From: Candidatus Oxydemutatoraceae bacterium
Lineage (GTDB): Bacteria; Pseudomonadota; Gammaproteobacteria; Poriferisulfidales; Oxydemutatoraceae
NCBI GenBank assembly: GCA_965218975.1
Contig: OZ244717.1
Coordinates: 224,001 to 288,000, forward strand
Reading direction: 5' to 3'
DNA length: 64,000 nt
Shown: piece by piece, positions 1 to 64,000 of the stretch
How the letters are laid out: the number at the start of each line of letters is the position of its first letter
Numbering within the stretch: the first letter of the stretch is position 1
Notes under the pieces: generated by a model
What the model was told of the DNA's origin: nothing
Databases searched by the model: none
The model's input: only the letters and a program-made list of their open reading frames with translations
Made by a program: the position numbers and the translations under genes

Positions 1-775
1 GCGCGCGCGCCGGGTTATAACCATAAATTGCCAAAACGACAAAAAACAGGGTGGTCGCGACAACAATGATAAACGCCGTGACGTTTAATCTTGCATATAA
101 CGCAAAACGAATCAGCTCCACCGCGTATGTGAACGGATTATAGTAACAAATGTCGTGCAGTAATACGCTGGACTCCTTGATACGCCACAGGGGGTAAAGT
201 GCGGACGATGTAAAGAACATCGGGAAGATAATGAAGTTCATAATGCCCGCGAAGTTTTCCAGCCGCTTGATCACGGAAGATAAAAACAATCCCAGCGACC
301 CCAGCATAAGCCCGCTCAGAAACAACATCGGCAACAGACTCAGGTAACCGACCGGCGGAGGGCGCACTTCCCAGAACCATGCGATCAACAAAAATACATA
401 GACCTGTAAAACCGAGATCAGGGTCCCTGCAAACAATTTGCAACACAGCAGGAACCATCGCGGCGCGGGACTGGCAAGCAGAACTCTCATGCTTCCCATC
501 TCGCGATCATAAACCATTGACAGGGACGTCTGCATACCGCTAAACAGCAGAATCATCCCAATCAGCCCCGGCGTGATATATTCTTCGTAAAGCACATAAG
601 TTTCGTAGGGCGGGATGATTGAAACGCCGAGCACCGAGCGGAATCCTGCCGCAAAAATAAACAACCACACCAACGGCCTGACGAGCGCAGCAACGAAACG
701 TTCGCGCTGCTGCAAAAAACGCAGCATCTCACGCTGGAGTATCCCGGCCATAGGATAAAGATAAAACCTAATCAT
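1..775 (-). CDS. ABC-2 type permease, PQQ-dependent alcohol dehydrogenase system (3' end outside window)
   Basis: Manual translation from ATG at 775: MIRFYLYPMAGILQREMLRFLQQRERFVAALVRPLVWLFIFAAGFRSVLG...SMVYDREMGSMRVLLASP. Hydrophobic, directly downstream of the ABC ATPase, no stop inside the window so absent from the ORF track. Confidence 0.85.
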   Translation of the reverse strand, partial: MIRFYLYPMAGILQREMLRFLQQRERFVAALVRPLVWLFIFAAGFRSVLGVSIIPPYETYVLYEEYITPGLIGMILLFSGMQTSLSMVYDREMGSMRVLLASPAPRWFLLCCKLFAGTLISVLQVYVFLLIAWFWEVRPPPVGYLSLLPMLFLSGLMLGSLGLFLSSVIKRLENFAGIMNFIIFPMFFTSSALYPLWRIKESSVLLHDICYYNPFTYAVELIRFALYARLNVTAFIIVVATTLFFVVLAIYGYNPARA

Positions 776-784
776 GATCGCCGG

Positions 785-1510
785 CTAAAGCAACGCGGAA
801 AGTTGCTTTTTGACGTCATCCGTATCGGTAGCGGCAGTGATTTCGCGGGCCCGGTCGGCACCCGTCAGTCGGCCTTGCCGCAAAATCAACACACGATCAT
901 CAGGATGCACTTCGTCAAGCAGGTGTGTGGTCCACAATACGGATAGTCCATTTGCGCATAAAGCACGTGTATGCTCCATGATGATACTGCGGCTGCGCAC
1001 GTCCAATCCGACGGTTGGTTCGTCCAGAATCAACAGGTTCGGATATTGGACCAGCGCACGGACAATTTCGACACGCCGCACCTGTCCGCCGCTGAGGCGT
1101 CTGATCTTGGTGTGCAACTGGTCCCGCATTTCAAGTCTTTCGAGCTCCCGGACAGTGCGCTGCCGGGTTACGGCTGCTGGCAGGCCATACAGATTGGCCG
1201 AGTACCTGATGTTCTGCCACACCGTCAGATCAATATCAAGCGAACGCTGCTGGAACACCACACCGATTTGGCGCAACGCCTCGGACGGCTGTTTCGCCAT
1301 ATCGTAACCATTGATGGTAATGCGCCCGTGTCGGGCATGGTAAAGTCCGGTGAGCAAAGAAAATAAGGTCGTTTTGCCGGCGCCGTTGTGTCCCAGCAAA
1401 ATGGCGAAGTCGCCACGTTCAATGGCGAAACCAACTGAACTGAGAGCTTCGAGCTTCCCGTAATTATAGCTGAGGTCGCTGACCGCAAGCGGCAAAGAGT
1501 CAGTTGTCAC
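785..1510 (-). CDS. ABC transporter ATP-binding protein, PQQ-ADH-associated
   Basis: Walker A GHNGAGKTT, signature LSGGQ, Walker B LILDEPT; operon context. Confidence 0.9.
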   Translation of the reverse strand: MTTDSLPLAVSDLSYNYGKLEALSSVGFAIERGDFAILLGHNGAGKTTLFSLLTGLYHARHGRITINGYDMAKQPSEALRQIGVVFQQRSLDIDLTVWQNIRYSANLYGLPAAVTRQRTVRELERLEMRDQLHTKIRRLSGGQVRRVEIVRALVQYPNLLILDEPTVGLDVRSRSIIMEHTRALCANGLSVLWTTHLLDEVHPDDRVLILRQGRLTGADRAREITAATDTDDVKKQLSALL

Positions 1511-2531
1511 GTGCGGCTATTCCCCACGGATAACGCCCTACCGCAACAGATTTGACAACACGTAATTTTTCTACGTCGATGACGGAAACATCATTGCTCA
1601 CCCCGTTGGTAGTGTAAAGCCTGCGTTCGCCGACATCAAAACCAAGCTGCCACACACGTTGCCCGACCAGCAAGTATTTTTCGACCTCGAATGTTTTTGC
1701 ATCAATCACGGCAACTCGGCTTGCCGGCCCCAGCGCTACGAAGGCCCGCTTGCCGTCACTGGTCAGACGTATCCCCACGGGTTGAATCGCTTCCGACCTG
1801 ATTCCGGGTACCGCAAACGAAATCTCCCGGATGATCTTGCGGGTGGCGTTGTCAATCACATGAACGGTGCCGCCTATTTCAGCGGAAACCCAGACTTGTT
1901 TACCGTCGGCGGTAAACTCGGCAAAACGCGGACGCTCACCGACCAGCACGTTGTCGGTTTTTTTATAGGTAGCGGTATCAATAAAGTGCGCCATGTTCGT
2001 CGTCTCGGAAGTATTGACCAGTGTTTTCCCATCAGGACTAACAGCCATGCCTTCGGGCTCAACACCCACCGGAATTTCTTTGGTGATCTTTTTGCTTGAG
2101 ATATCGAGAATGGTCACAATGTTGTCGTCTTCGTTGGCAACATATATTAAATTGCCGTCAGGGGAAAGCGCCATCAGTTCCGGGTCGGGCCCGGAAGGAA
2201 GAATCTCGATCAGCTTGTGGGTATTAAGATCGAGCACTTCGACCCGATCATCGTCACTGGCACAAATATAAAGATGTTGCTGATCTTTACTGATCACAAT
2301 ACCGCGCGGGCGCTGCCCAACCTTAATCGTATCGACAACTTCGAGTCGGTCGCTGTCAATCACGGAGATCGTGTTGTCTTTCTCGTTGGAAACGTAGATA
2401 TTGTACGATAAAGCGCTGGTGGTATATAAACCGCAGGCGGCAAACAACACAACCCCGGACAGGGTCGGCCGAATTTGACGATTGTTCACCGGGATCTTTC
2501 TGTTCATATTTTTTATCGACTGAGGACGCAT
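1500..2531 (-). CDS. YVTN-type beta-propeller protein, PQQ-dependent catabolism-associated
   Basis: Signal peptide followed by repeated YVSNE/YVANE/VGQRPRGI/VGVEPEGMAVSPDG blades; exact start uncertain. Confidence 0.88.
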   Translation of the reverse strand: MRPQSIKNMNRKIPVNNRQIRPTLSGVVLFAACGLYTTSALSYNIYVSNEKDNTISVIDSDRLEVVDTIKVGQRPRGIVISKDQQHLYICASDDDRVEVLDLNTHKLIEILPSGPDPELMALSPDGNLIYVANEDDNIVTILDISSKKITKEIPVGVEPEGMAVSPDGKTLVNTSETTNMAHFIDTATYKKTDNVLVGERPRFAEFTADGKQVWVSAEIGGTVHVIDNATRKIIREISFAVPGIRSEAIQPVGIRLTSDGKRAFVALGPASRVAVIDAKTFEVEKYLLVGQRVWQLGFDVGERRLYTTNGVSNDVSVIDVEKLRVVKSVAVGRYPWGIAARDN

Positions 2532-3697
2532 CGGGTTTCCTTGTCTCCCATGTCATAACCTATAGTATCAAGCGCCGTTCTCTCGTGCAAAAATTGTTGT
2601 TGCGGAGATACCGAAACCAGGGAAGTGTCCGACACCAGGAGTATCGGCTGACGCAACTGCAGATTCCATGCGCGGAATGACATTTTTTGCCCCTTGTAGC
2701 CGGCGAGCGCAAAATCCGGGCTGCGGATATAATCCGCAATATCATTGTCTCCGACCGACATTGAGCGCGTAACCGCTTCGCCGACAACGCGCACCGCAGA
2801 CCATGCACCATAGTCTTTCTCAGAAAGATAGTGACCAAAATTCCTAAAAAAGCGACTTTGGATTTGCGCCGCTCCCCACTGCTCGTGGCTTCTGTGCCAT
2901 GTAACGGGTTTCAAGCCCTGGCTGCCGGCAACCGGACGCGGAGACCAGGTACGGTACATCAAGTATTCCCCGAACTCGCCGATGACATCGGCGACGATTA
3001 AAACGTCGTAATCAATACCCTGAGTAAAAACAGGAACAGTCGCAGCCGCGAGACGGCGCATGTCCGCACTGTATTCCCAGTCCTTTTTGGCAACGATCCT
3101 GCCGCCGAATTTTTTGGCAGAGCGTCGTATCGCACCCGAGAAACCGATATCGGATTGTCGCCGTCCGTTGACCAGAAACCACTTATTCCACTTCTTGGTA
3201 ATCAAATATTGCGCGAGCGCATCCGCAAACATTGCGTAACTGGGCACAAGATGTGCCACATTCGGGCGGCATTGTGCGGTGCGCAAGACGTCGTCGGACG
3301 CGCCAATGTTATAAAACCAGGCCTGCTTGCCCTGCTCCGAATCAGCAATTGACAGCAGGGCGGCGGCGCTTAAATCAACGATAAATTGTCGTGTTCCCTG
3401 GCTGAATGCCTCACTAAAAACCCTCTGCACGTCATCTTCGCGGTCCAACACAATATTTTCCAAGGCATAGTGATGCCCGGAAAATTCTCCGGTCGTGTTG
3501 TTGTCCATAATGCCCTGCATCCCACCATGCACACCGTCGTTCCTGGGCAGAATTTGCAGATTGGACAGCTTGGGTAAAACCTCCGTCGCCTGTTTTATAA
3601 ATACAATGCTAACGGTTTGTTTCTCTTTGCCGGACGCCACCATGCAAACAGCAAGGCATACCGACGCCACCGCCAACCATGTCAGATATTTATACAT
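2513..3697 (-). CDS. ABC substrate-binding protein (Leu/Ile/Val-binding fold), PQQ-ADH system
   Basis: Start reassigned to MYKYLTW (signal peptide). Motifs [46 protein letters not shown]. Confidence 0.82.
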
Positions 3698-5627
3698 CCC
3701 GCGGTTGCCCCGCAATAATCTCGGTGACGATCGAAGGATCGGCAAGTGTTGAAGTGTCGCCCAGGTTATCCGCTTTATTATTTGCGATTTTGCGTAAAAT
3801 ACGCCGCATAATCTTGCCCGAGCGTGTTTTCGGCAAGTCGCTCGTCCATTGAATAATATCCGGAACCGCAATCGCGCCAATATCACGGCGCACCAGCGCC
3901 CGTAATTCCCGTTCAAGATCTGCGCCACCGCTATTGCCGGCCATCAACGTAACATAGGCGTAAATACCCTGGCCTTTAATCTCATGTCGATAGCCGACGA
4001 CTGCCGCTTCGGCCACTTTGTTGTGCAGCACCAGCGCGCTCTCAATCTCGGCGGTCCCCAGGCGATGTCCCGACACGTTGATGACGTCATCTATGCGCCC
4101 GGTAATCCAGTAATAGCCATCCTCGTCTCTGCGGCATCCGTCGCCGCTGAAATATTTGCCGGGGAAAACGCTGAAATAAGTATCGACAAACCGTTGGTGA
4201 TCTCCATATACGGTACGCATCTGGCCCGGCCACGGCCGGGTAATCACCAGTTTGCCCTCACACGTTCCCTCAAGCTCATTGCCGTTGTCATCCACAATGG
4301 CGGGGCAGACACCGAAAAACGGTCGCGTTGCGGAACCGGGTTTTAAGGGAGTCGCACCGGGTAACGGAGTAATCAAATGCCCACCCGTTTCCGTCTGCCA
4401 CCATGTATCTATAACCGGGCAACGCCGGTCGCCCACGACGTTGTAATACCATTGCCACGCCTCGGGGTTGATCGGTTCACCCACTACTGCCAGAATGCGC
4501 AAACTGTCGCGGCTGGTCTTGCGCACCGGCGCGTTACCGAAACGCATCAGCGCACGGATCGCCGTCGGAGCGGTATAAAAAATATTGACCCGGTGCCGGT
4601 CCACTATTTGCCAGAAACGCGATGCATCCGGATAAGTCGGCACCCCTTCAAACATCAAAGTTGTCGCGGCGTTGGCGAGGGGTCCATATACGACGTACGA
4701 ATGCCCGGTGATCCAGCCGATGTCGGCGCTACACCAGAAAACCTCTCCATCGTGATAATCAAAACTATATTTGTGTGTTGCGGCAGCATACAACAGATAA
4801 CCTCCCATCGTATGCAACACACCCTTAGGCTTACCGGTAGAACCGGACGTATAAAGCACAAACAGCGGGTCCTCCGCAGACATTGCCGCAACCGGGCAAT
4901 CATCGCGCACGTCTTTGCATAGCTCGTGCAGCCATACATCGCGGCCGCCCGAGAAAGGCGCCTTTATCCCTGCGCACTTAACGACGATTACGCGGCGCAC
5001 ATCCGGGCATTGCTGCAACGCCGCATCAACGTTGGCCTTTAACGGAATTGTCTTGCCGCCGCGCATGCCCGCATCGGCAGTAATAACAACACGGCAATCC
5101 AGATCGAGAATCCGACTGCGCAAAGATTGCGGTGAAAAACCGCCGAACACCACCGAATGAACAGCGCCGATGCGCGCGCATGCCAGCATCGCGACTGCTG
5201 CTTCTATAATCATCGGCAGGTAGATACATACGCGATCGCCCTTGCGTACCCCTTCGGCTTTTAGCGCATTGGCGAAACGGCATACCAGCGTATGCAGCTC
5301 GCGGTAACTACAGGTCTTTGACGTTCCGGGTTCGTCGCCTTCCCAGATGATTGCGCTACGCTCGCCGTGCTTGTCCAGATGACGATCGACACAGTTGTAA
5401 CAAACGTTGAGCTCGCCGCCGTCAAACCAACGAATCAATCCCTGATGGTAATCCCACTCAAGCACTTTATCCCATGGGCGCGACCAGTGCAGGAACTGTC
5501 GTGCCTGCTCGGCCCAGAAAGCCTCCGGGTCCTGAATCGATTGCCGGTACATACGCTGATAGGTATCCGCATCAATGATCGCGTTCCGTGCAATGTCATC
5601 GGGCACCGGATATGTGCGCTCTGGCAT
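3690..5627 (-). CDS. acs: Acetyl-CoA synthetase
   Basis: [21 protein letters not shown] and [11 protein letters not shown] motifs; RBS AGGAG before MPERTY. Confidence 0.96.
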
Positions 5628-5643
5628 GTCTTCTCCTGTCAGT

Positions 5644-5672
5644 AAAAAACCGGCGGGGCGCTGCCCCACCGT
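5644..5672 (-). terminator. Intrinsic terminator-like hairpin just upstream of the acs RBS
   Basis: Minus strand reads CGGTGGGGC-AGC-GCCCCGCCG-G-TTTTTT. Confidence 0.5.
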
Positions 5673-5810
5673 CAACCATCAGTTAATCCGCATAATACAA
5701 CATGCCGAAACATCCGCAGCGATCAATAAACAACCTCTTTGGCGAAATATGCGGGCGCCCGGCGCGGTACGAGTGCCACACCTTTAATAACCTTCTCCGA
5801 TAAGCGCGGA

Positions 5811-7322
5811 TTAGGAAATATTGACGGTGACGGCTTTAGTCTCAGTATAGTTTTCGAGCACCGCTTCGCCCATTTCACGTCCCCAGCCGGACTGTTTATA
5901 GCCACCGAACGGTAATGCGGCGTTGAAAATGTTGTAGCAGTTGACCCACACCGTGCCGGCGCGTAATTTGGACGCGAGCCGATGCGCTTTACCAACGTCC
6001 TTGGTCCAGATACCAGCGGCAAGGCCATAGACTGTATCGTTGGCATTCGCGACAACTTCATGTTCAATTTCCTTGAACGGCATCGCCGTCACGACAGGTC
6101 CGAAAATTTCCTCGTGGTTGATGCGCATATCTTGACGGGTGTTTACCAGCACGGTCGGCTCAATAAAATAACCCGGGCCCTCTTTCTTTTTGCCGCCGAC
6201 TATCGCTTCGGCACCGTCGCTAAGGCCGGAATCAAGGTAAGATGCAACCCGTTTATGCTGAGTCTTGGAAACCATCGGCCCCATCTCGGTCTCAGGGTCC
6301 ATCCCCGGCCCGATCTTAATCTTGGATGCCGCATCCGCGACCCCCTCAACCACTTGATCAAAGATCTTGTCGTCGGCGTAAAGACGCGAGCCGGCACAAC
6401 AGCATTGTCCGTGATTGAAAAAAATAGCGTTTGCTGCGCCCGTGATCGCAACGTCAAGGTCGGCATCGTCAAGCACGATACTTGGGGATTTACCGCCAAG
6501 CTCGAGCGAAACTTTCTTAAGATCATGCGCCGCCGCCTGAACGATCAGCTTCCCAACCTCCGTTGAACCGGTAAAAGCCACTTTATCCACCCCGGGGTGG
6601 GCCGCGAGCGCCGCACCGGCGGTTTCTCCAAAGCCGGTAACGATATTGACCACGCCATCGGGAACACCCGCCTCCTGAAGGATTTCACCCAACCTCAGTG
6701 CCGACAACGGTGTTTCCTCGGCCACTTTGAGAACAACGGTACAACCTGTCGCCAGCGCCGGAGCCAGTTTCCAAGCCGCCATCAGCAACGGAAAATTCCA
6801 CGGGATAATCTGCCCGACCACACCGATCGGTTCTCGCAGGGTGTAGGCATGGTATTGAGTACCCGGTGTATAAAGCACGGACATCGGAATGGTCTGCCCG
6901 TGCATTTTTGTCGTCCAACCCGACATGTAGTGGAACATATCGGCCGCCAACGGCACATCGGCAACCCGTGCGACGGAAACGGGTTTTCCATTATCAAGCG
7001 ATTCAATCTCGGCGAGTTCCTCAACGTTATCGAGTATCAGGTCCCCGATTCTCGATACCATCCTGCCACGTTCGGAAAGAGGCATCGCGGGCCACGCACC
7101 GCTTTCAAAGGCTTTGCGCGCAGCCTTAACGGCGCGGTCTATATCCTCTTTTTCGCCCTCCGCAACATAGGCAATGACCTCTTCGTTAGCGGGATTAAGC
7201 ACTTCAAAGGTTTTACCCGATGCCGCCGACACCCATTGGCCACCGATCAGCATCTTTTTAGGTTGTTTGATAAAGCGGTGCAGTGTGATGTCCGCTTCCG
7301 ATTTTTCTACAGCTATGTTCAT
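5811..7322 (-). CDS. NAD-dependent aldehyde dehydrogenase
   Basis: [39 protein letters not shown] and PFGGYKQSG motifs. Confidence 0.95.
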
Positions 7323-7373
7323 TGTTTACACCTCCTACATTGTGTATAGTAATATATCATATATTACTTACTT

Positions 7374-7874
7374 ATGTGTTCATGTGGCACTATACATTGC
7401 AGTTTGTATTTTTCATATCCGAGTAAAGAAGCATTTAAGCAAGGAGTTGACCTTAAAATCAATGTTAAAGATCAGGACGTTGGCATATACAAAAAAGAAG
7501 TAATTAAAACTGATGACGGCAAGATGCACACGATATCCATACCTATGGTATGCATTGAATGTAAAGCATATCTTGATAAAACAATGTATGAAGGAAGCGT
7601 GGCGACTGCTACCAAAATAAAAAACGGAAATCCTCGTTGTTTATTCTTTATCGTGACAGAAACCTATGATGTATTTAGTAGTGTAGATATTGATATGACT
7701 CAAATTGATAACATCTATATTCTGAGAAAACAACGCCGTAATAGAAATAATCCAGCCAATGCTATATCAGTTGACGTAATAGAACATATGTTAGAAAAAA
7801 TAAGTTTGCGGTTAGGGACCGAAAGGCTATCGGTTGATGAAATGATTAAAAGAAACGGCTATCTGCGTGATTAA
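7374..7874 (+). pseudogene. N-terminally truncated Bpu10I-family restriction endonuclease subunit
   Basis: KDQDVGIYK...CIECKAYLDKTMYEG...FIVTE...IYILRKQRR resembles the C-terminal half of Bpu10I-family nucleases. AT-rich, in-frame stop just upstream, no methylase nearby. Confidence 0.6.
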
Positions 7875-7883
7875 CAAAATACA

Positions 7884-8051
7884 ATGAACAAGAAGAAACT
7901 GGATAAAGATAAGGCTGCCCGTGCATTACTGAGCATGGAACTAGGTGATCGCAAGTGGCCACCTAAATCCACAAAAAAGGACTTGGAACGCAAGAGCAAA
8001 CCCGTAATCAGACAGCAGGTCGGCACGGTGTCGGCGGAGTACAAGGCTTAA
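7884..8051 (+). CDS. Small basic hypothetical protein (55 aa)
   Basis: MNKKKLDKDKAARALLSMELGDRKWPPKSTKKDLERKSKP...; ATG 10 nt after the upstream stop; coding status uncertain. Confidence 0.3.
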   Translation: MNKKKLDKDKAARALLSMELGDRKWPPKSTKKDLERKSKPVIRQQVGTVSAEYKA

Positions 8052-10331
8052 TCAAAAGCTCACCTTCATACCCACCCATGCAGAAAGTGGAGCACCGGGG
8101 GCAAGGAAACGAGGGTCGTCGTCCAAGTCTTCCAATCCGGCCACCTCATTCGGCTCTTCACCGACAAGACCAAAGTTTTCGTACTCCCGGTCAAACAGGT
8201 TGTCAACGTTCAAGTACAGCTCGACCGCATTGTTCAGGTAATAACGCGCGCGCGCATTAACGACGGCGTAACCTGAAACTTTGTCCATTTCATTTGACTC
8301 ATCGCCCCGCAGATAACTGTCGGACACGGCGATCATATCCATCCCGATCAAAACCCGATCGTTAGGCACATAGTCCACGGCAAATTTGAATTGATCCTCG
8401 GGAATACCCGGAATCGTATCGCCTTTCTCTACCCGTATCTCGCCGTCGCTATTAGCATTTGCGTGATTCGGACTAAGTGCCGCAAAATTATCCTCAAAGG
8501 TGGCTTCAATGTGTGCATAATTCATGTTCCAGTTGAATTTTCCATGACTACCGGAAAGTGAAGTTTCGATGCCGACTCGCTCGGTTTCATCCACATTTTT
8601 GAACAAACCGCGCGAACGACCCAGCGTCTGGAAGACAATATCATCCTTGCTGCGTGTGTAAAAAGCTCCGACCGACCAGTTCCAGGAGTTTACTGTCTCT
8701 CCGCGCATGCCGAACTCAAAGCTTTCTGCGATCACTTCATCCAACGGCGGGTCGGCAAGAAAAGCATTGGGTAAACGACATTCCGCATCATCGTCACCAG
8801 CCATTTCAAGCACTTCCTCGTTACAGGCAAGTTCAATCGGCGTCGGCAAACGGCTTGACTCACTGTAGCCGACATACACGTCTATCTCAGGATTCCAGTG
8901 ATAGACCGCGCTGAGTGCCCAGTTGAAGTTGCTGAAGTCATGGGTCCCGTTCAGCTCCGGCTGTTCGCCGCTGCGATCGCGTAATTTGATCGTGCTGTCA
9001 TGATAATAACCGGACAGTGTCGCGGTCCAGTAATCATTGATTGAAACGGTGTCGGTCGCGTATAAATAAACGTTCTCAACACGGGTTTTCACCCTGGTTT
9101 GCTCATCGAAAAATTCACCGCTGTCCGATCCCGGGCCCTGCGTCGAGCGGTCGCTTCCCAACAAAGCTTCTTGCGTCTGAGCATCAAATCGCGCACGTCC
9201 CTCATAGTAACCCGCACCCATATCTATATCGTGTTCCAGCTGAAACCAATCCAGCGGAAAATCCAGCTCAAGCGCCCCCCCGAATGTTTTCTGTCCGCGT
9301 GTGCTGATATTGTTGACCGCAAGTCTGCTGCAGGGCACTGGTTGCCCGCCAAAGAGACAATCATCTTCTTCGGCGGCATCGCCGTTAAACGAAGCGGTAT
9401 CATTTTTGCGGTAGTAAAGATTACCGGACAATTGTACGGTCTCGGTCAGGTCATAATCCCCTTTGACGGCCCACATATACATATCGTTAGCGGTAATGTC
9501 GGGAGCAGTAAAAATAGCGTCGCGGTCGCGTGCAAGCAGTTCGATCGGAGACAATCCGTTGCCTTTCAGATTTGACATGGCTCGATGGTAATTGGCCGAC
9601 AGGGAACCATGCGTCCCCCGCCAATCAAAGCTGCTGTAAATATTCTCAGCCCAAGATTGCGAAAGATCGCGCCAGCCTTCCTCATAAAAACGTTGCGCAT
9701 TGACGTAATAGGCAAAGCGCTTGTTGTTGTTGCCGCTTTCAAAATTACCGATGATGCGCTGATATGCACCACCTTCGATTTCAAGCGCATGCCCAGGATG
9801 GGTAAAACCGTCTTTCATCTCCAGCACCACTGCGCCGCCCAATGTGTTTAATCCATACAAGGCGTTGGCGCCGCTGATCAAGCTAACGCCGGACACCGCG
9901 TTCATCGGCACCAGGTCCCAGTTGATCGTATCACCCAAAGGCTCGTTCAGACGCACTCCGTTTTGATAGACTGTCAGTCCGTTCGGCAAACCCAATAACG
10001 GCGAGGCTGAAAACCCTCGATAATATAAATCCGGCTGCAACGGATTGCCTTGTGCCGAGTTAATATGCACGCCGCTGAAGTTACGGTTGAAATAATCCGA
10101 AATATCCGGGCTGCCGCTACGTTCAAGGGCTGCGCTGCCAGCGCTTTGCACCCGTCCGGGAAAATCGCCGATGTTCAGGTCGTCCGATCTGACCGGTGTT
10201 GCGCCGATCACAATAATCCTTTCAACCTCTTCCGAGTGTACCGAAAAAGACACCGCAGAAAAAACGACAGCCAGCCCTGTCGTCAGGGTCCGCAGAAAAA
10301 TTGACCTGCCACCCCCGTCACTACCTCCCAT
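8052..10331 (-). CDS. TonB-dependent outer-membrane receptor
   Basis: Signal peptide, TonB-box-like ERIIVIG, plug region (YRGFSASPLLG...GANALYGLNTLGGAV), NVDNLFDREY, C-terminal Phe. Confidence 0.93.
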   Translation of the reverse strand: MGGSDGGGRSIFLRTLTTGLAVVFSAVSFSVHSEEVERIIVIGATPVRSDDLNIGDFPGRVQSAGSAALERSGSPDISDYFNRNFSGVHINSAQGNPLQPDLYYRGFSASPLLGLPNGLTVYQNGVRLNEPLGDTINWDLVPMNAVSGVSLISGANALYGLNTLGGAVVLEMKDGFTHPGHALEIEGGAYQRIIGNFESGNNNKRFAYYVNAQRFYEEGWRDLSQSWAENIYSSFDWRGTHGSLSANYHRAMSNLKGNGLSPIELLARDRDAIFTAPDITANDMYMWAVKGDYDLTETVQLSGNLYYRKNDTASFNGDAAEEDDCLFGGQPVPCSRLAVNNISTRGQKTFGGALELDFPLDWFQLEHDIDMGAGYYEGRARFDAQTQEALLGSDRSTQGPGSDSGEFFDEQTRVKTRVENVYLYATDTVSINDYWTATLSGYYHDSTIKLRDRSGEQPELNGTHDFSNFNWALSAVYHWNPEIDVYVGYSESSRLPTPIELACNEEVLEMAGDDDAECRLPNAFLADPPLDEVIAESFEFGMRGETVNSWNWSVGAFYTRSKDDIVFQTLGRSRGLFKNVDETERVGIETSLSGSHGKFNWNMNYAHIEATFEDNFAALSPNHANANSDGEIRVEKGDTIPGIPEDQFKFAVDYVPNDRVLIGMDMIAVSDSYLRGDESNEMDKVSGYAVVNARARYYLNNAVELYLNVDNLFDREYENFGLVGEEPNEVAGLEDLDDDPRFLAPGAPLSAWVGMKVSF

Positions 10332-10421
10332 AACAGCTGTTCCTCTCCTTAATTATATTGTTAGTTGGGCATCCATTTGGCGGAGCGGACGAGGACGAAT
10401 AATACCGTATGCTCATCCTGA

Positions 10422-11300
10422 CTAGTTGTTTCGTTCGAGCAGTTGCGCCACAGCGTGATGTCCCGCCGCGGCAGCCAGCTCAACGGCGGTTTTCCCGCTA
10501 CGGTCCTTAACGCTCGGGTCTGCCCTGTGCGCCAACAATAATTTCACCGTGCGCTCGGCGCCCGCCGCTGCGGCGAACATCAATGCACTGCGTCCGCGAT
10601 TATCCTGCAAATCCGGAACCGCACCGTTTCCCAGCAACGCCTGCGCGCACTCGGCCTGATCGTAAGCCGCGGCCCACATTAACAACGTCGTATCATTCCG
10701 ATAACGCCGATTCAAATCGGGTATCTTTGCAAACAACAGACCAAATATGTCCATGTTGCACTGAGCGGCGGCATAAACAAGTGCCGATTTCCCGGTATCG
10801 TCTGTCGCATCAACCGGCACGCCGTGACTTAGCAACAATTTAACCAACCCGATGTTTTGGTTATAGACAGCAACGGCAATCGGCGTCATTTTTTGAAGCG
10901 TCGCATGTTTCGGGTCGGCACCCATATCAATCAGCCAAGCGGCCATTTCCAAATGGCCATTTTTAACCGCACCGAACAATGCGGTTTCCCGGTTAACATT
11001 CGGCCGGTCAAGTTTTGCCCCTTGTTTCAGCAACATCTTCGCAAGCGCCAGATGTCCGCCGCGCGCCGCATAAATTAAAGCAGTGTTGCCAAAACGGTTG
11101 CGCGCCTCAACCGATGCGCCCTGTTCAAGCAACTGTTGTGCTCGCGGCAGGTCCCCTCCCTTTGCCGCGTCAAATAATGCAAAGTTCAGCTGCCGTTGTT
11201 CATCTGCTTGAGTCATGCATGTCGCAAACAAACAGTATACTGATAACAAGATTCGCACGGATAAAAATGCGGCAGGTTTAATGGAATGGCTGTACATCAT
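10422..11300 (-). CDS. Exported ankyrin-repeat protein
   Basis: Signal peptide followed by about 7 G-x-T/S-ALxxAA ankyrin repeats. Confidence 0.9.
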   Translation of the reverse strand: MMYSHSIKPAAFLSVRILLSVYCLFATCMTQADEQRQLNFALFDAAKGGDLPRAQQLLEQGASVEARNRFGNTALIYAARGGHLALAKMLLKQGAKLDRPNVNRETALFGAVKNGHLEMAAWLIDMGADPKHATLQKMTPIAVAVYNQNIGLVKLLLSHGVPVDATDDTGKSALVYAAAQCNMDIFGLLFAKIPDLNRRYRNDTTLLMWAAAYDQAECAQALLGNGAVPDLQDNRGRSALMFAAAAGAERTVKLLLAHRADPSVKDRSGKTAVELAAAAGHHAVAQLLERNN

Positions 11301-11303
11301 TGT

Positions 11304-12290
11304 TTACGGTGCTTCCAACATAGTTTTCACGTGGATGGTTGCGGCGGCAGCCAAGCCCGGCAGGCTGTACCCGCCTTCCAGCAATGAAACCATACAGCCG
11401 TCGCAATACTCATCGGCAAACCCCTGCACGATGCGGGTCAACCTGGCAAAACCGTCATCCGTTACACTGAAGCAACCAAGTAAATCATCTTTGCGGCTGT
11501 CAAACCCCGCGGAGATCAATATCAGGTCAGGCTTAAAACGCCGCACCGCCGGAGCCAATTTGTCATTGAACGCCGCCACGATATCGTCGTCGTTTGTATC
11601 GCAGCCAAGATGTACATTGATATTGTAGCCCACACCCCGACCGGCGCCAACTCTGGCGGGGTCGCCGCTCCTCGGATACGCATTATAGTCATGTGTTGAG
11701 AAAAAGAGCACCGATGGGTCTTCATAAAACGCCGCCTCCGTGCCGTTACCGTGATGGTAATCCCAATCCACTATCAGGATACGCTCGCGCCGATAGTGTT
11801 TCTGTGCATAACGGGCCGCAACCGCGACGTTATTGTAAAAACAAAATCCTTCTTCCTTGCCGGTATTCAATGCATGATGGCCGGGAGGTCTTGTTACACA
11901 AAAAGCACTGTTTTGATCACCGCTGCAAACCGCTCTGACAGCAGCCAGACCCGCACCGACGGCGCCTAACGCAACCTCGCCGGAACGGCCGTAATGCTGC
12001 TTGATTTGTGCCACATGCTCGACAGTATGAATCTCTAATAATTCCGACTCAATTCCGGTCAGCAATTCCACCTTGGAAAGATTCTGCAGCAAACCGACTT
12101 TGGCGAAATTATCAACGATCGCCTGATATCGAAACGGCGACTCCGGATGCCCCGGTTGCAGCCAATGCTTAAAAAACAACGGGTCATAAACGACCCCGAC
12201 TTTGCGGCGAGGTGCTGCACCGACATCCATACGGGTTGATGCAAACAAAGCCATGCTTGTTCCCATACTCAAAAACTGTCTTCGGTTCAT
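11304..12290 (-). CDS. Histone deacetylase-family (Zn amidohydrolase) protein with twin-arginine signal
   Basis: HPESP, RPPGHHA, GFCFYNN, DWDYHHGNGT, SAGFD and LEGGY motifs; start reassigned to MNRRQFL. Confidence 0.9.
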   Translation of the reverse strand: MNRRQFLSMGTSMALFASTRMDVGAAPRRKVGVVYDPLFFKHWLQPGHPESPFRYQAIVDNFAKVGLLQNLSKVELLTGIESELLEIHTVEHVAQIKQHYGRSGEVALGAVGAGLAAVRAVCSGDQNSAFCVTRPPGHHALNTGKEEGFCFYNNVAVAARYAQKHYRRERILIVDWDYHHGNGTEAAFYEDPSVLFFSTHDYNAYPRSGDPARVGAGRGVGYNINVHLGCDTNDDDIVAAFNDKLAPAVRRFKPDLILISAGFDSRKDDLLGCFSVTDDGFARLTRIVQGFADEYCDGCMVSLLEGGYSLPGLAAAATIHVKTMLEAP

Positions 12291-12360
12291 TCCCAAGATT
12301 CCTATAGAAAGGATAATGTAATACAAGCTGTACAAATTCTCAATGTATTGTACGATGTAT

Positions 12361-13289
12361 TGTACGATGCCACCCTAGTGGAATTCTTGAAGAGCTTCTA
12401 GGGAAGCGTTCGGCAGTAACATTCGGACCGGTGCTTTCTGTCCGTTGTCGGCATGAGGGCGGTGCAGGGTGAGACGCGCCCGGAAAACCGAACGGTTTTC
12501 AGCGGCAAACGACCCGACAAGGACGTCGGGCTGGTGCTCATTGACAGAACCAAGTCTCGTCATGGACGAGCAGGGTAAGACGCGCCCGGAAAACCGAACG
12601 GTTTTCAGCGGCGAACGACCCGACAAGGACGTCGGGGCTGGAGCTTGTTGACAGAACCCAATCGCGTCATGGGTGAGACGCGCCCGGAAAACCAATTGGT
12701 TTTCAGCGGTGAACGACCCGACAAGGACGTCGGGGCTGGAGCTTGTTGACAGAACCCAGTCCGTCATGGACGACAGGCACTTTGCCGACAATCCGGCACA
12801 ATCCGCCGACAACCCACCAACAAACACAAAACGGTTTCACAACCGGTCATTGAATGCTTGCATATCGGTAAATAGCAGGTCTTCCGCATGATCGATACAA
12901 TCTTCTTGGACCGTGCTGACAACGCACAATCGTATCCAGGGCGATGCAATGCCCAGGATTGCCGGATACTGTGCTTTGAAGTAACTCAGCTTGTACGTGC
13001 GACGATGCTTGAACGGTCGTGCAAACTGCTCAACCCTCCCTGCCGATAGGCCAGGGGCGTCATGCATACAGGGTCGAACGACTGACCTTGAATGCGTTCG
13101 GGAGTTACAACTATCCCAAAATGAGGGCATCATATTTCTGTTGAAGCTTAGAGTGCTCATGAGCCTCCATTTTTGAAGCAAAATTGGCTCATATAGAAAC
13201 CTTTGATGCGGTGGCCGATGTGCTGGTATTGCATGCCGGTCACCTTTTTATTGACGTCCAAGAATCCAGTATGTATCTGGGCACGTACA
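12361..13289 (-). mobile_element. Internally deleted IS481-family relic carrying 3 structured repeats
   Basis: Ends TGTACGATGCCACCCTA (12361) and TGTACGTGCCCAGATAC (13289, minus strand); fragments MQYQHIGHRIKGFY, FKAQYP, VQEDCIDH..FNDRL; frameshifted. Confidence 0.8.
12465..12770 (-). repeat. 3 copies of the ~97-nt multi-hairpin repeat
   Basis: Three copies of GAGACGCGCCCGGAAAACC..GGTTTTCAGCGG..ACGACCCGACAAGGACGTCGGG..TTGACAGAACC. Confidence 0.95.
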
Positions 13290-13295
13290 CATAAG

Positions 13296-13490
13296 TGTAT
13301 GAGTCCACCACAGCTGCACATTAGCGTTGTTGGATGACAGCCTGAAACGGGGTTCAATCCCAGTCTTTGTGTGCGGGCATAATCCGTTGTACCGAACCAA
13401 CCGGTCCGCCGGTTTTTCATTGAAACGATCAAGGTCCTCATGATAATCAACGTATTGCCTCTGAACGGTGTGATTAAACCGTGTTAGACG
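13296..13490 (-). pseudogene. 3' relic of a second, divergent IS481-like transposase
   Basis: Minus strand translates RFNHTVQRQYVDYHEDLDRFNEKPADRLVRYNGLCPH (integrase-core tail) and ends ...TGTGGTGGACTCATACA. Confidence 0.55.
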
Positions 13491-13586
13491 GGATGAGCGA
13501 AAGCAGCGCGTTTTGACAGAATGCTTGACTCTTTCTTGGGTAACATTCTTCCGGTAAAACTCCGAGTTTCGGACCTTCTATCTCTG

Positions 13587-15194
13587 CTACCGCTTCAGTA
13601 ATAACTTGCTTCGGGAAAGAAACGAGACAGTACGACTGCCAACAAGCAAGACAAGTCCTAATAACAATAGCAACCATAAATCCATGGCGCCGGAGCCTCC
13701 GCCGCCTCCACCGCCTCCGCTGCTATTGCTGTAAGCAGGACGTGCCCCATCATCGCAAACGGCAGTGTCATCAGGATAATAGTCATCGCCGTGTTCAAGA
13801 GCGCATGCGACTCTCCCGTCTTCAAAGATTTTGCTCATCCTGGAAACCGTGCCTTCACAAGTATTAAGAATCTCATTAGTAAGCACGCCGGCAACTCGTG
13901 TGTTCTGCCTTAACCACATCGGACTCCCGGACGATCCTGACCCAGTACCCCCTGTTATATAATGGATTCCATAGTGGCTACAGTCGGAAGAGTTATTACA
14001 AGGAACGAAAAGGCCATTTAACTCATGATGATACAACCCCACAATTTCCGCATTTAGGTAGTTTTGATCAGTACCTACCGCATGATGAAGCGTTTCAATT
14101 ATTTCACCCCGAGACAAAGGAGCGAAGGTCAAACCTAATCGTGCAAATATTAAAACTGCTGTTGATTGGAACTCTAATGTATTCACTGACAGCAATGCAT
14201 AATCTCCTAGCGTGTTAGCCGCAATGAATCTTGCGCCTGTCCCTCTAATCCTTTGATTAGCGGGAATGCAATCCGAAACACCGATCGTAAAAGAGATATT
14301 CACAAAAGTGCCTACCCGCATTTCAGGGCCAGTGCCACTGGCAATGCAGTGATACGCTGTCAAAAGATAAGCATGGTCATCATCGGCACCGGTGCCGGTA
14401 TTCAGCAGTCCTGCAGTGCACTGCCTCCCGCTTCCTTGACCAGGGGGCGGAGTATAATTTATAAGGGCCACGCCTCTCCCTCGTTCAACTCCATCAGGAA
14501 AAGCACACAGGTCGTTCTCAAAAGGGCAGTCGGAGTGGCTTTGCGGAACGGCAAAGGAGTGGCTATTGAGTTGCTGAATGTTACCGGCAGCATCTCTGAA
14601 GTGATGGTCTAAATGATATATGGCAAACGGAAAAGCATCCGGGGACACAGCAGATTGAGTCCATACTTCAACAACCACTGTGTCATCCGGAATCAATGGC
14701 GACCAGAAGCCCGCGCCATCGGCCGGCCCTTTGCCGACATACTCACCGACAAAAGATGCGGGATTATCTTTCAGTCCATATACTTTTACAGACATTTCGT
14801 CATTCAGGTCAAACCCGGAAAACCATACCTTGACACCCAGCGCTTCGGGAGAATGAATGTGCAACTGCCAGATATTGAGACCATCTCGTTGTCCGACCGG
14901 ATGCCAGTTGTTTTGATTAACACTTACCGCTCTGCTAATACTCGTATAGAGTTTGCGTTTATCTTGAATTAGACTGACAATTTTTCTCTCCTCATCTTCA
15001 CTGAGTAAAGGCAACTCCAACCTGATGTCATCCGGGTATTTTGATGCCAGATCGCGGGCATGCTCTATCTCCTTCGGTTGCACTTCCACCTCTTCCGTTC
15101 TCATTTCCGACATATCGGAATAAGCGATCTGAAAAAACGAAAGAATGAAAACCCCTGCCGGAATAAGCAAGGTTTTATATTTCATAGTATCCAT
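13587..15194 (-). CDS. Secreted trypsin-like (lysyl-endopeptidase-like) serine protease with GlyGly-CTERM tail
   Basis: Signal peptide and pro-region; triad LTAYHC, GDYALL, GSGSSGSP; C-terminal GGGGGGGSGAMDLWLLLLLGLVLL followed by basic residues. Confidence 0.8.
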   Translation of the reverse strand: MDTMKYKTLLIPAGVFILSFFQIAYSDMSEMRTEEVEVQPKEIEHARDLASKYPDDIRLELPLLSEDEERKIVSLIQDKRKLYTSISRAVSVNQNNWHPVGQRDGLNIWQLHIHSPEALGVKVWFSGFDLNDEMSVKVYGLKDNPASFVGEYVGKGPADGAGFWSPLIPDDTVVVEVWTQSAVSPDAFPFAIYHLDHHFRDAAGNIQQLNSHSFAVPQSHSDCPFENDLCAFPDGVERGRGVALINYTPPPGQGSGRQCTAGLLNTGTGADDDHAYLLTAYHCIASGTGPEMRVGTFVNISFTIGVSDCIPANQRIRGTGARFIAANTLGDYALLSVNTLEFQSTAVLIFARLGLTFAPLSRGEIIETLHHAVGTDQNYLNAEIVGLYHHELNGLFVPCNNSSDCSHYGIHYITGGTGSGSSGSPMWLRQNTRVAGVLTNEILNTCEGTVSRMSKIFEDGRVACALEHGDDYYPDDTAVCDDGARPAYSNSSGGGGGGGGSGAMDLWLLLLLGLVLLVGSRTVSFLSRSKLLLKR

Positions 15195-15619
15195 CTTAGC
15201 CTCCAAAGCACGTCGCACTTGAAAAGCGACAAAGTCGTGCGGCTGTTGAGTTTCGGGGTTGCCTGTGCCTGTGACCGGGACGCAGTGACTAGTTTATTAC
15301 AAAAGAGTGATCTATAGCAACATTGATCGTCTATCATCTTCGTCCTCCTATTTAATTGGCAATGATATACTTGTTGACCCTGTATAGGTCCATAACATTT
15401 GGCACTCCGGGTGGTGAGTCAGGAGCGATTGTATCGGGGATTGCCCCCCGTTCAAGCCGTCATTCAACAACATAGCGTGCGGTTGCAGCAGACCCATGCC
15501 TTTGTGCGACCTGCTATGCTATTATGCGTCCCGCACCTGGCTCAAACAGGGGAAGAGACTGTTCCGAAATCAAGCGGGCGCCGATAAATCGCCTGCATGA
15601 AAAATAAAGGAGGCGCGAA

Positions 15620-17182
15620 ATGACGGTAAAGCGAACGAAGAGCAGTAAAACTGTTGAGGAAGAAACACAACCTGATTGGGAAAAGTCACCCGGGCGGGTG
15701 AGCCCAAGAGAGCGGCAACCGTTTATTACAGGCGTTGATTCTTTCGCCTTTGAAGCCCCCGTTCAAAGAGCAGGCGGTTCAACCAAGACGATGGGGCGAA
15801 AAACGCAGCCCGCAGGAAGAATCGGAGGTTCGGAGAATATGCGCATCGCAGACGGTCGTCGTGCTGTTGATAACAGGGCTGTCAAGCGACACTCTGAACG
15901 GACCGACTCATGGCGGGCATCAATCAATCGTTTGAAGTCGGAAGCGGGCCTGCCAGATCAGGCGGCTTGTCGCGCCTCAAATGAGTTAAAGAGTCGGTCA
16001 AGCGGAAGAATTTCGGCGCTATGGTTATTATTGCTGATAGCGATCGTCGGCATCGGGCCTTGGCAATCGGGTATTTGCGATTCATTGTCCGAACCCGGTC
16101 AATCAGTCAAACAAGCGCAATGGCTGCTGAAAGAACTTGGCTACGACGTTGTGCCGGACGGTATCTTAGGCCCCCGGACGAAAGCCGTCATCCGCAATTA
16201 CGAACGCGAAAACAATATGGTTGAGACCGGGCAAGTCACTGTCGAATTAATTGCATCGCTGCAAGCAAAGCCTAAACAAAAAGGCAAAGTATTCCGGGAT
16301 TGCGCGGAATGCCCGGAAATGATCGTGATTCCGGCCGGCTCATACCGGATGGGTTCGCCTGCGCATGAGGTGGGGCGCTATAGTGATGAAGGCCCGGTCC
16401 ATCGCGTGACGATCGCAAAGCCGTTTGCAGTAGGACGTTATGAAGTCATGCGCGCCGAATTCGCCCATTTTGCGGATGAGGTGGGATTTTTGCAGGAGGA
16501 CGAAAATTGCGATTGGTTGAATCCGCTGGAGCCGGAGTTCCGTCAAGGCGAGCGCGATCCTGTGGTATGCGTGATGGGATTTTGGCCGGAGGACGAAAAT
16601 TGCGATTGGTTGAATCCGCTGGAGCCGGAGTTCCGTCAAGGCGAGCGCGATCCTGTGGTATGCGTGGATTGGAACGACGCGCAGGCATATGCAGAGTGGC
16701 TGTCAAGGAAGACCGGAAAGGCGTACCGGCTGTTGAGTGAATCGGAATGGGAGTATGCGGCACGCGGAGGGACGAGCACGGCACGATACTGGGGGGAGCA
16801 CGAGGATGAGCAGTGCCGGTATGCGAACGGGATAGATGCGGCTTATAAGAAACATAACCCTAGTTTGAAGTATCCAGTAGCTCCATGTAACGACGGCCAT
16901 GTGTATACATCTCCGGCGGGTTCGTTCTTACCGAACGAGTACGGTTTGTACGACATGCTCGGGAATGTCAATGAGTGGGTAGAAGACTGCTGGAATGATG
17001 ATTATGCCGCAGCGCCGTCCGATGGCAGTGCATGGTTGCAGGGTGATTGTTCCGCTCGTATGTTCCGCGGCGGGTCGTGGGGCGACATTCCGAGGTATCT
17101 GCGTTCTGCGATCCGCTACGCGTACACCACCGGAGACCGGGACGACTATATCGGTTTTCGAGTCGCTAGGACATTGGATTGA
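15620..17182 (+). CDS. Membrane-anchored PG-binding + FGE-sulfatase (SUMF1 / C-type lectin fold) protein
   Basis: RBS AGGAGG; TM segment; PG-binding motif LKELGYDVVPDGILGPRTKAVIRNYE; FRDCAECPEM, RLLSESEWEYAARGG, GLYDMLGNVNEW, RGGSW...GFRVAR. Confidence 0.9.
   Translation: MTVKRTKSSKTVEEETQPDWEKSPGRVSPRERQPFITGVDSFAFEAPVQRAGGSTKTMGRKTQPAGRIGGSENMRIADGRRAVDNRAVKRHSERTDSWRASINRLKSEAGLPDQAACRASNELKSRSSGRISALWLLLLIAIVGIGPWQSGICDSLSEPGQSVKQAQWLLKELGYDVVPDGILGPRTKAVIRNYERENNMVETGQVTVELIASLQAKPKQKGKVFRDCAECPEMIVIPAGSYRMGSPAHEVGRYSDEGPVHRVTIAKPFAVGRYEVMRAEFAHFADEVGFLQEDENCDWLNPLEPEFRQGERDPVVCVMGFWPEDENCDWLNPLEPEFRQGERDPVVCVDWNDAQAYAEWLSRKTGKAYRLLSESEWEYAARGGTSTARYWGEHEDEQCRYANGIDAAYKKHNPSLKYPVAPCNDGHVYTSPAGSFLPNEYGLYDMLGNVNEWVEDCWNDDYAAAPSDGSAWLQGDCSARMFRGGSWGDIPRYLRSAIRYAYTTGDRDDYIGFRVARTLD
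16495..16666 (+). repeat. In-frame tandem duplication, period 93 bp (31 aa)
   Basis: GGAGGACGAAAATTGC...GTATGCGTG is identical at 16495 and 16588 (EDENCDWLNPLEPEFRQGERDPVVCV twice). Confidence 0.95.
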
Positions 17183-17506
17183 ATCTTGAAGCTTGGTATC
17201 TTGCGATGGGTGACGGAGCCTTGCCCCGGCTGATTTCTCTGCAGCTGAGGATAGTTCGTTGAGGCAGGCTTCGTGTAGATGCGGGCATGCCTTGGCGCTG
17301 AGTATTTTCATCTTGAGCGAGTAGTCGCATAACGCCGGATACATACGGGACTCACGGCTTAATCTAAATCGGTTTGCCGTTTCGGGGGAAACTACGGACC
17401 GGATGTCACCGGGCGCATTCTCGGCAGCCCTAAGCTCTTCGAACCGATGAAACCGTTTTGTGTTTGTTGGCGGATTGTGCCGGATTGTCGGCAAAGTGCC
17501 TGTCAT

Positions 17507-18194
17507 CCATGCCGCGACTAGGTTCTGTCAACAAGCCCCAGCCCCGACGTCCATGTCGGGTCGTTCGCCGCTGAAAAGCAATTGCTTTTCCGGGCGCGTC
17601 TCACCCTGACGAGACTGGGTTCTGTCAACAAGCCCCAGCCTCGACGTCCTTGTCGGGTCGTTCACCGCTGAAAACCAATTGGTTTTCCGGGCGCGTCTCA
17701 TCCATGCCGCGACTGGGTTCTGTCAACAAGCCCCAGCCCAGACGTCCATGTCGGGTCGTTCGCCGCTGAAAAGCAATTGCTTTTCCGGGCGCGTCTCACC
17801 CTGACGAGACTGGGTTCTGTCAACAAGCCCCAGCCTCGACGTCCTTGTCGGGTCGTTCACCGCTGAAAACCAATTGGTTTTCCGGGCGCGTCTCATCCAT
17901 GCCGCGACTGGGTTCTGTCAACAAGCCCCAGCCCAGACGTCCATGTCGGGTCGTTCGCCGCTGAAAAGCAATTGCTTTTCCGGGCGCGTCTCACCCTGAC
18001 GAGACTGGGTTCTGTCAACAAGCCCCAGCCCCGACGTCCTTGTCGGGTCGTTCACCGCTGAAAACCAATTGGTTTTCCGGGCGCGTCTCACCCATAACGA
18101 GACTTGGTTCTGTCAATGAGCGCCAGCCTCGACGTCCTTATCAGGCCGTTCGCCGCTGAAAACCGATCGGTTTTCCGGGCGCGTTTCATCCCTG
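17507..18194 (+). repeat. Tandem array of 7 structured 97/98-nt units (A-B-A-B-A-B-C), no spacers
   Basis: GGTTCTGTCAA starts at 17521, 17618, 17716, 17813, 17911, 18008 and 18106. Confidence 0.97.
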
Positions 18195-18539
18195 CCCGAG
18201 TGTCCGCACGATTGCGTGCCTGATCGCGGATGCGCCGAATAAAATGCGCTGTATTCCGCAGCGGCTGAATGCCAAAGGACAAACAAAACGACTGTTCAAG
18301 CACCGTTGCAGGGTACGCAAGCCGAAACACTTCAAAGCATAGTATCCGGGGCATTGCATCGCCCTGGATACGATTGTGCGTTATCAGCACGGCCGCATTC
18401 CTGCGCCTGGCAGAATTTCGGCAACAGTAAAGTCTTTGAGCTAATGAAACCATTCGTGATTGTATAGTTGACACAAGTACGAATACATGGTACCAATACT
18501 GCACTAAAATAGTCAATGGGATAGGCCGCTTGACTACAA

Positions 18540-18899
18540 ATGCAGCACTTACTTCGCGAAATTATTATATCCGCTACTGGTTTAAGTTTTGTCTGCGGTG
18601 TTGTGTTGGGGGTGTTAGTCATGTGGCTCCCTAAATTCATTAAACGTAGACTTTTGCGTAAGAAGGTAGAAGCTGCATACTCAATGCTTAGGATGGTATG
18701 TGAGCCTAAAACTTTGAACCCTGCTCAACTTGGCAACAGAGAATACATGATTTCTGAATCCAGGGATCTTGTTAATGCAATTAGTCTTAAAAGCGCAGGT
18801 TTTCGTCCACCTCAAAAATGTGATCGTAGCGAAAAGTCTTTGAATGAATGGTTTACTTTTCTCCAAGATGTTCGAATTGAATTAGCATCTTGGTTTTGA
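18540..18899 (+). CDS. Hypothetical membrane-anchored passenger protein
   Basis: 119 aa, N-terminal TM helix, inside the IS1595 element. Confidence 0.55.
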   Translation: MQHLLREIIISATGLSFVCGVVLGVLVMWLPKFIKRRLLRKKVEAAYSMLRMVCEPKTLNPAQLGNREYMISESRDLVNAISLKSAGFRPPQKCDRSEKSLNEWFTFLQDVRIELASWF

Positions 18900-18977
18900 T
18901 TTATAAGGATGACTTGTTTTCCCTAATAGGATATTTAGGTACTCAGTTAATAGAAGTAAACATGAACTACAATTAAG

Positions 18978-19208
18978 ATGCATACGGGTTTGAGTGTACC
19001 AAAGGCTGATAACCAGACAATTCTAAATTGGAAGTATGATATTGAAAATGCTTCTGTGCTATATGGAACACGTATGGGTGATTTGAAAATCCGGTTAATC
19101 ACTACAAGAATGGTAACAGAGGATAGACAGGACTGGCTAACCAAGAATGACTTGTGGGATGTATTAGATTCATACAGGGGTAATCATGTGGGGGATGGGG
19201 GTAAGTAA
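18978..19208 (+). CDS. Small hypothetical passenger ORF
   Basis: 76 aa, co-oriented between the other passenger genes; no recognised motif. Confidence 0.25.
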   Translation: MHTGLSVPKADNQTILNWKYDIENASVLYGTRMGDLKIRLITTRMVTEDRQDWLTKNDLWDVLDSYRGNHVGDGGK

Positions 19209-19779
19209 AAAAATGAGAGTTATTTTGCTGGCCATGGTCATGATGATAGTGATCTTTGTTCTCTCTGCGTGTTACATCACACCTTACATCACACCGGACT
19301 GGCCCCGGTTGAAGGAATTTTCTGAACATCAGGTAAGGTGGAAATCATACGAGACCACGCGCTACCGGATGCGACTTGAGCGAAACTGTTTTTGCGGTGA
19401 AGATTATCTACGGCCACTCATTGTTGAAGTTCAGGTGGGGAAGACGATGGAGTTGCCTGTATACGGCAGTAAAGAATTTTTACAGCCTCGTACAACTGTA
19501 GTCCGAATCGAAGATGTAGAGTCGGCCGTATACGAGGATGATGGAAAGCCAGTCCCTTTGGACGAGCTCCAAAGGATTGCATCAATCGATTCCCTGTTCC
19601 ATAGGATATACATTGCAAGTTTACGGAATCCAAGCCTTACTCAGCGCATCATGGATGACCTGGTACAGGTTGATTACAATGCCGAGTACGGCTACCCAGA
19701 GTTTGTGGTATTTGATTCAGATGCGATGACTGATGCTTACATTAGCTACGATGTTGAACTTTTGGATATAATCCGTTGA
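19186..19779 (+). CDS. Putative lipoprotein (DUF6174-like)
   Basis: Lipobox LSAC; YRMRLERNCFC and YNAEYGYP motifs; true start probably a few codons downstream. Confidence 0.6.
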   Translation: MWGMGVSKKMRVILLAMVMMIVIFVLSACYITPYITPDWPRLKEFSEHQVRWKSYETTRYRMRLERNCFCGEDYLRPLIVEVQVGKTMELPVYGSKEFLQPRTTVVRIEDVESAVYEDDGKPVPLDELQRIASIDSLFHRIYIASLRNPSLTQRIMDDLVQVDYNAEYGYPEFVVFDSDAMTDAYISYDVELLDIIR

Positions 19780-19785
19780 ATAAGT

Positions 19786-20007
19786 ATGGCTATAGGTAAA
19801 TACTTGAGCCTCGAAGAAGCTCGCAAAAAGAATTTGCTGGATCGTTTTGCCAAGGAACATCCATCCGTAGCGGACGGGCGTTTCTGGCCTTTGCTTAATT
19901 CTATAATTAAAGGGAAGCAATCAAGTCAGGAAACATCTGTTCAGGCTTGTCCCGATAGTTGTAGCGAAACTCAAACTCCTTCAGATACTTCCGAAGATGC
20001 TTCTTAG
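19786..20007 (+). CDS. Small hypothetical protein converging on the IS1595 transposase
   Basis: MAIGKYLSLEEARKKNLLDRFAKEH; its 3' end overlaps the transposase 3' end on the opposite strand. Confidence 0.45.
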   Translation: MAIGKYLSLEEARKKNLLDRFAKEHPSVADGRFWPLLNSIIKGKQSSQETSVQACPDSCSETQTPSDTSEDAS

Positions 20008-20764
20008 ACACATGGATATGTGTACCACGAATGCTCAACTTAAGGCGTGCCCAAAAACCTTCAATGCTATTGACATGAGAGCCACCGCTTACCCATTTGC
20101 CAGCACCATGATTGACCCTCTTATGCTCAAACCCTTCTTTGTCCAGCCCGGAGTAAGAACGAAGCTCATCCGTATGGACTGTGCTTCCCTGCTCAACATT
20201 TTCCTTAATGATCGACTGCAAAGTGCGCTTTTTGACGTTCGGAACAATTTTGGTCATTACATCCCCATCCCTGTCCAACATGCCAAAGGCTATAGCCTTG
20301 TTCGGAGCACCGCGACCGCGCTTTCCGCCAGAAGTCTTACCGCCAATATAGGTTTCGTCAGCTTCAACATGCCCGTCAAGAGGGTTTTCACCGTCCGTAT
20401 CAGACATGTGCTCACGTATCTTGTGAGCCATTCTCAAAGCAGTTGGATAGGCAACTCCAAGCTGGCGTTGCAGTTCCAAGGCGGGCACTCCGTGTCTTGT
20501 GGTGGTGAACAAGTAAATAGCATAGAACCACTTCTGCAAGGGGGTATGGGAGTTTTCAAAGATCGTTCCTACCATCGGATGAATTTGATGTCCGCACCAA
20601 GCACACCCATAAGCAGTGTCACGTTTGACTCTGTGAAACTTCCCGTGCTTCCCGCACTTGGGGCAGTCCATAGTCTCCCCATGCTGCTTGTGCATCAGGA
20701 ACTCAAGACAGGCTTCATCATCCGGGAACTGTTTCATAAACTCTTGAATTGTTGTGGGTTTCAT
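19907..20764 (-). CDS. IS1595-family (ISXO2-like DDE) transposase
   Basis: Zn ribbon CPKCG..CAWCG, HTH, EADETYIGG, HTDE, VNH, NSIEGFW, EFEFRYN; ORF intact. Confidence 0.95.
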   Translation of the reverse strand: MKPTTIQEFMKQFPDDEACLEFLMHKQHGETMDCPKCGKHGKFHRVKRDTAYGCAWCGHQIHPMVGTIFENSHTPLQKWFYAIYLFTTTRHGVPALELQRQLGVAYPTALRMAHKIREHMSDTDGENPLDGHVEADETYIGGKTSGGKRGRGAPNKAIAFGMLDRDGDVMTKIVPNVKKRTLQSIIKENVEQGSTVHTDELRSYSGLDKEGFEHKRVNHGAGKWVSGGSHVNSIEGFWARLKLSIRGTHIHVSKKHLRKYLKEFEFRYNYRDKPEQMFPDLIASL

Positions 20765-20898
20765 GGTGTATCTCCTATCGTTGAAGAAATATTACCATGA
20801 ATACTTACTTGTGTCAACTATATAATCACGAAACCATTTTGTGTTTGCTGCCGGATTGTCGGCGGATTGTGCCGGATTGTCGGCAAAGTGCCTGTCAC

Positions 20899-21000
20899 CC
20901 ATGACGAGACTTGGTTCTGTCAATAAACCCCAGCCTCGACGTCCTTGTCAGGTCGTTCGCCGCTGAAAAGCAATTGCTTTTCCGGGCGCGGCTCACCCTG
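20899..21000 (+). repeat. Single copy of the ~97-nt multi-hairpin repeat
   Basis: CCATGACGAGACTTGGTTCTGTCAA...GAAAAGCAATTGCTTTTC...CTCACCCTG. Confidence 0.92.
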
Positions 21001-21235
21001 CAAGAATCCCATTTAAGGTGGCATCGTACAAAGTGTAGAGTTTCTCAATCAGTCATTGTACAATGCAAGGTTTATATTCGTGGTCGTACCACGAATAGAA
21101 CATAAAGCACAAGTCCCTATGTTATTATTTCGTTCGTAATGAAGATTGCTGTTTTAGCATATAAATTATTGCTTATACATAACTTCGGCATTACATGATG
21201 CCTCTTTATAAGTACACTGATGCCCGTTTTTTAGG

Positions 21236-24172
21236 ATGACGCCTCCATTAAAGTCCTCCCGTGCTTTTAGCGAGTCTGCAAACGAGGGTAAATCGCTGCC
21301 CGAGTTTGAGAATCACGCACGGCAGGTAACTAAATACACGACCTGTTATATGTGTGCGTGTCGTTGCGGAATTAAAGTAACGATTGAAAATAATAAGGTG
21401 CGCTTTATACAAGGCAATCGCAGACACCCCGTTAATCAAGGCGTTTTATGTGCTAAAGGCAATGCCGGGATTATGAAGCAGGAGTCACCGGCGAAACTGC
21501 GCACACCGCTGCGCCGCAAGCCCGGCAGTGAACGCGGCACAAGCGAGTTTGAACCGATTTCTTGGGATGAGGCATTAGATTTACTCACTAAACGTTTACA
21601 GAAAATCCGCGAAACCGATCCTAAAAAACTGGCATTTTTTACCGGACGCGATCAAATGCAAGCCTATACCGGACTGTGGGCACAGCAATTCGGTACGATT
21701 AACTGGGCGACACACGGCGGTTTTTGTTCGGTCAACATGGCCGCCGCAGGTCTATATACCATGGGGTATTCGTTTTGGGAGTTTGGTGACCCAGACTGGG
21801 ATAGAACCAAATACTTTATGTTGTGGGGGGTGTCCGAAGATCATTCGTCCAACCCAATAAAAATTGGGTTGGAAAAACTCAAACGCTCGGGTGCAAAGTT
21901 TGTCGCAATTAATCCGGTACGTACCGGATATCAAGCGATTGCCGACGAATGGATTCCGATTAAACCCGGTAGCGATGCAATGCTTGCGTTATCTATGGTG
22001 CATGTCCTGCTAAAACATGAGTTGTTTGACTGGGAATTTTTGATTCGCTATACCAACGCGCCGAATCTGGTCTATTGTACTCCCGGAGAGAAAACCGACG
22101 GATTGTTTTATCGCAATGACAACGGTGAGGTGTTGGTTCATGACCAAGGCTCGGGGGAATTTCGTAGCGCGATGCAAAGCGGTATTCAGCCCGCTTTGCT
22201 TGGGGAATTTCAGACAGTTGAAGGAGATACTGTCAAGACCGCATTTACATTGCTTGCCGAGCGATATTTAGACCAACAGTATGCACCGGAAAATGCGGCG
22301 CGCGTGTGCGGGGTTGCGGCGGAAGACATTACGCGCTTGGCTTTGGAGATGGCGCATGTCGCATTCAAGGAGACAATTGAGATTAATTGTCAGTGGACGG
22401 ACTGGACCGGTCGCCGCCACGACAAGTTTATCGGACGACCGGTATCAATGCATGCGATGCGTGGTATTTCAGCGCATTCCAACGGATTTCAGACATGCCG
22501 AGCGTTGCATTTTTTACAGATTTTACTAGGTACGATTGATTGCCCTGGCGGATACCGTGCCAAAGCACCCTATCCGAAGCACATTCCGCCGCCCATTAAG
22601 CCTGCCGTCAATACCGTCGCGCAGACACCGCTAAACTCGCCGCCATTGGGTTTCCCTACCTGCCCCGAGGATTTGGTTGTGGATGATGACGGTCGTCCCC
22701 GGCGAATTGACAAAGCCTATTCTTGGGAGGCGCCGCTGGCGATTCATGGGTTATTGCATATGGTAATTACCAACGCGGTCAATGGTGACCCATATCCGAT
22801 TGACACCTTGATTTTGTTTATGGCAAACATGGCGTGGAACTCTTCCATGAACACAATGCAAGTGCGTGAAATGCTATCCGCCAAAGACGAACATGGCAAC
22901 TATAAATTGCCATTTCTAGTAGTGGTTGATGCATTTTATTCCGAGACGGTTGCGTATGCCGATTTAGTGTTACCGGATACCACGTACCTCGAACGCTTTG
23001 ACACTATCTCTATTTTAGACCGTCCGATTGCCGAGCCTGATGCGGTCTGCGACGCAATCCGTGCTCCGGTGTTGGATGTCGACCGCGATGTTTGCGCATG
23101 GCAGGAAGTAATGACTGAGTTGGCGAGCCGTTTGCAATTTCCCGCTTTCACTAACGAGGATGGTAGTCGCAAATATAAAGATTATAAAGATTTCATTGTT
23201 CGCTTTGAAAAAGCGCCGGGGCTTGGTTTCCTTGCCGGCTGGCGGGGGGAAAACGGCGAATCGCATATCCGCGGTGCGCCCAACCCTAAGCAATGGGAGC
23301 GTTACATTGAAAACGAATGCTTCTTTCACTTTCCTTTGCCGGAAAATCAAAGATTTTATCGTTTCGCCAATAAAGATTACCTTGCCTTTGCCAAGGAAGC
23401 AGGATTCAATACTTGTGATGATCCGATCTTACTGTCGCTGTACTCGGAAGAGTTGCAGAAGTTCAGATTAGCGGCAGCGGGTTTGACCGACGGTCCTCAA
23501 CCGAATAACGATCAAGATCGCAAACGTATTCAAACTTTTTTTGACCCCTTGCCTTTTTATTATCAGCCCCTGGAACAAGTGCGCACAAATTTAGGGGAGT
23601 TTCCTTTTTTTGCACTGACTCAACGTCCGATGATGATGTATCACTCATGGGATTCACAAAATGCTTGGTTGCGGCAGATTCTGGCGCAAAACATGTTGTT
23701 CATGAATCGTGGGCGAGCACAAGCGCTTGGTATTGAAGATCTGTCGTGGGTTTGGATTGAATCGCGACAGGCGCGAGTATGTGCGCAAGTCAAGTTAATG
23801 GAAGGAGTGCAACGCGATACGGTATGGACTTGGAATGCTATTGGCAAACAACGCGGTGCTTGGGGGTTGGAACCGGATGCCAACGAATCAAACAGCGGCT
23901 TTTTGCTAAATCATCTGATCTCAGAATTACTGCCGCAAACTGACGGTGACCGTCCGATTACGAACTCCGACCCAATTACCGGACAAGCGGCATGGTACGA
24001 TTTGCGCGTTAAAATTTACCCTGCCGATAAACCCGGCACAGCGCCGGTATTTAGTAGCATACCTCCGCTAGCAGGACAAGCGGCACAAGAATCAACCTTG
24101 CGTTACCAAACGCATCCTGCGGTTAATTTGCGCCGCTCATTTCGGGACATTTTAAGTCGCGGGTGGAAATAA
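21236..24172 (+). CDS. soeA: Sulfite:quinone oxidoreductase, molybdopterin subunit
   Basis: TTCYMCACRCG Fe-S motif, THGGFCSVNMAAAG, MYHSWDSQNAWLRQI, NSDPITGQAAWYDLRV; no Tat signal (cytoplasmic). Confidence 0.88.
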   Translation: MTPPLKSSRAFSESANEGKSLPEFENHARQVTKYTTCYMCACRCGIKVTIENNKVRFIQGNRRHPVNQGVLCAKGNAGIMKQESPAKLRTPLRRKPGSERGTSEFEPISWDEALDLLTKRLQKIRETDPKKLAFFTGRDQMQAYTGLWAQQFGTINWATHGGFCSVNMAAAGLYTMGYSFWEFGDPDWDRTKYFMLWGVSEDHSSNPIKIGLEKLKRSGAKFVAINPVRTGYQAIADEWIPIKPGSDAMLALSMVHVLLKHELFDWEFLIRYTNAPNLVYCTPGEKTDGLFYRNDNGEVLVHDQGSGEFRSAMQSGIQPALLGEFQTVEGDTVKTAFTLLAERYLDQQYAPENAARVCGVAAEDITRLALEMAHVAFKETIEINCQWTDWTGRRHDKFIGRPVSMHAMRGISAHSNGFQTCRALHFLQILLGTIDCPGGYRAKAPYPKHIPPPIKPAVNTVAQTPLNSPPLGFPTCPEDLVVDDDGRPRRIDKAYSWEAPLAIHGLLHMVITNAVNGDPYPIDTLILFMANMAWNSSMNTMQVREMLSAKDEHGNYKLPFLVVVDAFYSETVAYADLVLPDTTYLERFDTISILDRPIAEPDAVCDAIRAPVLDVDRDVCAWQEVMTELASRLQFPAFTNEDGSRKYKDYKDFIVRFEKAPGLGFLAGWRGENGESHIRGAPNPKQWERYIENECFFHFPLPENQRFYRFANKDYLAFAKEAGFNTCDDPILLSLYSEELQKFRLAAAGLTDGPQPNNDQDRKRIQTFFDPLPFYYQPLEQVRTNLGEFPFFALTQRPMMMYHSWDSQNAWLRQILAQNMLFMNRGRAQALGIEDLSWVWIESRQARVCAQVKLMEGVQRDTVWTWNAIGKQRGAWGLEPDANESNSGFLLNHLISELLPQTDGDRPITNSDPITGQAAWYDLRVKIYPADKPGTAPVFSSIPPLAGQAAQESTLRYQTHPAVNLRRSFRDILSRGWK

Positions 24173-24867
24173 TGCGTTTAGGACTTGCTATTGATTTAGA
24201 CACTTGCGTCGGTTGTAACGCCTGCGCAGTCGCATGCAAACAGTGGAATACTTCGGGAACGACGGGGCCTTTGTCCGATTATCGTCCGTTTGGTAAAGAC
24301 CCTAGTGGCGTATGGTTTAACCGCATCCGCAACTATGAAGTCGACGATTATCCGCACAGCAAGACGGTGCACTTCCCGATGTCGTGTATGCACTGCGAAG
24401 ATGCCGATTGCGTCACCGTGTGCCCGACGGGCGCCTCATATAAACGTCCTGAAGATGGAATCGTGCTGGTCGATCAAGATAAGTGTATAGGGTGTAACTA
24501 TTGCGCATGGGCGTGTCCGTACGGCGCACGTGAACTAGACGAAGTGGACGGGGTGATGAAGAAATGCACGTTGTGTATCGATCGAATTTACGATACGGAA
24601 CTGCCTGAGGAGGATCGCCAACCTGCATGTGTGTTGACTTGTCCGACCCACGCACGTTTCTTTGGCGACTACGATGATCCGGATTCGGAAGTGTCGCGTT
24701 TGGCGCGAATGCGCGGAGGCAAACAACTAATGCCGGAGCTTGGTTACAACCCGACGAACCTATATTTCCCACCGCGCAACCAAGTAAACACTCCGATGCA
24801 TGATGCACAACCCAAAAGTTTGATGGATAAAGTCAAAGATTGGGTTAATCGACCTATTACTCGTTAG
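24172..24867 (+). CDS. soeB: Sulfite:quinone oxidoreductase, Fe-S subunit
   Basis: Four Cys clusters (CVGCNACAVAC, CMHCEDADCVTVCP, CIGCNYCAWACP, CTLC..CVLTCP); ATG overlaps the soeA stop. Confidence 0.88.
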   Translation: MRLGLAIDLDTCVGCNACAVACKQWNTSGTTGPLSDYRPFGKDPSGVWFNRIRNYEVDDYPHSKTVHFPMSCMHCEDADCVTVCPTGASYKRPEDGIVLVDQDKCIGCNYCAWACPYGARELDEVDGVMKKCTLCIDRIYDTELPEEDRQPACVLTCPTHARFFGDYDDPDSEVSRLARMRGGKQLMPELGYNPTNLYFPPRNQVNTPMHDAQPKSLMDKVKDWVNRPITR

Positions 24868-24883
24868 ACCCATTTATAGACTC

Positions 24884-25813
24884 ATGCGTCCGGCGCTTTC
24901 GGTTATTTTCTTCACGGTTATCTCGGGTGCGGGCTATGGCTTATTTATGCTTCTTGCCATTGTCGGGTTGTTTGATCAGTTTCTACCGGCACGTGTGGGT
25001 GTTCCGGCTAGTATTTTAGGATTGATTCTGGTTACACTTGGGTTATTTTCATCAATGTTACACCTCGCAAATCCGAAAAATGCTTGGCGCTCCTTTAGTC
25101 GATTCCGTACCTCATGGCTATCACGTGAAGGTGTATTTGCCATCCTATTTTATTTCCCCGCATTATTGTATTTAACGGGATGGTGGTTTTCCGGTTATCG
25201 TGGAAGTGGTTGGATGATCTTATCGTTGATCGTTTTTCTACTCGCAGCCATAGTCGTTTTCAGCACGGGGATGATTTATGCTTGCTTGAAAACCATCCGG
25301 CAATGGAACACAGCATTGGTTCCGACTAATTATCTAGTGTTGGCGCTCATGTCGGGCGCGTTACTATTATTGTTCTTACAAACTCAACTGATGAATATAC
25401 CGCTTGAGCCGTTGCGTTTGACAGTGTTGGCTATGCTTGCATTGGCATTAACAATGAAATGGATTTATTTTAGTTGGGCCGACCAACATGCGGGCTCGAC
25501 TATCAATACCGCCACCGGTTTTACCCAAGCGCAAGTACGCTTGCTTGATGTCGGACATACCGGCGGCACTTTTCTTACTTCCGAGTTTGACTACCGGACT
25601 ACGTTGACAAGGCCACTGAAATGGGCTTCGATGTTGTTTGCTTTTATCGCGCCTTTTATTTTGATCATAACCATTCCGTCGGTTGAATATCCCAATCTTG
25701 CTTGTTTTGCCGCGGTGGTATCGGCAGGGATCGGATTGTTCATTGAACGATGGCTGTTTTTTAGCCAAGCTCGCCATGTAGTCAATTTGTATCATGGCGC
25801 CAGTAGCGTTTGA
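24884..25813 (+). CDS. soeC: Sulfite:quinone oxidoreductase, membrane anchor (DmsC/NrfD-like)
   Basis: MRPALSVIFFT, HLANPKNAWR..TSWLSREG, ERWLFF. Confidence 0.85.
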   Translation: MRPALSVIFFTVISGAGYGLFMLLAIVGLFDQFLPARVGVPASILGLILVTLGLFSSMLHLANPKNAWRSFSRFRTSWLSREGVFAILFYFPALLYLTGWWFSGYRGSGWMILSLIVFLLAAIVVFSTGMIYACLKTIRQWNTALVPTNYLVLALMSGALLLLFLQTQLMNIPLEPLRLTVLAMLALALTMKWIYFSWADQHAGSTINTATGFTQAQVRLLDVGHTGGTFLTSEFDYRTTLTRPLKWASMLFAFIAPFILIITIPSVEYPNLACFAAVVSAGIGLFIERWLFFSQARHVVNLYHGASSV

Positions 25814-25821
25814 TTTGTGTG

Positions 25822-26058
25822 ATGCCTTATTTCATCTATCAAATTGATCGCACTCAAGATACTCCGGCCTTAACTTATTTGAAAACATTCGATAAATTTC
25901 GCGATGCTAAAGCATATGCGCGACTACACCGCGCCGAGATGACACCGGAGGCGGCAGACCAACAGATAAAGATAATTTTTACTACCGATGCCCATGAAGC
26001 CGAAACCCTTTTAACCGAACACCGTGAGGCGCCCATTTTGAAAGAGTGGGAGAAATAA
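25822..26058 (+). CDS. Small hypothetical protein
   Basis: MPYFIYQI...FRDAKAYAR...EHREAPILKEWEK directly after soeC. Confidence 0.6.
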   Translation: MPYFIYQIDRTQDTPALTYLKTFDKFRDAKAYARLHRAEMTPEAADQQIKIIFTTDAHEAETLLTEHREAPILKEWEK

Positions 26059-26254
26059 TTGCTCTTAATCGTATCCGGTTTTGTTGCTGTACATCTATAA
26101 GCTTTAAGTTTCGCTGTTGCGTTTTTGCTTCGACGGCTAAATAAAAAAGATGAATACTTTTGTATATCTTCTTAATGCGGCTTCCAATCCATGTGTCCGC
26201 TCAAGGCGTGGTTTCGTCTGTGGAATGCGATTCTTACCCCTTGAGCGTTTCAAC

Positions 26255-26464
26255 CGTACTCTGCAAAAAGACTTTGCGGACCACAATGAGGAACTATTGT
26301 TTACGAATTCGGATAAATTCAACGAGCGTTTATGGTCATATTCGGAGTGGTACAATATGCGCCGACTGCATGCCGACAACGGACAGAAAGCACCGATCCG
26401 AATGTTACTGCCGGGCGCTTCCCTCAAAGCTCTTTAAAAATCCCATTTAGGGTGGCATCGTACA
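26255..26464 (+). mobile_element. IS481-family 3' relic without the structured repeat
   Basis: LERFNRTLQKDF..FNERLWSYSEWYNMRRLH, then right end CCCATTTAGGGTGGCATCGTACA. Confidence 0.75.
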
Positions 26465-26549
26465 GCTGATGGATTATAATGGATACCGACAAATTGTACT
26501 ACTTAGGGCAAAGTTCGTTCGCCAAGGCGCTCCCGGATAACAGTGAGAT

Positions 26550-27644
26550 GTGAATTTATTGATGATTGAAACCATAGAAAAATCTTTAGGACAAATTCAG
26601 GACCCCAATACGCGCAAAGATCTGCGTGCCTCTAAATCCCTCAATAAAGTGCATATTGAAGGTAATAAGGTGATTGTTGATATCGTTCTTGGTTATCCGG
26701 CGAAATCGTTTATTCCCGTATTAGAAAAACTGATCCGCAACGAGCTGAAGGGAATGACCGATGGCATGGAACCGGAGCTACATGTCCGTAGTGAAATTCA
26801 ATCGCATACAGTGCAGAAAAACTTAAAGCCGTTGCATAATATTAAAAATATTATTGCGGTTGCTTCAGGCAAAGGGGGGGTCGGAAAATCAACCACCGCG
26901 GTTAACCTCGCGTTAGCTTTATCGGTGGAAGGAGCTAATGTCGGAATGTTGGATGCCGATATTTACGGCCCGAGTCAGCCGAGTATGCTTGGTATAAAAG
27001 GGCAAAAGCCCGAATCAAAAGATGGTAAAACTTTAGAACCGATCAAAAGTTACGGATTGCAGTCGATGTCTATCGGATTTTTAGTGGAGGAGGACACACC
27101 TATGATTTGGCGGGGGCCGATGGTGACACAAGCTCTGGAGCAGTTGCTTGTAGACACTAACTGGCGCGATTTGGATTATTTAGTTGTCGATTTGCCGCCG
27201 GGTACAGGCGATGTACAACTTACTCTGGCACAAAAAATTCCGGTCAGCGGTGCAGTTATTGTAACAACACCGCAGGATATTGCGCTGTTGGATGCCCGCA
27301 AAGGTATCAAGATGTTTGAGCGTGTCGATGTGCCGATACTGGGCGTTGTGGAAAATATGAGCATTCATATTTGTAGCCAATGTGGCTACGAAGAGCACAT
27401 TTTCGGTTCGGGCGGCGGCGAATTAATGGCGCGCGATCACAACATCCGTTTGCTGGGATGTTTACCTTTGGATCGTTCTATCCGCGAGCAAGCAGACGGC
27501 GGTAATCCGACGGTGATCGCGGATTCGGATAGTCGTTGCGCTAGAATTTATTGCGAAATTGCTTGGCAGACAGCCGCGCAATTGGCGGTGCAGGGTAAAG
27601 ACTATTCGGCGAAGTTTCCTAAAATTGTTATTCAAAATACTTAG
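26550..27644 (+). CDS. apbC: Fe-S cluster carrier ATPase ApbC/Mrp
   Basis: SGKGGVGKST, DADIYGPS, WRGPM, DLPPGTGD, ENMS..CSQC. Confidence 0.93.
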   Translation: MNLLMIETIEKSLGQIQDPNTRKDLRASKSLNKVHIEGNKVIVDIVLGYPAKSFIPVLEKLIRNELKGMTDGMEPELHVRSEIQSHTVQKNLKPLHNIKNIIAVASGKGGVGKSTTAVNLALALSVEGANVGMLDADIYGPSQPSMLGIKGQKPESKDGKTLEPIKSYGLQSMSIGFLVEEDTPMIWRGPMVTQALEQLLVDTNWRDLDYLVVDLPPGTGDVQLTLAQKIPVSGAVIVTTPQDIALLDARKGIKMFERVDVPILGVVENMSIHICSQCGYEEHIFGSGGGELMARDHNIRLLGCLPLDRSIREQADGGNPTVIADSDSRCARIYCEIAWQTAAQLAVQGKDYSAKFPKIVIQNT

Positions 27645-27661
27645 ATTCTCATTAAGTTCGA

Positions 27662-28228
27662 ATGTCTGTTAAGCCCGATTCGTGGATCCGTGCTATGGCT
27701 CATGAGTATCGGATGATTGAGCCGTTTGAACCCCAACAGATCAGTCGTGTCGGCGACCGTCGAGTTATTTCGTACGGCATTTCAAGCTATGGCTATGACG
27801 TTCGTTGCAGCGACCGATTCAAAATATTTACGAATATCAACTCAGCGATCGTCGATCCGAAACATTTTGATGAAAATAGTTTTGTCGATCAACAATCGGA
27901 AGTTTGTATTATTCCGCCGAATTCATTCGCGCTTGCCGGAACGGTTGAATATTTTCGCATCCCACGGTCGGTACTAACGATTTGCTTAGGTAAATCAACC
28001 TACGCTCGTTGCGGCATTATTGTAAATGTCACACCGCTTGAACCGGAATGGGAAGGGCATATTACGCTTGAATTCTCTAATACGACACCTTTGCCGGCAA
28101 AGATTTATGCCAACGAGGGCGTTGCCCAAATTGTTTTTTTTGAGTCCGATGAAGTTTGTCAAACTTCTTACAAAGATCGCGATGGGAAGTATCAGAAACA
28201 AGCGGGTGTAACCTTGCCGAAGGCGTAA
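27662..28228 (+). CDS. dcd: dCTP deaminase
   Basis: [33 protein letters not shown]. Confidence 0.95.
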
Positions 28229-28374
28229 ATCCCAGCCGGCGCGATATTCCTTACAGCGGTTCGCTACCGCCTCAGATTGATTCCTAGCGCGAAATAAGTT
28301 TACCGACACTGTACAGTTTTCGGTTTGTTTGGTTTACGGACGACTCATCTGCGGACCCTTTGTCATCAAGCAGT

Positions 28375-28634
28375 AGCTGACCCATCCCAAGGAGCCGAAA
28401 ATGAACGCGCATATCAAACGTTTGACCGAACCGTGCAGGAAGATTGTATCGATCAAGACCTATTATTCACCAATATCAAAGCATTCAATGACCGGTGATG
28501 TGAGTATTAGAGTTGACCGTAATCTGCACCCGTCCGCATGACGGCAACGGACAGAAAGCGCCGATGATCCGAATGTCGTGCCGGACACTTCCTCCGAAGC
28601 GCTGCAAAAATCCCATTTAGAGTGGCATCGTATA
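28375..28634 (+). mobile_element. IS481-family 3' relic without the structured repeat
   Basis: Frameshifted KMNAHIKR..VQEDCID..FNDR fragment; right end CCCATTTAGAGTGGCATCGTATA. Confidence 0.75.
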
Positions 28635-28704
28635 GTATTCATGTTCCGTTTGTTAAAATTCGGTATAATTATGGGAAGTAGTAGTTGCTATAAGGAGGTC
28701 TATT

Positions 28705-29313
28705 ATGAAGAACCCTCTCAATTCCATTACAGGAACGATTGTCAGCGGTTTTATTCTTGCAGTTATAGTTAGTATAGTCCTTGCCGACGTAACCGTGACA
28801 CCGATCAATGCGCTCATTATATGGCTGCATGTGTTATTTGGTATTGTCTGGATTGGGTTATTGTATTACTTTAACTTTGTACAAATGCCGGCGGTCGCTA
28901 AAGCGTTGGAAGACGGGGACCCCGGCCCCGGTGCAATTAATCAATATGTTGCGCCTAAAGCATTGGCATGGTTTCGTTATACCGCTTTGCTAACTTGGTT
29001 AAGCGGCGCTGCCGCTATTGAAATTCTTTATGGTCCGGGTAGTTTTTTAAGCGTATTTGCCCTGCAAAAACAGGTTGTATTGGGCGTCGGAGCTTGGCTT
29101 GGAACAATCATGCTATTGAACGTCTGGGGCTTGATCTGGCCAAACCAGAAAAAAATACTCGGGCTTGATGGAGTTAACGCGACCGATGAACAAAAAGCAT
29201 CGGCAAAGAAAATTGCCATGCTGGCATCACGCACCAACACTTTGCTGTCTATTCCGATGATCCTATGTATGATCGGAGGCGGAATGGGACACGGCTTGCC
29301 TTTAGCGTTTTAA
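28705..29313 (+). CDS. Membrane protein, urate-oxidase N-terminal (PuuD-like) family
   Basis: WLHVLFGIVWIGLLYYFNFVQ, LNVWGLIWPNQKK, ASRTNTLLSIPM; RBS AGGAGG. Confidence 0.75.
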   Translation: MKNPLNSITGTIVSGFILAVIVSIVLADVTVTPINALIIWLHVLFGIVWIGLLYYFNFVQMPAVAKALEDGDPGPGAINQYVAPKALAWFRYTALLTWLSGAAAIEILYGPGSFLSVFALQKQVVLGVGAWLGTIMLLNVWGLIWPNQKKILGLDGVNATDEQKASAKKIAMLASRTNTLLSIPMILCMIGGGMGHGLPLAF

Positions 29314-29350
29314 TACGCTCTTCATTTATCTACCGCGCGAAACAAGCTGA

Positions 29351-29381
29351 CCGGCGGCTATGATAGCCGCCGGCTTTTTTT
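29351..29381 (+). terminator. Rho-independent terminator
   Basis: CCGGCGGCTAT-G-ATAGCCGCCGG inverted repeat followed by a T run. Confidence 0.8.
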
Positions 29382-29404
29382 ATTTATACAGCACACTGTT
29401 GACC

Positions 29405-30565
29405 ATGAGCTACCTATTCCCAAATTATGATCGCCTTCCGGTCACTTTTGCCAAAGGACAAGGTGTCTGGTTAGAAGACACTAACGGCAAACGTTATCTT
29501 GACGCATTGTCGGGTATCGCTGTATGCGGACTGGGACATGCTCATCCCACGATTGTTCAAGCGATTAACAACCAAAGTCGAAATCTATTGCATACTTCAA
29601 ATATCTACTATATTGACCGGCAAGAAGCGCTTGCCGAACGATTAACCGCTGTGGCAAACATGGATGCCGCTTTTTTCTGCAACTCCGGCACTGAAGCCAA
29701 TGAAGCGGCAATCAAGTTGGCACGACTATATGCGCACCATCAAGGAAATAAGCGCCCGGCAATTCTGGTCATGCAGGGAGGATTTCACGGACGTACGTTA
29801 GGTTCACTGGCAGCTTCGGATATGCAAACCGATCAATTCGGGCCATTGCCGGACGGCTTTGTTCGCATTCCGTTTAACGACATTACTGCTGCGGAAAATG
29901 CGATAGAAAGCGACAAGAACATTTGCGCCGTGTTGGTCGAACCGATACAAGGCGAAGGCGGTGTCCGTATTCCCGCACCGGACTACTTGCCCGCATTGCG
30001 GCAATTATGTGATCAACACCAATTATTATTGATGCTTGACGAAGTGCAAACCGGCGTGGGAAGAACCGGGCATTGGTACTGCTATCAACAGTACGCATGG
30101 CGCCCCGATATCCTGACTACTGCAAAAGCGCTTGGTAACGGAATACCTATAGGTGCGTGCTTGGCAAATGAGAATGTTGCCTCAATCTTTACACCCGGCA
30201 CCCATGGTTCCACTTTCGGCGGTAACCCACTGGCATGCGCTGTCGGCTATTCCGTTTTAGAAACGATCGCAAACCGGAATCTATGTGTTCACGCCGGCAA
30301 CATCGGTAATTATTTGTTAACGGAACTACAATCAAAACTCAGCGCAATGGATGGCATCGTTGAAATACGCGGTGCCGGATTAATGATCGGTATCGAACTC
30401 AAACAAGCTTATCCGACTTTATCTTCGGCCGCACTGGAATCTGGCTTGCTAATCAATGTCATATCCGGTACGGTAGTCCGTCTATTGCCTCCGCTCATCA
30501 TTGAACATGAACACGCTGATATGATCGTTGAAAGGCTGGCGGAAAGCATACAAAAAGTCATTTAA
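29405..30565 (+). CDS. argD: Acetylornithine aminotransferase
   Basis: CNSGTEANE, FHGRT, DEVQTG, TAKALGNG, HGSTFGGNP; adjacent to argF. Confidence 0.9.
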   Translation: MSYLFPNYDRLPVTFAKGQGVWLEDTNGKRYLDALSGIAVCGLGHAHPTIVQAINNQSRNLLHTSNIYYIDRQEALAERLTAVANMDAAFFCNSGTEANEAAIKLARLYAHHQGNKRPAILVMQGGFHGRTLGSLAASDMQTDQFGPLPDGFVRIPFNDITAAENAIESDKNICAVLVEPIQGEGGVRIPAPDYLPALRQLCDQHQLLLMLDEVQTGVGRTGHWYCYQQYAWRPDILTTAKALGNGIPIGACLANENVASIFTPGTHGSTFGGNPLACAVGYSVLETIANRNLCVHAGNIGNYLLTELQSKLSAMDGIVEIRGAGLMIGIELKQAYPTLSSAALESGLLINVISGTVVRLLPPLIIEHEHADMIVERLAESIQKVI

Positions 30566-30570
30566 TTATC

Positions 30571-31485
30571 ATGCAAACAAACCGACATTTTTTATCGCTT
30601 CTGGATTTTTCACCTGAAGAATTGCAGGTTTTAATTCGGCGGGCAGCGGAATTAAAAAACATGTCGACTGATGCCGAATACATGCCGTTGAGAGGCAAAT
30701 CATTGGTGATGATCTTTGAAAAATCTTCAACCCGTACACGTATTTCATTTGAAATCGCGATGCGTCAGTTAGGCGGGTACGCGATTTTTCTCTCAATGCG
30801 CGATACTCAACTCGGGCGCGGCGAGCTCATTGAAGACAGTGCGCGTGTTTTATCAAGACTCGCCGATGTGATTATGCTGAGAACCTTTGAACATCAGCGG
30901 TTGATAGACTTTGCCGAACATTCGGGCAAGCCGGTGATTAACGGGTTAACCGACTACTTACACCCCTGCCAGTTGCTTGCCGACATGTTGACTTATTATG
31001 AAAGGAAAGGCGACATCAAAGGACGGATTGTCGCATGGGTAGGCGACGGCAACAATATGTGCCACTCATATATCAACGCGGCAAAACAATTCGGCTTCCG
31101 CTTACGCGTTGCCTGCCCCAGCGGCTTCAGCCCGGACGATAAAATCCTCAGCGACAACCATGCCGTCGAGATCAGCGCTTCTCCTCAAGCGGCCGTTGCA
31201 GGGGCGGATTTGGTCGTGACCGACGTGTGGGTAAGCATGGGACAGGAAGCAGAACGCACCGAACGCTTACAAAAACTTGCTGATTATCAGGTGAACAGCA
31301 AACTAATGGCTAGCGCTGACAAAGATGCTATATTTTTACATTGCTTGCCGGCGCACCGCGGCGAAGAAGTCAGCGCCGAAATATTGGAAAGCGCACAAAG
31401 CGGCGTTTGGGATGCGGCGGAAAACCGGATGCATTCGCAAAAAGCGCTTTTGGAATTTCTATTGATCGGTCGAAACCAAACTTAG
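30571..31485 (+). CDS. argF: Ornithine carbamoyltransferase
   Basis: SSTRTRISF, HPCQ, WVSMG, HCLP. Confidence 0.95.
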   Translation: MQTNRHFLSLLDFSPEELQVLIRRAAELKNMSTDAEYMPLRGKSLVMIFEKSSTRTRISFEIAMRQLGGYAIFLSMRDTQLGRGELIEDSARVLSRLADVIMLRTFEHQRLIDFAEHSGKPVINGLTDYLHPCQLLADMLTYYERKGDIKGRIVAWVGDGNNMCHSYINAAKQFGFRLRVACPSGFSPDDKILSDNHAVEISASPQAAVAGADLVVTDVWVSMGQEAERTERLQKLADYQVNSKLMASADKDAIFLHCLPAHRGEEVSAEILESAQSGVWDAAENRMHSQKALLEFLLIGRNQT

Positions 31486-31534
31486 CTTGTTAACTATCCT
31501 AAGCACTTTGTCCGGGGCCGTTACGCCAACCTGC

Positions 31535-32281
31535 TCAATGCTTACCGGAAGTTTTGGGATGCTTTGTATGGCGAATATCTTTGCCCGCCAGCAAGTACAC
31601 GGTATATTCACTAATGTTCTTAGCGTGATCACCAATGCGCTCAAGGGCACGAACACACCAAATCACGCTTAAAAGCGGTTGAACATCGCTGGGACACTCG
31701 GACATTTCGGATAGCAGGGCACTCATCACCGCCTGACACTCATCATCAAGCACTTGATCTTGCCGATGTAGCTTTGTGCTTGAATCTTCCAAACGCGCAA
31801 AACTATCTAACGCGAGACGTAGCATACTAGTAACGGTATTACCAAGCACTTCCACTCGTTGCAGAAGGCTTTTTGCAATATGGCTTTGCTCAATAATCGC
31901 AACTTGCTTTGCAATTTTTTGCGCTTCATCGCCAATGCGCTCCAAGTCGGCGATCATCTTCAACGCAGTGGTTACTAATCTTAAATCGCGCGCAACCGGC
32001 TGATGCAGAGCAAGTATCTTAGTACATTCGGCATCAACTCTGACCTCCATGATATTCACTTTATGATCAGACTGAGCAACGTGTTTCGCTTGCTTAACGT
32101 CTCCTTTATGCAATGCAGCAATCACTTCAGAGAGTCGCTTTTCAACTAGTCCGGCCATTTCCAAAACCAAACTACACATTGCCTCTAAGTCATCAGAGAA
32201 TTGAGTCGCAGTATGGCTGCCGATCTCACCTATTGAATGAGGAAAATTGTCAATCGGATTTTTAATTTCACCTGAACTCAT
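31535..32281 (-). CDS. phoU: Phosphate signalling protein PhoU
   Basis: QPVARDLR, DLERIGD, LERIGDHAKNISE; start reassigned to MSSGE. Confidence 0.92.
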   Translation of the reverse strand: MSSGEIKNPIDNFPHSIGEIGSHTATQFSDDLEAMCSLVLEMAGLVEKRLSEVIAALHKGDVKQAKHVAQSDHKVNIMEVRVDAECTKILALHQPVARDLRLVTTALKMIADLERIGDEAQKIAKQVAIIEQSHIAKSLLQRVEVLGNTVTSMLRLALDSFARLEDSSTKLHRQDQVLDDECQAVMSALLSEMSECPSDVQPLLSVIWCVRALERIGDHAKNISEYTVYLLAGKDIRHTKHPKTSGKH

Positions 32282-32324
32282 GCTGATATTGTTATATATT
32301 ATAAGAAAAGGCACAAGCTTTACC

Positions 32325-32353
32325 GTGTCATGAATATGACACATTTATTACAT
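32325..32353 (-). promoter_or_regulatory. Pho box (three 11-bp-spaced half-sites) between phoU and pstC
   Basis: Minus strand ATGTAAT-AAAT-GTGTCAT-ATTC-ATGACAC matches the CTGTCAT-N4 PhoB consensus; two half-sites also form a palindrome. Confidence 0.75.
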
Positions 32354-32405
32354 AGAATTCATTTTTCAATCATTTGGCGCTTAACAATAGTGAAACTAAT
32401 TTTCA

Positions 32406-33770
32406 GTGAATAGTTGGAACTTTATTATTTTGAGCTTGGCCGTCGGCACTGTTTGCTTCTTATTAAGCAATCGGCGCATCGTCGGCGCTGAGGCAAGCGG
32501 CGTTCAATTCCCCTCGCGTCCTATTTACTATAACTGGTATTGTGCTTTGTGGTGCATTGTCCCTGCACTGATCGTACTCGCAATATGGCACTGGGCTGAG
32601 ACATATATACTTGATTATTTTATTTCGCTTGAATTGACAGAGGTTAAAAATCTTTCTAAACGAAGTATGCTACTCGGACAAATACCGCAGATGGCAGACG
32701 GCACAATTAAGCCTAACCCTAAAGCCACAGCCGCTATTGCCGCCTACCAGAATTTGCGACATACCAGCAATGCTGCGCTTACGGTTGTTTTTCTAATCAT
32801 ACTCGCTATCGGAGCCGGCTGGGGATTAAGCCGAGTGCGGCAGAGTAGCATTAATGCACAAATAAAAATTGAGAAATTCCTGAAGCTGATACTTCTAACT
32901 TGTTCGGTCGTCGCAGTTTTTACCACCATTGGAATCGTGTTATCGGTTTTGTTCGAAAGTTTAAGATTCTTTCAGTTAGTATCCCCGTTTGAGTTTTTTT
33001 TCAGCACAACTTGGAGTCCGCAAACAGCAATTCGTCCGGATCAAGTCGGTTCCAGCGGTTCATTCGGTGCGGTGCCATTATTTACCGGCACGCTACTGAT
33101 CACGGGAATCGTCATGTTGGTATCCGTACCCATCGGATTGATGACGGCATTGTACTTATCGGAACTTGCGCACCCGCGCACTCGCGCGATTGTCAAACCT
33201 CTACTTGAAATACTTGCGGGGATACCAACCGTTGTTTATGGATTCTTTGCCGTACTCGCCGTTGCCCCGCTAATTCGAGATCTGGGCAATTCGCTGGGAT
33301 TGCAAACCTCCTCGGAAAGCGCGTTAGCGGCAGGTTTGGTCATGGGTATTATGATTATCCCGTTTATCTCATCGTTATCCGATGACGTGATCAATGCCGT
33401 TCCTCAATCGTTGCGCGACGGATCTTACGCGCTAGGGGCGACACACGCGGAAACTATTCTGAAAGTTATCTTCTTGGCGGCATTACCGGGGATTGTCGGC
33501 AGTATTTTGCTGGCAATTTCACGTGCAATCGGTGAAACTATGATCGTTGTTATGGCGGCAGGGCTTGCGGCAAACTTGACTGCTAACCCGCTGGAATCCG
33601 TCACAACCGTCACAGTCCAAATCGTCACTTTATTAAAAGGCGATCAGGAATTTGACAGCCCCAAAACTTTGGCAGCCTTCGCGCTGGGATTGACGCTATT
33701 TTTTATCACATTAGTACTCAATGTCATCGCATTAAAAGTGGTACGGAAATATCGTGAAAAATACGAATAA
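32406..33770 (+). CDS. pstC: Phosphate ABC permease PstC
   Basis: LEILAGIPTVVYGFF, ISRAIGETMIV. Confidence 0.93.
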   Translation: MNSWNFIILSLAVGTVCFLLSNRRIVGAEASGVQFPSRPIYYNWYCALWCIVPALIVLAIWHWAETYILDYFISLELTEVKNLSKRSMLLGQIPQMADGTIKPNPKATAAIAAYQNLRHTSNAALTVVFLIILAIGAGWGLSRVRQSSINAQIKIEKFLKLILLTCSVVAVFTTIGIVLSVLFESLRFFQLVSPFEFFFSTTWSPQTAIRPDQVGSSGSFGAVPLFTGTLLITGIVMLVSVPIGLMTALYLSELAHPRTRAIVKPLLEILAGIPTVVYGFFAVLAVAPLIRDLGNSLGLQTSSESALAAGLVMGIMIIPFISSLSDDVINAVPQSLRDGSYALGATHAETILKVIFLAALPGIVGSILLAISRAIGETMIVVMAAGLAANLTANPLESVTTVTVQIVTLLKGDQEFDSPKTLAAFALGLTLFFITLVLNVIALKVVRKYREKYE

Positions 33771-35028
33771 CCAGTTGACCCAAACCGTTTTATCTCGTCA
33801 ATTCCAGCGGCGTTTGGCAAAAAACCAACGTTTCAAATGGTATGGCGTCTTATCTATCGGTCTGGCAATTAGTTTCTTGTTGATAATTTTTATGGTTATT
33901 TTAGGAAACGGATACAGTGTCTTGCGACAAACAAGTATTGAATTGGAACTGGATTTTTCCGATCTTCGTTATGACCCGGCAAATCCGGCCCGAACCGATT
34001 TCAGCTTACCGATTAAACAAGCGCTATATAGGATGTTCCCGGAAGCGCAGTCGCGCGAAGATAAATTACAATTGCGCGCGTTATTGAGCCGTCATGCTCA
34101 ATACGAATTACGCAATGCGGTAGAGGATAATCCTTCCTTGCTCAATAAAAAAATAAATTTTCGTTTTACTGCGGACAGCGAAGTTGATTTGTACAGGAAA
34201 GGGAAAATAGATATTGATTTGCCCGAATCGGACCGGCGCATCAGCAATCGACAAATTGAATGGATAAACACATTGATTGCTGAAAACAAACTTCAACTAT
34301 CATTCAATACTAATTTTTTTACCTCCGGATCATCGCGTAATCCGGAACAAGCCGGAATACTCGCCGCATTAATCGGTTCGCTTTATGCGATGATGATTAC
34401 ATTTGTACTGGCATTTCCTTTAGGCATCGGGGCGGCGATTTATCTTGAAGAATTTGCTCCTTCGAACCGATTCACCGATTTGATTGAAGTCAACATCAAT
34501 AACCTCGCCGCAGTTCCTTCGATTATTTTTGGCCTGTTAGGGCTGGCAATTTTTATCAACTTTTTTGATTTGCCAAGATCCACTCCGCTAGTCGGCGGTA
34601 TCGTGTTGGCATTGATGACATTACCGACAATCATTATTTCGAGCCGTGCCGCGATTAAAGCGGTACCGTGTTCCATACGCGAAGCGGCTTTTGGCCTTGG
34701 CGCATCGCACATGCAGGTTATTTTTCATCACATCGTTCCGTTAGCAATGCCGGGCATGTTGACCGGATCAATTATCGGAATGGCGCAAGCTCTAGGTGAA
34801 AGCGCACCATTGATGATGATCGGAATGGTCGCATTTATCGCCGACATCCCCAACAACATCACTGACCCTTCAACAGCGCTCCCAGTGCAAATTTTCATGT
34901 GGTCAAAGTACCCGGAGGCCGGTTTTGCCGAACGAGCCGCAGGTGCGATTATCGTGCTTTTGATAATGTTGTTTACGATCAACGCATTTGCAATATTTCT
35001 TAGAAAACGTCTGGAAAAACGCTGGTAA
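33754..35028 (+). CDS. pstA: Phosphate ABC permease PstA
   Basis: NINNLAAVPSIIFG, AQALGESAPL. Confidence 0.93.
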   Translation: MKNTNNQLTQTVLSRQFQRRLAKNQRFKWYGVLSIGLAISFLLIIFMVILGNGYSVLRQTSIELELDFSDLRYDPANPARTDFSLPIKQALYRMFPEAQSREDKLQLRALLSRHAQYELRNAVEDNPSLLNKKINFRFTADSEVDLYRKGKIDIDLPESDRRISNRQIEWINTLIAENKLQLSFNTNFFTSGSSRNPEQAGILAALIGSLYAMMITFVLAFPLGIGAAIYLEEFAPSNRFTDLIEVNINNLAAVPSIIFGLLGLAIFINFFDLPRSTPLVGGIVLALMTLPTIIISSRAAIKAVPCSIREAAFGLGASHMQVIFHHIVPLAMPGMLTGSIIGMAQALGESAPLMMIGMVAFIADIPNNITDPSTALPVQIFMWSKYPEAGFAERAAGAIIVLLIMLFTINAFAIFLRKRLEKRW

Positions 35029-35037
35029 GGACAACAA

Positions 35038-35844
35038 ATGGAAATCATTGACGAAAACTTCGTGACAGTCGGCAATGTAAAAGCGGACAACCCGAGAATG
35101 CAAATTCGTGATGTGAATGTGCACTATGGCGAAAAACATGCCATTAAAAATGCCACTCTGGAGATCGGTGAACATCAAGTAACCGCAATGATTGGCCCTT
35201 CGGGTTGCGGTAAATCAACTTTGCTGCGTTGCCTGAATAGAATGAACGATACGATACCTGATTGTCGAGTCACCGGCGACATTCTGCTGGACGGCAAATC
35301 TATCAACAGTGCGGAAACCAATGTTTTTGCATTACGCACTCGCGTCGGAATGGTGTTTCAAAAACCCAATCCTTTCCCTAAATCGATTTATGATAATGTC
35401 GCTTATGGCCCGCGCATTCACGGTTTGGCAGCAAATCGTGCCGAATTGGATGATGTTGTCCGCACCAGTTTGGAAAAAGCCGGATTATTAGACGAAGTCG
35501 ATAATAGACTGGATTTACCCGGAACCAGCTTATCGGGCGGACAACAACAGCGTCTTTGCATTGCCCGAACTATTGCAATCAATCCGGAAGTAATTCTGAT
35601 GGATGAACCATGCTCGGCTTTGGATCCGATTGCCACCGCCAAAATTGAAGAATTAATTAATGAGTTGAGGGAAAACTATACCATCGTCATCGTGACGCAC
35701 TCAATGCAACAAGCGGCAAGGATCTCCCAACGTACCGCATATTTCCACCTTGGGCATTTGGTGGAGATGGATGATACCGACACAATATTCACCAATCCGA
35801 AGCACCATTTGGCCGAGGAGTACATTACCGGCCGCTTCGGCTAA
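35038..35844 (+). CDS. pstB: Phosphate ABC ATPase PstB
   Basis: [32 protein letters not shown]. Confidence 0.96.
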
Positions 35845-35870
35845 GGTTAAAACGCAAATAATCGTTCCCG

Positions 35871-37151
35871 TCAATTCAGGCGTAAATTGCTAGCGGAAAA
35901 CTTACACAGGAAGGTGCTACCCTCTCCCACAACGCTTTGGATGTCAAGCTCGGCGTTATGCCGCTTCAGCACATGTTTGACAATGGCAAGTCCGAGGCCG
36001 GTCCCTCCGGCTTCATGAGAACGTCCTTCATCAACGCGATATAAGCGTTCGGTCAGACGAGGAATATGTTTGGCGGCGATACCGCAACCTTCATCCGATA
36101 CTGAAAAATAACCATGCGTATCATCGGTATGCCAACGCAAGGTCACCTTGCCTTGTGACGGCGAATAACGCAATGCATTATGTACTAAATTAAAAAATGC
36201 GCTTCTGAGCTCAAAAAAACTCCCGTAAAGACAAGCATCGGATTCTATCCGCTTTTCCAAAACACATCGTTTCTCAATGAAAAGCATCTTTGCACTACCA
36301 CTCACTTCGTCAACTAATCGAGCGACGTCGATAACTTCAAGCTCCTTATCGGTTAAGGGCGAATCTTCCAGTTTCTCAAGTGAAACCGTATCATTGATGA
36401 TATATTCCATTTGATTGACATGCCGGACGATTTCCTTGGTGGCTGCGGCCAATTGCTCAGGCTCAACCAATTGCTCAGGTTCGACAGGTAATGCATCCTT
36501 TAAAATTTCCGCATACCCCTTAATAACTGTCAGAGGTGAACGCAACTCGTGTGACATATTGCTCAACAACTCGCGACGCACTTTTTCCAAATGATGCAAA
36601 CGTGTCACATCTTGAATAATCACGAGTTGTCTATTCTGAAAGTCACTCACATGAACCATCAATTTTTTGGCGCCAAGACGCAGTACTACTGCTTCCTCAC
36701 TTTGGCTAGTTTGCAGACATTCGGCAAAGTCCGGTTCTCTTAACAAGTGAGTGATATTTCTTCCCACATCTTGAGATTTGAGATTGATCATTTGCATTGC
36801 ATGATCGTTGAACCATTCGATATGATGATTTTCTGTAAGTTGAATGATACCGAAAGGCAAGGTTGCAATTCCATCGCGAAAATGTTGCAGAATTCTCGCT
36901 TGGTTCACTTTTAACTTTTCATTCTGCAGGCGGTTGATCCGGGCGCAGATTTCATTCCAGGCATGATGGAATGTCTCCGTCGGTTGATGTCCTAATTTCA
37001 AACAAGCAAGTACCCGGTGTAAACAACTGACGTGCCACAAGTGCAACAAAACCGAAGCAACCAACGCGCCTAGCAAGGAATAGCCGAATTGAAAACCGAC
37101 CCAATAACCTCCCGCTATAAAAACGGCATAAATAAAAATGTCTGAGATCAC
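35871..37151 (-). CDS. phoR: Sensor histidine kinase PhoR
   Basis: PAS region, SHELRSPLT, NLVHNALRY, GGTGLGLAIVKH; short VEPEQL tandem duplication. Confidence 0.92.
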   Translation of the reverse strand: MISDIFIYAVFIAGGYWVGFQFGYSLLGALVASVLLHLWHVSCLHRVLACLKLGHQPTETFHHAWNEICARINRLQNEKLKVNQARILQHFRDGIATLPFGIIQLTENHHIEWFNDHAMQMINLKSQDVGRNITHLLREPDFAECLQTSQSEEAVVLRLGAKKLMVHVSDFQNRQLVIIQDVTRLHHLEKVRRELLSNMSHELRSPLTVIKGYAEILKDALPVEPEQLVEPEQLAAATKEIVRHVNQMEYIINDTVSLEKLEDSPLTDKELEVIDVARLVDEVSGSAKMLFIEKRCVLEKRIESDACLYGSFFELRSAFFNLVHNALRYSPSQGKVTLRWHTDDTHGYFSVSDEGCGIAAKHIPRLTERLYRVDEGRSHEAGGTGLGLAIVKHVLKRHNAELDIQSVVGEGSTFLCKFSASNLRLN

Positions 37152-37159
37152 TGATTGCT

Positions 37160-37867
37160 TTACACCGAAGAACCTTTTGTCAGGTTACGCATACGATAAC
37201 CAAATCCGTGTACGGTTTCGACGGCTGAATGCAAGCCATAGGGGTTCAGAACTTTTCGCAGACGGCGAATATGCACATCAATCGTGCGCTCCTCGATAAA
37301 TTTATTCACCCCCCAAACATGATCCAAAATTTGCGTACGTGAATAAGCCCGCCCGGGATGCTTGATGAAAAAGAGCAGTAAGTTAAACTCGGTTGATGTA
37401 ATGGACACAACGTGATTATTAATCATCAAGCAACGTTCCGCCGGCTGCAAAGTAATCGGACCGAAAATCACCTCATCGGTAACCGCATGCGGTTTTGCTC
37501 GCCGCAGAAGAACTTTAATCCGCGTCATGACTTCTCGTGGCGAAAACGGCTTGGTAATGTAATCGTCGGCGCCGCCGAGCAATGCTTTTATCTTATCCTC
37601 TTCTTCTGTTTTGGCAGTCAGCATAATGACCGGAATATGTCGTGTTGTTTCTTGCGAGCGCAAACGCATCATCGCGTCATAACCACTCATACCGGGCATC
37701 ATCCAATCCAGCAAAATAATATCGGGCAATTTCTTATTGAGTAAATCAAAGGCTTGTTTTGCATCATTAGCGGAATAAACAACATAGCCTTCGCTTGATA
37801 AAAAAAATTTCAGCATCTGACGAACGCTAAGGTTGTCTTCAACAATTAAAGCTGAAGGACCGGGCAT
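37160..37867 (-). CDS. phoB: Response regulator PhoB
   Basis: LLDWMMPG, GADDYITKPFS, ERTIDVHIRRLRK. Confidence 0.92.
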   Translation of the reverse strand: MPGPSALIVEDNLSVRQMLKFFLSSEGYVVYSANDAKQAFDLLNKKLPDIILLDWMMPGMSGYDAMMRLRSQETTRHIPVIMLTAKTEEEDKIKALLGGADDYITKPFSPREVMTRIKVLLRRAKPHAVTDEVIFGPITLQPAERCLMINNHVVSITSTEFNLLLFFIKHPGRAYSRTQILDHVWGVNKFIEERTIDVHIRRLRKVLNPYGLHSAVETVHGFGYRMRNLTKGSSV

Positions 37868-38877
37868 GAATCGGAAGATTTTTTATTGAAACGTGCAAAC
37901 AGCAGAGAAAAATATTCATTTTTTGGAATGAAATGACGTACAATTTCACAGAAACTTGCGCTTAGCAAATTGTTTAATCTCTTGCAAGTGAATTTTTGGC
38001 TCACTTCAGTCAAAACATGTTCTTCTTTGTCAAAATCAACGGATAAATTTAGATCTTTCAAGTGAACCGTATGTTGCAGATTAGAAACCAAATACATTTC
38101 AACGCGTTCTTTTTCAGTATTATAAACAGCGCAGTATGAAAAATTTTTCAGGGAAAAATTAGCATTTAACTTACGGTTGAGAACATTCAGCACATTCAGG
38201 TTGAATTGCCTCGTAACACCTCCGGCATCGTCATAAGCCGCTTCGAGCACTTTCCCGGACTTAACGCGATCAACACCCATTAACAAATTGCTTCCGTCAC
38301 CCAACAGTTGTTGTATTTCGAGCAAAAACTTCAAGGATTCGTTCAGCGCCATATTTCCAATTGTGCTACCAAACAATAACGCCAAAGTGCGTTCCTGCGG
38401 AAGCTGAATATTGCTCAGCCCCGCATGATAATCACCTACCATCGGATAAACTTCCAACCACGAATAACGTTGACACAAACTCCGGCTTACTTCTTCCAAT
38501 ACTTCGGCACAAATATCCATTGGCCAGTATGTGCTATAGATTCCCTGACGTTCGCAGGCATCCAATAACATGCGGGTTTTACGCGACATGCCGCTACCAA
38601 ACTCAATAATATGCTGAGGTTTTGCCAATGCAATAATTTCATCGGCGTTATCAAGTAAAAGCTTTTCCTCAGCACGGGTCAAATAATACTCTTCAGTATC
38701 ACAAATCTCATTAAATAAGCGTGACCCTTCCTCATCATAAAGATACTTAGGAAGGAGCCGGCGCGGAGGATATCTAAAGTTGTAGTAGATGTCTTGGGTG
38801 AGAGTTGTGTTTGGTATTGTAGGCTTGATGACAACACATTCGCCTTTTTTCTCTTTTCTCTTTAGTTTGCTTTGCAT
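37846..38877 (-). CDS. egtD: L-histidine N-alpha-trimethyltransferase
   Basis: PKYLYDEEGSRLF, EYYLTRAE, EFGSG, GSTIGN, AYDDAGGVT, TEVSQKF. Confidence 0.9.
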   Translation of the reverse strand: MQSKLKRKEKKGECVVIKPTIPNTTLTQDIYYNFRYPPRRLLPKYLYDEEGSRLFNEICDTEEYYLTRAEEKLLLDNADEIIALAKPQHIIEFGSGMSRKTRMLLDACERQGIYSTYWPMDICAEVLEEVSRSLCQRYSWLEVYPMVGDYHAGLSNIQLPQERTLALLFGSTIGNMALNESLKFLLEIQQLLGDGSNLLMGVDRVKSGKVLEAAYDDAGGVTRQFNLNVLNVLNRKLNANFSLKNFSYCAVYNTEKERVEMYLVSNLQHTVHLKDLNLSVDFDKEEHVLTEVSQKFTCKRLNNLLSASFCEIVRHFIPKNEYFSLLFARFNKKSSDSCPVLQL

Positions 38878-38949
38878 GATATTATCCGGTCTTGAATGCG
38901 AATAAAATATTATGAGCAGCAGCCGAGCTTGTTTATGTAAAAGTCCGTC

Positions 38950-39732
38950 ATGTGCAGATTAGTCGCTTACTGCGGGAATTCAATCGCTCTAAGAGGATTG
39001 CTATTTGACCCGAATCATAGCCTGTATAAACAATCTTGGCAACCAAAGGAGATGAATTACGCGAAGCTGAATGCCGACGGTTTTGGCTTTGGTTGGTACA
39101 ACTTAAACGGCAAGGCAGTAACTTACCGTAACCCAGCGCCTATTTGGACCGACATCAATCTCGAAACATTAAGCGATGTGCTACATGCACCGTTGTGGTT
39201 GGCAATGGTACGTAGTGCGACTGCCGAATACGGCACTTCACCGCATAATCTGCAACCGTTTACGTACCGGAATTATTTATTTATGCATAATGGCTTTATT
39301 CGGGATTTCAATCAGGGCATTTTGCAAAAATTGATCGCGATATTGCCGACGAATATTATCGACAATATCCGCGGGCTGACCGATTCGGAGTATTTATTCG
39401 GATTGATTTGCTATTATCTAAACAAAGCAAACGATGATTTGCAAGCAGCGCTGACACAAACGATCGAATGGTGCAAACAGCATCTCTCCGACCACAAAGC
39501 CATGTTAAACATTATACTCAGCGATGGCATCGAGATTGTCGCGGTACGGCTTGCCATCAACGAAACGCCACCGACACTATACCTCGCGTGTAATGATCAA
39601 ACTCATCTTCCCGAAGGTGCAAAAATCATTGCATCGGAGCCATTTTCAGAAACCCAAAATTGGCAAGAAATTCTGCCGGGGGAAATGATTATCTGCCATC
39701 AACATCAGCGGCCGCGTGTTATCGGATTATGA
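38950..39732 (+). CDS. egtC: Ntn-hydrolase EgtC
   Basis: N-terminal MCR, NADGFGFGWY, VRSAT, HNG, TDSE, ASEP. Confidence 0.88.
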   Translation: MCRLVAYCGNSIALRGLLFDPNHSLYKQSWQPKEMNYAKLNADGFGFGWYNLNGKAVTYRNPAPIWTDINLETLSDVLHAPLWLAMVRSATAEYGTSPHNLQPFTYRNYLFMHNGFIRDFNQGILQKLIAILPTNIIDNIRGLTDSEYLFGLICYYLNKANDDLQAALTQTIEWCKQHLSDHKAMLNIILSDGIEIVAVRLAINETPPTLYLACNDQTHLPEGAKIIASEPFSETQNWQEILPGEMIICHQHQRPRVIGL

Positions 39733-40910
39733 ATCTTGCCACGTCAAACGTCATGCGCAGGAAACACCCGATTGAGCATCTGGCATCATTACAATCCCGA
39801 CTGATTGCAATAACCGGTCGGTTCAACGACCGCGACTACCGCCGACAGTTCTATTCCGACACGAGTCCCGCCGGATGGCATTTGGGACATACCGTTTTTG
39901 TGGAAAATTTCTGGATTCATGAAACCATACTCGGCAAGCCGAGTTCACCTGCTACCCGACAACTATACTTGCCGGAAAACAGCCCTCGCAGTTGCCGCGG
40001 CGAGCAATTACCAAGTAAGAAGGAACTTCTGGACAGCAACGCAAAGCGACAACAAGAAAACCTGATTTTACTACAGGGTCCGCCGCGCGAACTGAGAGAC
40101 CATACGTTAATGAAAAACAACTATCTTGTTTTATTTTTAGCGCAGCATCATGCCATGCACCTGGAAACTCTGTATATGATTATGACCGAGCGCAATTTAC
40201 GAAATAATTATCGCGATTATCGCCCGACACAAAAGTTAAGCGCGCGAAAAATTGTCAGAGCAAGCGACAGCTTCACCGGCGGACAGTATCGGGTCGGAAT
40301 GCAAAAACCTGAATGCTTTGATAATGAAATGCCGCCGTTTGAATGTAATTTGCCGGATTTCTCCATCCAAAAAACTCCCGTCAGCAATGCCGAATTTCTA
40401 GGGTTTATTCACGCCGGCGGATACTACAATTCTCATTATTGGAGCACCACCGGTTGGCAATGGCGAATTCAAACGAAAGTGTGCGCACCGCATCATTGGC
40501 GCGCTAACGATGCCGGTGATTGGTTCGGCATTAACGATACCGGACCTTATACTCTGTTACCCGATGCACCGGTATACGGTATCAGTTATTATGAAGCCGA
40601 AGCTTTTGCCGAATGGGCAAAAGCGCGCTTGCCGCATGAGCATGAGATTGAAGTCGCGCAACGATCCGGCAATATGCCTGTAACTACCACTGTATGGGAA
40701 TGGTGCCGTAACACTTTTCATCCATACGCCGGGTTTAAACCGTTCCCTTATGAACGCTACTCAACACCCTGGTTTGATCACCGTCATTTCGTGCTTAAAG
40801 GCGGCAGCCACCACACCGATAAGATACTCAAACGTCCTTCTATCAGAAACTTTTATACGGCGGAAAAACGGCATATTTTCTCGGGATTACGGCTTGCTTT
40901 TGACAAATGA
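39729..40910 (+). CDS. egtB: Sulfoxide synthase EgtB-like (DinB + FGE domains)
   Basis: SPAGWHLGH, QHHAMHLE iron motif, VWEW, YERYSTPWF, RNFY, FSGLRLA; ATGA overlap with egtC. Confidence 0.8.
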   Translation: MNLATSNVMRRKHPIEHLASLQSRLIAITGRFNDRDYRRQFYSDTSPAGWHLGHTVFVENFWIHETILGKPSSPATRQLYLPENSPRSCRGEQLPSKKELLDSNAKRQQENLILLQGPPRELRDHTLMKNNYLVLFLAQHHAMHLETLYMIMTERNLRNNYRDYRPTQKLSARKIVRASDSFTGGQYRVGMQKPECFDNEMPPFECNLPDFSIQKTPVSNAEFLGFIHAGGYYNSHYWSTTGWQWRIQTKVCAPHHWRANDAGDWFGINDTGPYTLLPDAPVYGISYYEAEAFAEWAKARLPHEHEIEVAQRSGNMPVTTTVWEWCRNTFHPYAGFKPFPYERYSTPWFDHRHFVLKGGSHHTDKILKRPSIRNFYTAEKRHIFSGLRLAFDK

Positions 40911-41005
40911 CGGGAAAATAGCATATAAAAGGGAACCAAATAAAAGCACATACCGTGTAAAAGCTCTATTACTAAACAGATAAACGAACTGATCCGGAAA
41001 ATATT

Positions 41006-42394
41006 ATGGAGCAATCGCTGAACGATTTATTCAATCTGCTTGAGCGCGCTTTGATCGAAACCAACGAAATCGCTTGGGGACCGGTGATGCCGATCACGTT
41101 GCTTGCTGTCGGCACATACTTAACATTCGGCTTGCAGTTTATGCCCTGGCGCTATATCGGTGTTGGTTTCAAACAAGCTTTCTTGGGACACAAAGCGACC
41201 ACCGAGAAAGGACAGATTACGCCGCTGCGTTCACTAGCTACGGCGTTATCGGCAACTATCGGCAGCGGCAATATTGCCGGAGTGACGGTTGCCATATTAA
41301 TCGGAGGCCCCGGCGCTATTTTTTGGATGTGGGTGACCGCACTGCTTGGCATGGCAACCAAATATGCCGAAGCAGTCCTTGCAGTACATTACCGCGAAAT
41401 CGATACCCAAAATAATTATATCGGGGGCCCAATGTATTACATTAAAAACGGACTCTCTGAAAAGTGGCATATTCTTGCTTTTCTGTTCGCTTTATTCGGA
41501 ACGGTCGCGGGATTTGGTATTGGAAACATGACGCAGAGCAACTCGGTAACCGACTCGGTGCAATTTATCTTGCAACCCGCCGTGCAAATACCTGACTGGA
41601 GTATCGGCGTATTCATGGCCGCTATTGTCGGCTTTGTTATCATCGGCGGCATCAAACGTATCGCTAGATTTGCGGCAAAGCTGGTTCCCTTGATGGCATT
41701 GATTTATCTTTCTATCGGAATTATCTATATTCTGATGAATCTTGCCGAAGTGCCGTCTGCGTTTACGTTAATTATTGACAGCGCATTTAACGGCATCGCC
41801 GCAACCGGAGGATTTGCCGGTGCGACGGTTTGGGCGGCAATCCGCTTCGGTGTCGCACGCGGCATTTTTTCAAATGAAGCGGGATTGGGTTCGGCACCCA
41901 TCGCCCATGCCGCAGCAAAAACGGATAGCCCGGTGCGGCAAGGCAGCATTGCCATGCTCGGCACTTTTATTGACACCATCATTATCTGCACAATCACCGC
42001 GCTGGTTATTCTGTTAAGCGGCGCATGGACGATGGGCAATGTCCTTGAAGGTGTCGCCATTGCCAATAAGGCATTTGAAACTATTTTCACCGGAGGGAGC
42101 TATGTTGTAACCGTTTCGTTGATTTTGTTTTCTTTTACCACAATTCTCGGTTGGAGCTATTATAGCGAACGCTGTTTTTGTTATTTGTTTAATGTGAAAT
42201 ATGTCGTCATATTTCGCGTCTTTTGGGTATTAGCAGTTGTTGTGGGGGCATCAATCCAGCTGAACTTCGTATGGCTGCTATCAGATACGATGAATGCACT
42301 GATGGCATTACCAAATCTGGTTGCATTACTGTTATTAAGTCCGATAGTCTTTAAGCTGACACGGCGCGACCTCCCTCTCCTGCGCACAAGCTGA
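41006..42394 (+). CDS. Sodium:alanine/glycine symporter (AGCS family)
   Basis: GSGNIAGV, GGPGAIFWMW, GGPMYYI, FSNEAGLGSA. Confidence 0.93.
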   Translation: MEQSLNDLFNLLERALIETNEIAWGPVMPITLLAVGTYLTFGLQFMPWRYIGVGFKQAFLGHKATTEKGQITPLRSLATALSATIGSGNIAGVTVAILIGGPGAIFWMWVTALLGMATKYAEAVLAVHYREIDTQNNYIGGPMYYIKNGLSEKWHILAFLFALFGTVAGFGIGNMTQSNSVTDSVQFILQPAVQIPDWSIGVFMAAIVGFVIIGGIKRIARFAAKLVPLMALIYLSIGIIYILMNLAEVPSAFTLIIDSAFNGIAATGGFAGATVWAAIRFGVARGIFSNEAGLGSAPIAHAAAKTDSPVRQGSIAMLGTFIDTIIICTITALVILLSGAWTMGNVLEGVAIANKAFETIFTGGSYVVTVSLILFSFTTILGWSYYSERCFCYLFNVKYVVIFRVFWVLAVVVGASIQLNFVWLLSDTMNALMALPNLVALLLLSPIVFKLTRRDLPLLRTS

Positions 42395-43260
42395 TGCAAC
42401 TTGAATGTGGCGCGCCCTCTGCCGCACTTCTCACATCCGTCATCAGACAAGTACGCCAAGCTCTGGAAGAAGACGGATACGATCATGATCTTTCAACGCT
42501 GGCTTTATCGGATCAAACTGCTCATGCTTCGGTCATTGTCTACGACCAAGGAATATTGTGCGGGACTATATGGTTTGATGAAGTCTTTGCCGAAATTGAC
42601 GATACTGTCGTCGTCGATTGGTTCGCAGTTGACGGAGATACTATCGTCGCAAAACAAAAACTGTGTACCCTAACCGGCCGGGCACAAAGCTTATTATGCG
42701 GAGAACGTTGTGCATTAAATTTTTTGCAGAGCCTATCGGCAACCGCCACTGCTGCCGCAGCGTTTGTCAACCAAGTTAAAAAAGCAGCGCTAACGCCCAA
42801 ACAAGTCGCCGTAACCGACACTCGAAAAACCCTGCCCGGATTGAGGTTGGCACAAAAATATGCGGTGGTGTGCGGAGGCGCAACAAACCATCGTCAAGGA
42901 CTATCAGACGCCATTTTATTAAAAGAAAATCATCTACGTGCTTATGGTTCGTTAATGGTCGCGGTACGAGCAATTCGTCGGCAATACCCCAATCTTTCGA
43001 TTGAAGTAGAAGCGGAGAATTTAGACGAAGTCCGAGCAGCACTGGCAGCAAAAGTCGAGATAATTATGTTAGACAACTTCTCTTTGACAGAAATTCATGA
43101 TGCGGTTGCGCTAATTAGCGGAAGAGCGGAAATTGAAGCTTCAGGTAACATCACGCTAGATAATATTGCCGCGATTGCACAAACCGGAGTCGACCGTATA
43201 TCGGTCGGTGCAATTACCAAGCATATTCATGCGTTAGATATGTCAATGCGCCTTGATTGA
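42394..43260 (+). CDS. nadC: Quinolinate phosphoribosyltransferase
   Basis: TDTRKTLPG, NHRQGLSDAILLKENH, EVE, MLDN, EASGNI. Confidence 0.94.
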   Translation: MQLECGAPSAALLTSVIRQVRQALEEDGYDHDLSTLALSDQTAHASVIVYDQGILCGTIWFDEVFAEIDDTVVVDWFAVDGDTIVAKQKLCTLTGRAQSLLCGERCALNFLQSLSATATAAAAFVNQVKKAALTPKQVAVTDTRKTLPGLRLAQKYAVVCGGATNHRQGLSDAILLKENHLRAYGSLMVAVRAIRRQYPNLSIEVEAENLDEVRAALAAKVEIIMLDNFSLTEIHDAVALISGRAEIEASGNITLDNIAAIAQTGVDRISVGAITKHIHALDMSMRLD

Positions 43261-43335
43261 CAGGCTGCGAACGGCGTCTGCATAAAACTTATACCATTCA
43301 TCATATACTTGAAGTAAGCGAAATCGAAAAAATCT

Positions 43336-44997
43336 CTATTTATATAATGGTTCCAACGGAGAAGAATAGGAAGTCTCCTTGGGCAATTTCGTTCCCGTCG
43401 CTTCCGCCGGTTCATACAACACCGCTTGCCACAAAGAATCGGGGTCCAACCGACCATGCCCGTAAGCCGCTTGATCAAATGCCTGAATGCGCTTTTTAAG
43501 ACCCGGAGTGCATCGCTGCATAATATCATCTAAGCTCCGCGGCGGGTAATCCCGCCACATAACACGCGCCCACTTGAGCAAAGCATCACGTACGGCGCAA
43601 GTGTCTCGCGCCATGCAAGCGGCCTCAACATCCTTGCGAACTTTCTTCAATTCGACGGCATGTGACTGTCCCGCGCTACGCCGCTGTATATACTCAAGAA
43701 ACCGCTCACGAGTAATCCAGATTAATGTTACAAGCCAGCCAAAACCCAATATACCGCTTATCCAAATCCAAATATAGTCGATAGCATCCACTTTAACGCT
43801 ATCCTGATTCATCTCTTGCGGAAATACCGAAGGTGGTGTCTCCATCGTCAATTGGCCCACAGCCGCAGGTTGAATTTGCACATTTTGCTCGGCTAATATC
43901 GCGTATTCCAGCTGATCCGTGCGTGTATTCCACCAAGGAATTTTGATTTCAGGGAACACATGTTCTCCGCTTTGTGTCGGAATAAGAACAAACTTTTGAG
44001 CCCTTTCGCCACGTAAACCGGAGCCATCAGGGATGGTCTGTAACACGGGCTTGGCATCGGTGTAAACGTTAAAGCCCTCCGGTTGCGGTATTTCCACCGC
44101 CGGTAGCTGGCTCGCCAACAGACTTTTACCGATTAGCTTAATTGTCCATGTCAACGGATCACCTTGCACCCATTGCGACAAATCGTCCGACCATTTCTGC
44201 TGCAACCGTACTCCGTTCGCCGGTAGCCAAAAGCTGCCGGTAAAATCCAACGGAACCGGACGCACGTTCAACTGTAGCGTTTTCGATCGCTTAGTTACTG
44301 AAAATCTTCTGCCCTTCTCAGTGTATTGCCCGGTCAGCACTATCGGATTAATTCTAACCGCTCCGCTCGCTTGCGGATATAGCATGTAGATGCGTTCATG
44401 GACCCGATAATTTCTACCCTTCCGATTGATCCGATAATTCTTCTCAGGCAAAGGTTCCGATGTAACATTCCCTTTGAACGAAGGCTGGGTTAAATTTCCT
44501 CTTAAATTCTTTGTCATAAATACCTTAAAAACAAACCGCACTTGCTGTTGCACATAAGGGTTGCGCGGACCAGCGGATACCTCGATGTAAATATCCTCCT
44601 TGCCTCGCTTTTTTGCCGAAGAGATTGATCGGACACGTATTTTCCGCGGTTTGCTCGCCTGTCGACCGAACAATAGTGACGGTAACATTAAATGACCGCT
44701 ACGCCTCGGCATCAATTCAAGATTCCAAGCCGTGACCGATTGCTGCTGCCCGTTGATACTTTGAAAAGAGTACGATTTGCTTTTTTTTAATATTTTAAAA
44801 TCCTGCCGCAAAGGCGTCCAATCCGGCTCAGCGGCATTTGTTGCGCTAAAAACCTTAAAAGTAACAAGAAATCTTTCATTTTCCGCAATATTATTTTTTT
44901 TTAACTCAACATGAACCTCCGGTACGGCAACTATGGGAGTCGCCGCAAGCGCCATCGCGAGCAACAACAAACACTGAAATAGAAATCGTTTTACCAT
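43336..44997 (-). CDS. BatD-family protein
   Basis: Signal peptide, SINGQ, PYVQQQV, WLPA, IPWWNT, C-terminal TM, LEPLY; last gene of the MoxR operon. Confidence 0.85.
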   Translation of the reverse strand: MVKRFLFQCLLLLAMALAATPIVAVPEVHVELKKNNIAENERFLVTFKVFSATNAAEPDWTPLRQDFKILKKSKSYSFQSINGQQQSVTAWNLELMPRRSGHLMLPSLLFGRQASKPRKIRVRSISSAKKRGKEDIYIEVSAGPRNPYVQQQVRFVFKVFMTKNLRGNLTQPSFKGNVTSEPLPEKNYRINRKGRNYRVHERIYMLYPQASGAVRINPIVLTGQYTEKGRRFSVTKRSKTLQLNVRPVPLDFTGSFWLPANGVRLQQKWSDDLSQWVQGDPLTWTIKLIGKSLLASQLPAVEIPQPEGFNVYTDAKPVLQTIPDGSGLRGERAQKFVLIPTQSGEHVFPEIKIPWWNTRTDQLEYAILAEQNVQIQPAAVGQLTMETPPSVFPQEMNQDSVKVDAIDYIWIWISGILGFGWLVTLIWITRERFLEYIQRRSAGQSHAVELKKVRKDVEAACMARDTCAVRDALLKWARVMWRDYPPRSLDDIMQRCTPGLKKRIQAFDQAAYGHGRLDPDSLWQAVLYEPAEATGTKLPKETSYSSPLEPLYK

Positions 44998-46691
44998 GGC
45001 ATATCGCTATTGTTTTTCCGCTTGCCGCTTTTACGTTGCAATTGACGAAACTTACGCTTTAGCAAGGCATGCGGGTCATCTTGTACTCGTTGCAATGCCT
45101 GCTCAAGCGCTTGCGTCTGCTCATCCATTGTTTCTTCTGCGGAAGGAGGCGACATATCAGACTCTGGGTCCGACTCGTCCGATGTCGCATTACTACTCTC
45201 CTTATTGTTATCCTTTTCGTCATTGCTATTCTCGTCATCGCTTTGATCCTGCGGAATCGACTTCCCATTCTCCGGCTGTTCGCTTGTCTGACTTTGCTCA
45301 CCTTGCTCCTGCCTCTGCATATTTTGCTCTTGCAAAATCTGTTTTATTATCTGCTGATTATGAATAGCATCTTCCATTTTAGAGTTTAGTTCCAGCGCTT
45401 TGTTATACGCTTTGAGTGCGGCTTGAAAATCTCCGGCATTAGCAAGCGCATTCCCTTTATTGTAGAAATCATCCACTTCTTGTAACGATTCTAATGTTTG
45501 CGCCGCAGCGGCATAATCACGATTACGATATTGCGCGACAGACTTCCACCGAGGGTCCTCAAACTCTTGCACGGCAGCACTTGCATCGTCTTCATTCAGC
45601 GATTGTAATCCGCGTTGATCGGGTTTTAACCATAGATCTCTCCATTCAAATGCTTCGCTAGGAAACGGGAACAATAAAATCAACATCGCAATGACCAACA
45701 CTCCTCGACGAAAACTCAGCAATGCAATCGGCAATAATAATAAAACTAACCAAGGCCCTTGTTCGCGCCAAACATCGGTCAGACGATTAGTTTCGCTTAC
45801 ATCGGTATGGGTCGGCAAGATTAATTCCGACCATGCGAGCAATGTGTCAATGTCATCGTTTTGCAGACCGCTCAACCTACGATAAATACCCCGGCCTGCT
45901 GCCGCAAGACGTTGCAGTTCCTCTTCCTTTAATCGAGAAACAACTGTTTTACCTTGATCTTTTAGGATGTCGCCGGACGGTAAAAATATAGGCGACCCTT
46001 GCAATGTCCCTACACCTAGTACCGTAACTTGAAAGTTCTCGCGCGCTAAACGTTGCGCCTCGGCGATCGCCGATTCGTCGGCAAAGTCGGTCACTAATAA
46101 AATCCGCCCATGCGTCAAACCCGTTCGTTTAATCAATTTACTTGCTTCCTGCAAAGCAATATCCGGGCGGCTTCCTTGGCTCGGCATCAAGCTCGTATCC
46201 ACCGCTTGCAAAAATGTTTTGACTGACGAAATGTCATGCGTGAGCGGCACAACTGGAAATGCTCGATTACTATATACAAGCAACGCCACTTGGCCGCCCT
46301 GTCGTCGGGTTAAAAAGTCATCGATCTTAAACCGAGCACGCACAATCCGCGACGGTTCAACATCAACCGCGGACATTGACCGAGACAAATCCAGCGCAAT
46401 GACCAAACCGGTTTCATCGCGCAGAACCGGCTGTGGCAAACGCTCCCATGCAGGTCCTGCCAGCGCAATGATGGTAACGACTCCGGCAATTCCGATACAA
46501 TACAAGAAACCTCTATTCTCAGCCAACGATCCCTGTAATAAGACAAACGGCAACAAATGCACGTCACAGGCTTTACGCCAAGCATCCGCTGTCAAACGTT
46601 TATTTATCAGGTACCACATCAGCAAACCAAATGGTATCAGTGCAAAAAACCACAGCGGACGGACAAAGTTTAACTGAGACAAAATATTCAT
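44991..46691 (-). CDS. VWA + TPR membrane protein (BatB/BatC-like)
   Basis: MIDAS DLSRSM, VPLTHD, TPR YNKGNALA, acidic linker. Confidence 0.87.
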   Translation of the reverse strand: MNILSQLNFVRPLWFFALIPFGLLMWYLINKRLTADAWRKACDVHLLPFVLLQGSLAENRGFLYCIGIAGVVTIIALAGPAWERLPQPVLRDETGLVIALDLSRSMSAVDVEPSRIVRARFKIDDFLTRRQGGQVALLVYSNRAFPVVPLTHDISSVKTFLQAVDTSLMPSQGSRPDIALQEASKLIKRTGLTHGRILLVTDFADESAIAEAQRLARENFQVTVLGVGTLQGSPIFLPSGDILKDQGKTVVSRLKEEELQRLAAAGRGIYRRLSGLQNDDIDTLLAWSELILPTHTDVSETNRLTDVWREQGPWLVLLLLPIALLSFRRGVLVIAMLILLFPFPSEAFEWRDLWLKPDQRGLQSLNEDDASAAVQEFEDPRWKSVAQYRNRDYAAAAQTLESLQEVDDFYNKGNALANAGDFQAALKAYNKALELNSKMEDAIHNQQIIKQILQEQNMQRQEQGEQSQTSEQPENGKSIPQDQSDDENSNDEKDNNKESSNATSDESDPESDMSPPSAEETMDEQTQALEQALQRVQDDPHALLKRKFRQLQRKSGKRKNNSDMPW

Positions 46692-47665
46692 TGTCGCCCC
46701 CGGCCTATTACTCGAATCAATAAAATCATCACCGCAATCAATGCCGACGCAAATAAGGGATAGTAGTACAGCGCCATTTGCGTTCGGAAAAACTCGGCAT
46801 CGCGCTCAATCGGCTCCAATTGATCCAAAAGAGCGTATATTTTCCTTAATTCGGTTGTGTTCCTTGCTCGAAAATAACGTCCGCCGGTTTTATTTGCAAT
46901 CATTTTAAGCGTTTTCTCATCCAAGGCATTATTCTGACGAACAAAAAAGCCTCTCTGCATTACATCAGAACCTACTCCAATCGTATAAATTTTCAAACCT
47001 TCTTCAGCAGCAAACTCTGCCGCTTCTTGCGGCGATATCCCGGCATTGCTTGCACCGTCCGTAAGCAAAATCAATACTCGGTTCGTTCTATCATGCTTTT
47101 GCAACTGCTTTAAGCTCAAGAGAACCGCATCGCCGATAGCAGTCTTTGTTTCTTCAGCAAGCCCGATAAAAGTTTCTTCCAGCATTTCCTGTACCGCATG
47201 TAAATCAAAACTAAGCGGCATCATTGAGTAAGGATGAAGAGCAAATACCGTTAAACCGATACGATCGCCTTGACGTTGCTCGATAAACTCTTTTGCGACC
47301 TCTTTAGCTGCTTCCAATCGTGTAACACGCCTACCGTTTAGTATAAAATCATCCTCTTCCATGCTACCGGATAAATCCAATGCCAGCATTAAATCGCGCC
47401 CGCTTATCGGCACTTGTCTTATTTCTCCGGTCCACTGCGGCCTTGCCGCCGCGGTAATCAGCAAAGCCCAACTTAGCAGCGCTAAAATCAGTAAAAGTTT
47501 TTTTGAAAAAATTCCGGCATGAGAGCGATGGGGGAGTTGGAAATCTCCGAGAAAAGGCAGACGCAACGCCGCCTGTTTCATCGGTTCGATCGGTTTGACG
47601 AATCGTCGCACTAAAAATGGCAACGGCAATAGCAAAAAAACCCAAATCCATTCAAATTCAAGCAT
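46688..47665 (-). CDS. VWA protein (BatA-like)
   Basis: DLSGSM, GDRIGL, TAIGDA, LLTDG, TGGRYFRA. Confidence 0.9.
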   Translation of the reverse strand: MLEFEWIWVFLLLPLPFLVRRFVKPIEPMKQAALRLPFLGDFQLPHRSHAGIFSKKLLLILALLSWALLITAAARPQWTGEIRQVPISGRDLMLALDLSGSMEEDDFILNGRRVTRLEAAKEVAKEFIEQRQGDRIGLTVFALHPYSMMPLSFDLHAVQEMLEETFIGLAEETKTAIGDAVLLSLKQLQKHDRTNRVLILLTDGASNAGISPQEAAEFAAEEGLKIYTIGVGSDVMQRGFFVRQNNALDEKTLKMIANKTGGRYFRARNTTELRKIYALLDQLEPIERDAEFFRTQMALYYYPLFASALIAVMILLIRVIGRGRQ

Positions 47666-47667
47666 TA

Positions 47668-48174
47668 CTATCTTTTATCTTTTTCAAAAACGATCTTCAA
47701 CCATTCTTCGCAAATTTGCAGAACGGCGTCCGCCTCGAATGCTGCATTTACTTGATAGTGCGCAGAAGCAAATACGCGACCTTTATCCGACATAAACAAT
47801 ACTTTACCCGCATGTTGATCCAGCCAATTCAACCATACATCACCGGTTAACTTTGCGACCTCCTCTCGTGTGCTAAGCGTCATTGCTGCTTGACGAATTA
47901 ATGCTGATAATCCTGCCAGTAAACGAATCGTATCGGCATTATCGGCATAATTCGAACGCAAATGATCAAGCTGAATCCGTACTTGCTGGTAAGGAGCAAT
48001 CGCAGGTCGGCGGCGCTTACGCCGACGTACGTATTGCCACAAAACGACTATCCCGAACAGCAACCCGATAAGCACCCACCAACCGGCTGCGGGCGGCCAC
48101 CACGAAGGTTCCGGCGGCAAATGAAGATCGCGTAGCTGCTCCAACAAGTCGTGCGGGCCCGATACCATCAACAT
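47668..48174 (-). CDS. DUF4381-family protein
   Basis: LRDLHLPPEPSWWPPAAGWW, LTGDVWLNWLD. Confidence 0.85.
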   Translation of the reverse strand: MLMVSGPHDLLEQLRDLHLPPEPSWWPPAAGWWVLIGLLFGIVVLWQYVRRRKRRRPAIAPYQQVRIQLDHLRSNYADNADTIRLLAGLSALIRQAAMTLSTREEVAKLTGDVWLNWLDQHAGKVLFMSDKGRVFASAHYQVNAAFEADAVLQICEEWLKIVFEKDKR

Positions 48175-49100
48175 GCACCAAAATTTCTACGTAAAATTTC
48201 AAATGGCTCTTCGGTAGTCCGGCATTGAATAAAACCGATTCGCAATTTCCGCGCAAAAGACTTTAGATGCATTGCTCTTTTCCTAAATTGAGCGGTATAT
48301 TTACGCACAAAGTCGACATCGGTAGTGTTAATACAGATGCTATGTTCACCGTCGCTGATACTATACTCACCGGGCGGCGGGACTGTTTCTTCCAACGGAT
48401 CATATACTTGAATAAAAACAACTTCACTATGAGCGCTTAATCCACGAATCTGATTTTCAATTGTTTTTATCTCACGAAAATCGCTGATCAAAAAAATCAA
48501 ACTGCCGGGACGCACAATATGTGCCAAACGCATCAATGCTTCGCTTCCGTCATTGCTGCGATCGGGATACGCTTTTGTCAACCCACTGTTTGTAAAATCA
48601 GCAAGTTGATGAATCAGCCGTAAAATTCCTTGTTTACCGCGCTGGGGTTTTATTTCGGTGTGTGTATCGTCACTGAATAAAATCCCACCGACACGATCTC
48701 CCTCATGCACCGCGCTCCATGCAAGCAATGCAGCGATATTTGCCGCTTCAACCGATTTGAAACACCGCCGCGTAGCGAAAAACATCGGAGCACGATAGTC
48801 TACACAAAAATATACCGGTCGTTCGCGCTCTTCACAGAACAGTTTTGTGTATGCTTCTCCGGTACGTGCCATAACCCGCCAATCGAGATGACGAACATCA
48901 TCGCCAGGATAATACAAACGTGACTCGTCATATTCCATCCCCCGCCCCTTGAAGACCGAACGGTAGGCATCGGTTTTGCCGGCACGAATCCGATTGCGCC
49001 GCAAAGACAAGTTTCTTGCCGGATGCGCCAATGCGATTAGATTCTCTTGGCGAACTTGCACCGCGTCATTTGCAATTGGCTCCGGAAAAGTTTGACTCAT
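48168..49100 (-). CDS. DUF58-family protein
   Basis: GRGMEYDESRLYYPGDDVRHLDWRV, EERERP, ISDF. Confidence 0.9.
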   Translation of the reverse strand: MSQTFPEPIANDAVQVRQENLIALAHPARNLSLRRNRIRAGKTDAYRSVFKGRGMEYDESRLYYPGDDVRHLDWRVMARTGEAYTKLFCEERERPVYFCVDYRAPMFFATRRCFKSVEAANIAALLAWSAVHEGDRVGGILFSDDTHTEIKPQRGKQGILRLIHQLADFTNSGLTKAYPDRSNDGSEALMRLAHIVRPGSLIFLISDFREIKTIENQIRGLSAHSEVVFIQVYDPLEETVPPPGEYSISDGEHSICINTTDVDFVRKYTAQFRKRAMHLKSFARKLRIGFIQCRTTEEPFEILRRNFGAC

Positions 49101-49105
49101 CTCAC

Positions 49106-50068
49106 CTAAGGGACAGCGACACGCGCAACCAATTCATCAATCACTTTATCGGGAGTGACTCCTTCCGCTTCCGCCGCATAATCAAGGATCAGGCGATGGC
49201 GTAAAACATCGGTGCACACCGCTTGCACATCGTCAGGCGATACATAATCGTTGCCGTTTAACCAAGCATGCGCCCGAGCGCATCGATCAAGCGCGAGCGT
49301 CGCGCGAGGGCTGCCACCATACAATAGCCATTGCTTGAAGTCGTCACCATAAGCGCTGGGGTTGCGGGTCGCTAGCACCAGCTGTAACAAGTATTGCTCG
49401 ACTTCCTTCACCATATGTATATTCAATATTTCCTGCCGTGCAATAAAAATCTGCTCTTGTAAAGCAACCGTTTCAATTTCCGCCGTCTCCGTTGATTTCT
49501 CCCGCTCCTCACTACGTACCAAATGCAAAATACGTTCTTCATCCGCCGCCGCCGGATAACCAATGCGAACATACATCAGAAACCGATCCAACTGTGCTTC
49601 GGGCAAAGGATAAGTCCCTTCTTGCTCAATCGGATTCTGTGTTGCCATCACTAAGAAAAGTGGGGGCAAGGAATAAGTAGTGCCGCCGACAGTAATTTGT
49701 CTTTCAGCCATTGCTTCAAGCAAAGCGGATTGCACTTTTGCCGGCGCACGATTAATCTCATCGGCTAAAACCAAGTTATGAAACAAAGGACCGCGGCGAA
49801 AAGCGAATGAACCTTCTTGCGGTCTATAAACTTCGGTGCCGGTTAAATCTGCGGGCAATAAGTCCGGAGTAAATTGGATCCTCTGAAAACTGCCCTCGAT
49901 TACATCGCCTAATGTCTTTATGGCGCGTGTTTTGGCAAGACCCGGGGCGCCTTCCACAAGTAAATGCCCGTCGGCAAGCAGTGCAATAATCAAGCGATCG
50001 ATCAGTAGCTCCTGACCAATAATATGCGCGCGCATATACTCCCTTAAACGGCGGATCGCATTTTCCAT
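49106..50068 (-). CDS. MoxR-family AAA+ ATPase
   Basis: GAPGLAKT, RIQFTPDLLPAD, DEINRA, ATQNPIEQEGTYPLPEAQLDRF. Confidence 0.95.
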   Translation of the reverse strand: MENAIRRLREYMRAHIIGQELLIDRLIIALLADGHLLVEGAPGLAKTRAIKTLGDVIEGSFQRIQFTPDLLPADLTGTEVYRPQEGSFAFRRGPLFHNLVLADEINRAPAKVQSALLEAMAERQITVGGTTYSLPPLFLVMATQNPIEQEGTYPLPEAQLDRFLMYVRIGYPAAADEERILHLVRSEEREKSTETAEIETVALQEQIFIARQEILNIHMVKEVEQYLLQLVLATRNPSAYGDDFKQWLLYGGSPRATLALDRCARAHAWLNGNDYVSPDDVQAVCTDVLRHRLILDYAAEAEGVTPDKVIDELVARVAVP

Positions 50069-50151
50069 TTATCTTATTTGCCACACAAAAAATGACTTGA
50101 GAGATAACTCCCCATCCGTTCACTTTACCTTTTTGCTAAGGTTATTTTAGG

Positions 50152-51177
50152 TTATTCCGCTGTTGCAGTGTAGGCGCCGTCCGATGCTGCACCGTTCATC
50201 TTTGCACGCCTCAGTACCGCTGCCTGCGCCACAGAAACATTCGCTGCGGAACCACCCCAAGTTTTCATCGCATGGTGTTGCAATGCGCGACCGTATGAAA
50301 AAGTAATCCGCCACGGCGACTGTCCGCGGTGTTGCCGCGCTAATAAATTAATCGTATTCAGATTAGCAGTGGCATCCTCATCGCTCATTCCGCCCGATAA
50401 GAATGCAATCCCCGGAACCACTGCGGGCACAACATCTAATAAACAATGTAAAGTCAGCTTCGCGATTTCCTCAGTGCTTGCCTTGTGCGGACATTCGTTT
50501 CCTGAAACGACCATGTTCGGCTTCAACACAATACCGCGCAAATCAACCTTTTGACGCCGCAATTCGTTAAATACGCAAGTTTGTGCCGCCACAGTGGCTT
50601 GATAGCATTGATCAATCGTATGAGCGCCGTCCATCAATACTTCGGGTTCAACAATCGGCACCAATCCGGCCTCCTGACATAGCGATGCATATCGCGCCAA
50701 TGCGTGAGCATTGGCGGAAATACAAGCACCCGACGGAATAATCTTGCCAATCGTAATTACCGCCCGCCATTTTGCAAAACGCGCGCCTAAGGCACGGTAT
50801 TCTTCAAGCCGTTCACGTAAACCATCCAAGCCCTCAGTGATTTTTTCATTCGGAAATCCGGCAAGTGGTTTCGCGCCTTTATCGACCTTGATGCCCGGAA
50901 TAATTCCGGCGGCGGCAAGCTGTTCGGCAAAAGGGTTTCCATCAAGCGTGGTTTGCCGAATCGTTTCATCAAACAAAATCGCAGCCGAAATATAGCTGCC
51001 CAAATCGCGAGTCGTTACCAACATACTGCGATAAGCGCATCGGTTTTCTTTGTTCATCGCAATACCTAATTTCTCAAATCGTTTTCGGCAAGTCGGATGA
51101 CTTTCATCCATTGCCAAAATACCGCGCCTAGGAGCAACCATTGCCTGCGCGGTTTTATACAAAACCTCCGTATTCAT
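50152..51177 (-). CDS. Class I fructose-bisphosphate aldolase
   Basis: GILAMDES, GIKVDKG, FAKWR, VPIVEPEV, LKPNMV, FLSGG, FSYGRALQ. Confidence 0.93.
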   Translation of the reverse strand: MNTEVLYKTAQAMVAPRRGILAMDESHPTCRKRFEKLGIAMNKENRCAYRSMLVTTRDLGSYISAAILFDETIRQTTLDGNPFAEQLAAAGIIPGIKVDKGAKPLAGFPNEKITEGLDGLRERLEEYRALGARFAKWRAVITIGKIIPSGACISANAHALARYASLCQEAGLVPIVEPEVLMDGAHTIDQCYQATVAAQTCVFNELRRQKVDLRGIVLKPNMVVSGNECPHKASTEEIAKLTLHCLLDVVPAVVPGIAFLSGGMSDEDATANLNTINLLARQHRGQSPWRITFSYGRALQHHAMKTWGGSAANVSVAQAAVLRRAKMNGAASDGAYTATAE

Positions 51178-51409
51178 TCAATTTCTCCTTGCTCAACTTA
51201 TTATTCGTCGGATTGTAATAGTATGCCGGCATCAATGCCGATGATTCCGACATTTCGGATTCAGGTAAACATATTAAAAGGAAATCCTCCGATCGTCCAG
51301 AACCACGATCAAAATCGGACAATCGTACACCTCCGGCAGCAAAAGGAAAAGCACCGTCCTCTTTTACTACGGGCAAAATACAGACCGGATAAATGCTCTC
51401 CTATAAAAC

Positions 51410-51903
51410 GAGATCAGATATGCAGTATCAACACATTGGCCACCGCATCACCTGTCTGCGTGGAACGCACAGGCAGATATGATGCCCTATTATTTTGGAA
51501 GAGTTGTAGCTCCCGAACGCATTCAAGGTCGGTCGCAGTACTTTGTACCGCTGGCGGCGGCGGACCTGGCCGCAATTGATTCAGCGTGAAATCAAACGTC
51601 TGCGCCAAGATCATTTGAATCTCGGCAGCAGTAAAATCTTTGAGCTAATGAAACCGTTTTGTGTTTGGTGGCGATGCTCGGCACAGTGTTTGTCATCCAT
51701 GACGAGACTTGGTTCTGTCAACAAGCCCCAGCCCCGACGTCCTTGTCGGGTCGTTCGCCGCTGAAAACCGATCGGTTTTCCGGGCGCGTCTCACCCTGCA
51801 CCGCCCTCATGCCGGCAACGGACAGAAAGCACCGATCCGAATGTTACTGCCGAACGCTTCCCTCAAAGCACTTCAAAAATCCCATTTAGGATGGCATCGT
51901 ACA
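51410..51903 (+). mobile_element. Deleted IS481-family relic carrying one structured repeat (51697-51798)
   Basis: MQYQHIGHR start, EIKRLRQDHLNLGSSKI, one repeat unit, right end GGATGGCATCGTACA. Confidence 0.8.
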
Positions 51904-51975
51904 TGAACACGTATAAAACAGTTGTAAAATGGTTAATGGTCTTTAATAGGACAATCCGTAGTTTAATGAAATAAC

Positions 51976-53400
51976 ATGAATCAATCAGCATTAAACAAAC
52001 AAATAAATAAAGAGCAGATTGATAGTTTGAAAAATGACGCAAAAGCTCTTTCAGCTTTTTTACAAGATCGGAGCGATGGCGCAATTATTTATGTACTAAA
52101 AAAGTTAGGGAGACTAAAGAATGGATATAACAAGCAGCCATTACTAAATCTTTTAAACAATAGTAACGAGACAATCAGGTCGCTTGCAATAAAAAATCTT
52201 GCAAAAATAAGTGATACTTCTTTATTAAACACTTTTATAGAATTTGCTAAACAAGATGAAAGCAGCGAAGTTAGACGGGAGTCCGTTTCCGCTATTGGGA
52301 GGTTAAGAAATGAAAAAACGATTCCGGTGCTGACTCAATTGTTGTCGGATAAAGATCCGAAAGTTGTCATGCAAGCTATAAGGGGATTACTTGTTTTTTC
52401 AAAAAAAAGCCAAGTAAGGGGAGAATTATCAAGATTGCTTGATCATCCGAATGAATTAATCAAAGAAGTTATCAGTAAAGAAATAAATGGGGCAAGCCAT
52501 AGATCGAAAGATAATGGGAAGCATGATGAGTTTCCGGTTTATCTTAAGAATACGATTGTTCACGGTAATGTTGTAGAGATATTAAAACACGTTCCTGATG
52601 AGTCTGTTCATCTCACTTTTACTTCACCACCTTATTATAATGCCAGAAATTATTCAATTTACCAAAGTTACAATGAGTATTTGCAGTTTCTAGAAGAAGT
52701 TTTTAAGGGAATTCATCGGGTTACAAAAGAAGGCAGATTTTTTATACTTAATACATCACCGATCATTATTCCAAGGATAAGCAGATCTCACGCTAGCAAA
52801 AGGTACCCTATCCCTTATGATATTCATCCGTTATTAATAAAAATGGGATGGGAATTTATTGATGATATTGTGTGGGTAAAACCAGAAGCAAGTGTGAAAA
52901 ATAGAAATGCGGGTTTTCTGCAGCACAGGAAGCCATTGGCTTATAAACCAAATGCGATTTCTGAAATGTTAATGGTTTATAGAAAAGAAACGGACAAGTT
53001 AATTGATTGGAATATGCATAAGTATGGTCGGGGTAAAGTTGAGAGGAGTAAGGTTACAGGCAAATATGAAACTACAAATGTTTGGTATATTGACCCGACT
53101 TTTGATAGGGTCCATAGTGCAGTTTTCCCTTTAGAGTTATGTGATCGTGTTATCAAATATTATTCATTTGTTGATGATTTAATTTTTGACCCGTTTGCAG
53201 GGAGCGGAACTCTTGGCAAAGCAGCCGTTAATTTAAACCGACATTTCTTTTTAACGGAAAAAGACTCAAGATATGTCAGTTATATGAAAGAAGATTTAAT
53301 TAAGGGGTATGGCTTATTTAACGGGAGAGACTCGCAACCGAACTTCGTAGATATTAATAGTTTCATAACTTTAATTAAAGAAAAATATGACAATAACTGA
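51976..53400 (+). CDS. Beta-class (probably m4C) DNA methyltransferase with N-terminal HEAT repeats
   Basis: HEAT repeats (IRSLAIKNLAKI, VRRESVSAIGRL, VVMQAIRGL), then FTSPPY and later DPFAGSGT; AT-rich. Confidence 0.88.
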   Translation: MNQSALNKQINKEQIDSLKNDAKALSAFLQDRSDGAIIYVLKKLGRLKNGYNKQPLLNLLNNSNETIRSLAIKNLAKISDTSLLNTFIEFAKQDESSEVRRESVSAIGRLRNEKTIPVLTQLLSDKDPKVVMQAIRGLLVFSKKSQVRGELSRLLDHPNELIKEVISKEINGASHRSKDNGKHDEFPVYLKNTIVHGNVVEILKHVPDESVHLTFTSPPYYNARNYSIYQSYNEYLQFLEEVFKGIHRVTKEGRFFILNTSPIIIPRISRSHASKRYPIPYDIHPLLIKMGWEFIDDIVWVKPEASVKNRNAGFLQHRKPLAYKPNAISEMLMVYRKETDKLIDWNMHKYGRGKVERSKVTGKYETTNVWYIDPTFDRVHSAVFPLELCDRVIKYYSFVDDLIFDPFAGSGTLGKAAVNLNRHFFLTEKDSRYVSYMKEDLIKGYGLFNGRDSQPNFVDINSFITLIKEKYDNN

Positions 53401-54298
53401 ACAGACAGTAAAAAATATAATAAGGAATCTTTTAAAAGGAAAGGATTACAGAATTGAAATTATTACTCTTATTGATACTAGATTTTTACAGTTCGCCATT
53501 TATTTTTTCAAGCTTATAGTTGACGCAAAATTAAAAAGCGAAGATATCACTGTCGATTGGTATAAAAAATCTTTTTTGAATCCGAGTTTGCCGACAAAAG
53601 AAATCGCCATCAATTCCGGCTTAAATAAAAAGACAATTCATAACATGTTTAATTCCTCGACAAAAGAAATCGTCATTGATGCTTCAAATAAACATTATGA
53701 TCTTTTACATAAATCCATTAAAGATTTAGTTGATGCTAAACACGAGATTGAATTAGTTTTAACAATTAAATTTAAAGGAATTAGCGTTGATCTTAATATC
53801 AATGAAAGCTTAATTGTAATAAATGCCTTAGCTGTGAAAAGATCAGAGTTGAGGGGTGGGTTTTGGAGCACTGCCGGGAAAAGAGTTGAAAAACCATTGA
53901 TGCAGACACTTTGTAAGCTGTACAGTGTATCCGAAAGAAACTATTTTTTAAAAATAAAAGGAGAAAACACGAAAGATGACTTTGAGAGAGAAGTAGACTT
54001 TTATTTGGTGGGCGGAAACAACCGACATAAATGCGAAGTAAAATTAATGGGACGAGGAAATCCGGAAAGTGCCGATGCCGTTATAGCAAGGGGGAGTAAG
54101 GTTTTTGTGGCCGATAAATTATCCGATACTAATAAAAAGCAGTTGGATAGTTTAAATGTTGAGTGGGTTGAATTAAGGAGTAGTGGTGGATTTGAGAAAT
54201 TTGATACGGTATTAGAAAATTTGAAAATTCCACATATAAGATCACTCAGTAACATAGATGAAAGATTAGAAGTAGCATTGAAAGAGATTTTTCATTAA
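53387..54298 (+). CDS. CfrBI-family type II restriction endonuclease
   Basis: GLNKKTIHN, WSTAGKRVEKPLM, REVDF, CEVKLMGRGNPESADAVIAR; overlaps the methylase stop. Confidence 0.8.
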   Translation: MTITEQTVKNIIRNLLKGKDYRIEIITLIDTRFLQFAIYFFKLIVDAKLKSEDITVDWYKKSFLNPSLPTKEIAINSGLNKKTIHNMFNSSTKEIVIDASNKHYDLLHKSIKDLVDAKHEIELVLTIKFKGISVDLNINESLIVINALAVKRSELRGGFWSTAGKRVEKPLMQTLCKLYSVSERNYFLKIKGENTKDDFEREVDFYLVGGNNRHKCEVKLMGRGNPESADAVIARGSKVFVADKLSDTNKKQLDSLNVEWVELRSSGGFEKFDTVLENLKIPHIRSLSNIDERLEVALKEIFH

Positions 54299-54432
54299 AA
54301 AGAATTTGCTGCCAAGCCAAGCAAGGTTTTGGATACTTTTAGTGCGGCCGCTAAGAAAGCTGTTCCCACTGTTGTTCGCCGTTAAGCACGAGAAAAAAAT
54401 AAAAATTTTCCAGTATTGGAGTTGAAGAATAG

Positions 54433-54493
54433 TGGAGAGGGAAGGGGTCGAACCCCGGACCCCGTGAAGGATCAATGGTTTTCAAGGCCATCG
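54433..54493 (-). pseudogene. 3' fragment of tRNA-Ser(TGA), possible att-site remnant
   Basis: Minus strand ATGGC-CTTGAAA-ACCAT (anticodon arm), long variable arm GATCCTTCACGGGGTC, GGGGTTCGACCCC T arm, then TTCCCTCTCCA. D arm and 5' acceptor strand are missing. Confidence 0.65.
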
Positions 54494-54608
54494 TTTCTTG
54501 ACTTCGTAGGTTTTGGCTCATAAGCGATTGCCCATGAGTGATTGAGCCAGTGCCCTCAGGATTCTCAGGGGCACTACATTTATAGTGTTGCTTGCAACGC
54601 TCCCGTGC

Positions 54609-54960
54609 TCAGTTTCCTCCGGGGCGCGACTTGCTCGGAAGCGGGAACGGAGCTTCGTCCCATTTCAAACCTACGCTACGGTAGGTCCTGTTGACGTCCG
54701 CACTCGCGCCGGATCCGCCACCCTGTCCCGCTTGATAGACCCGGTCGAGATTCAGTAGAACGCCGCCGCTTCGCTCCAGCCCGTACACCGTGGCGCGCTT
54801 GCTCTGCGGCTGTGCGATACGCGCCAGTACCAGCTCGCGCAGGATGCGATTGGCCGCCATACGGCGCGCACCCAACACCTAGTTCCATCCGAGGTGCGAA
54901 TAAATCTGCGCGAACGCCTCGTGCACCCCAAGCGTCAGACGCGTTTCCTCACGGCATTTA
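54609..54960 (-). pseudogene. IS1634-like transposase relic
   Basis: LRELVLARIAQPQSKRATVYGLERSGGVLLNLDRVYQ; fused to unrelated pieces. Confidence 0.55.
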
Positions 54961-54989
54961 GCCAGATCCGCCGATGCCTCTTGCACGGC

Positions 54990-55161
54990 GCTTTGCCGCG
55001 GTCATGCAAGGCGCTGAGCCCAGTGCGGCGATAACGCTGGCGCCAGCGGTACAAAGTACTGCGACCGACCTTGAATACGTTCGGGAGTTATAACCTCCCA
55101 AAATAATAGGGCAGTATATTTCTGTTGAAGCTTAGAATGCTCATGAGCCTCCATTATTGAA
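54990..55161 (-). mobile_element. 5' fragment of a further IS481 relic, cut by the adjacent copy
   Basis: Closely similar to 56330-56500 (GAGGCTCATGAGC..AAATATACTGCCCTATTATTTT..). Confidence 0.7.
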
Positions 55162-55162
55162 G

Positions 55163-56615
55163 TATACGATGCCACCCTAAATGGGATTTTTGAAGCGCTT
55201 CGAGAGAAGCGTTCGACAGTAACATTCGGGGATCGGTGTTTTCTGTCCGTTGCCGACATGAGGGCGGTGCGGGGTGAGACGCGCCCGGAAAACCAATTGG
55301 TTTTCAGCGGTGAACGACCCGACAAGGACGTCGGGGCTGGGGCTTGTTGACAGAACCCAGTCGCGTCATGGACGACAGGCACTTTACCGACAATCCGGCA
55401 CAATCCGCCGACAATCCGGCACAATCCGCCGACAATTCGCACAATCCACCACCAAACTACAAAATGGTTTCATAACCGGTCATTGAATGCTTCCGTATCG
55501 GTAAATAGCAGGTCTTCTGCATGATCGATACAATCTTCTTGGACGGTGCGGCTGAAGCGCTTGATGTGCGCGTTCATTTTCGGACACTTGGGATAGGTCA
55601 GCCACTGCTCAATCACGGGCGATTCCCGGATGAGCCGGGCAAACTGTCCTTGAAACTCACTACCGCCGTCCGTCAAGATATATTTTACCGGTGGCGGTAG
55701 CACCGCCAGGGTCAAGCGCAGAAATGCGGCAGCACTGCGGCTGTTACAGCAGTTGGTTGCCACTGCCGTTGCCATGCGGGTATAGACATCAATGGCCGTT
55801 AAGACGGTGCGGCGCATCCCGTGCTGATAACGCACAATTGTATCTAGGGCGATGCAATGCTCCGGATACTGTGCTTTGAAGTCTTTCGGCTTGTGTGCCC
55901 TGCAACGGCGCTTAAACGGTCGTTTTGTTTGTCCTTTGGCATTCGTGCGCTGCGGAACACGGCGCATTTTATCCGGCGCATCCGCGGTCAGGCGCGCAAT
56001 CGTGCGGACACTCGGGCAGGGTGAGACGCGCCCGGAAAACCGATCGGTTTTCAGCGGCGAACGACCCGACAAGGACGTCGGGGCTAGGGCTTGTTGACAG
56101 AACCAAGTCTCGTCATGGGTGAGACGCGCCCGGAAAACCAATTGGTTTTCAGCGGCGAACGACCCGACAAGGACGTCGGGGCTGGGGCTTGTTGACAGAA
56201 CCCAGTCGCGTCATGGACGACAGGCACTTTGCCGACAATCCGGCACAATCCGCCGACAATCCGGCAACAAGCGCAAAACGGTTTCACACTGAATCGGTTG
56301 GCTAGGTCCGTCGGCGCCTCTTGCGCGGCGCTCTGGTGCGGCCATGCAAGGCGCTGAACCCAATGCGGCGATAGCGCTAGCGCCAACAGCACTAAAGTAC
56401 TGCGACCGACCTTAAATGCGTTCGGGAGTTACAACCCTCCTAAAATAATAGGGCAGCATATTTCTGTTGAAGTTTAGAGCGCTCATGAGCCTCCATTCTT
56501 GAAGCTAAATTGGCTCATATAGAAACCTTTGATGCGGTGGCCGATGTGTTGATATTGCATATCGGTCACCTTTTTGAGTTAAGCCGTGAGTCCCATACGT
56601 ATCTGGCACTATACA
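55163..56615 (-). mobile_element. Longest IS481-family relic, with both ends and 3 structured repeats (55270-55371, 56017-56216)
   Basis: Ends TATACGATGCCACCCTA and TGTATAGTGCCAGATAC; core IALDT..ILTDGGSEF..KMNAHIKRFSRT; the catalytic Glu appears replaced by Lys. Confidence 0.85.
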
Positions 56616-56761
56616 GTGCCAAGCACTAATTCCGAGTAGTGCGCAATAGAGTGGCATTATGCAAAGGATCATAGCTAAATCATTAGGGCCATACGAAAGT
56701 TATCTCATCGTCTTGTGTAGACATTAGTAAATGTTTTTGACATTAAAGTTGACCTTGCCAC

Positions 56762-57952
56762 TTATTTTTTACTTGAAGATGTACCGGATAGCTTGTTCAA
56801 TGCTTTATCTATTAAGGCTATTGCCTCATCAATGTTTTGATCGGAAGTATTAAATCCAAGACTGAATCTGATTGACGACTCAGCCTCATCACTTGTCAAC
56901 CCTATGGCTTTGAGAACATGAGATGGCTCTTGAGTGCCCGAAGCGCATGCCGAACCGATTGATGCCGCAAGACGTGGTTGCAACACATTCAGGATATCAT
57001 GTGCTGTAAACCCCTTGAATCCGATGTTGGCATTGCCCGGGTGTCTGTATTCGACAGGGGGGCCGCACAGCGTCATGGGCCATGACAACGCCAACAGTTT
57101 GTCGACAAATCGGTCCCGGTGTCTGCACAATTGTTCACGCTTATTCCTTGCTTGATCAGAACATAAGTATTCTGCTGCCGCTCCCATTCCAACGCATAAC
57201 GGTGTAGGCAAAGTTCCGGAACGCAGTCCGTTCTGTTGTCCGCCACCGTAGATCAGAGGTTCAATGCTTTCTTGTAAGTCACGACGGATATAGAGCGCGC
57301 CAATTCCCTTGGGACCATATATTTTATGCCCTGAAAGACTCAACAGGTCGGTATCATTTGCAAAGTTTTGCATATCTATCGCAATAGGCGCCTGAGCGGC
57401 ATCACAATGAAAGATGGCGCCGGATTGTCTGATTAAGCCGGATAAATTCGCGATATCCTGTATGGTTCCTATCTCATTGTTTACCGCCATAATCGAGACG
57501 ATCAGCACGTCATCAGTGAGGCTGCGTTCCAAGTCCGGCAGTAAGATGTGTCCGGATTCGTCAACCGGAAGCAATTCGACCTGAAAACCGAGCTGCTCGT
57601 TCAATACGCGCCCGACGGCGAGCACACTCTTGTGCTCAATTGCGCTAAGAAGGATTTTTTTTCTTGCAGCGCCCTCTGCCGCCGCATGTTTTGCTAACCC
57701 TAGCAAAGCTAAATTGTTGGACTCGGTTGCCCCGGACGTGAACACGATTTCATCGGCATCGGCGGCGATCAAGCGGGCAACTTGCTGCGCCGCTTTTTCC
57801 ACAGCGCGAAAACTTTCCCAACCAGGCGCATGATCTGCCGAATGCGGACTGGCATAGGATTCCGAGAAGTACGGACGCATTTCACGCAACACTCTGTCGG
57901 AAACCGGCGTCGTTGCCTGATAGTCAAAATACAGATATTCTGATGCGTTCAT
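56762..57952 (-). CDS. Cysteine desulfurase (IscS/DndA/SspA type)
   Basis: DYQATTP, FTSGATESNN, VNNEIG, DAAQ, SGHKIYGPKG, RSGT, GSACAS; start reassigned to MNASEY. Confidence 0.93.
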   Translation of the reverse strand: MNASEYLYFDYQATTPVSDRVLREMRPYFSESYASPHSADHAPGWESFRAVEKAAQQVARLIAADADEIVFTSGATESNNLALLGLAKHAAAEGAARKKILLSAIEHKSVLAVGRVLNEQLGFQVELLPVDESGHILLPDLERSLTDDVLIVSIMAVNNEIGTIQDIANLSGLIRQSGAIFHCDAAQAPIAIDMQNFANDTDLLSLSGHKIYGPKGIGALYIRRDLQESIEPLIYGGGQQNGLRSGTLPTPLCVGMGAAAEYLCSDQARNKREQLCRHRDRFVDKLLALSWPMTLCGPPVEYRHPGNANIGFKGFTAHDILNVLQPRLAASIGSACASGTQEPSHVLKAIGLTSDEAESSIRFSLGFNTSDQNIDEAIALIDKALNKLSGTSSSKK

Positions 57953-58053
57953 CGGTAAGTCTTCAATCTTGAAATATCCTATAATACCAGAGACAGTCTT
58001 CAGGAATATAACCTTGAGACTATAATACATGTTCCGATAACAGGACGACGAAT

Positions 58054-59028
58054 ATGACACGACGCGGCCCCCTATGTAGACAGGATTACAAACCGCACTT
58101 TTTAGGACACGAAACATTTCCCCTGCGCTATGGGTGGCTGAAAAAAGTCTATGACCGTGTGTCCCGCACCGAGAGAAATAAAAACAACAAAGCCCTGTGT
58201 TGGGGTGATAACGCTATTGCCTTGTTTGGTGTCGGTAAAAATATGGTTGCGTCAATGCGCCATTGGTCAATTGCGGCGGGAATAATTGAAGAGCCTTTAG
58301 GCGCAAATAAGGTGATTACAACCAAGATTGGCCGACAACTGTTCGGCAACGGCGGCCTTGATCCTTACTTGGAGCACCAAACATCTCTATGGCTAATCCA
58401 TTGGAAGCTGGCAACGGAGTGGAAAAAAAAGACCACTTGGTTTTGGGCTTTCAATCACTACTACGCCGTACAGTTTGAGCAGGATAAGTTTGTCAAAAGA
58501 CTTGAGCGCCTGGCAAAACATCTCGGGTGGCCACATGCCGCACATAGGACCATCAAAAATGACGTTGTCTGTTTTATTCGAACCTATACGACTCATCCCC
58601 TTGCCTCAAAAACGGGATGCGATGATTTACTCGGGTCGCCCCTAGCAGAGCTAGGCCTCATAAAGCCGTTCTCTCGAAAGGGTGAGTTCAGATTTGTTCA
58701 CGGCCCGAAATCAACCTTGGGCAAAGGCGCTTTTGTTTATGCTCTTCTTGAGTTTTGGTCAAATTTTTCTCCCGCTACTTCAACACTTTCGTTTGAGGCG
58801 ATTACCTACGAGCCCGGGTCGCCGGGACGCGCTTTTCTGCTTGATGAGAACGACGCGGCCGAGAGATTATCTGACATTGACGATATTACCGGCGGTGCGC
58901 TGCGGTGGTCGGAGACGGCAGGATTGAAGCAGGTCGTGCGGAACCCCGGCTTTGCGATAGATTCTGATTATGCTCTTCGGCTCATAAAAAATGATTATGA
59001 CGATTCTGCTTGCATGAAGGCAGCGTAG
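58054..59028 (+). CDS. DUF4007-family protein (SspB-like)
   Basis: GHETFPLRYGWLKK, FGVGKNMVASMRHW, DPYLE..LWLIHW, PLAELGL, SPGRAF, ETAGLKQ. Confidence 0.88.
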   Translation: MTRRGPLCRQDYKPHFLGHETFPLRYGWLKKVYDRVSRTERNKNNKALCWGDNAIALFGVGKNMVASMRHWSIAAGIIEEPLGANKVITTKIGRQLFGNGGLDPYLEHQTSLWLIHWKLATEWKKKTTWFWAFNHYYAVQFEQDKFVKRLERLAKHLGWPHAAHRTIKNDVVCFIRTYTTHPLASKTGCDDLLGSPLAELGLIKPFSRKGEFRFVHGPKSTLGKGAFVYALLEFWSNFSPATSTLSFEAITYEPGSPGRAFLLDENDAAERLSDIDDITGGALRWSETAGLKQVVRNPGFAIDSDYALRLIKNDYDDSACMKAA

Positions 59029-62000
59029 TGGCACTAATTGATCAAATTCATATCGCGCGGCGTTTCCAAAAATCAATCCGCATTGATGCCGATTTCGGCG
59101 AACGCGATGCGCTGCACGGATTTATATGCCCTCGGTCATCGGGGAATACTCTGCTATCCATGGCCCGGCACGTGTCGGAGACCAACCAAGGCGCTTTTAC
59201 TTGGACCGGTCCGTACGGCAGCGGAAAATCTAGTCTTATCGTTGCTTTAAGCGCATTGCTCGGCGGTAATCCGCATTTGCGAGAACAAGCCGCCGCGATT
59301 TTTGGCCGAACGCTTACTAATGCGATACGAGGAATGCTTCCGGCAGGGATGAAGGGTTGGCGGGTAGTGCCGGTGATAGGGAGGCGAGATGACCCTGTTG
59401 ATGTTATCGGACGCACCTTAGAGACAACGGGGCTTGTCGCTCGCCGGCCTCGCGGCGGCTGGACCGAAGATCTTCTTATTACCAATTTGATGGAAGGCGC
59501 GACAAACAAGGTTTACGGCGGGTTGATCTTATTCGTTGACGAGATGGGAAAATTCCTTGAGGCGGCCGCACAAGACGAGGTGGATATTTATATTTTCCAG
59601 CAACTTGCCGAAACCGCCTCGCGAAGCAACGGGCGACTCCTCGTCATTGGTATATTGCACCAGGCGTTTGAAGAATATGCGCACCGCTTGTCTTACGAAA
59701 TGCGCGATGAGTGGGCCAAGATACAAGGACGCTTCATTGATCTTCCGGTTAACACGACCGGCGAAGAACAAATTGACCTTATTTCCCGCGCAATCGGAAA
59801 CAACCGCCGTGCCGGTAAACCGAGCGCGCCATCTGTAACCGTGGCACAGTCGGTATATCGCGGTCGCACCGGCGATGCTCGGCAATTAGCCCGGATGCTG
59901 GAAAATTGCCGGCCGTTGCATCCTGTTGTCGCGTGTTTGCTCGGGCCGATATCGCGCCGGCGCTTTGGCCAAAACCAACGCAGTATATTTGGCTTTCTCA
60001 ATTCAGCCGAACCTCACGGTTTTCAGGATTATCTGCGCACCGCAAACGGAAACAGTCGCTACGGGCCCGAAAAGCTTTGGGATTATTTGCAGACAAATCT
60101 CGAGCCGTCCATTCTCGCCTCGCCGGACAGTCATCGATGGGCATTTGCGGCGGAAGCCATAGAGCGCTGTGAGTCTGTCGGGGGAGATATCTTCCATGTC
60201 AATTTATTAAAAACGATCGCGGTTATCGATCTTTTTAAGGAACGATCGGGACTCGTAGCCGGTTTCGATCTGCTTAAATCATGTTTTCCCGGTATCACGG
60301 CAAAATCTTTAAAGCAAGGTCTAAAACGGCTGGACGATTGGTCGTTGACCGTATTCAAAAAATTTCAGGATGCATACGCCGTATTTGCCGGCAGCGACTT
60401 TGATATTGACCGGGCTGTCGGCAAGGCATTGGAGGAAATTGACGAAATTGATTTTGCCGCACTGAAATCGTTGGCGGGGCTTCAGCCGATTCTTGCCAAG
60501 CGCCACTATTACGAAACCGGAGCAATGCGCTGGTTTGACGTAGATATCACTTCGGCGTGTGATGTTGCGGAATCCGTAGCTCGGTTCGAAACGAAAAACG
60601 ATGTGATCGGTCAGTTCCTGTCGGTAATCCCGACAAAAGGAGAAGATGAAGATACGGTTAAAAAATTGTGCCGCGACGCAGCAAAGTCGCACGGTCAATG
60701 GGGCATCATCGTCGGGTTTTCCGAGTACTCCCGGGCTGTTGTTGCCCTCGCGCGCGAGCTGCTGGCGACGGATAAAGTAAATAACGAATCTCCCGAGTTG
60801 GCGGGCGATACCGTTGCGCGCCGCGAAGTGTCCGCCCGTCTTGCTGAGTTGCAAGCCCTGCTTGAGCGCGAGCTGAATAAGTCTTTTGACCGAGCCGAAT
60901 GGTATCGCAAACATTGCGTTCCCAAGCCGTATCGCCGAGCCGATTTGAATAATCTGGTTTCTAAGCTTGCCGATAAGCGCTTTGATCAGTGCCCCAAGAT
61001 TCGTAACGAACTTTTAAATAGACAAAAACCTTCCGGCAGCGCCGCCGGCGCGCGGAATGCCTTGTTACGTTGTATGGTCCGGAACGAGGGCAAGCCTCGC
61101 CTCGGAATAGAGGGCTACCCTGCTGAAGGCGGTTTGTTCGCATCTATACTCGAGACGACAGGCCTGTATTCCGAAGCGCGTGCAGGAAAATGGCATTTTA
61201 CGGCACCACCCCAAGGCAAGACTGACAAGTGCAGGATATTTCCTATGTGGAATGCGGCTGTCCGACACATCAAAAAAAATAATCAGCGTCCCGTGCCGGT
61301 ATCGGAACTCTACGACAAGATTTGGTCTCAACCGCCCTACGGGGTCAAGGCGGGATTGGTGCCCGTTTTATCCGTTGCATTTATATTGTCGCAGCGTAAC
61401 AACGTAGCGGTATATCGCGAGAGTATTTTTCGTGCCCGTTTTGACGATATTGACATGGAATATATGGTCAAGAACGCTGCGGCCATACAGTTGCGCTGGA
61501 TGAGGCTCAACAGTACGTCGCGCCGCTTATTGTCCGATATGACCGAGGTCGTGCGCGACTTGAACAAGAACAACAAACTGCTTCATCCGGAGCCGATTGA
61601 CGTGGCGCGCGGTTTGGTTGCAATTTACGAACGATTGCCTCAGTGGGCTAAGCGCACGATGAGGCTCTCGGCAAACGCGATCAGAGTGCGCGATATTTTT
61701 AAGCACGCATACGACCCTAATAAATTCTTGTTTGACGATATTCCTACATTGTCGGAAGGGAAGAGGACGGGCCCTTCAGGCGCAAAAGCTATTCGGAAAA
61801 TTGTTTCCTTGGTAAATGAAGGCTTGCAAGAGCTTGTGCAGGCCTATCCTTTGATGCTCCGTCGTATGCGCGACGTTATGTTGGCAGAATTGCAGGTTCC
61901 GAACGCATCAAGGCAATCTCTTGCGGAATTAAGAGACCGAGCTACCAATATAAAAGAGTTGGCGGGTGATTTCCGTCTGGATGCTTTTATCGGGAGAATC

Positions 62001-62429
62001 GCCCGATACGACGGCAGCGACGCCGGATTTGAGGGGATTGCCAGTCTTGCAGCGAATAAACCGCCTCGCGACTGGGTTGATCCGGATTTGAACCGCGCCG
62101 CAATAGAGATTGCGGACATGGCGCAGAAGTTTTTAAGAGCCGAAACTTTTACCCGTATCCGCGGACGGCCTGAGAAACGCCAGGCCATGGCTGTCTTTAT
62201 CGGCGTGAAGGGGCGACCCGTGCCTTTGCTGGAAGAGTTTGATGTCATTGACTCCGACCGAGCGGCAATTGATGATCTTATTGAGCATGTCTCTGCCGTG
62301 CTTGAGACGGTTGATACAAATAGCCGGAGTATCGTATTGGCCGCATTGGCCGAACTTGGCGCCCGGTATATGCAAAAGCCGGACCAAGCCAAGCGAAAAA
62401 GGAAGAACGGAAAACCTACCGATGCCTGA
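59028..62429 (+). CDS. Large P-loop ATPase (SspC/BrxC-like)
   Basis: TGPYGSGKSS Walker A, LFVDEMGKFLE Walker B, EWAKIQGRF, PLHP, FGQNQRSIF, PPYGVKAG; GTG start overlaps the DUF4007 stop. Confidence 0.82.
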   Translation: MALIDQIHIARRFQKSIRIDADFGERDALHGFICPRSSGNTLLSMARHVSETNQGAFTWTGPYGSGKSSLIVALSALLGGNPHLREQAAAIFGRTLTNAIRGMLPAGMKGWRVVPVIGRRDDPVDVIGRTLETTGLVARRPRGGWTEDLLITNLMEGATNKVYGGLILFVDEMGKFLEAAAQDEVDIYIFQQLAETASRSNGRLLVIGILHQAFEEYAHRLSYEMRDEWAKIQGRFIDLPVNTTGEEQIDLISRAIGNNRRAGKPSAPSVTVAQSVYRGRTGDARQLARMLENCRPLHPVVACLLGPISRRRFGQNQRSIFGFLNSAEPHGFQDYLRTANGNSRYGPEKLWDYLQTNLEPSILASPDSHRWAFAAEAIERCESVGGDIFHVNLLKTIAVIDLFKERSGLVAGFDLLKSCFPGITAKSLKQGLKRLDDWSLTVFKKFQDAYAVFAGSDFDIDRAVGKALEEIDEIDFAALKSLAGLQPILAKRHYYETGAMRWFDVDITSACDVAESVARFETKNDVIGQFLSVIPTKGEDEDTVKKLCRDAAKSHGQWGIIVGFSEYSRAVVALARELLATDKVNNESPELAGDTVARREVSARLAELQALLERELNKSFDRAEWYRKHCVPKPYRRADLNNLVSKLADKRFDQCPKIRNELLNRQKPSGSAAGARNALLRCMVRNEGKPRLGIEGYPAEGGLFASILETTGLYSEARAGKWHFTAPPQGKTDKCRIFPMWNAAVRHIKKNNQRPVPVSELYDKIWSQPPYGVKAGLVPVLSVAFILSQRNNVAVYRESIFRARFDDIDMEYMVKNAAAIQLRWMRLNSTSRRLLSDMTEVVRDLNKNNKLLHPEPIDVARGLVAIYERLPQWAKRTMRLSANAIRVRDIFKHAYDPNKFLFDDIPTLSEGKRTGPSGAKAIRKIVSLVNEGLQELVQAYPLMLRRMRDVMLAELQVPNASRQSLAELRDRATNIKELAGDFRLDAFIGRIARYDGSDAGFEGIASLAANKPPRDWVDPDLNRAAIEIADMAQKFLRAETFTRIRGRPEKRQAMAVFIGVKGRPVPLLEEFDVIDSDRAAIDDLIEHVSAVLETVDTNSRSIVLAALAELGARYMQKPDQAKRKRKNGKPTDA

Positions 62430-63252
62430 AAAGCATGTTTTAGGATTATCCGGCGGCAGAGACAGCGCTGCGTTGGCTGTTTACATGCGGCAACATTATC
62501 CCGAGCTTGAGTTGGAATATTTCTTTACCGATACCGGCAAAGAATTACCCGAAGTTTATGAGTATCTAGGACGGTTGGAAGGGTTTCTCGGGCAGCCGAT
62601 TTTGCGCCTTAATCCGGATCGCGATTTTGACTTCTGGTTAAAGCAATATGACGGTTTCCTTCCTTCTCCTCAAACGAGATGGTGCACGAGACAATTAAAA
62701 CTTCGTCCGTTTGAAGACTGGATTCGACCGATGCTTGAAAACGGAACAAAAGTGTATAGTTACGTCGCTATTCGCGGGGATGAGGCGTATAGAAAAGGGT
62801 ATTCTCCTAAATACGAGAATTTGAAAATCAAATTGCCTTTTAAGGAGGCAGGTATAGACAAAGCCGGGGTGCTTGAAATTCTTGACGGTGCCGGGCTCGG
62901 CTTGCCCGAATATTACTCATGGCGGACTAGGAGCGGGTGCACGTTTTGTTTCTTTCAGCAGAAAATTGAGTGGGTGCGGCTGAAGGAGCGGCACCCGGAC
63001 GCATTTGAAGAAGCCAAGGCATACGAGAAAGACGCCGTTAACCACGGTTCCCCTTTCACCTGGAGTCAAGGTGAGTCCTTAGAAGAGCTGTCACAGCCGG
63101 AGCGTATTGACCAGATCAAAGAAGAACATGCGCGACGTCTTCTGCGCTTGAGGGGTAAAGTGCAGAATAATCCTTTGCGTTCCGATAGCGAGCCCTTGGA
63201 TATTGACGATTTATACGGCAAGGCAAAAGTTTGCTTGGCATGCCATAAGTAG
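62422..63252 (+). CDS. PAPS-reductase-family protein (SspD/DndC-like)
   Basis: PP-loop LSGGRDS, FTDTG, RWCT..LK, RSGCTFCFFQ, C-terminal CLACHK; start overlaps the ATPase stop. Confidence 0.88.
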   Translation: MPEKHVLGLSGGRDSAALAVYMRQHYPELELEYFFTDTGKELPEVYEYLGRLEGFLGQPILRLNPDRDFDFWLKQYDGFLPSPQTRWCTRQLKLRPFEDWIRPMLENGTKVYSYVAIRGDEAYRKGYSPKYENLKIKLPFKEAGIDKAGVLEILDGAGLGLPEYYSWRTRSGCTFCFFQQKIEWVRLKERHPDAFEEAKAYEKDAVNHGSPFTWSQGESLEELSQPERIDQIKEEHARRLLRLRGKVQNNPLRSDSEPLDIDDLYGKAKVCLACHK

Positions 63253-63395
63253 ACTTTGACTGCTTTTCGGAAATAGTTGGTAGGCACTTCGGCAACGGCT
63301 TACTTGGGGATGTTCTTGCGGGGAGGTGTGCTTGAATCTTGAAACCGAACGGATTGTCGCATACGGACGTGCGGGCACACCCACAGCGATGCAAC

Positions 63396-63866
63396 TTAGT
63401 GCTTTCTCAGCATCTTGTCGATTGCCTCCGACAGATTCCAGATCGGTTCCGCACCACCGTCCTTCAGCATCTCCAAAACATGCGGCAGCCCGGCCGCGGC
63501 AAGGCCGTTTGCGAGCGTCATCATCTTTCGCGGTTCTGACACAATATCTACGTTACCTGATTTGCTGATCGCGATTAGCATGAGCGTGTGAATACGCCAC
63601 GGATCGCTGATGAATATCGACCCGTCAACTATCTTTTTTATCTTCTTCCGCGTACTGTGTTTCGCAGTGTCAGCAGGTTTTAAGCCTAGTCGTGCCGCGA
63701 TGCAGACGGACAGAAACCAGAGATCAACCATGCGTGGAAACGGGCTTTGGTCTATTACGGTGTCGGCTTCGGCGCTTCGGCAATATCGCGTGAACGCCTC
63801 GTGGAATTCCACTGGCACGTTGATGTCAATGGTTTGAAAAGGATTGAAATATCGGTCTGCCATCAT
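63396..63866 (-). CDS. Hypothetical protein, candidate DndE-like
   Basis: 156 aa helical protein with RBS GGAGG; SPFPRMVDLWFLSVCIAARLG...ANGLAAAGL; DndE likeness is inferred from size and context. Confidence 0.5.
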   Translation of the reverse strand: MMADRYFNPFQTIDINVPVEFHEAFTRYCRSAEADTVIDQSPFPRMVDLWFLSVCIAARLGLKPADTAKHSTRKKIKKIVDGSIFISDPWRIHTLMLIAISKSGNVDIVSEPRKMMTLANGLAAAGLPHVLEMLKDGGAEPIWNLSEAIDKMLRKH

Positions 63867-63872
63867 CGCCTC

Positions 63873-64000
63873 CTATGACGCCACGCCTGGTTCGACTCGC
63901 GGGTCTGGGCGGCGCCGGCAGAGCTGGCATTCGTCCTTGTGATCGCATTCGCAGCGGAGGACCCTGCGTTCTTCAATGCCGGGATCGTTCACGAGCATTT
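63873..64000 (-). CDS. C-terminal tail of an upstream gene (5' part outside window), Cys/His-rich, possibly a DndD/SMC-like ATPase
   Basis: ...LVNDPGIEERRVLRCECDHKDECQLCRRRPDPRVEPGVAS*; the stop overlaps the RBS of the next gene. Confidence 0.45.
   Translation of the reverse strand, partial: MLVNDPGIEERRVLRCECDHKDECQLCRRRPDPRVEPGVAS

Follow-up and report, generated by a model that had tools for sequence, protein, structure and literature searches.

Tandem 97/98-nt repeats in relics of an IS481-family element: probably a structured repeat of foreign origin lodged in an insertion sequence derivative

The repeat units that recur in this stretch of a gammaproteobacterial chromosome are probably copies of a foreign structured repeat that became nested in a non-autonomous IS481 derivative, was amplified with it and was then expanded locally. 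The initial annotation of the window (the whole 64,000-nt stretch of DNA analysed here) had left three options for the units, namely a structured non-coding RNA array, a protein-binding or recombination site, or a REP/MITE-like element that moves along with a non-autonomous derivative of IS481, and it is the last of these that fits. About 300 puzzling repeats would thereby be explained as a foreign hairpin element nested in, and amplified by, an insertion sequence, and the case would show one selfish element riding another during genome decay. The hairpins are inherited from a parent family, and nothing indicates a use for them in this cell.

Repeat units in relics of an IS481-family element

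The genome (G000) is a single contig of 2,081,000 bp with 47.7% G+C, a symbiont-type chromosome. Genome-wide blastn with the unit returned 323 matches, 303 of them near full length and falling into 96 clusters, and units occupy about 1.4% of the genome. The window contains the following features of the units and their surroundings.

17507..18194 (+): tandem array, A-B-A-B-A-B followed by a divergent last unit with CCGATCGG core
17416..17506 (+): left arm and 'head' of the module (repeat families D14/D15/D2; HEAD feature map; alignment A3)
18190..18393 (+): IS481-family (subfamily A) transposase fragment, residues ~127-193 of reference P0003 (tblastn)
12361..12841 (-): relic end with head (12762-12841), three units (12470-12769) and IS right-end tail/IRR
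20830..21030 (+): head, one unit (20899-20995, GCAATTGC palindrome) and partial IS right end
51642..51903 (+): head fragment, one unit (51697-51793) and IS right end (IRR)
54938..56615 (-): fullest relic of the window, with IRL, head, two units, transposase fragment, head, one unit and IRR
26243..26464 (+): IS481-A C-terminal fragment (residues 278-347) and IRR, without a unit

Seven head-to-tail units of 97/98 nt had been read at 17507-18194, and both TRF and repeat spacing bear this out. At 17503/17516-18194 TRF reports 7.0 copies of period 97 (89% match) and 3.5 copies of period 195 (95% match); the unit starts are spaced 97/98/97/98/97/98, and both inner 195-nt A-B dimers are 100% identical to the 195-nt query. 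Eight further units were found at the loci where they had been placed before, bringing the window to 15 in total. The head at 17416..17506 carries short repeats, CGGATTGT(G/C), and terminates in ...GGCAAAGTGCCTGTCAT; homology links its final ~20 nt to helix 1, in the 5' portion of the foreign element described below (alignment A3). Directly 3' of the array, the transposase fragment at 18190..18393 forms the right flank typical of site 1, one of three fixed insertion sites in the transposase gene, as in the site-1 junction of the best-kept relic of the genome. The same fragment pairs as inverted repeat I3 with 55819-56021. As the left flank of the array is of the site-2 type and the right flank of the site-1 type, modules must have recombined with one another. 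In four short-read DNA runs, contigs end within the array and none crosses all of it.

Among the other loci, the relic end at 12361..12841 corresponds to the genome cluster 236361-236798. The fullest relic holds its paired units at 56022-56216 and its single unit at 55275-55371; the transposase fragment between them (residues 127-310, 55452-56018) has an empty site 2, and an additional N-terminal fragment follows. A head repeat of 10-11 nt, CCGGATTGT..., was seen at 55387-55447, 20852-20884 and 56231-56263, in 1 to about 6 copies depending on the relic. The single unit at 20899 is adjoined by an apparently intact IS1595-family transposase frame (19907-20764, minus strand; 285 aa with DDE_Tnp_IS1595 and zinc ribbon). 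Elsewhere in the window, a 93-bp in-frame tandem duplication of 31 codons (16482-16666; 2.0 copies, 97% match) falls within a 520-aa frame with peptidoglycan-binding and FGE-sulfatase domains (15620-17182). Between 52001 and 54000 the G+C content falls sharply to 0.33, compared with about 0.48 elsewhere, with positive GC skew; this stretch may be a foreign island.

The IS481 debris that had been noticed beside the units is real. Across the genome there are 118 fragments matching NF033577 (IS481). None is full length and the top score of 90 bits falls short of the cut-off of 224, so that the intact linked IS481 gene proposed as a check does not exist in this genome. An IS inverted repeat or transposase fragment lies at most 400 nt away in 89 of 99 unit-bearing feature clusters, and unit and transposase fragment share the same orientation in 620 pairs, with 29 pairs opposed. 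About half of the 10 remaining clusters have clear IS-A DNA at a relaxed threshold; the other orphan arrays (three to five of the 10) show similarity at the level of the head or of ~20 nt of IS only, and one shows none. In tblastn, a 354-aa relative covers residues 1-347 across the relics. The closest proteins found for the subfamily-A transposase are only 54-56% identical, and intact IS481 elements occur in relatives of the same family. In the best relic, IRL reads TGTACAGTGCCAGATACATGTGGGATT and the complement of IRR reads TGTACGATGCCACTCTAAATGGGATT, giving inverted ends that begin TGTAC...; IRL has 48 and IRR 88 matches genome-wide. By eye, no obvious repeat borders the one relic whose flanks were compared. 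Two or more other IS481 subfamilies occur in the genome as unit-free relics (1204402-1204926, 589179-589382, 1542522-1543049 and 558801-559822), whose site-1 region is like that of intact relatives.

The best-kept relic (genome positions 1496650-1497970) has three module inserts, after about residues 96, 230 and 307 of the 354-aa reference. The usual order in the relics is IRL, N-terminal fragment, head and units, middle fragment, head and units, C-terminal fragment, head and units, and IRR. Site 2 is native in two copies, namely the window fragment at 55452-56018 and one other. Site 3 is native in about 5 copies and filled in about 36, all with exactly the same breakpoints. In filled copies the module takes the place of native sequence, roughly 40 nt of it at site 2 and 21 nt at site 3, and the module junctions show no target duplication, only short and imperfect homologies. 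Compared with native IS-A DNA, the module reaches a best E of 0.79, a level that shuffled sequences surpass (0.05), and for want of significant similarity it is therefore foreign to the IS. That head and unit are merely diverged native IS coding sequence was rejected on this ground, and also because a relic with native site 1 exists. A set of candidates for an 'empty site 1' was discarded, as they belonged to a second IS481 subfamily or came from tblastn reading through a unit.

Unit numbers have also changed locally. Identity between adjacent units is 0.943, compared with 0.923 between units paired at random, and the copies are probably still growing in number by unequal crossover. Lost mismatch repair or RecA was rejected as a cause of slippage, with recA, mutS and mutL all present and intact. 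Two rearranged loci outside the window deserve mention. Inverted unit arrays at 149162-149699 (-) and 153063-153845 (+) surround about 3.3 kb and have a common outer flank, CCCATTATTCACTGG...; one of the two has a 152-nt period made up of head and partial unit. In the degenerate units at 405341-405486 and 416541-416880, the 18-bp palindrome is interrupted by an insert of ~27 nt that starts with CCTGCCTGTG, finishes with CAGACA(A/G)G and seems to be a smaller insertion lodged within the unit.

Fold and spread of the parent repeat family

From the window alone, each unit had been drawn as a cloverleaf with a closing stem and three arms, one of them an 18-bp palindrome whose paired changes seemed to keep its symmetry while the surrounding transposase sequence decayed. 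The three perfect palindrome variants were confirmed genome-wide, with 138 copies of the CCGATCGG core, 82 of CCAATTGG and 4 of GCAATTGC, and a perfect palindrome is present in 224 of the 303 units. The cloverleaf itself was not recovered: RNAalifold on 13 window units gave no closing stem, a different arm 1 and a covariation term of only -0.49 kcal/mol. Only 72% of cells are paired in the proposed arm 1 and 87% in the closing stem, and single-unit folds of the plus strand have z-scores of -1.4 to -1.8. Covariation within the genome fails as well, since arm 2 (CCCGAC/GTCGGG) shows 107 one-sided and 0 compensatory changes. Nor are the units kept while the transposase decays, with a mean pairwise identity of 0.91 for units as against 0.90-0.93 for transposase fragments; the IS left end stands at 0.89 and the right end at 0.90.

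What looked like paired substitution in the palindrome has a simpler origin. Its two switched columns are associated with r2 of 0.74, and other close but unpaired site pairs reach 0.61, 0.49 and 0.43. Among the eight commonest classes, the first units of multi-unit runs have 38 AATT against 13 GATC cores, and the last units 47 GATC against 6 AATT. The palindrome switch is therefore a single old paralogue difference that was copied with the element, and the two common variants represent positional paralogues of long standing, namely the opening and the closing unit of a module. Other origins and uses were also considered. A host operator was rejected, as the palindrome never occurs outside units in the genome, and a tRNA origin was rejected as ARAGORN places no tRNA on an element, either in the window region or in five foreign loci. 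Integron attC-like core sites are absent by inspection, and no promoter-like or terminator-like sites were predicted inside the units.

Matches to the unit were found at some distance from its host. Exact matches to a 24-nt core of the second hairpin exist in three MAGs, titled Pseudohongiella or Pseudomonadales, and in a single metagenome contig. Other searches gave little: no exact match to the 23-nt core of the unit turned up in the genome, metagenome or viral collections, the unit gave a single weak blastn match of 38 nt among 40 relatives, and model R1 found no match in 52 genomes of the order. On a metagenome contig (L102, 1453-1580, minus strand), an element between convergent protease and peptidase genes has only the second hairpin and its flanks (about 36 nt) in common with the unit, contains another long palindrome and scores 19.5 bits with R1, the sister model of R2 (below). 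The copies with the 24-nt core can be aligned (A3) over the entire unit and the final ~20 nt of the head, with an identity of about 65-70% by eye, and helix 5, an 11-nt hairpin, is missing from all six window copies that were aligned. Model R2, built without local copies, gives window units 40-70 bits; those of the array score 50-68 bits, and the top match in the window, at 51642..51903, scores 69.7 bits. An nhmmer profile of 18 foreign copies alone makes 314 matches in the genome, all within known units. Helices 1, 3, 4 and the closing helix, the TCC loops, CGTTCG and a terminal CTCACCC characterize the family, to which the window units belong. The unit is thus a shortened copy of a widespread, apparently uncatalogued structured repeat of Gammaproteobacteria.

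The parent element is ~125 nt long, has five helices and is a dispersed repeat in the three MAGs named above. Blastn finds at least 85, 41 and 45 matches in these carrier genomes, with tandem runs of period ~134. Its five-helix structure was written by hand from the alignment of the 18 foreign copies, on which R2 was then built. In these copies 98.7% of cells are paired and two-sided changes occur in 9 of 31 pairs; none of 500 shuffles reaches the covariation score, and slid partners give at most 0.10 compared with 0.23. Compensatory pairs number 20 of 31 in 12 copies from seven other genomes, in an alignment that was fitted to the model and is biased towards the structure. The claim of a selected fold consequently divides in two, in that it does not hold within this genome and does hold, by the family alignments, for the wider family in other genomes.

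In a sample of other Gammaproteobacteria with one genome per family, 24 of the 150 have an R2 match, or 23 of 149 if the unpublished G335 is set aside, and in the order of carrier G053 the model matches 10 of 141, the search centre being counted. Few candidates were scored per genome in this survey, so its copy numbers are lower bounds. Cultured carriers among the matches listed by a pattern scan include Luteimonas, Lysobacter, Pseudoxanthomonas, Thermomonas and Xanthomonas bonasiae, and further Nevskia soli, Solimonas, Sinimarinibacterium and others. No description of such a repeat was found by a literature search of main texts, including one by sequence motif. In Rfam 15 the window has no match at gathering score, narK appearing in the array at E = 8 only, and 12 foreign loci have none at E <= 0.1. 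Blastn of the family in E. coli genomes and plasmids gave no match, and the coordinates of the copies in G053 show no replication-strand bias obvious by eye. Roughly one sixth of the gammaproteobacterial families in the sample have the repeat, with cultured Luteimonas, Lysobacter, Pseudoxanthomonas, Nevskia and Solimonas among its carriers, and it offers a testable system for how small repeats without an enzyme move and for whether transcript 3' ends are shaped by them.

Together, these data suggest a course of four steps. As the alignments show, the unit and the last ~20 nt of the head belong to the widespread five-helix family, the local copies having no helix 5. The local copies lie within relics of one IS481 element, subfamily A, in which a left arm, a head and one or two units have replaced native codons at three fixed sites of the transposase gene. 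The junctions are identical among copies, and therefore the module-bearing IS multiplied as a whole. With no intact subfamily-A transposase in the genome and the nearest proteins so distant, we infer mobilisation in trans: the derivative would have been non-autonomous and moved by intact copies since lost. All parts of the element now differ by about 9%. Finally, unit numbers would have changed by unequal crossover or slippage and by short-homology joins, and the (A-B)x3+C array of the window is probably a recent case of such a change.

Insertion of the parent family and alternative explanations

Outside this genome, family copies are flanked by ordinary housekeeping genes and not by transposases. 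No Y1/RAYT gene (PF01797) was matched in the genome or in the carriers G053-G055, where controls were detected, and no IS110 gene was found in the genome; the linked HUH/RAYT or IS110 gene that had been suggested as a partner is accordingly missing here. Combining element strands with Pfam-supported flanking frames, the CTCACCC end faces the 3' end of the upstream gene in 25 cases (two of which are one locus in two genomes) and the orientation is opposite in 4, with one more copy after a tRNA. Ahead of gene starts neither orientation clearly prevails (14 against 10). For 10 of the 25, the TGA stop codon of the gene coincides with the TGA of GGGTGAG, the complement of the element end. Two comparisons of empty and filled sites between related genomes agree: CTCACCC was already there in the empty site, and the insert sits directly on its 5' side with no clean duplication. 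One and the same site can be empty, singly filled or multiply filled in different genomes. These two comparisons are a lead that points to insertion next to the fixed heptamer GGGTGAG. The element ends, GT.CATGCC... and ...CCGGG.CTCACCC, are not mutual inverted copies. Tandem joins of the form CTCACCC|AT occur in Pseudohongiella and in the window array and resemble the CATCC|AT of the first hairpin loop. Neighbouring genes also figure in three single loci: in L146 and L145 (both in G307), inverted element pairs overlap by about 12 nt between convergent or divergent genes, each copy being oriented relative to its nearer gene, and in L130 a tRNA-Ser gene is followed, after 9 nt, by a copy (1501-1726, minus strand) that shares its orientation.

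It is a tentative and rather unlikely reading of these patterns that the parent family represents a new class of structure-dependent, non-autonomous mobile element without a recognisable transposase partner, which would insert one to a few bases past GGGTGAG and often right behind a TGA stop. Both conserved hairpin loops and the 3' end have a recurring CA(T/C)CC motif, which also forms the join of tandem copies in two unrelated genomes. A single-strand nuclease may cut at this motif, in a rolling-circle or peel-and-paste route, and if so, such cutting would explain the spacer-less arrays. Besides or instead of this, the gene-sense strand could lend 3' untranslated regions two CsrA-type GGA hairpins.

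The module might itself be an active, site-specific small element homing into three IS481-A sites, a parasite of a parasite that inactivates the transposase. Its right end (...GCGCGTCTCACC) is constant over at least seven classes of right flank, its left end (AACCGTTTTG...) recurs at all three sites, relics vary in their combination of filled and empty sites, and the family elsewhere seems to insert beside a fixed heptamer. We nevertheless regard homing as improbable. A single junction in every filled site-3 copy points to one event, later copied. Moreover, native bases were replaced with no duplication, the GGGTGAG target is missing at the three IS sites, copies outside IS relics were not found in the genome, and neither a Y1/RAYT nor an IS110 enzyme is present in it. 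A nested repeat multiplied with its IS481 derivative is the reading we prefer.

A function at the RNA level fares no better. One proposal is that the arrays are transcribed into a structured non-coding RNA of the symbiont, for example one processed to ~97 nt. Conservation of the units is, however, no higher than that of the dead DNA around them, and helix 3 (arm 2) has collected only pair-breaking changes. No promoter- or terminator-like site lies in the units, Rfam has no match and the palindrome is absent outside the units. In favour of the proposal, a selected fold and conserved unpaired motifs are features of the parent family, four of whose five helices persist in the units, compensatory differences from foreign copies are seen in helix 1, the closing helix and helix 4, and the units stand in the sense orientation of the transposase gene. 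On balance such arrays seem very improbable, and for a local non-coding RNA role of the units no evidence was seen at the level of sequence. The other RNA-level proposal, which we hold to be barely credible, is that the element is a CsrA/RsmA binding module on the minus strand, acting in 3' untranslated regions in the parent family and as sponges in the arrays. A precedent exists in RsmU, a small RNA of Xanthomonas derived from the comEA 3' UTR that is reported to act as an RsmA sponge (PMC7694677). The minus strand reads CANGGANG in the loops of both conserved hairpins; 114 of 124 family copies have at least one such motif on this strand and 82 at least two, the plus strand has one in a single copy of the 124, and 92 of 1360 shuffles have one. 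The transcript of the upstream gene would carry the minus strand in 25 cases against 4, and csrA is present in the genome. The orientation bias is, however, more simply attributed to the overlap of the GGGTGAG target with stop codons. The local units face the opposite way relative to the transposase gene and have both motifs only in the head-adjacent unit, wobble pairs favour the plus strand (194 against 38, mostly via two pairs), and no Csr/Rsm model of Rfam matches. The comEA 3' UTR of a Xanthomonas, the presumed RsmU locus, is not a family member: downstream of comEA in X. bonasiae (L303) the best R2 score is 6.8 bits (E 0.19), and by eye the GGA-rich sequence there is unrelated to the element, so that identity with RsmU was rejected. 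A CsrA role of the element thus appears unlikely.

Comparison with known systems

The carrier resembles the IS481 family in its fragments of an IS481-type DDE transposase and its inverted ends beginning TGTAC.... It differs in that no copy is intact and the gene is broken at three fixed sites by the module, the unit sequence itself not being IS481. The nested repeat invites comparison with other small elements. REP/BIME and REPIN elements of Enterobacteria and Pseudomonas are moved by RAYT transposases. Like these, the family consists of high-copy intergenic hairpin repeats, some in mosaic or tandem clusters, with an orientation bias relative to the neighbouring gene. REP and REPIN are, however, built on a palindrome of 20-40 nt, whereas the family unit is 97-129 nt long with four or five helices and conserved unpaired motifs. 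In addition, the Y1/RAYT gene is missing from this genome and from three carrier genomes, and the copies here are confined to IS relics.

Non-autonomous derivatives of IS200/IS605 are palindrome-associated, with hairpin-bearing asymmetric ends, a fixed short target and no terminal inverted repeats. The family likewise has asymmetric hairpin ends without terminal inverted repeats and, to judge from the two comparisons, may insert beside a fixed short target with no evident duplication, and repeated insertion at one target could yield arrays in both. Its apparent target is the heptamer GGGTGAG instead of a tetra- or pentanucleotide, and no Y1 transposase is detectable. Finally, MITEs are reported from reduced symbiont genomes, for example that of Cardinium (PMC9769881), and the present repeat resembles them in its small size, its lack of coding sequence and its expansion alongside insertion sequences in a bacterium confined to a host. 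Unlike a MITE, the element has neither terminal inverted repeats nor a target duplication, and unlike the MITEs of symbionts it is not a deletion derivative of its carrier IS but a foreign element nested within it.

Follow-up and report, generated by a model that had tools for sequence, protein, structure and literature searches.

The locus described here is probably a two-module phosphorothioate (PT) defence island, in which a canonical SspABCD 'writer' stands next to a 'restrictor', a complete PbeABCD set from a separate clade that is associated with Ssp. It lies at the end of the window, that is, the whole stretch of 64,000 nucleotides analysed from a Candidatus Oxydemutatoraceae bacterium. 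All eight genes were identified, the 156-aa PbeD takes a DndE fold in its predicted structure, and the catalytic motifs of the locus are intact in the translations. Both modules are already known, and in the literature searched the published PT pairings do not include that of Ssp with Pbe. The current annotation misses the Ssp-Pbe system, the genes of which are labelled 'hypothetical protein' or 'AAA family ATPase' by PGAP.

Genes of the locus

The open reading frames were all found where an earlier note on this DNA, made from the sequence alone, had placed them, and its assignment of SspABCD was borne out by PADLOC (rounded E values 4e-127, 1e-100, 0 and 4e-136). Features are listed on the window scale; past the window, coordinates are given on an extended-sequence scale (x = window x-55999).

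56762..57952, minus strand: sspA, cysteine desulfurase; 396 aa from M56, in an open frame that reaches 58117
57953..58053: sspA/sspB divergent spacer, 101 bp, as follows from the corrected sspA start
58054..59028, plus strand: sspB, DUF4007 DNA-binding subunit (PADLOC SspB E 9.5e-101; Pfam DUF4007 E 3.3e-80)
59010..62429, plus strand: sspC, large P-loop ATPase; start at TTG 59010 or GTG 59028, overlapping the sspB stop
62422..63252, plus strand: sspD, PAPS-reductase-like sulfurtransferase; 276 aa from M62, with an 8-nt overlap with the sspC stop
63253..63395: sspD/pbeD convergent gap, 143 bp, empty here
63396..63866, minus strand: pbeD, 156 aa; DndE-fold (tandem ribbon-helix-helix, RHH) predicted partner of PbeC, by structure match
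63873..64000, minus strand: 3' end of pbeC, CxC ABC ATPase, 713 aa; full gene 63873-66014 on the window scale (7874-10015, extended scale)
10012-10257 (extended scale), minus strand: pbeB, 81 aa; stop overlaps the pbeC ATG
10274-12442 (extended scale), minus strand: pbeA, 722 aa; HKD nuclease and SF2 helicase

Window positions 56762-63252 are a canonical SspABCD module. SspA matched PADLOC SspA (E 4.3e-127), DndA (6.6e-123) and Pfam Aminotran_5 (E 2.8e-79); alignment to the family profiles sets in at residue 62-63 of the long ORF (56762-58117, minus strand), and M56 at 57952 is therefore the likely start. Its translation contains the motifs SGHK and SACASG, which we take to be the PLP-lysine context and the cysteine loop of the active site. 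SspC, with the Walker A motif GSGKS, matched positions 1-1044 of the 1045 of PADLOC SspC PDLC02780 (E 0, 1318 bits) and BrxC at merely 1e-111. SspD, in which SGGRDS was seen, matched PADLOC SspD at E 4.2e-136, BrxP at 2.5e-11 and DndC at 1.5e-5. The earlier note had called this PAPS reductase short and its terminal CxxC extra; neither description holds, as the 276 aa cover positions 1-277 of 277 of the SspD profile and the C-terminal CxxC is kept in 57/58 SspD homologues at related loci, being the canonical form. SspB, SspC and SspD form one operon with overlaps at both junctions, each with near-whole profile coverage. A promoter is presumed to lie in the spacer at 57953..58053, where a consensus scan found no sigma-70-like site; in the terminator/promoter scan, counts were no higher than in shuffled sequences and none fell in the convergent gap.

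The two minus-strand genes in the window make up the last part of a complete pbeABCD operon, which extends 4.4 kb beyond it. Reading on past base 64000, as the earlier note had advised, revealed an ABC ATPase, a helicase and a nuclease (PbeC and PbeA), and the different effector that it had predicted is the HKD-nuclease/SF2-helicase PbeA just past the window. The Cys-rich tail ...RCECDHKDECQLC... is the C-terminus of the 713-aa PbeC, the gene of which runs beyond base 64000. PbeC matched PADLOC PbeC at E 1.1e-53 with partial profile coverage, DndD at 3.7e-29 and Pfam AAA_23; its motifs are NESGKT at 36, CIC at 353, DTPLG at 613 and the tail CECDHKDECQLC at 688. Of the long homologues, 60/60 share this tail pattern; the CxC occurs in 61/63 homologues, both misses being truncated ORFs. 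This invariant C-terminal CxCxH-x3/4-CxxC cluster characterises the Ssp-linked clade and is absent from the Dnd-linked PbeC2 of the same genome. PbeA matched PADLOC PbeA at E 1e-190, Pfam ResIII, DEAD and Helicase_C, and PLDc_2 below the cut-off (E 1.3e-4), and carries HPK...GSSN at 152, GSGKT at 310, DEAH at 418 and QRRGRLLR at 645; the HxK...GSxN pattern occurs in 54/55 homologues as well as in PbeA of this locus. A homologous PbeB-like ORF is present at 62/72 related loci; PbeB is modelled as a folded three-helix bundle (pLDDT 82), with a mean column identity of 67% within the clade.

Predicted structure of PbeD and its complex with PbeC

PbeD had no match in PADLOC, Pfam or NCBIfam scans, and the Pfam DndE model matched 0/77 members of its family. 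A profile of these 77 members, searched against PDB sequences, gave as best hit a designed protein (E 0.021), and a Foldseek search of the PDB with the AF2 model (pLDDT 94.6) returned nothing at E<=0.001. Only exhaustive VIA-align comparison, with 48,161 chains, retrieved DndE, placing 7x4e_A at the top, with 113/114 residues aligned at an rmsd of 3.6 and a Z of 8.4, a range that the alignment tool grades as middling. DndE 5wtu_A (Z 7.2) and 9f0x_E (Z 7.0) came next and rank 4 had a Z of 4.0, so that only three of the 48,161 chains reached Z>=5. The AF2 model consists of two strand-helix-helix units (strand-helix-long loop-helix and strand-helix-long helix) followed by a C-terminal helix, and this predicted secondary structure fits the 'clade-2 DndE' described in the accessible part of PMC10853773.

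PbeD is predicted to bind PbeC. The modelled complex had an ipSAE of 0.69, a mark attained by 58/80 solved complexes and 2/110 mismatched pairs, and the best control scored 0.00; at least 85% of contacts agreed between model runs and partner pLDDT was at least 78. The predicted interface involves the conserved residues P42, F43, R45 and D48 of PbeD and H302, L305, L327, W411 and Y415 of PbeC. The model places PbeD on the coiled coil, beside the hook, which would leave its DNA-reading ribbon free. The minus-strand pair is thus, by PADLOC DndD match and VIA-align, a DndD paralogue and a DndE-fold protein, as the earlier note had surmised. Its picture of a hybrid of Ssp and Dnd parts stood with respect to this DndD/E-like pair and fell with respect to loose Dnd parts, as the two are PbeC and PbeD of the described PbeABCD. 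The unusual feature is solely that these known parts are paired with Ssp.

Linkage of the two modules across genomes

Across phyla and gene layouts, this Pbe clade keeps its link with Ssp genes. We collected 72 loci with PbeD, which are not independent because they were found as relatives of one query. At least two of SspB/C/D are present at 58/72, and DndC and DndE at 0/72. Where full 10-kb flanks were available (n=48 loci), 45 had Ssp genes together with pbeABCD, one had a weak SspD match and two had none. The Ssp-Pbe loci span many phyla, and their layouts comprise the convergent, tail-to-tail arrangement of sspD and pbeD seen here (38 of the 58), sspBCD followed by pbeABCD (15) and sspA facing pbeD (5). 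On plasmid CP099618.1 of a cultured Sphingomonadaceae strain all eight genes are co-directional, and the genes abut or overlap at seven junctions: sspA and sspB share 29 nt, and each of the other six is a 1-4 nt overlap or a gap of about 1 nt. In an even sample of the phylum (n=400 genomes), SspD was found in 15 and the PbeD family in one of those 15, in which the two genes share a strand, with pbeD 4.5 kb downstream of sspD, in line with the co-directional layout.

The Ssp lineages beside the Pbe module include close as well as highly divergent ones (SspC 21-28% identity), and near-identical Pbe modules adjoin very different ones, which argues against a tight protein-protein fit. On a quick FastTree of PbeA (56 rows), explaining the layout/lineage labels takes 12 changes, the minimum being 4. 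Among the 38 convergent relatives the sspD/pbeD gap measures between 27 bp and 8.5 kb and is a slot for variable cargo, in many cases SspE, a DndB-like gene, an HATPase pair or a GmrSD_N+kinase pair. Since SspE is also present at 11/58 Ssp+Pbe loci and 32 others have other inter-module cargo, Pbe is not simply 'the' Ssp restriction partner. Adjacency alone can stem from defence-island clustering and whole-island transfer.

A type II R-M cassette, unrelated to the pair, and IS remnants lie in the same island. IS-derived repeats to the left of sspA (window 51417-51901, 54958-55439 and 56016-56563) bracket the R-M cassette and not the Ssp-Pbe pair; to the right of pbeA, none were found in the extended sequence (seed 12, minimum length 25).

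The rest of the genome

The genome is a single contig, 99.4% complete. The lack of SspE and PglZ reported by the earlier note for the window extends to all of it: there was no match to SspE/GmrSD_N (PF03235; PADLOC SspE PDLC02783, one of ten PADLOC SspE models) and none to PglZ (PF08665). A second Pbe operon in the same genome follows DndCDE; its PbeA is 29% identical to the Ssp-linked PbeA, and its PbeC2 matched PADLOC PbeC at 3e-261. DndCDE also precedes each of its four closest full-flank relatives, none of which has Ssp, and the type of writer thus follows the Pbe clade: Ssp for the clade described here and DndCDE for the other. The PbeD-position proteins of both loci matched no PADLOC model. 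The only DndC of the genome (contig 405734-407053) lies 120 kb from the Ssp-Pbe locus with its own DndD and DndE, and a canonical DndABCDE system at the Ssp-Pbe locus was ruled out, as there is no DndC there.

Comparison with known systems

DndCDEA-PbeABCD of Haloterrigena jeotgali A29 has the same restrictor order, namely helicase PbeA, tiny PbeB, DndD-like PbeC and small PbeD; PbeB has 66 aa there and 81 here, and PbeD 152 and 156 (Xiong et al. 2019, PMC6459918). Pbe adjoins a PT writer in both, DndCDEA in H. jeotgali and SspABCD, of the single-strand type, here. Unlike in that system, PbeC here has the extra invariant C-terminal CxCxH-x3/4-CxxC cluster, and the Pbe clade is distant from the PADLOC Pbe models. 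A PT-dependent block of virus replication was shown only for the H. jeotgali system, in which deletion of pbe genes abolished protection and pbeABCD was treated apart from DndCDEA modification; pbeAC occurred without dndCD in 320/553 (PMC6459918).

PbeABCD is also named the CxC ABC ATPase-DndE system (PMC6459918 and the accessible part of PMC10853773). With the systems described under that name in the accessible part of Rakesh, Aravind and Krishnan 2024 (PMC10853773), to which the following statements are confined, this locus shares an HKD nuclease-SF2 helicase, a small protein, an ABC ATPase with an apex CxC and a clade-2 DndE of two RHH repeats and a long C-terminal helix. Those systems either stand alone or are linked to cytosine methylases or DndD-type PT genes, and a link to sspABCD is not described there; their small protein is mostly disordered, whereas a folded three-helix bundle is predicted here. 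They often occur without PT genes and may act alone or by suicide, and DndE variants are proposed to set modification motifs.

SspABCD-SspE (Xiong et al. 2020, as presented in citing papers) has the same SspABCD writer with an adjacent restriction module, the DUF262/DUF1524 protein SspE, which is not the partner here. SspABCD-SspFGH (Wang et al. 2021, PMC8092258) also shares the writer, but its trio with Walker-A SspF and FtsK-like SspH is not the partner here; none of the three neighbouring proteins (HKD-SF2 helicase, ABC ATPase and RHH protein) has an FtsK-type domain. In the systems studied, PT requires no more than SspBCD; 83.9% of 2,678 sspBCD clusters have neither SspE nor SspFGH, and further partners were predicted (PMC8092258). 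BREX type 4 has homologues of SspB (DUF4007), SspC (BrxC-like) and SspD (PAPS reductase), plus a cysteine desulfurase (PMC12914056, PMC12839542); unlike BREX type 4, the present locus has no PglZ or BrxL and no fused BrxP-DUF4007. A 2025 review table of PT defence lists only Dnd-DndFGH, Dnd-PbeABCD, Ssp-SspE, Ssp-SspFGH and TdpABC (PMC13223576). Our literature search found no description of an Ssp-Pbe pairing; supplementary tables, which it did not cover, could list such loci (PMC10853773 Supplementary Data S1, PMC8092258 Table S2 and PMC6459918 Supplementary Data 3-4).

Proposed mechanism and alternative explanations

By analogy with the studied systems, SspA would take sulfur from cysteine and pass it to SspD, which, with the DNA-binding SspB and the ATPase SspC, would modify a single strand with PT at a short motif, which is CpsCA in the Vibrio and E. 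coli systems that have been studied. The coiled-coil ABC ATPase PbeC, with its CxC zinc hook, and the tandem-RHH PbeD may form a DNA-scanning pair that steers PbeA, an SF2 translocase with an HKD nuclease, to DNA without the host PT pattern. Attack by PbeA on such DNA would block phage replication, and PbeB may be a small regulatory subunit.

Two independent systems could instead be parked together, with SspABCD as an orphan or epigenetic PT writer and PbeABCD as a self-contained, PT-independent and possibly abortive-infection system. This is in keeping with the variable cargo that parts the modules in most convergent loci, with SspE at 11/58, with the 2/48 full-flank loci without Ssp genes, with the unrelated type II R-M cassette and IS remnants in the island, and with the fact that solitary Pbe/CxC systems are common (PMC6459918; accessible part of PMC10853773). 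We nevertheless consider it unlikely: the pair is kept at 45/48 full-flank loci and persists through three layouts and swaps of Ssp lineage, the choice of writer (Ssp or DndCDE) tracks the Pbe clade, and the abutting or overlapping eight-gene co-directional run on plasmid CP099618.1, as well as the genome with pbeD 4.5 kb past sspD, also speak against independence.

It is quite improbable that PbeCD serves SspA/SspD as a second unit for target recognition that adds an extra PT pattern, in the way that DndDE works with DndC, leaving PbeA as the sole restriction component. PbeCD is paralogous to the modification proteins DndD and DndE, DndE variants are proposed to set modification motifs (accessible part of PMC10853773), and the Cys/His cluster of Ssp-linked PbeC, absent from the Dnd-linked PbeC2, could be an adaptor; however, the sole tested system lost protection upon pbe deletion, with pbeABCD apart from DndCDEA modification (PMC6459918), SspBCD alone is enough for PT in studied systems (PMC8092258), and SspD lineages that differ greatly are found with the same Pbe module. 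That the locus is one of the standard systems, SspBCDE, SspFGH or BREX type 4, is scarcely credible. SspC and SspD are indeed homologous to BrxC and BrxP, and the earlier note had suggested a BREX-4 relationship, which was not upheld: both score far better against Ssp than against Brx models, BREX-4 and standard SspBCDE are excluded because the 99.4% complete genome gave no match to PglZ (PF08665) or to SspE/GmrSD_N (PF03235 and one of ten PADLOC SspE models), and the neighbours (HKD-SF2 helicase, ABC ATPase and RHH protein) are not the SspF/SspH of PMC8092258. All three standard readings are refuted on these grounds, and the outcome that the earlier note had held to speak against its own reading, minus-strand genes unrelated to DndD/E in a standard SspBCDE or BREX-4 locus, was not found.

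Significance

Beyond the two-module reading, which we prefer, we are evenly divided on a more specific proposal: that this is a fourth, unnamed Ssp-linked restriction partner, a distinct PbeABCD clade specialised for single-strand PT marks, distinguished by the invariant PbeC C-terminal Cys/His cluster and a divergent subunit of DndE fold that docks next to the zinc hook, and forming with SspABCD an eight-gene unit that moves between phyla. If true, it would explain part of the approximately 84% of sspBCD clusters now held to be orphan and would permit a clean test of the PT-dependence of Pbe, because the same genome carries Dnd-Pbe as a natural comparator. The eight-gene plasmid operon in a cultured strain and the genome with both Ssp-Pbe and Dnd-Pbe are tractable material. 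'Orphan' Ssp writers would gain a partner in a conserved Ssp-Pbe unit, which also bears on the dispute as to whether Pbe/CxC systems are PT-dependent restriction systems (PMC6459918) or largely autonomous (PMC10853773, accessible part).

The ssp and pbe Genes

An ORF map and translations confirmed all of the genes listed in the earlier note, as well as the overlapping sspB/sspC and sspC/sspD junctions that it described. The predicted phosphorothioate (PT) writer genes sspABCD were identified by PADLOC, and Pfam and NCBIfam concurred. Together with the facing minus-strand operon pbeABCD, which extends into the next stretch (L002, where position x equals window x − 55999), the features include the following:

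56762–58117, minus strand: SspA (PADLOC SspA, E 4.3e-127)
58054–59028, plus strand: SspB/DUF4007 (PADLOC SspB, E 9.5e-101)
59010–62429, plus strand: SspC (PADLOC SspC, E 0, profile 1–1044 of 1045; BrxC just 1e-111)
frame ending at 63252, plus strand: SspD (PADLOC SspD, E 4.2e-136, profile 1–277 of 277, from residue 65)
63396–63866, minus strand: PbeD, 156 aa
L002 10015–10257, minus strand: pbeB, an 81-aa ORF

The likely start of SspA is M56, at 57952, because the PADLOC profile begins at residue 63. SspD matched other PADLOC models far more weakly (BrxP, 2.5e-11; DndC, 1.5e-5). The earlier note had called SspD short and its terminal CxxC motif an extra; neither description held, since the complete profile match gives SspD a canonical length, and the motif occurs in 57 of 58 SspD homologues at related loci, the sole homologue lacking it being a weak and probably non-orthologous match.

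The Cys-rich tail at the window end proved to be the C-terminus of a 713-aa protein, whose start was assigned to M24 of the long ORF because full-length homologues begin at the equivalent of MKLLRAEF in 51 of 51 cases. This protein is PbeC (PADLOC PbeC, E 1.1e-53), and its match to PADLOC DndD at 3.7e-29 bears out the proposal of a DndD-like gene on the minus strand. PbeC carries a Walker A motif (NESGKT) at residue 36 and DTPLG at 613; CIC, at 353, falls midway along the coiled coil, and the tail CECDHKDECQLC is at residue 688. Past the ABC ATPase domain, the tail forms a C-x-C-x-H-x3/4-C-x2-C cluster (L002 7874–8020; mostly inside the window, 63873–64000) that is preserved without exception in the 60 long homologues from the Ssp-linked clade; it is probably a zinc knuckle.

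Upstream of PbeC lies the 722-aa PbeA (PADLOC E 1e-190), with ResIII, DEAD and Helicase_C domains and a sub-threshold PLDc_2 match in Pfam, HPK...GSSN at residue 152, and SF2 motifs I, II and VI all in place. Scanning the next stretch for a helicase, nuclease or SMC ATPase, as had been proposed, thus yielded an HKD-SF2 helicase, PbeA, and an ABC ATPase, PbeC. PbeB is encoded between them, with a stop that overlaps the PbeC ATG, and pbeD lies 6 nt downstream of pbeC. In the accessible text of PMC6459918, the type PbeABCD system has the same gene order and sizes as here, with a PbeB of 66 aa and a PbeD of 152 aa; the module is also described, in that of PMC10853773, as combining an HKD-SF2 nuclease-helicase and a CxC ABC ATPase with a small protein and a DndE cognate. 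PbeB cognates are presented in the literature as mostly disordered and fast-evolving, whereas PbeB here is predicted to fold as a three-helix bundle (pLDDT 82, residues 5–73) and is well conserved in the Ssp-linked clade, with a mean column identity of 67%.

Predicted Fold and Partner of PbeD

Sequence methods were silent on the 156-aa PbeD: no family match was obtained with PADLOC, Pfam or NCBIfam, or with a 77-member profile against PDB sequences, and Pfam DndE matched none of the 77 family members. At E ≤ 0.001, 1,192 of 1,240 candidate proteins fall in its family, which has 223 representatives when clustered at 50% identity, and no Pfam domain was found in the 120 family matches listed. 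An AF2 model built on a 77-row alignment (pLDDT 94.6) consists of two strand-helix-helix units, the first with a 17-residue loop, a long core helix and a C-terminal helix. No PDB match to this model came from Foldseek. In an exhaustive VIA-align comparison with 48,161 chains, the best match was DndE of Natronorubrum (7x4e_A; Z 8.4, rmsd 3.6, 113 of 114 residues aligned), followed by E. coli DndE (5wtu_A, Z 7.2) and an F-plasmid relaxosome chain (9f0x_E, Z 7.0), below which Z falls to 4.0; according to the tool's own warning, Z values of 7–8 may reflect a common arrangement. DndE is described in the accessible text of PMC10853773 as a tandem RHH protein with an architecture otherwise seen in TraY, and the "clade 2" DndEs that partner CxC ATPases as having a loop of ~15 residues along with an extended C-terminal helix. 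The suggestion that the 156-aa protein is DndE-like is thus supported by the modeled fold, and we trust the match because of its ranking, near-complete coverage and gene position jointly.

The predicted PbeC-PbeD complex scored an ipSAE of 0.69, versus 0.00 for the best control; 58 of 80 solved complexes met the mark for this score, as did 2 of 110 mismatched pairs, counts that are rough here because the alignments were self-made. Runs shared at least 85% of contacts, with partner pLDDT of at least 78, and the prediction supports binding of PbeD to PbeC. In the model, the interface is formed by the PbeC coiled coil flanking the CIC hook (residues 299–330 and 385–419; conserved H302, L305, L327, W411 and Y415) and by PbeD residues 30–59, 88–110 and 142–154 (conserved P42, F43, R45 and D48), and the PbeD ribbon strands 14–18 and 76–81 are left free. 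We know of no solved structure of a DndD-DndE complex; the PbeC-PbeD model might still draw on one.

Linkage of Pbe to Ssp and Dnd Writers

With PbeD as query, 72 loci were gathered, and Ssp was scored by tblastn with the window proteins at E ≤ 1e-5. Titles span Alpha- and Gammaproteobacteria, Rhodothermales, Latescibacterota, Binatia, Acidobacteriota, Nitrospirales, Planctomycetota, Poribacteria, Chloroflexota, one Bacillota MAG and others. At least two of SspB/C/D were present at 58 of the 72 loci; among the 48 with full 10-kb flanks, 45 had at least two, one had a weak SspD match and two had none, and the other Ssp-negative loci were mostly contigs terminating near the pbe genes. Neither DndC nor DndE was found at any of the 72 loci at coverage of at least 50%. 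The layout is convergent, as here, in 38 loci, co-directional (sspBCD then pbeABCD) in 15, and with sspA facing pbeD in five. Pbe modules 60–78% identical to that of the window adjoin either close (SspC 41–67%) or very distant (SspC 21–28%) Ssp modules. On a FastTree phylogeny of PbeA (56 rows; 17 other loci lacked a PbeA frame of at least 600 aa), layout and lineage labels changed 12 times against a minimum of four, and none of 200 shuffles was as low; the labels are therefore clustered yet repeatedly re-assorted.

Plasmid CP099618.1, from a cultured Sphingomonadaceae strain, carries all eight ssp and pbe genes in one direction under only generic PGAP names; six junctions are overlaps of 1–4 nt or gaps of ~1 nt, and sspA and sspB overlap by 29 nt. 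Across 400 genomes sampled evenly from the phylum, SspD was found at E ≤ 1e-20 in 15, one of which has the PbeD family, on the same strand and 4.5 kb downstream of sspD; the sole other PbeD-family match was weak (E 2.6e-6) and came from a genome lacking SspD at that threshold.

The genome that contains the window also has a second PT system, 120 kb from the window locus on stretch L077, where a canonical DndC (630 bits) and DndE precede a second, divergent pbe operon:

L077 9615–18264 (G000:C1:405614–414263): DndC, DndD and DndE, then PbeA2 (709 aa), a 63-aa ORF, PbeC2 (661 aa) and a 124-aa protein

The ORF list contains no dndA beside this locus. PbeA and PbeA2 are 29% identical, and PbeC aligns with PbeC2 at the ATPase ends alone; PbeC2 has CDTC in place of CIC and is missing the C-terminal Cys cluster. 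Eight relatives of PbeA2 were found; DndCDE precedes each of the four close ones that have full flanks, and Ssp is absent from these. Since the Ssp-clade loci are without DndC/DndE and close PbeA2 relatives follow DndCDE, the Pbe clade predicts the kind of writer adjoining it. A distant PbeA (32% identical to PbeA2) in an Anaerovoracaceae MAG (L088) has weak SspB/SspC/SspD-like matches (20–27%) upstream, and may represent another independent Ssp-like/Pbe pairing. Four large ORFs in one direction (820, 433, 687 and 588 aa; L077 668–8241), which immediately precede the Dnd-Pbe locus, had no PADLOC match at E ≤ 1e-5 and could be another defence module.

Genomic Setting of the Locus

The source genome is a single 2.08-Mb contig, of which the window covers 224001–288000 (G000:C1). 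Its Ssp-Pbe locus has the look of a defence island gained by horizontal transfer, because no PbeC orthologue was found in 20 relatives searched (same family or order) and because of its flanks. On the left is a type II R-M cassette of low GC (0.32–0.35) with IS remnants; on the right, directly after pbeA, are sulfur-metabolism genes:

51976–54298: R-M cassette, in which a CfrBI-like endonuclease follows an N6_N4 DNA methylase whose N-terminus carries HEAT repeats
51417–51901 versus 54958–55439 and 56016–56563: inverted IS-derived repeats flanking the cassette
55470–56141: fragmentary rve-type integrase ORF (sub-threshold Pfam match)
L002 12955–19237 (window scale 68954–75236): two sulfite-reductase-type (dsrAB-like) genes, then DsrE-family, nitrate-reductase-gamma-like membrane and 4Fe-4S protein genes

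The integrase ORF, amid tandem and direct repeats, represents IS remains at the left edge of the island. A hairpin with a 14-bp stem followed by a T run (window 56536–56570) lies ~190 nt past the sspA stop inside an IS-derived repeat, and matches an inverted copy at 418–451 of L089, the stretch around the locus.

Cargo and Apparent Novelty of the Pairing

The pbeD-sspD gap is 143 bp and empty in the window, and in convergent relatives measures between 27 bp and 8.5 kb, often with cargo (e.g., L011 10937–14829, L032 14850–16325, L036 10487–12630 and L028 7296–8558). Among the 58 Ssp+Pbe loci, canonical SspE occurs in 11 (PADLOC E down to 0), an HATPase_c protein with a 632-aa protein of no known family in 14 (at times with an Mrr-like nuclease), a GmrSD_N/NsnA-like protein with a Ser/Thr kinase in eight, a DndB-like protein in seven, and another HATPase protein in three; 15 have none of the SspE, HATPase, GmrSD_N or DndB-like cargo. 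The DndB-like cargo is 420 aa long and has a 173-aa partner. With SspE or other cargo in many loci, Pbe is therefore not always the sole candidate partner of Ssp. It has also been argued in PMC10853773 that Pbe/CxC systems may work independently of PT, and 320 of 553 pbeAC in PMC6459918 were without dndCD.

SspABCD and PbeABCD are each known as parts. Their pairing is apparently undescribed: no description was found in the main text of the accessible literature, which included PMC6459918, PMC10853773, PMC8092258, PMC7464106, PMC12707154, PMC12914056, PMC13223576, PMC8053081 and PMC12839542. The linkage itself is well supported by comparative evidence, and in the Ssp-linked clade, Pbe is a constant neighbour of Ssp.
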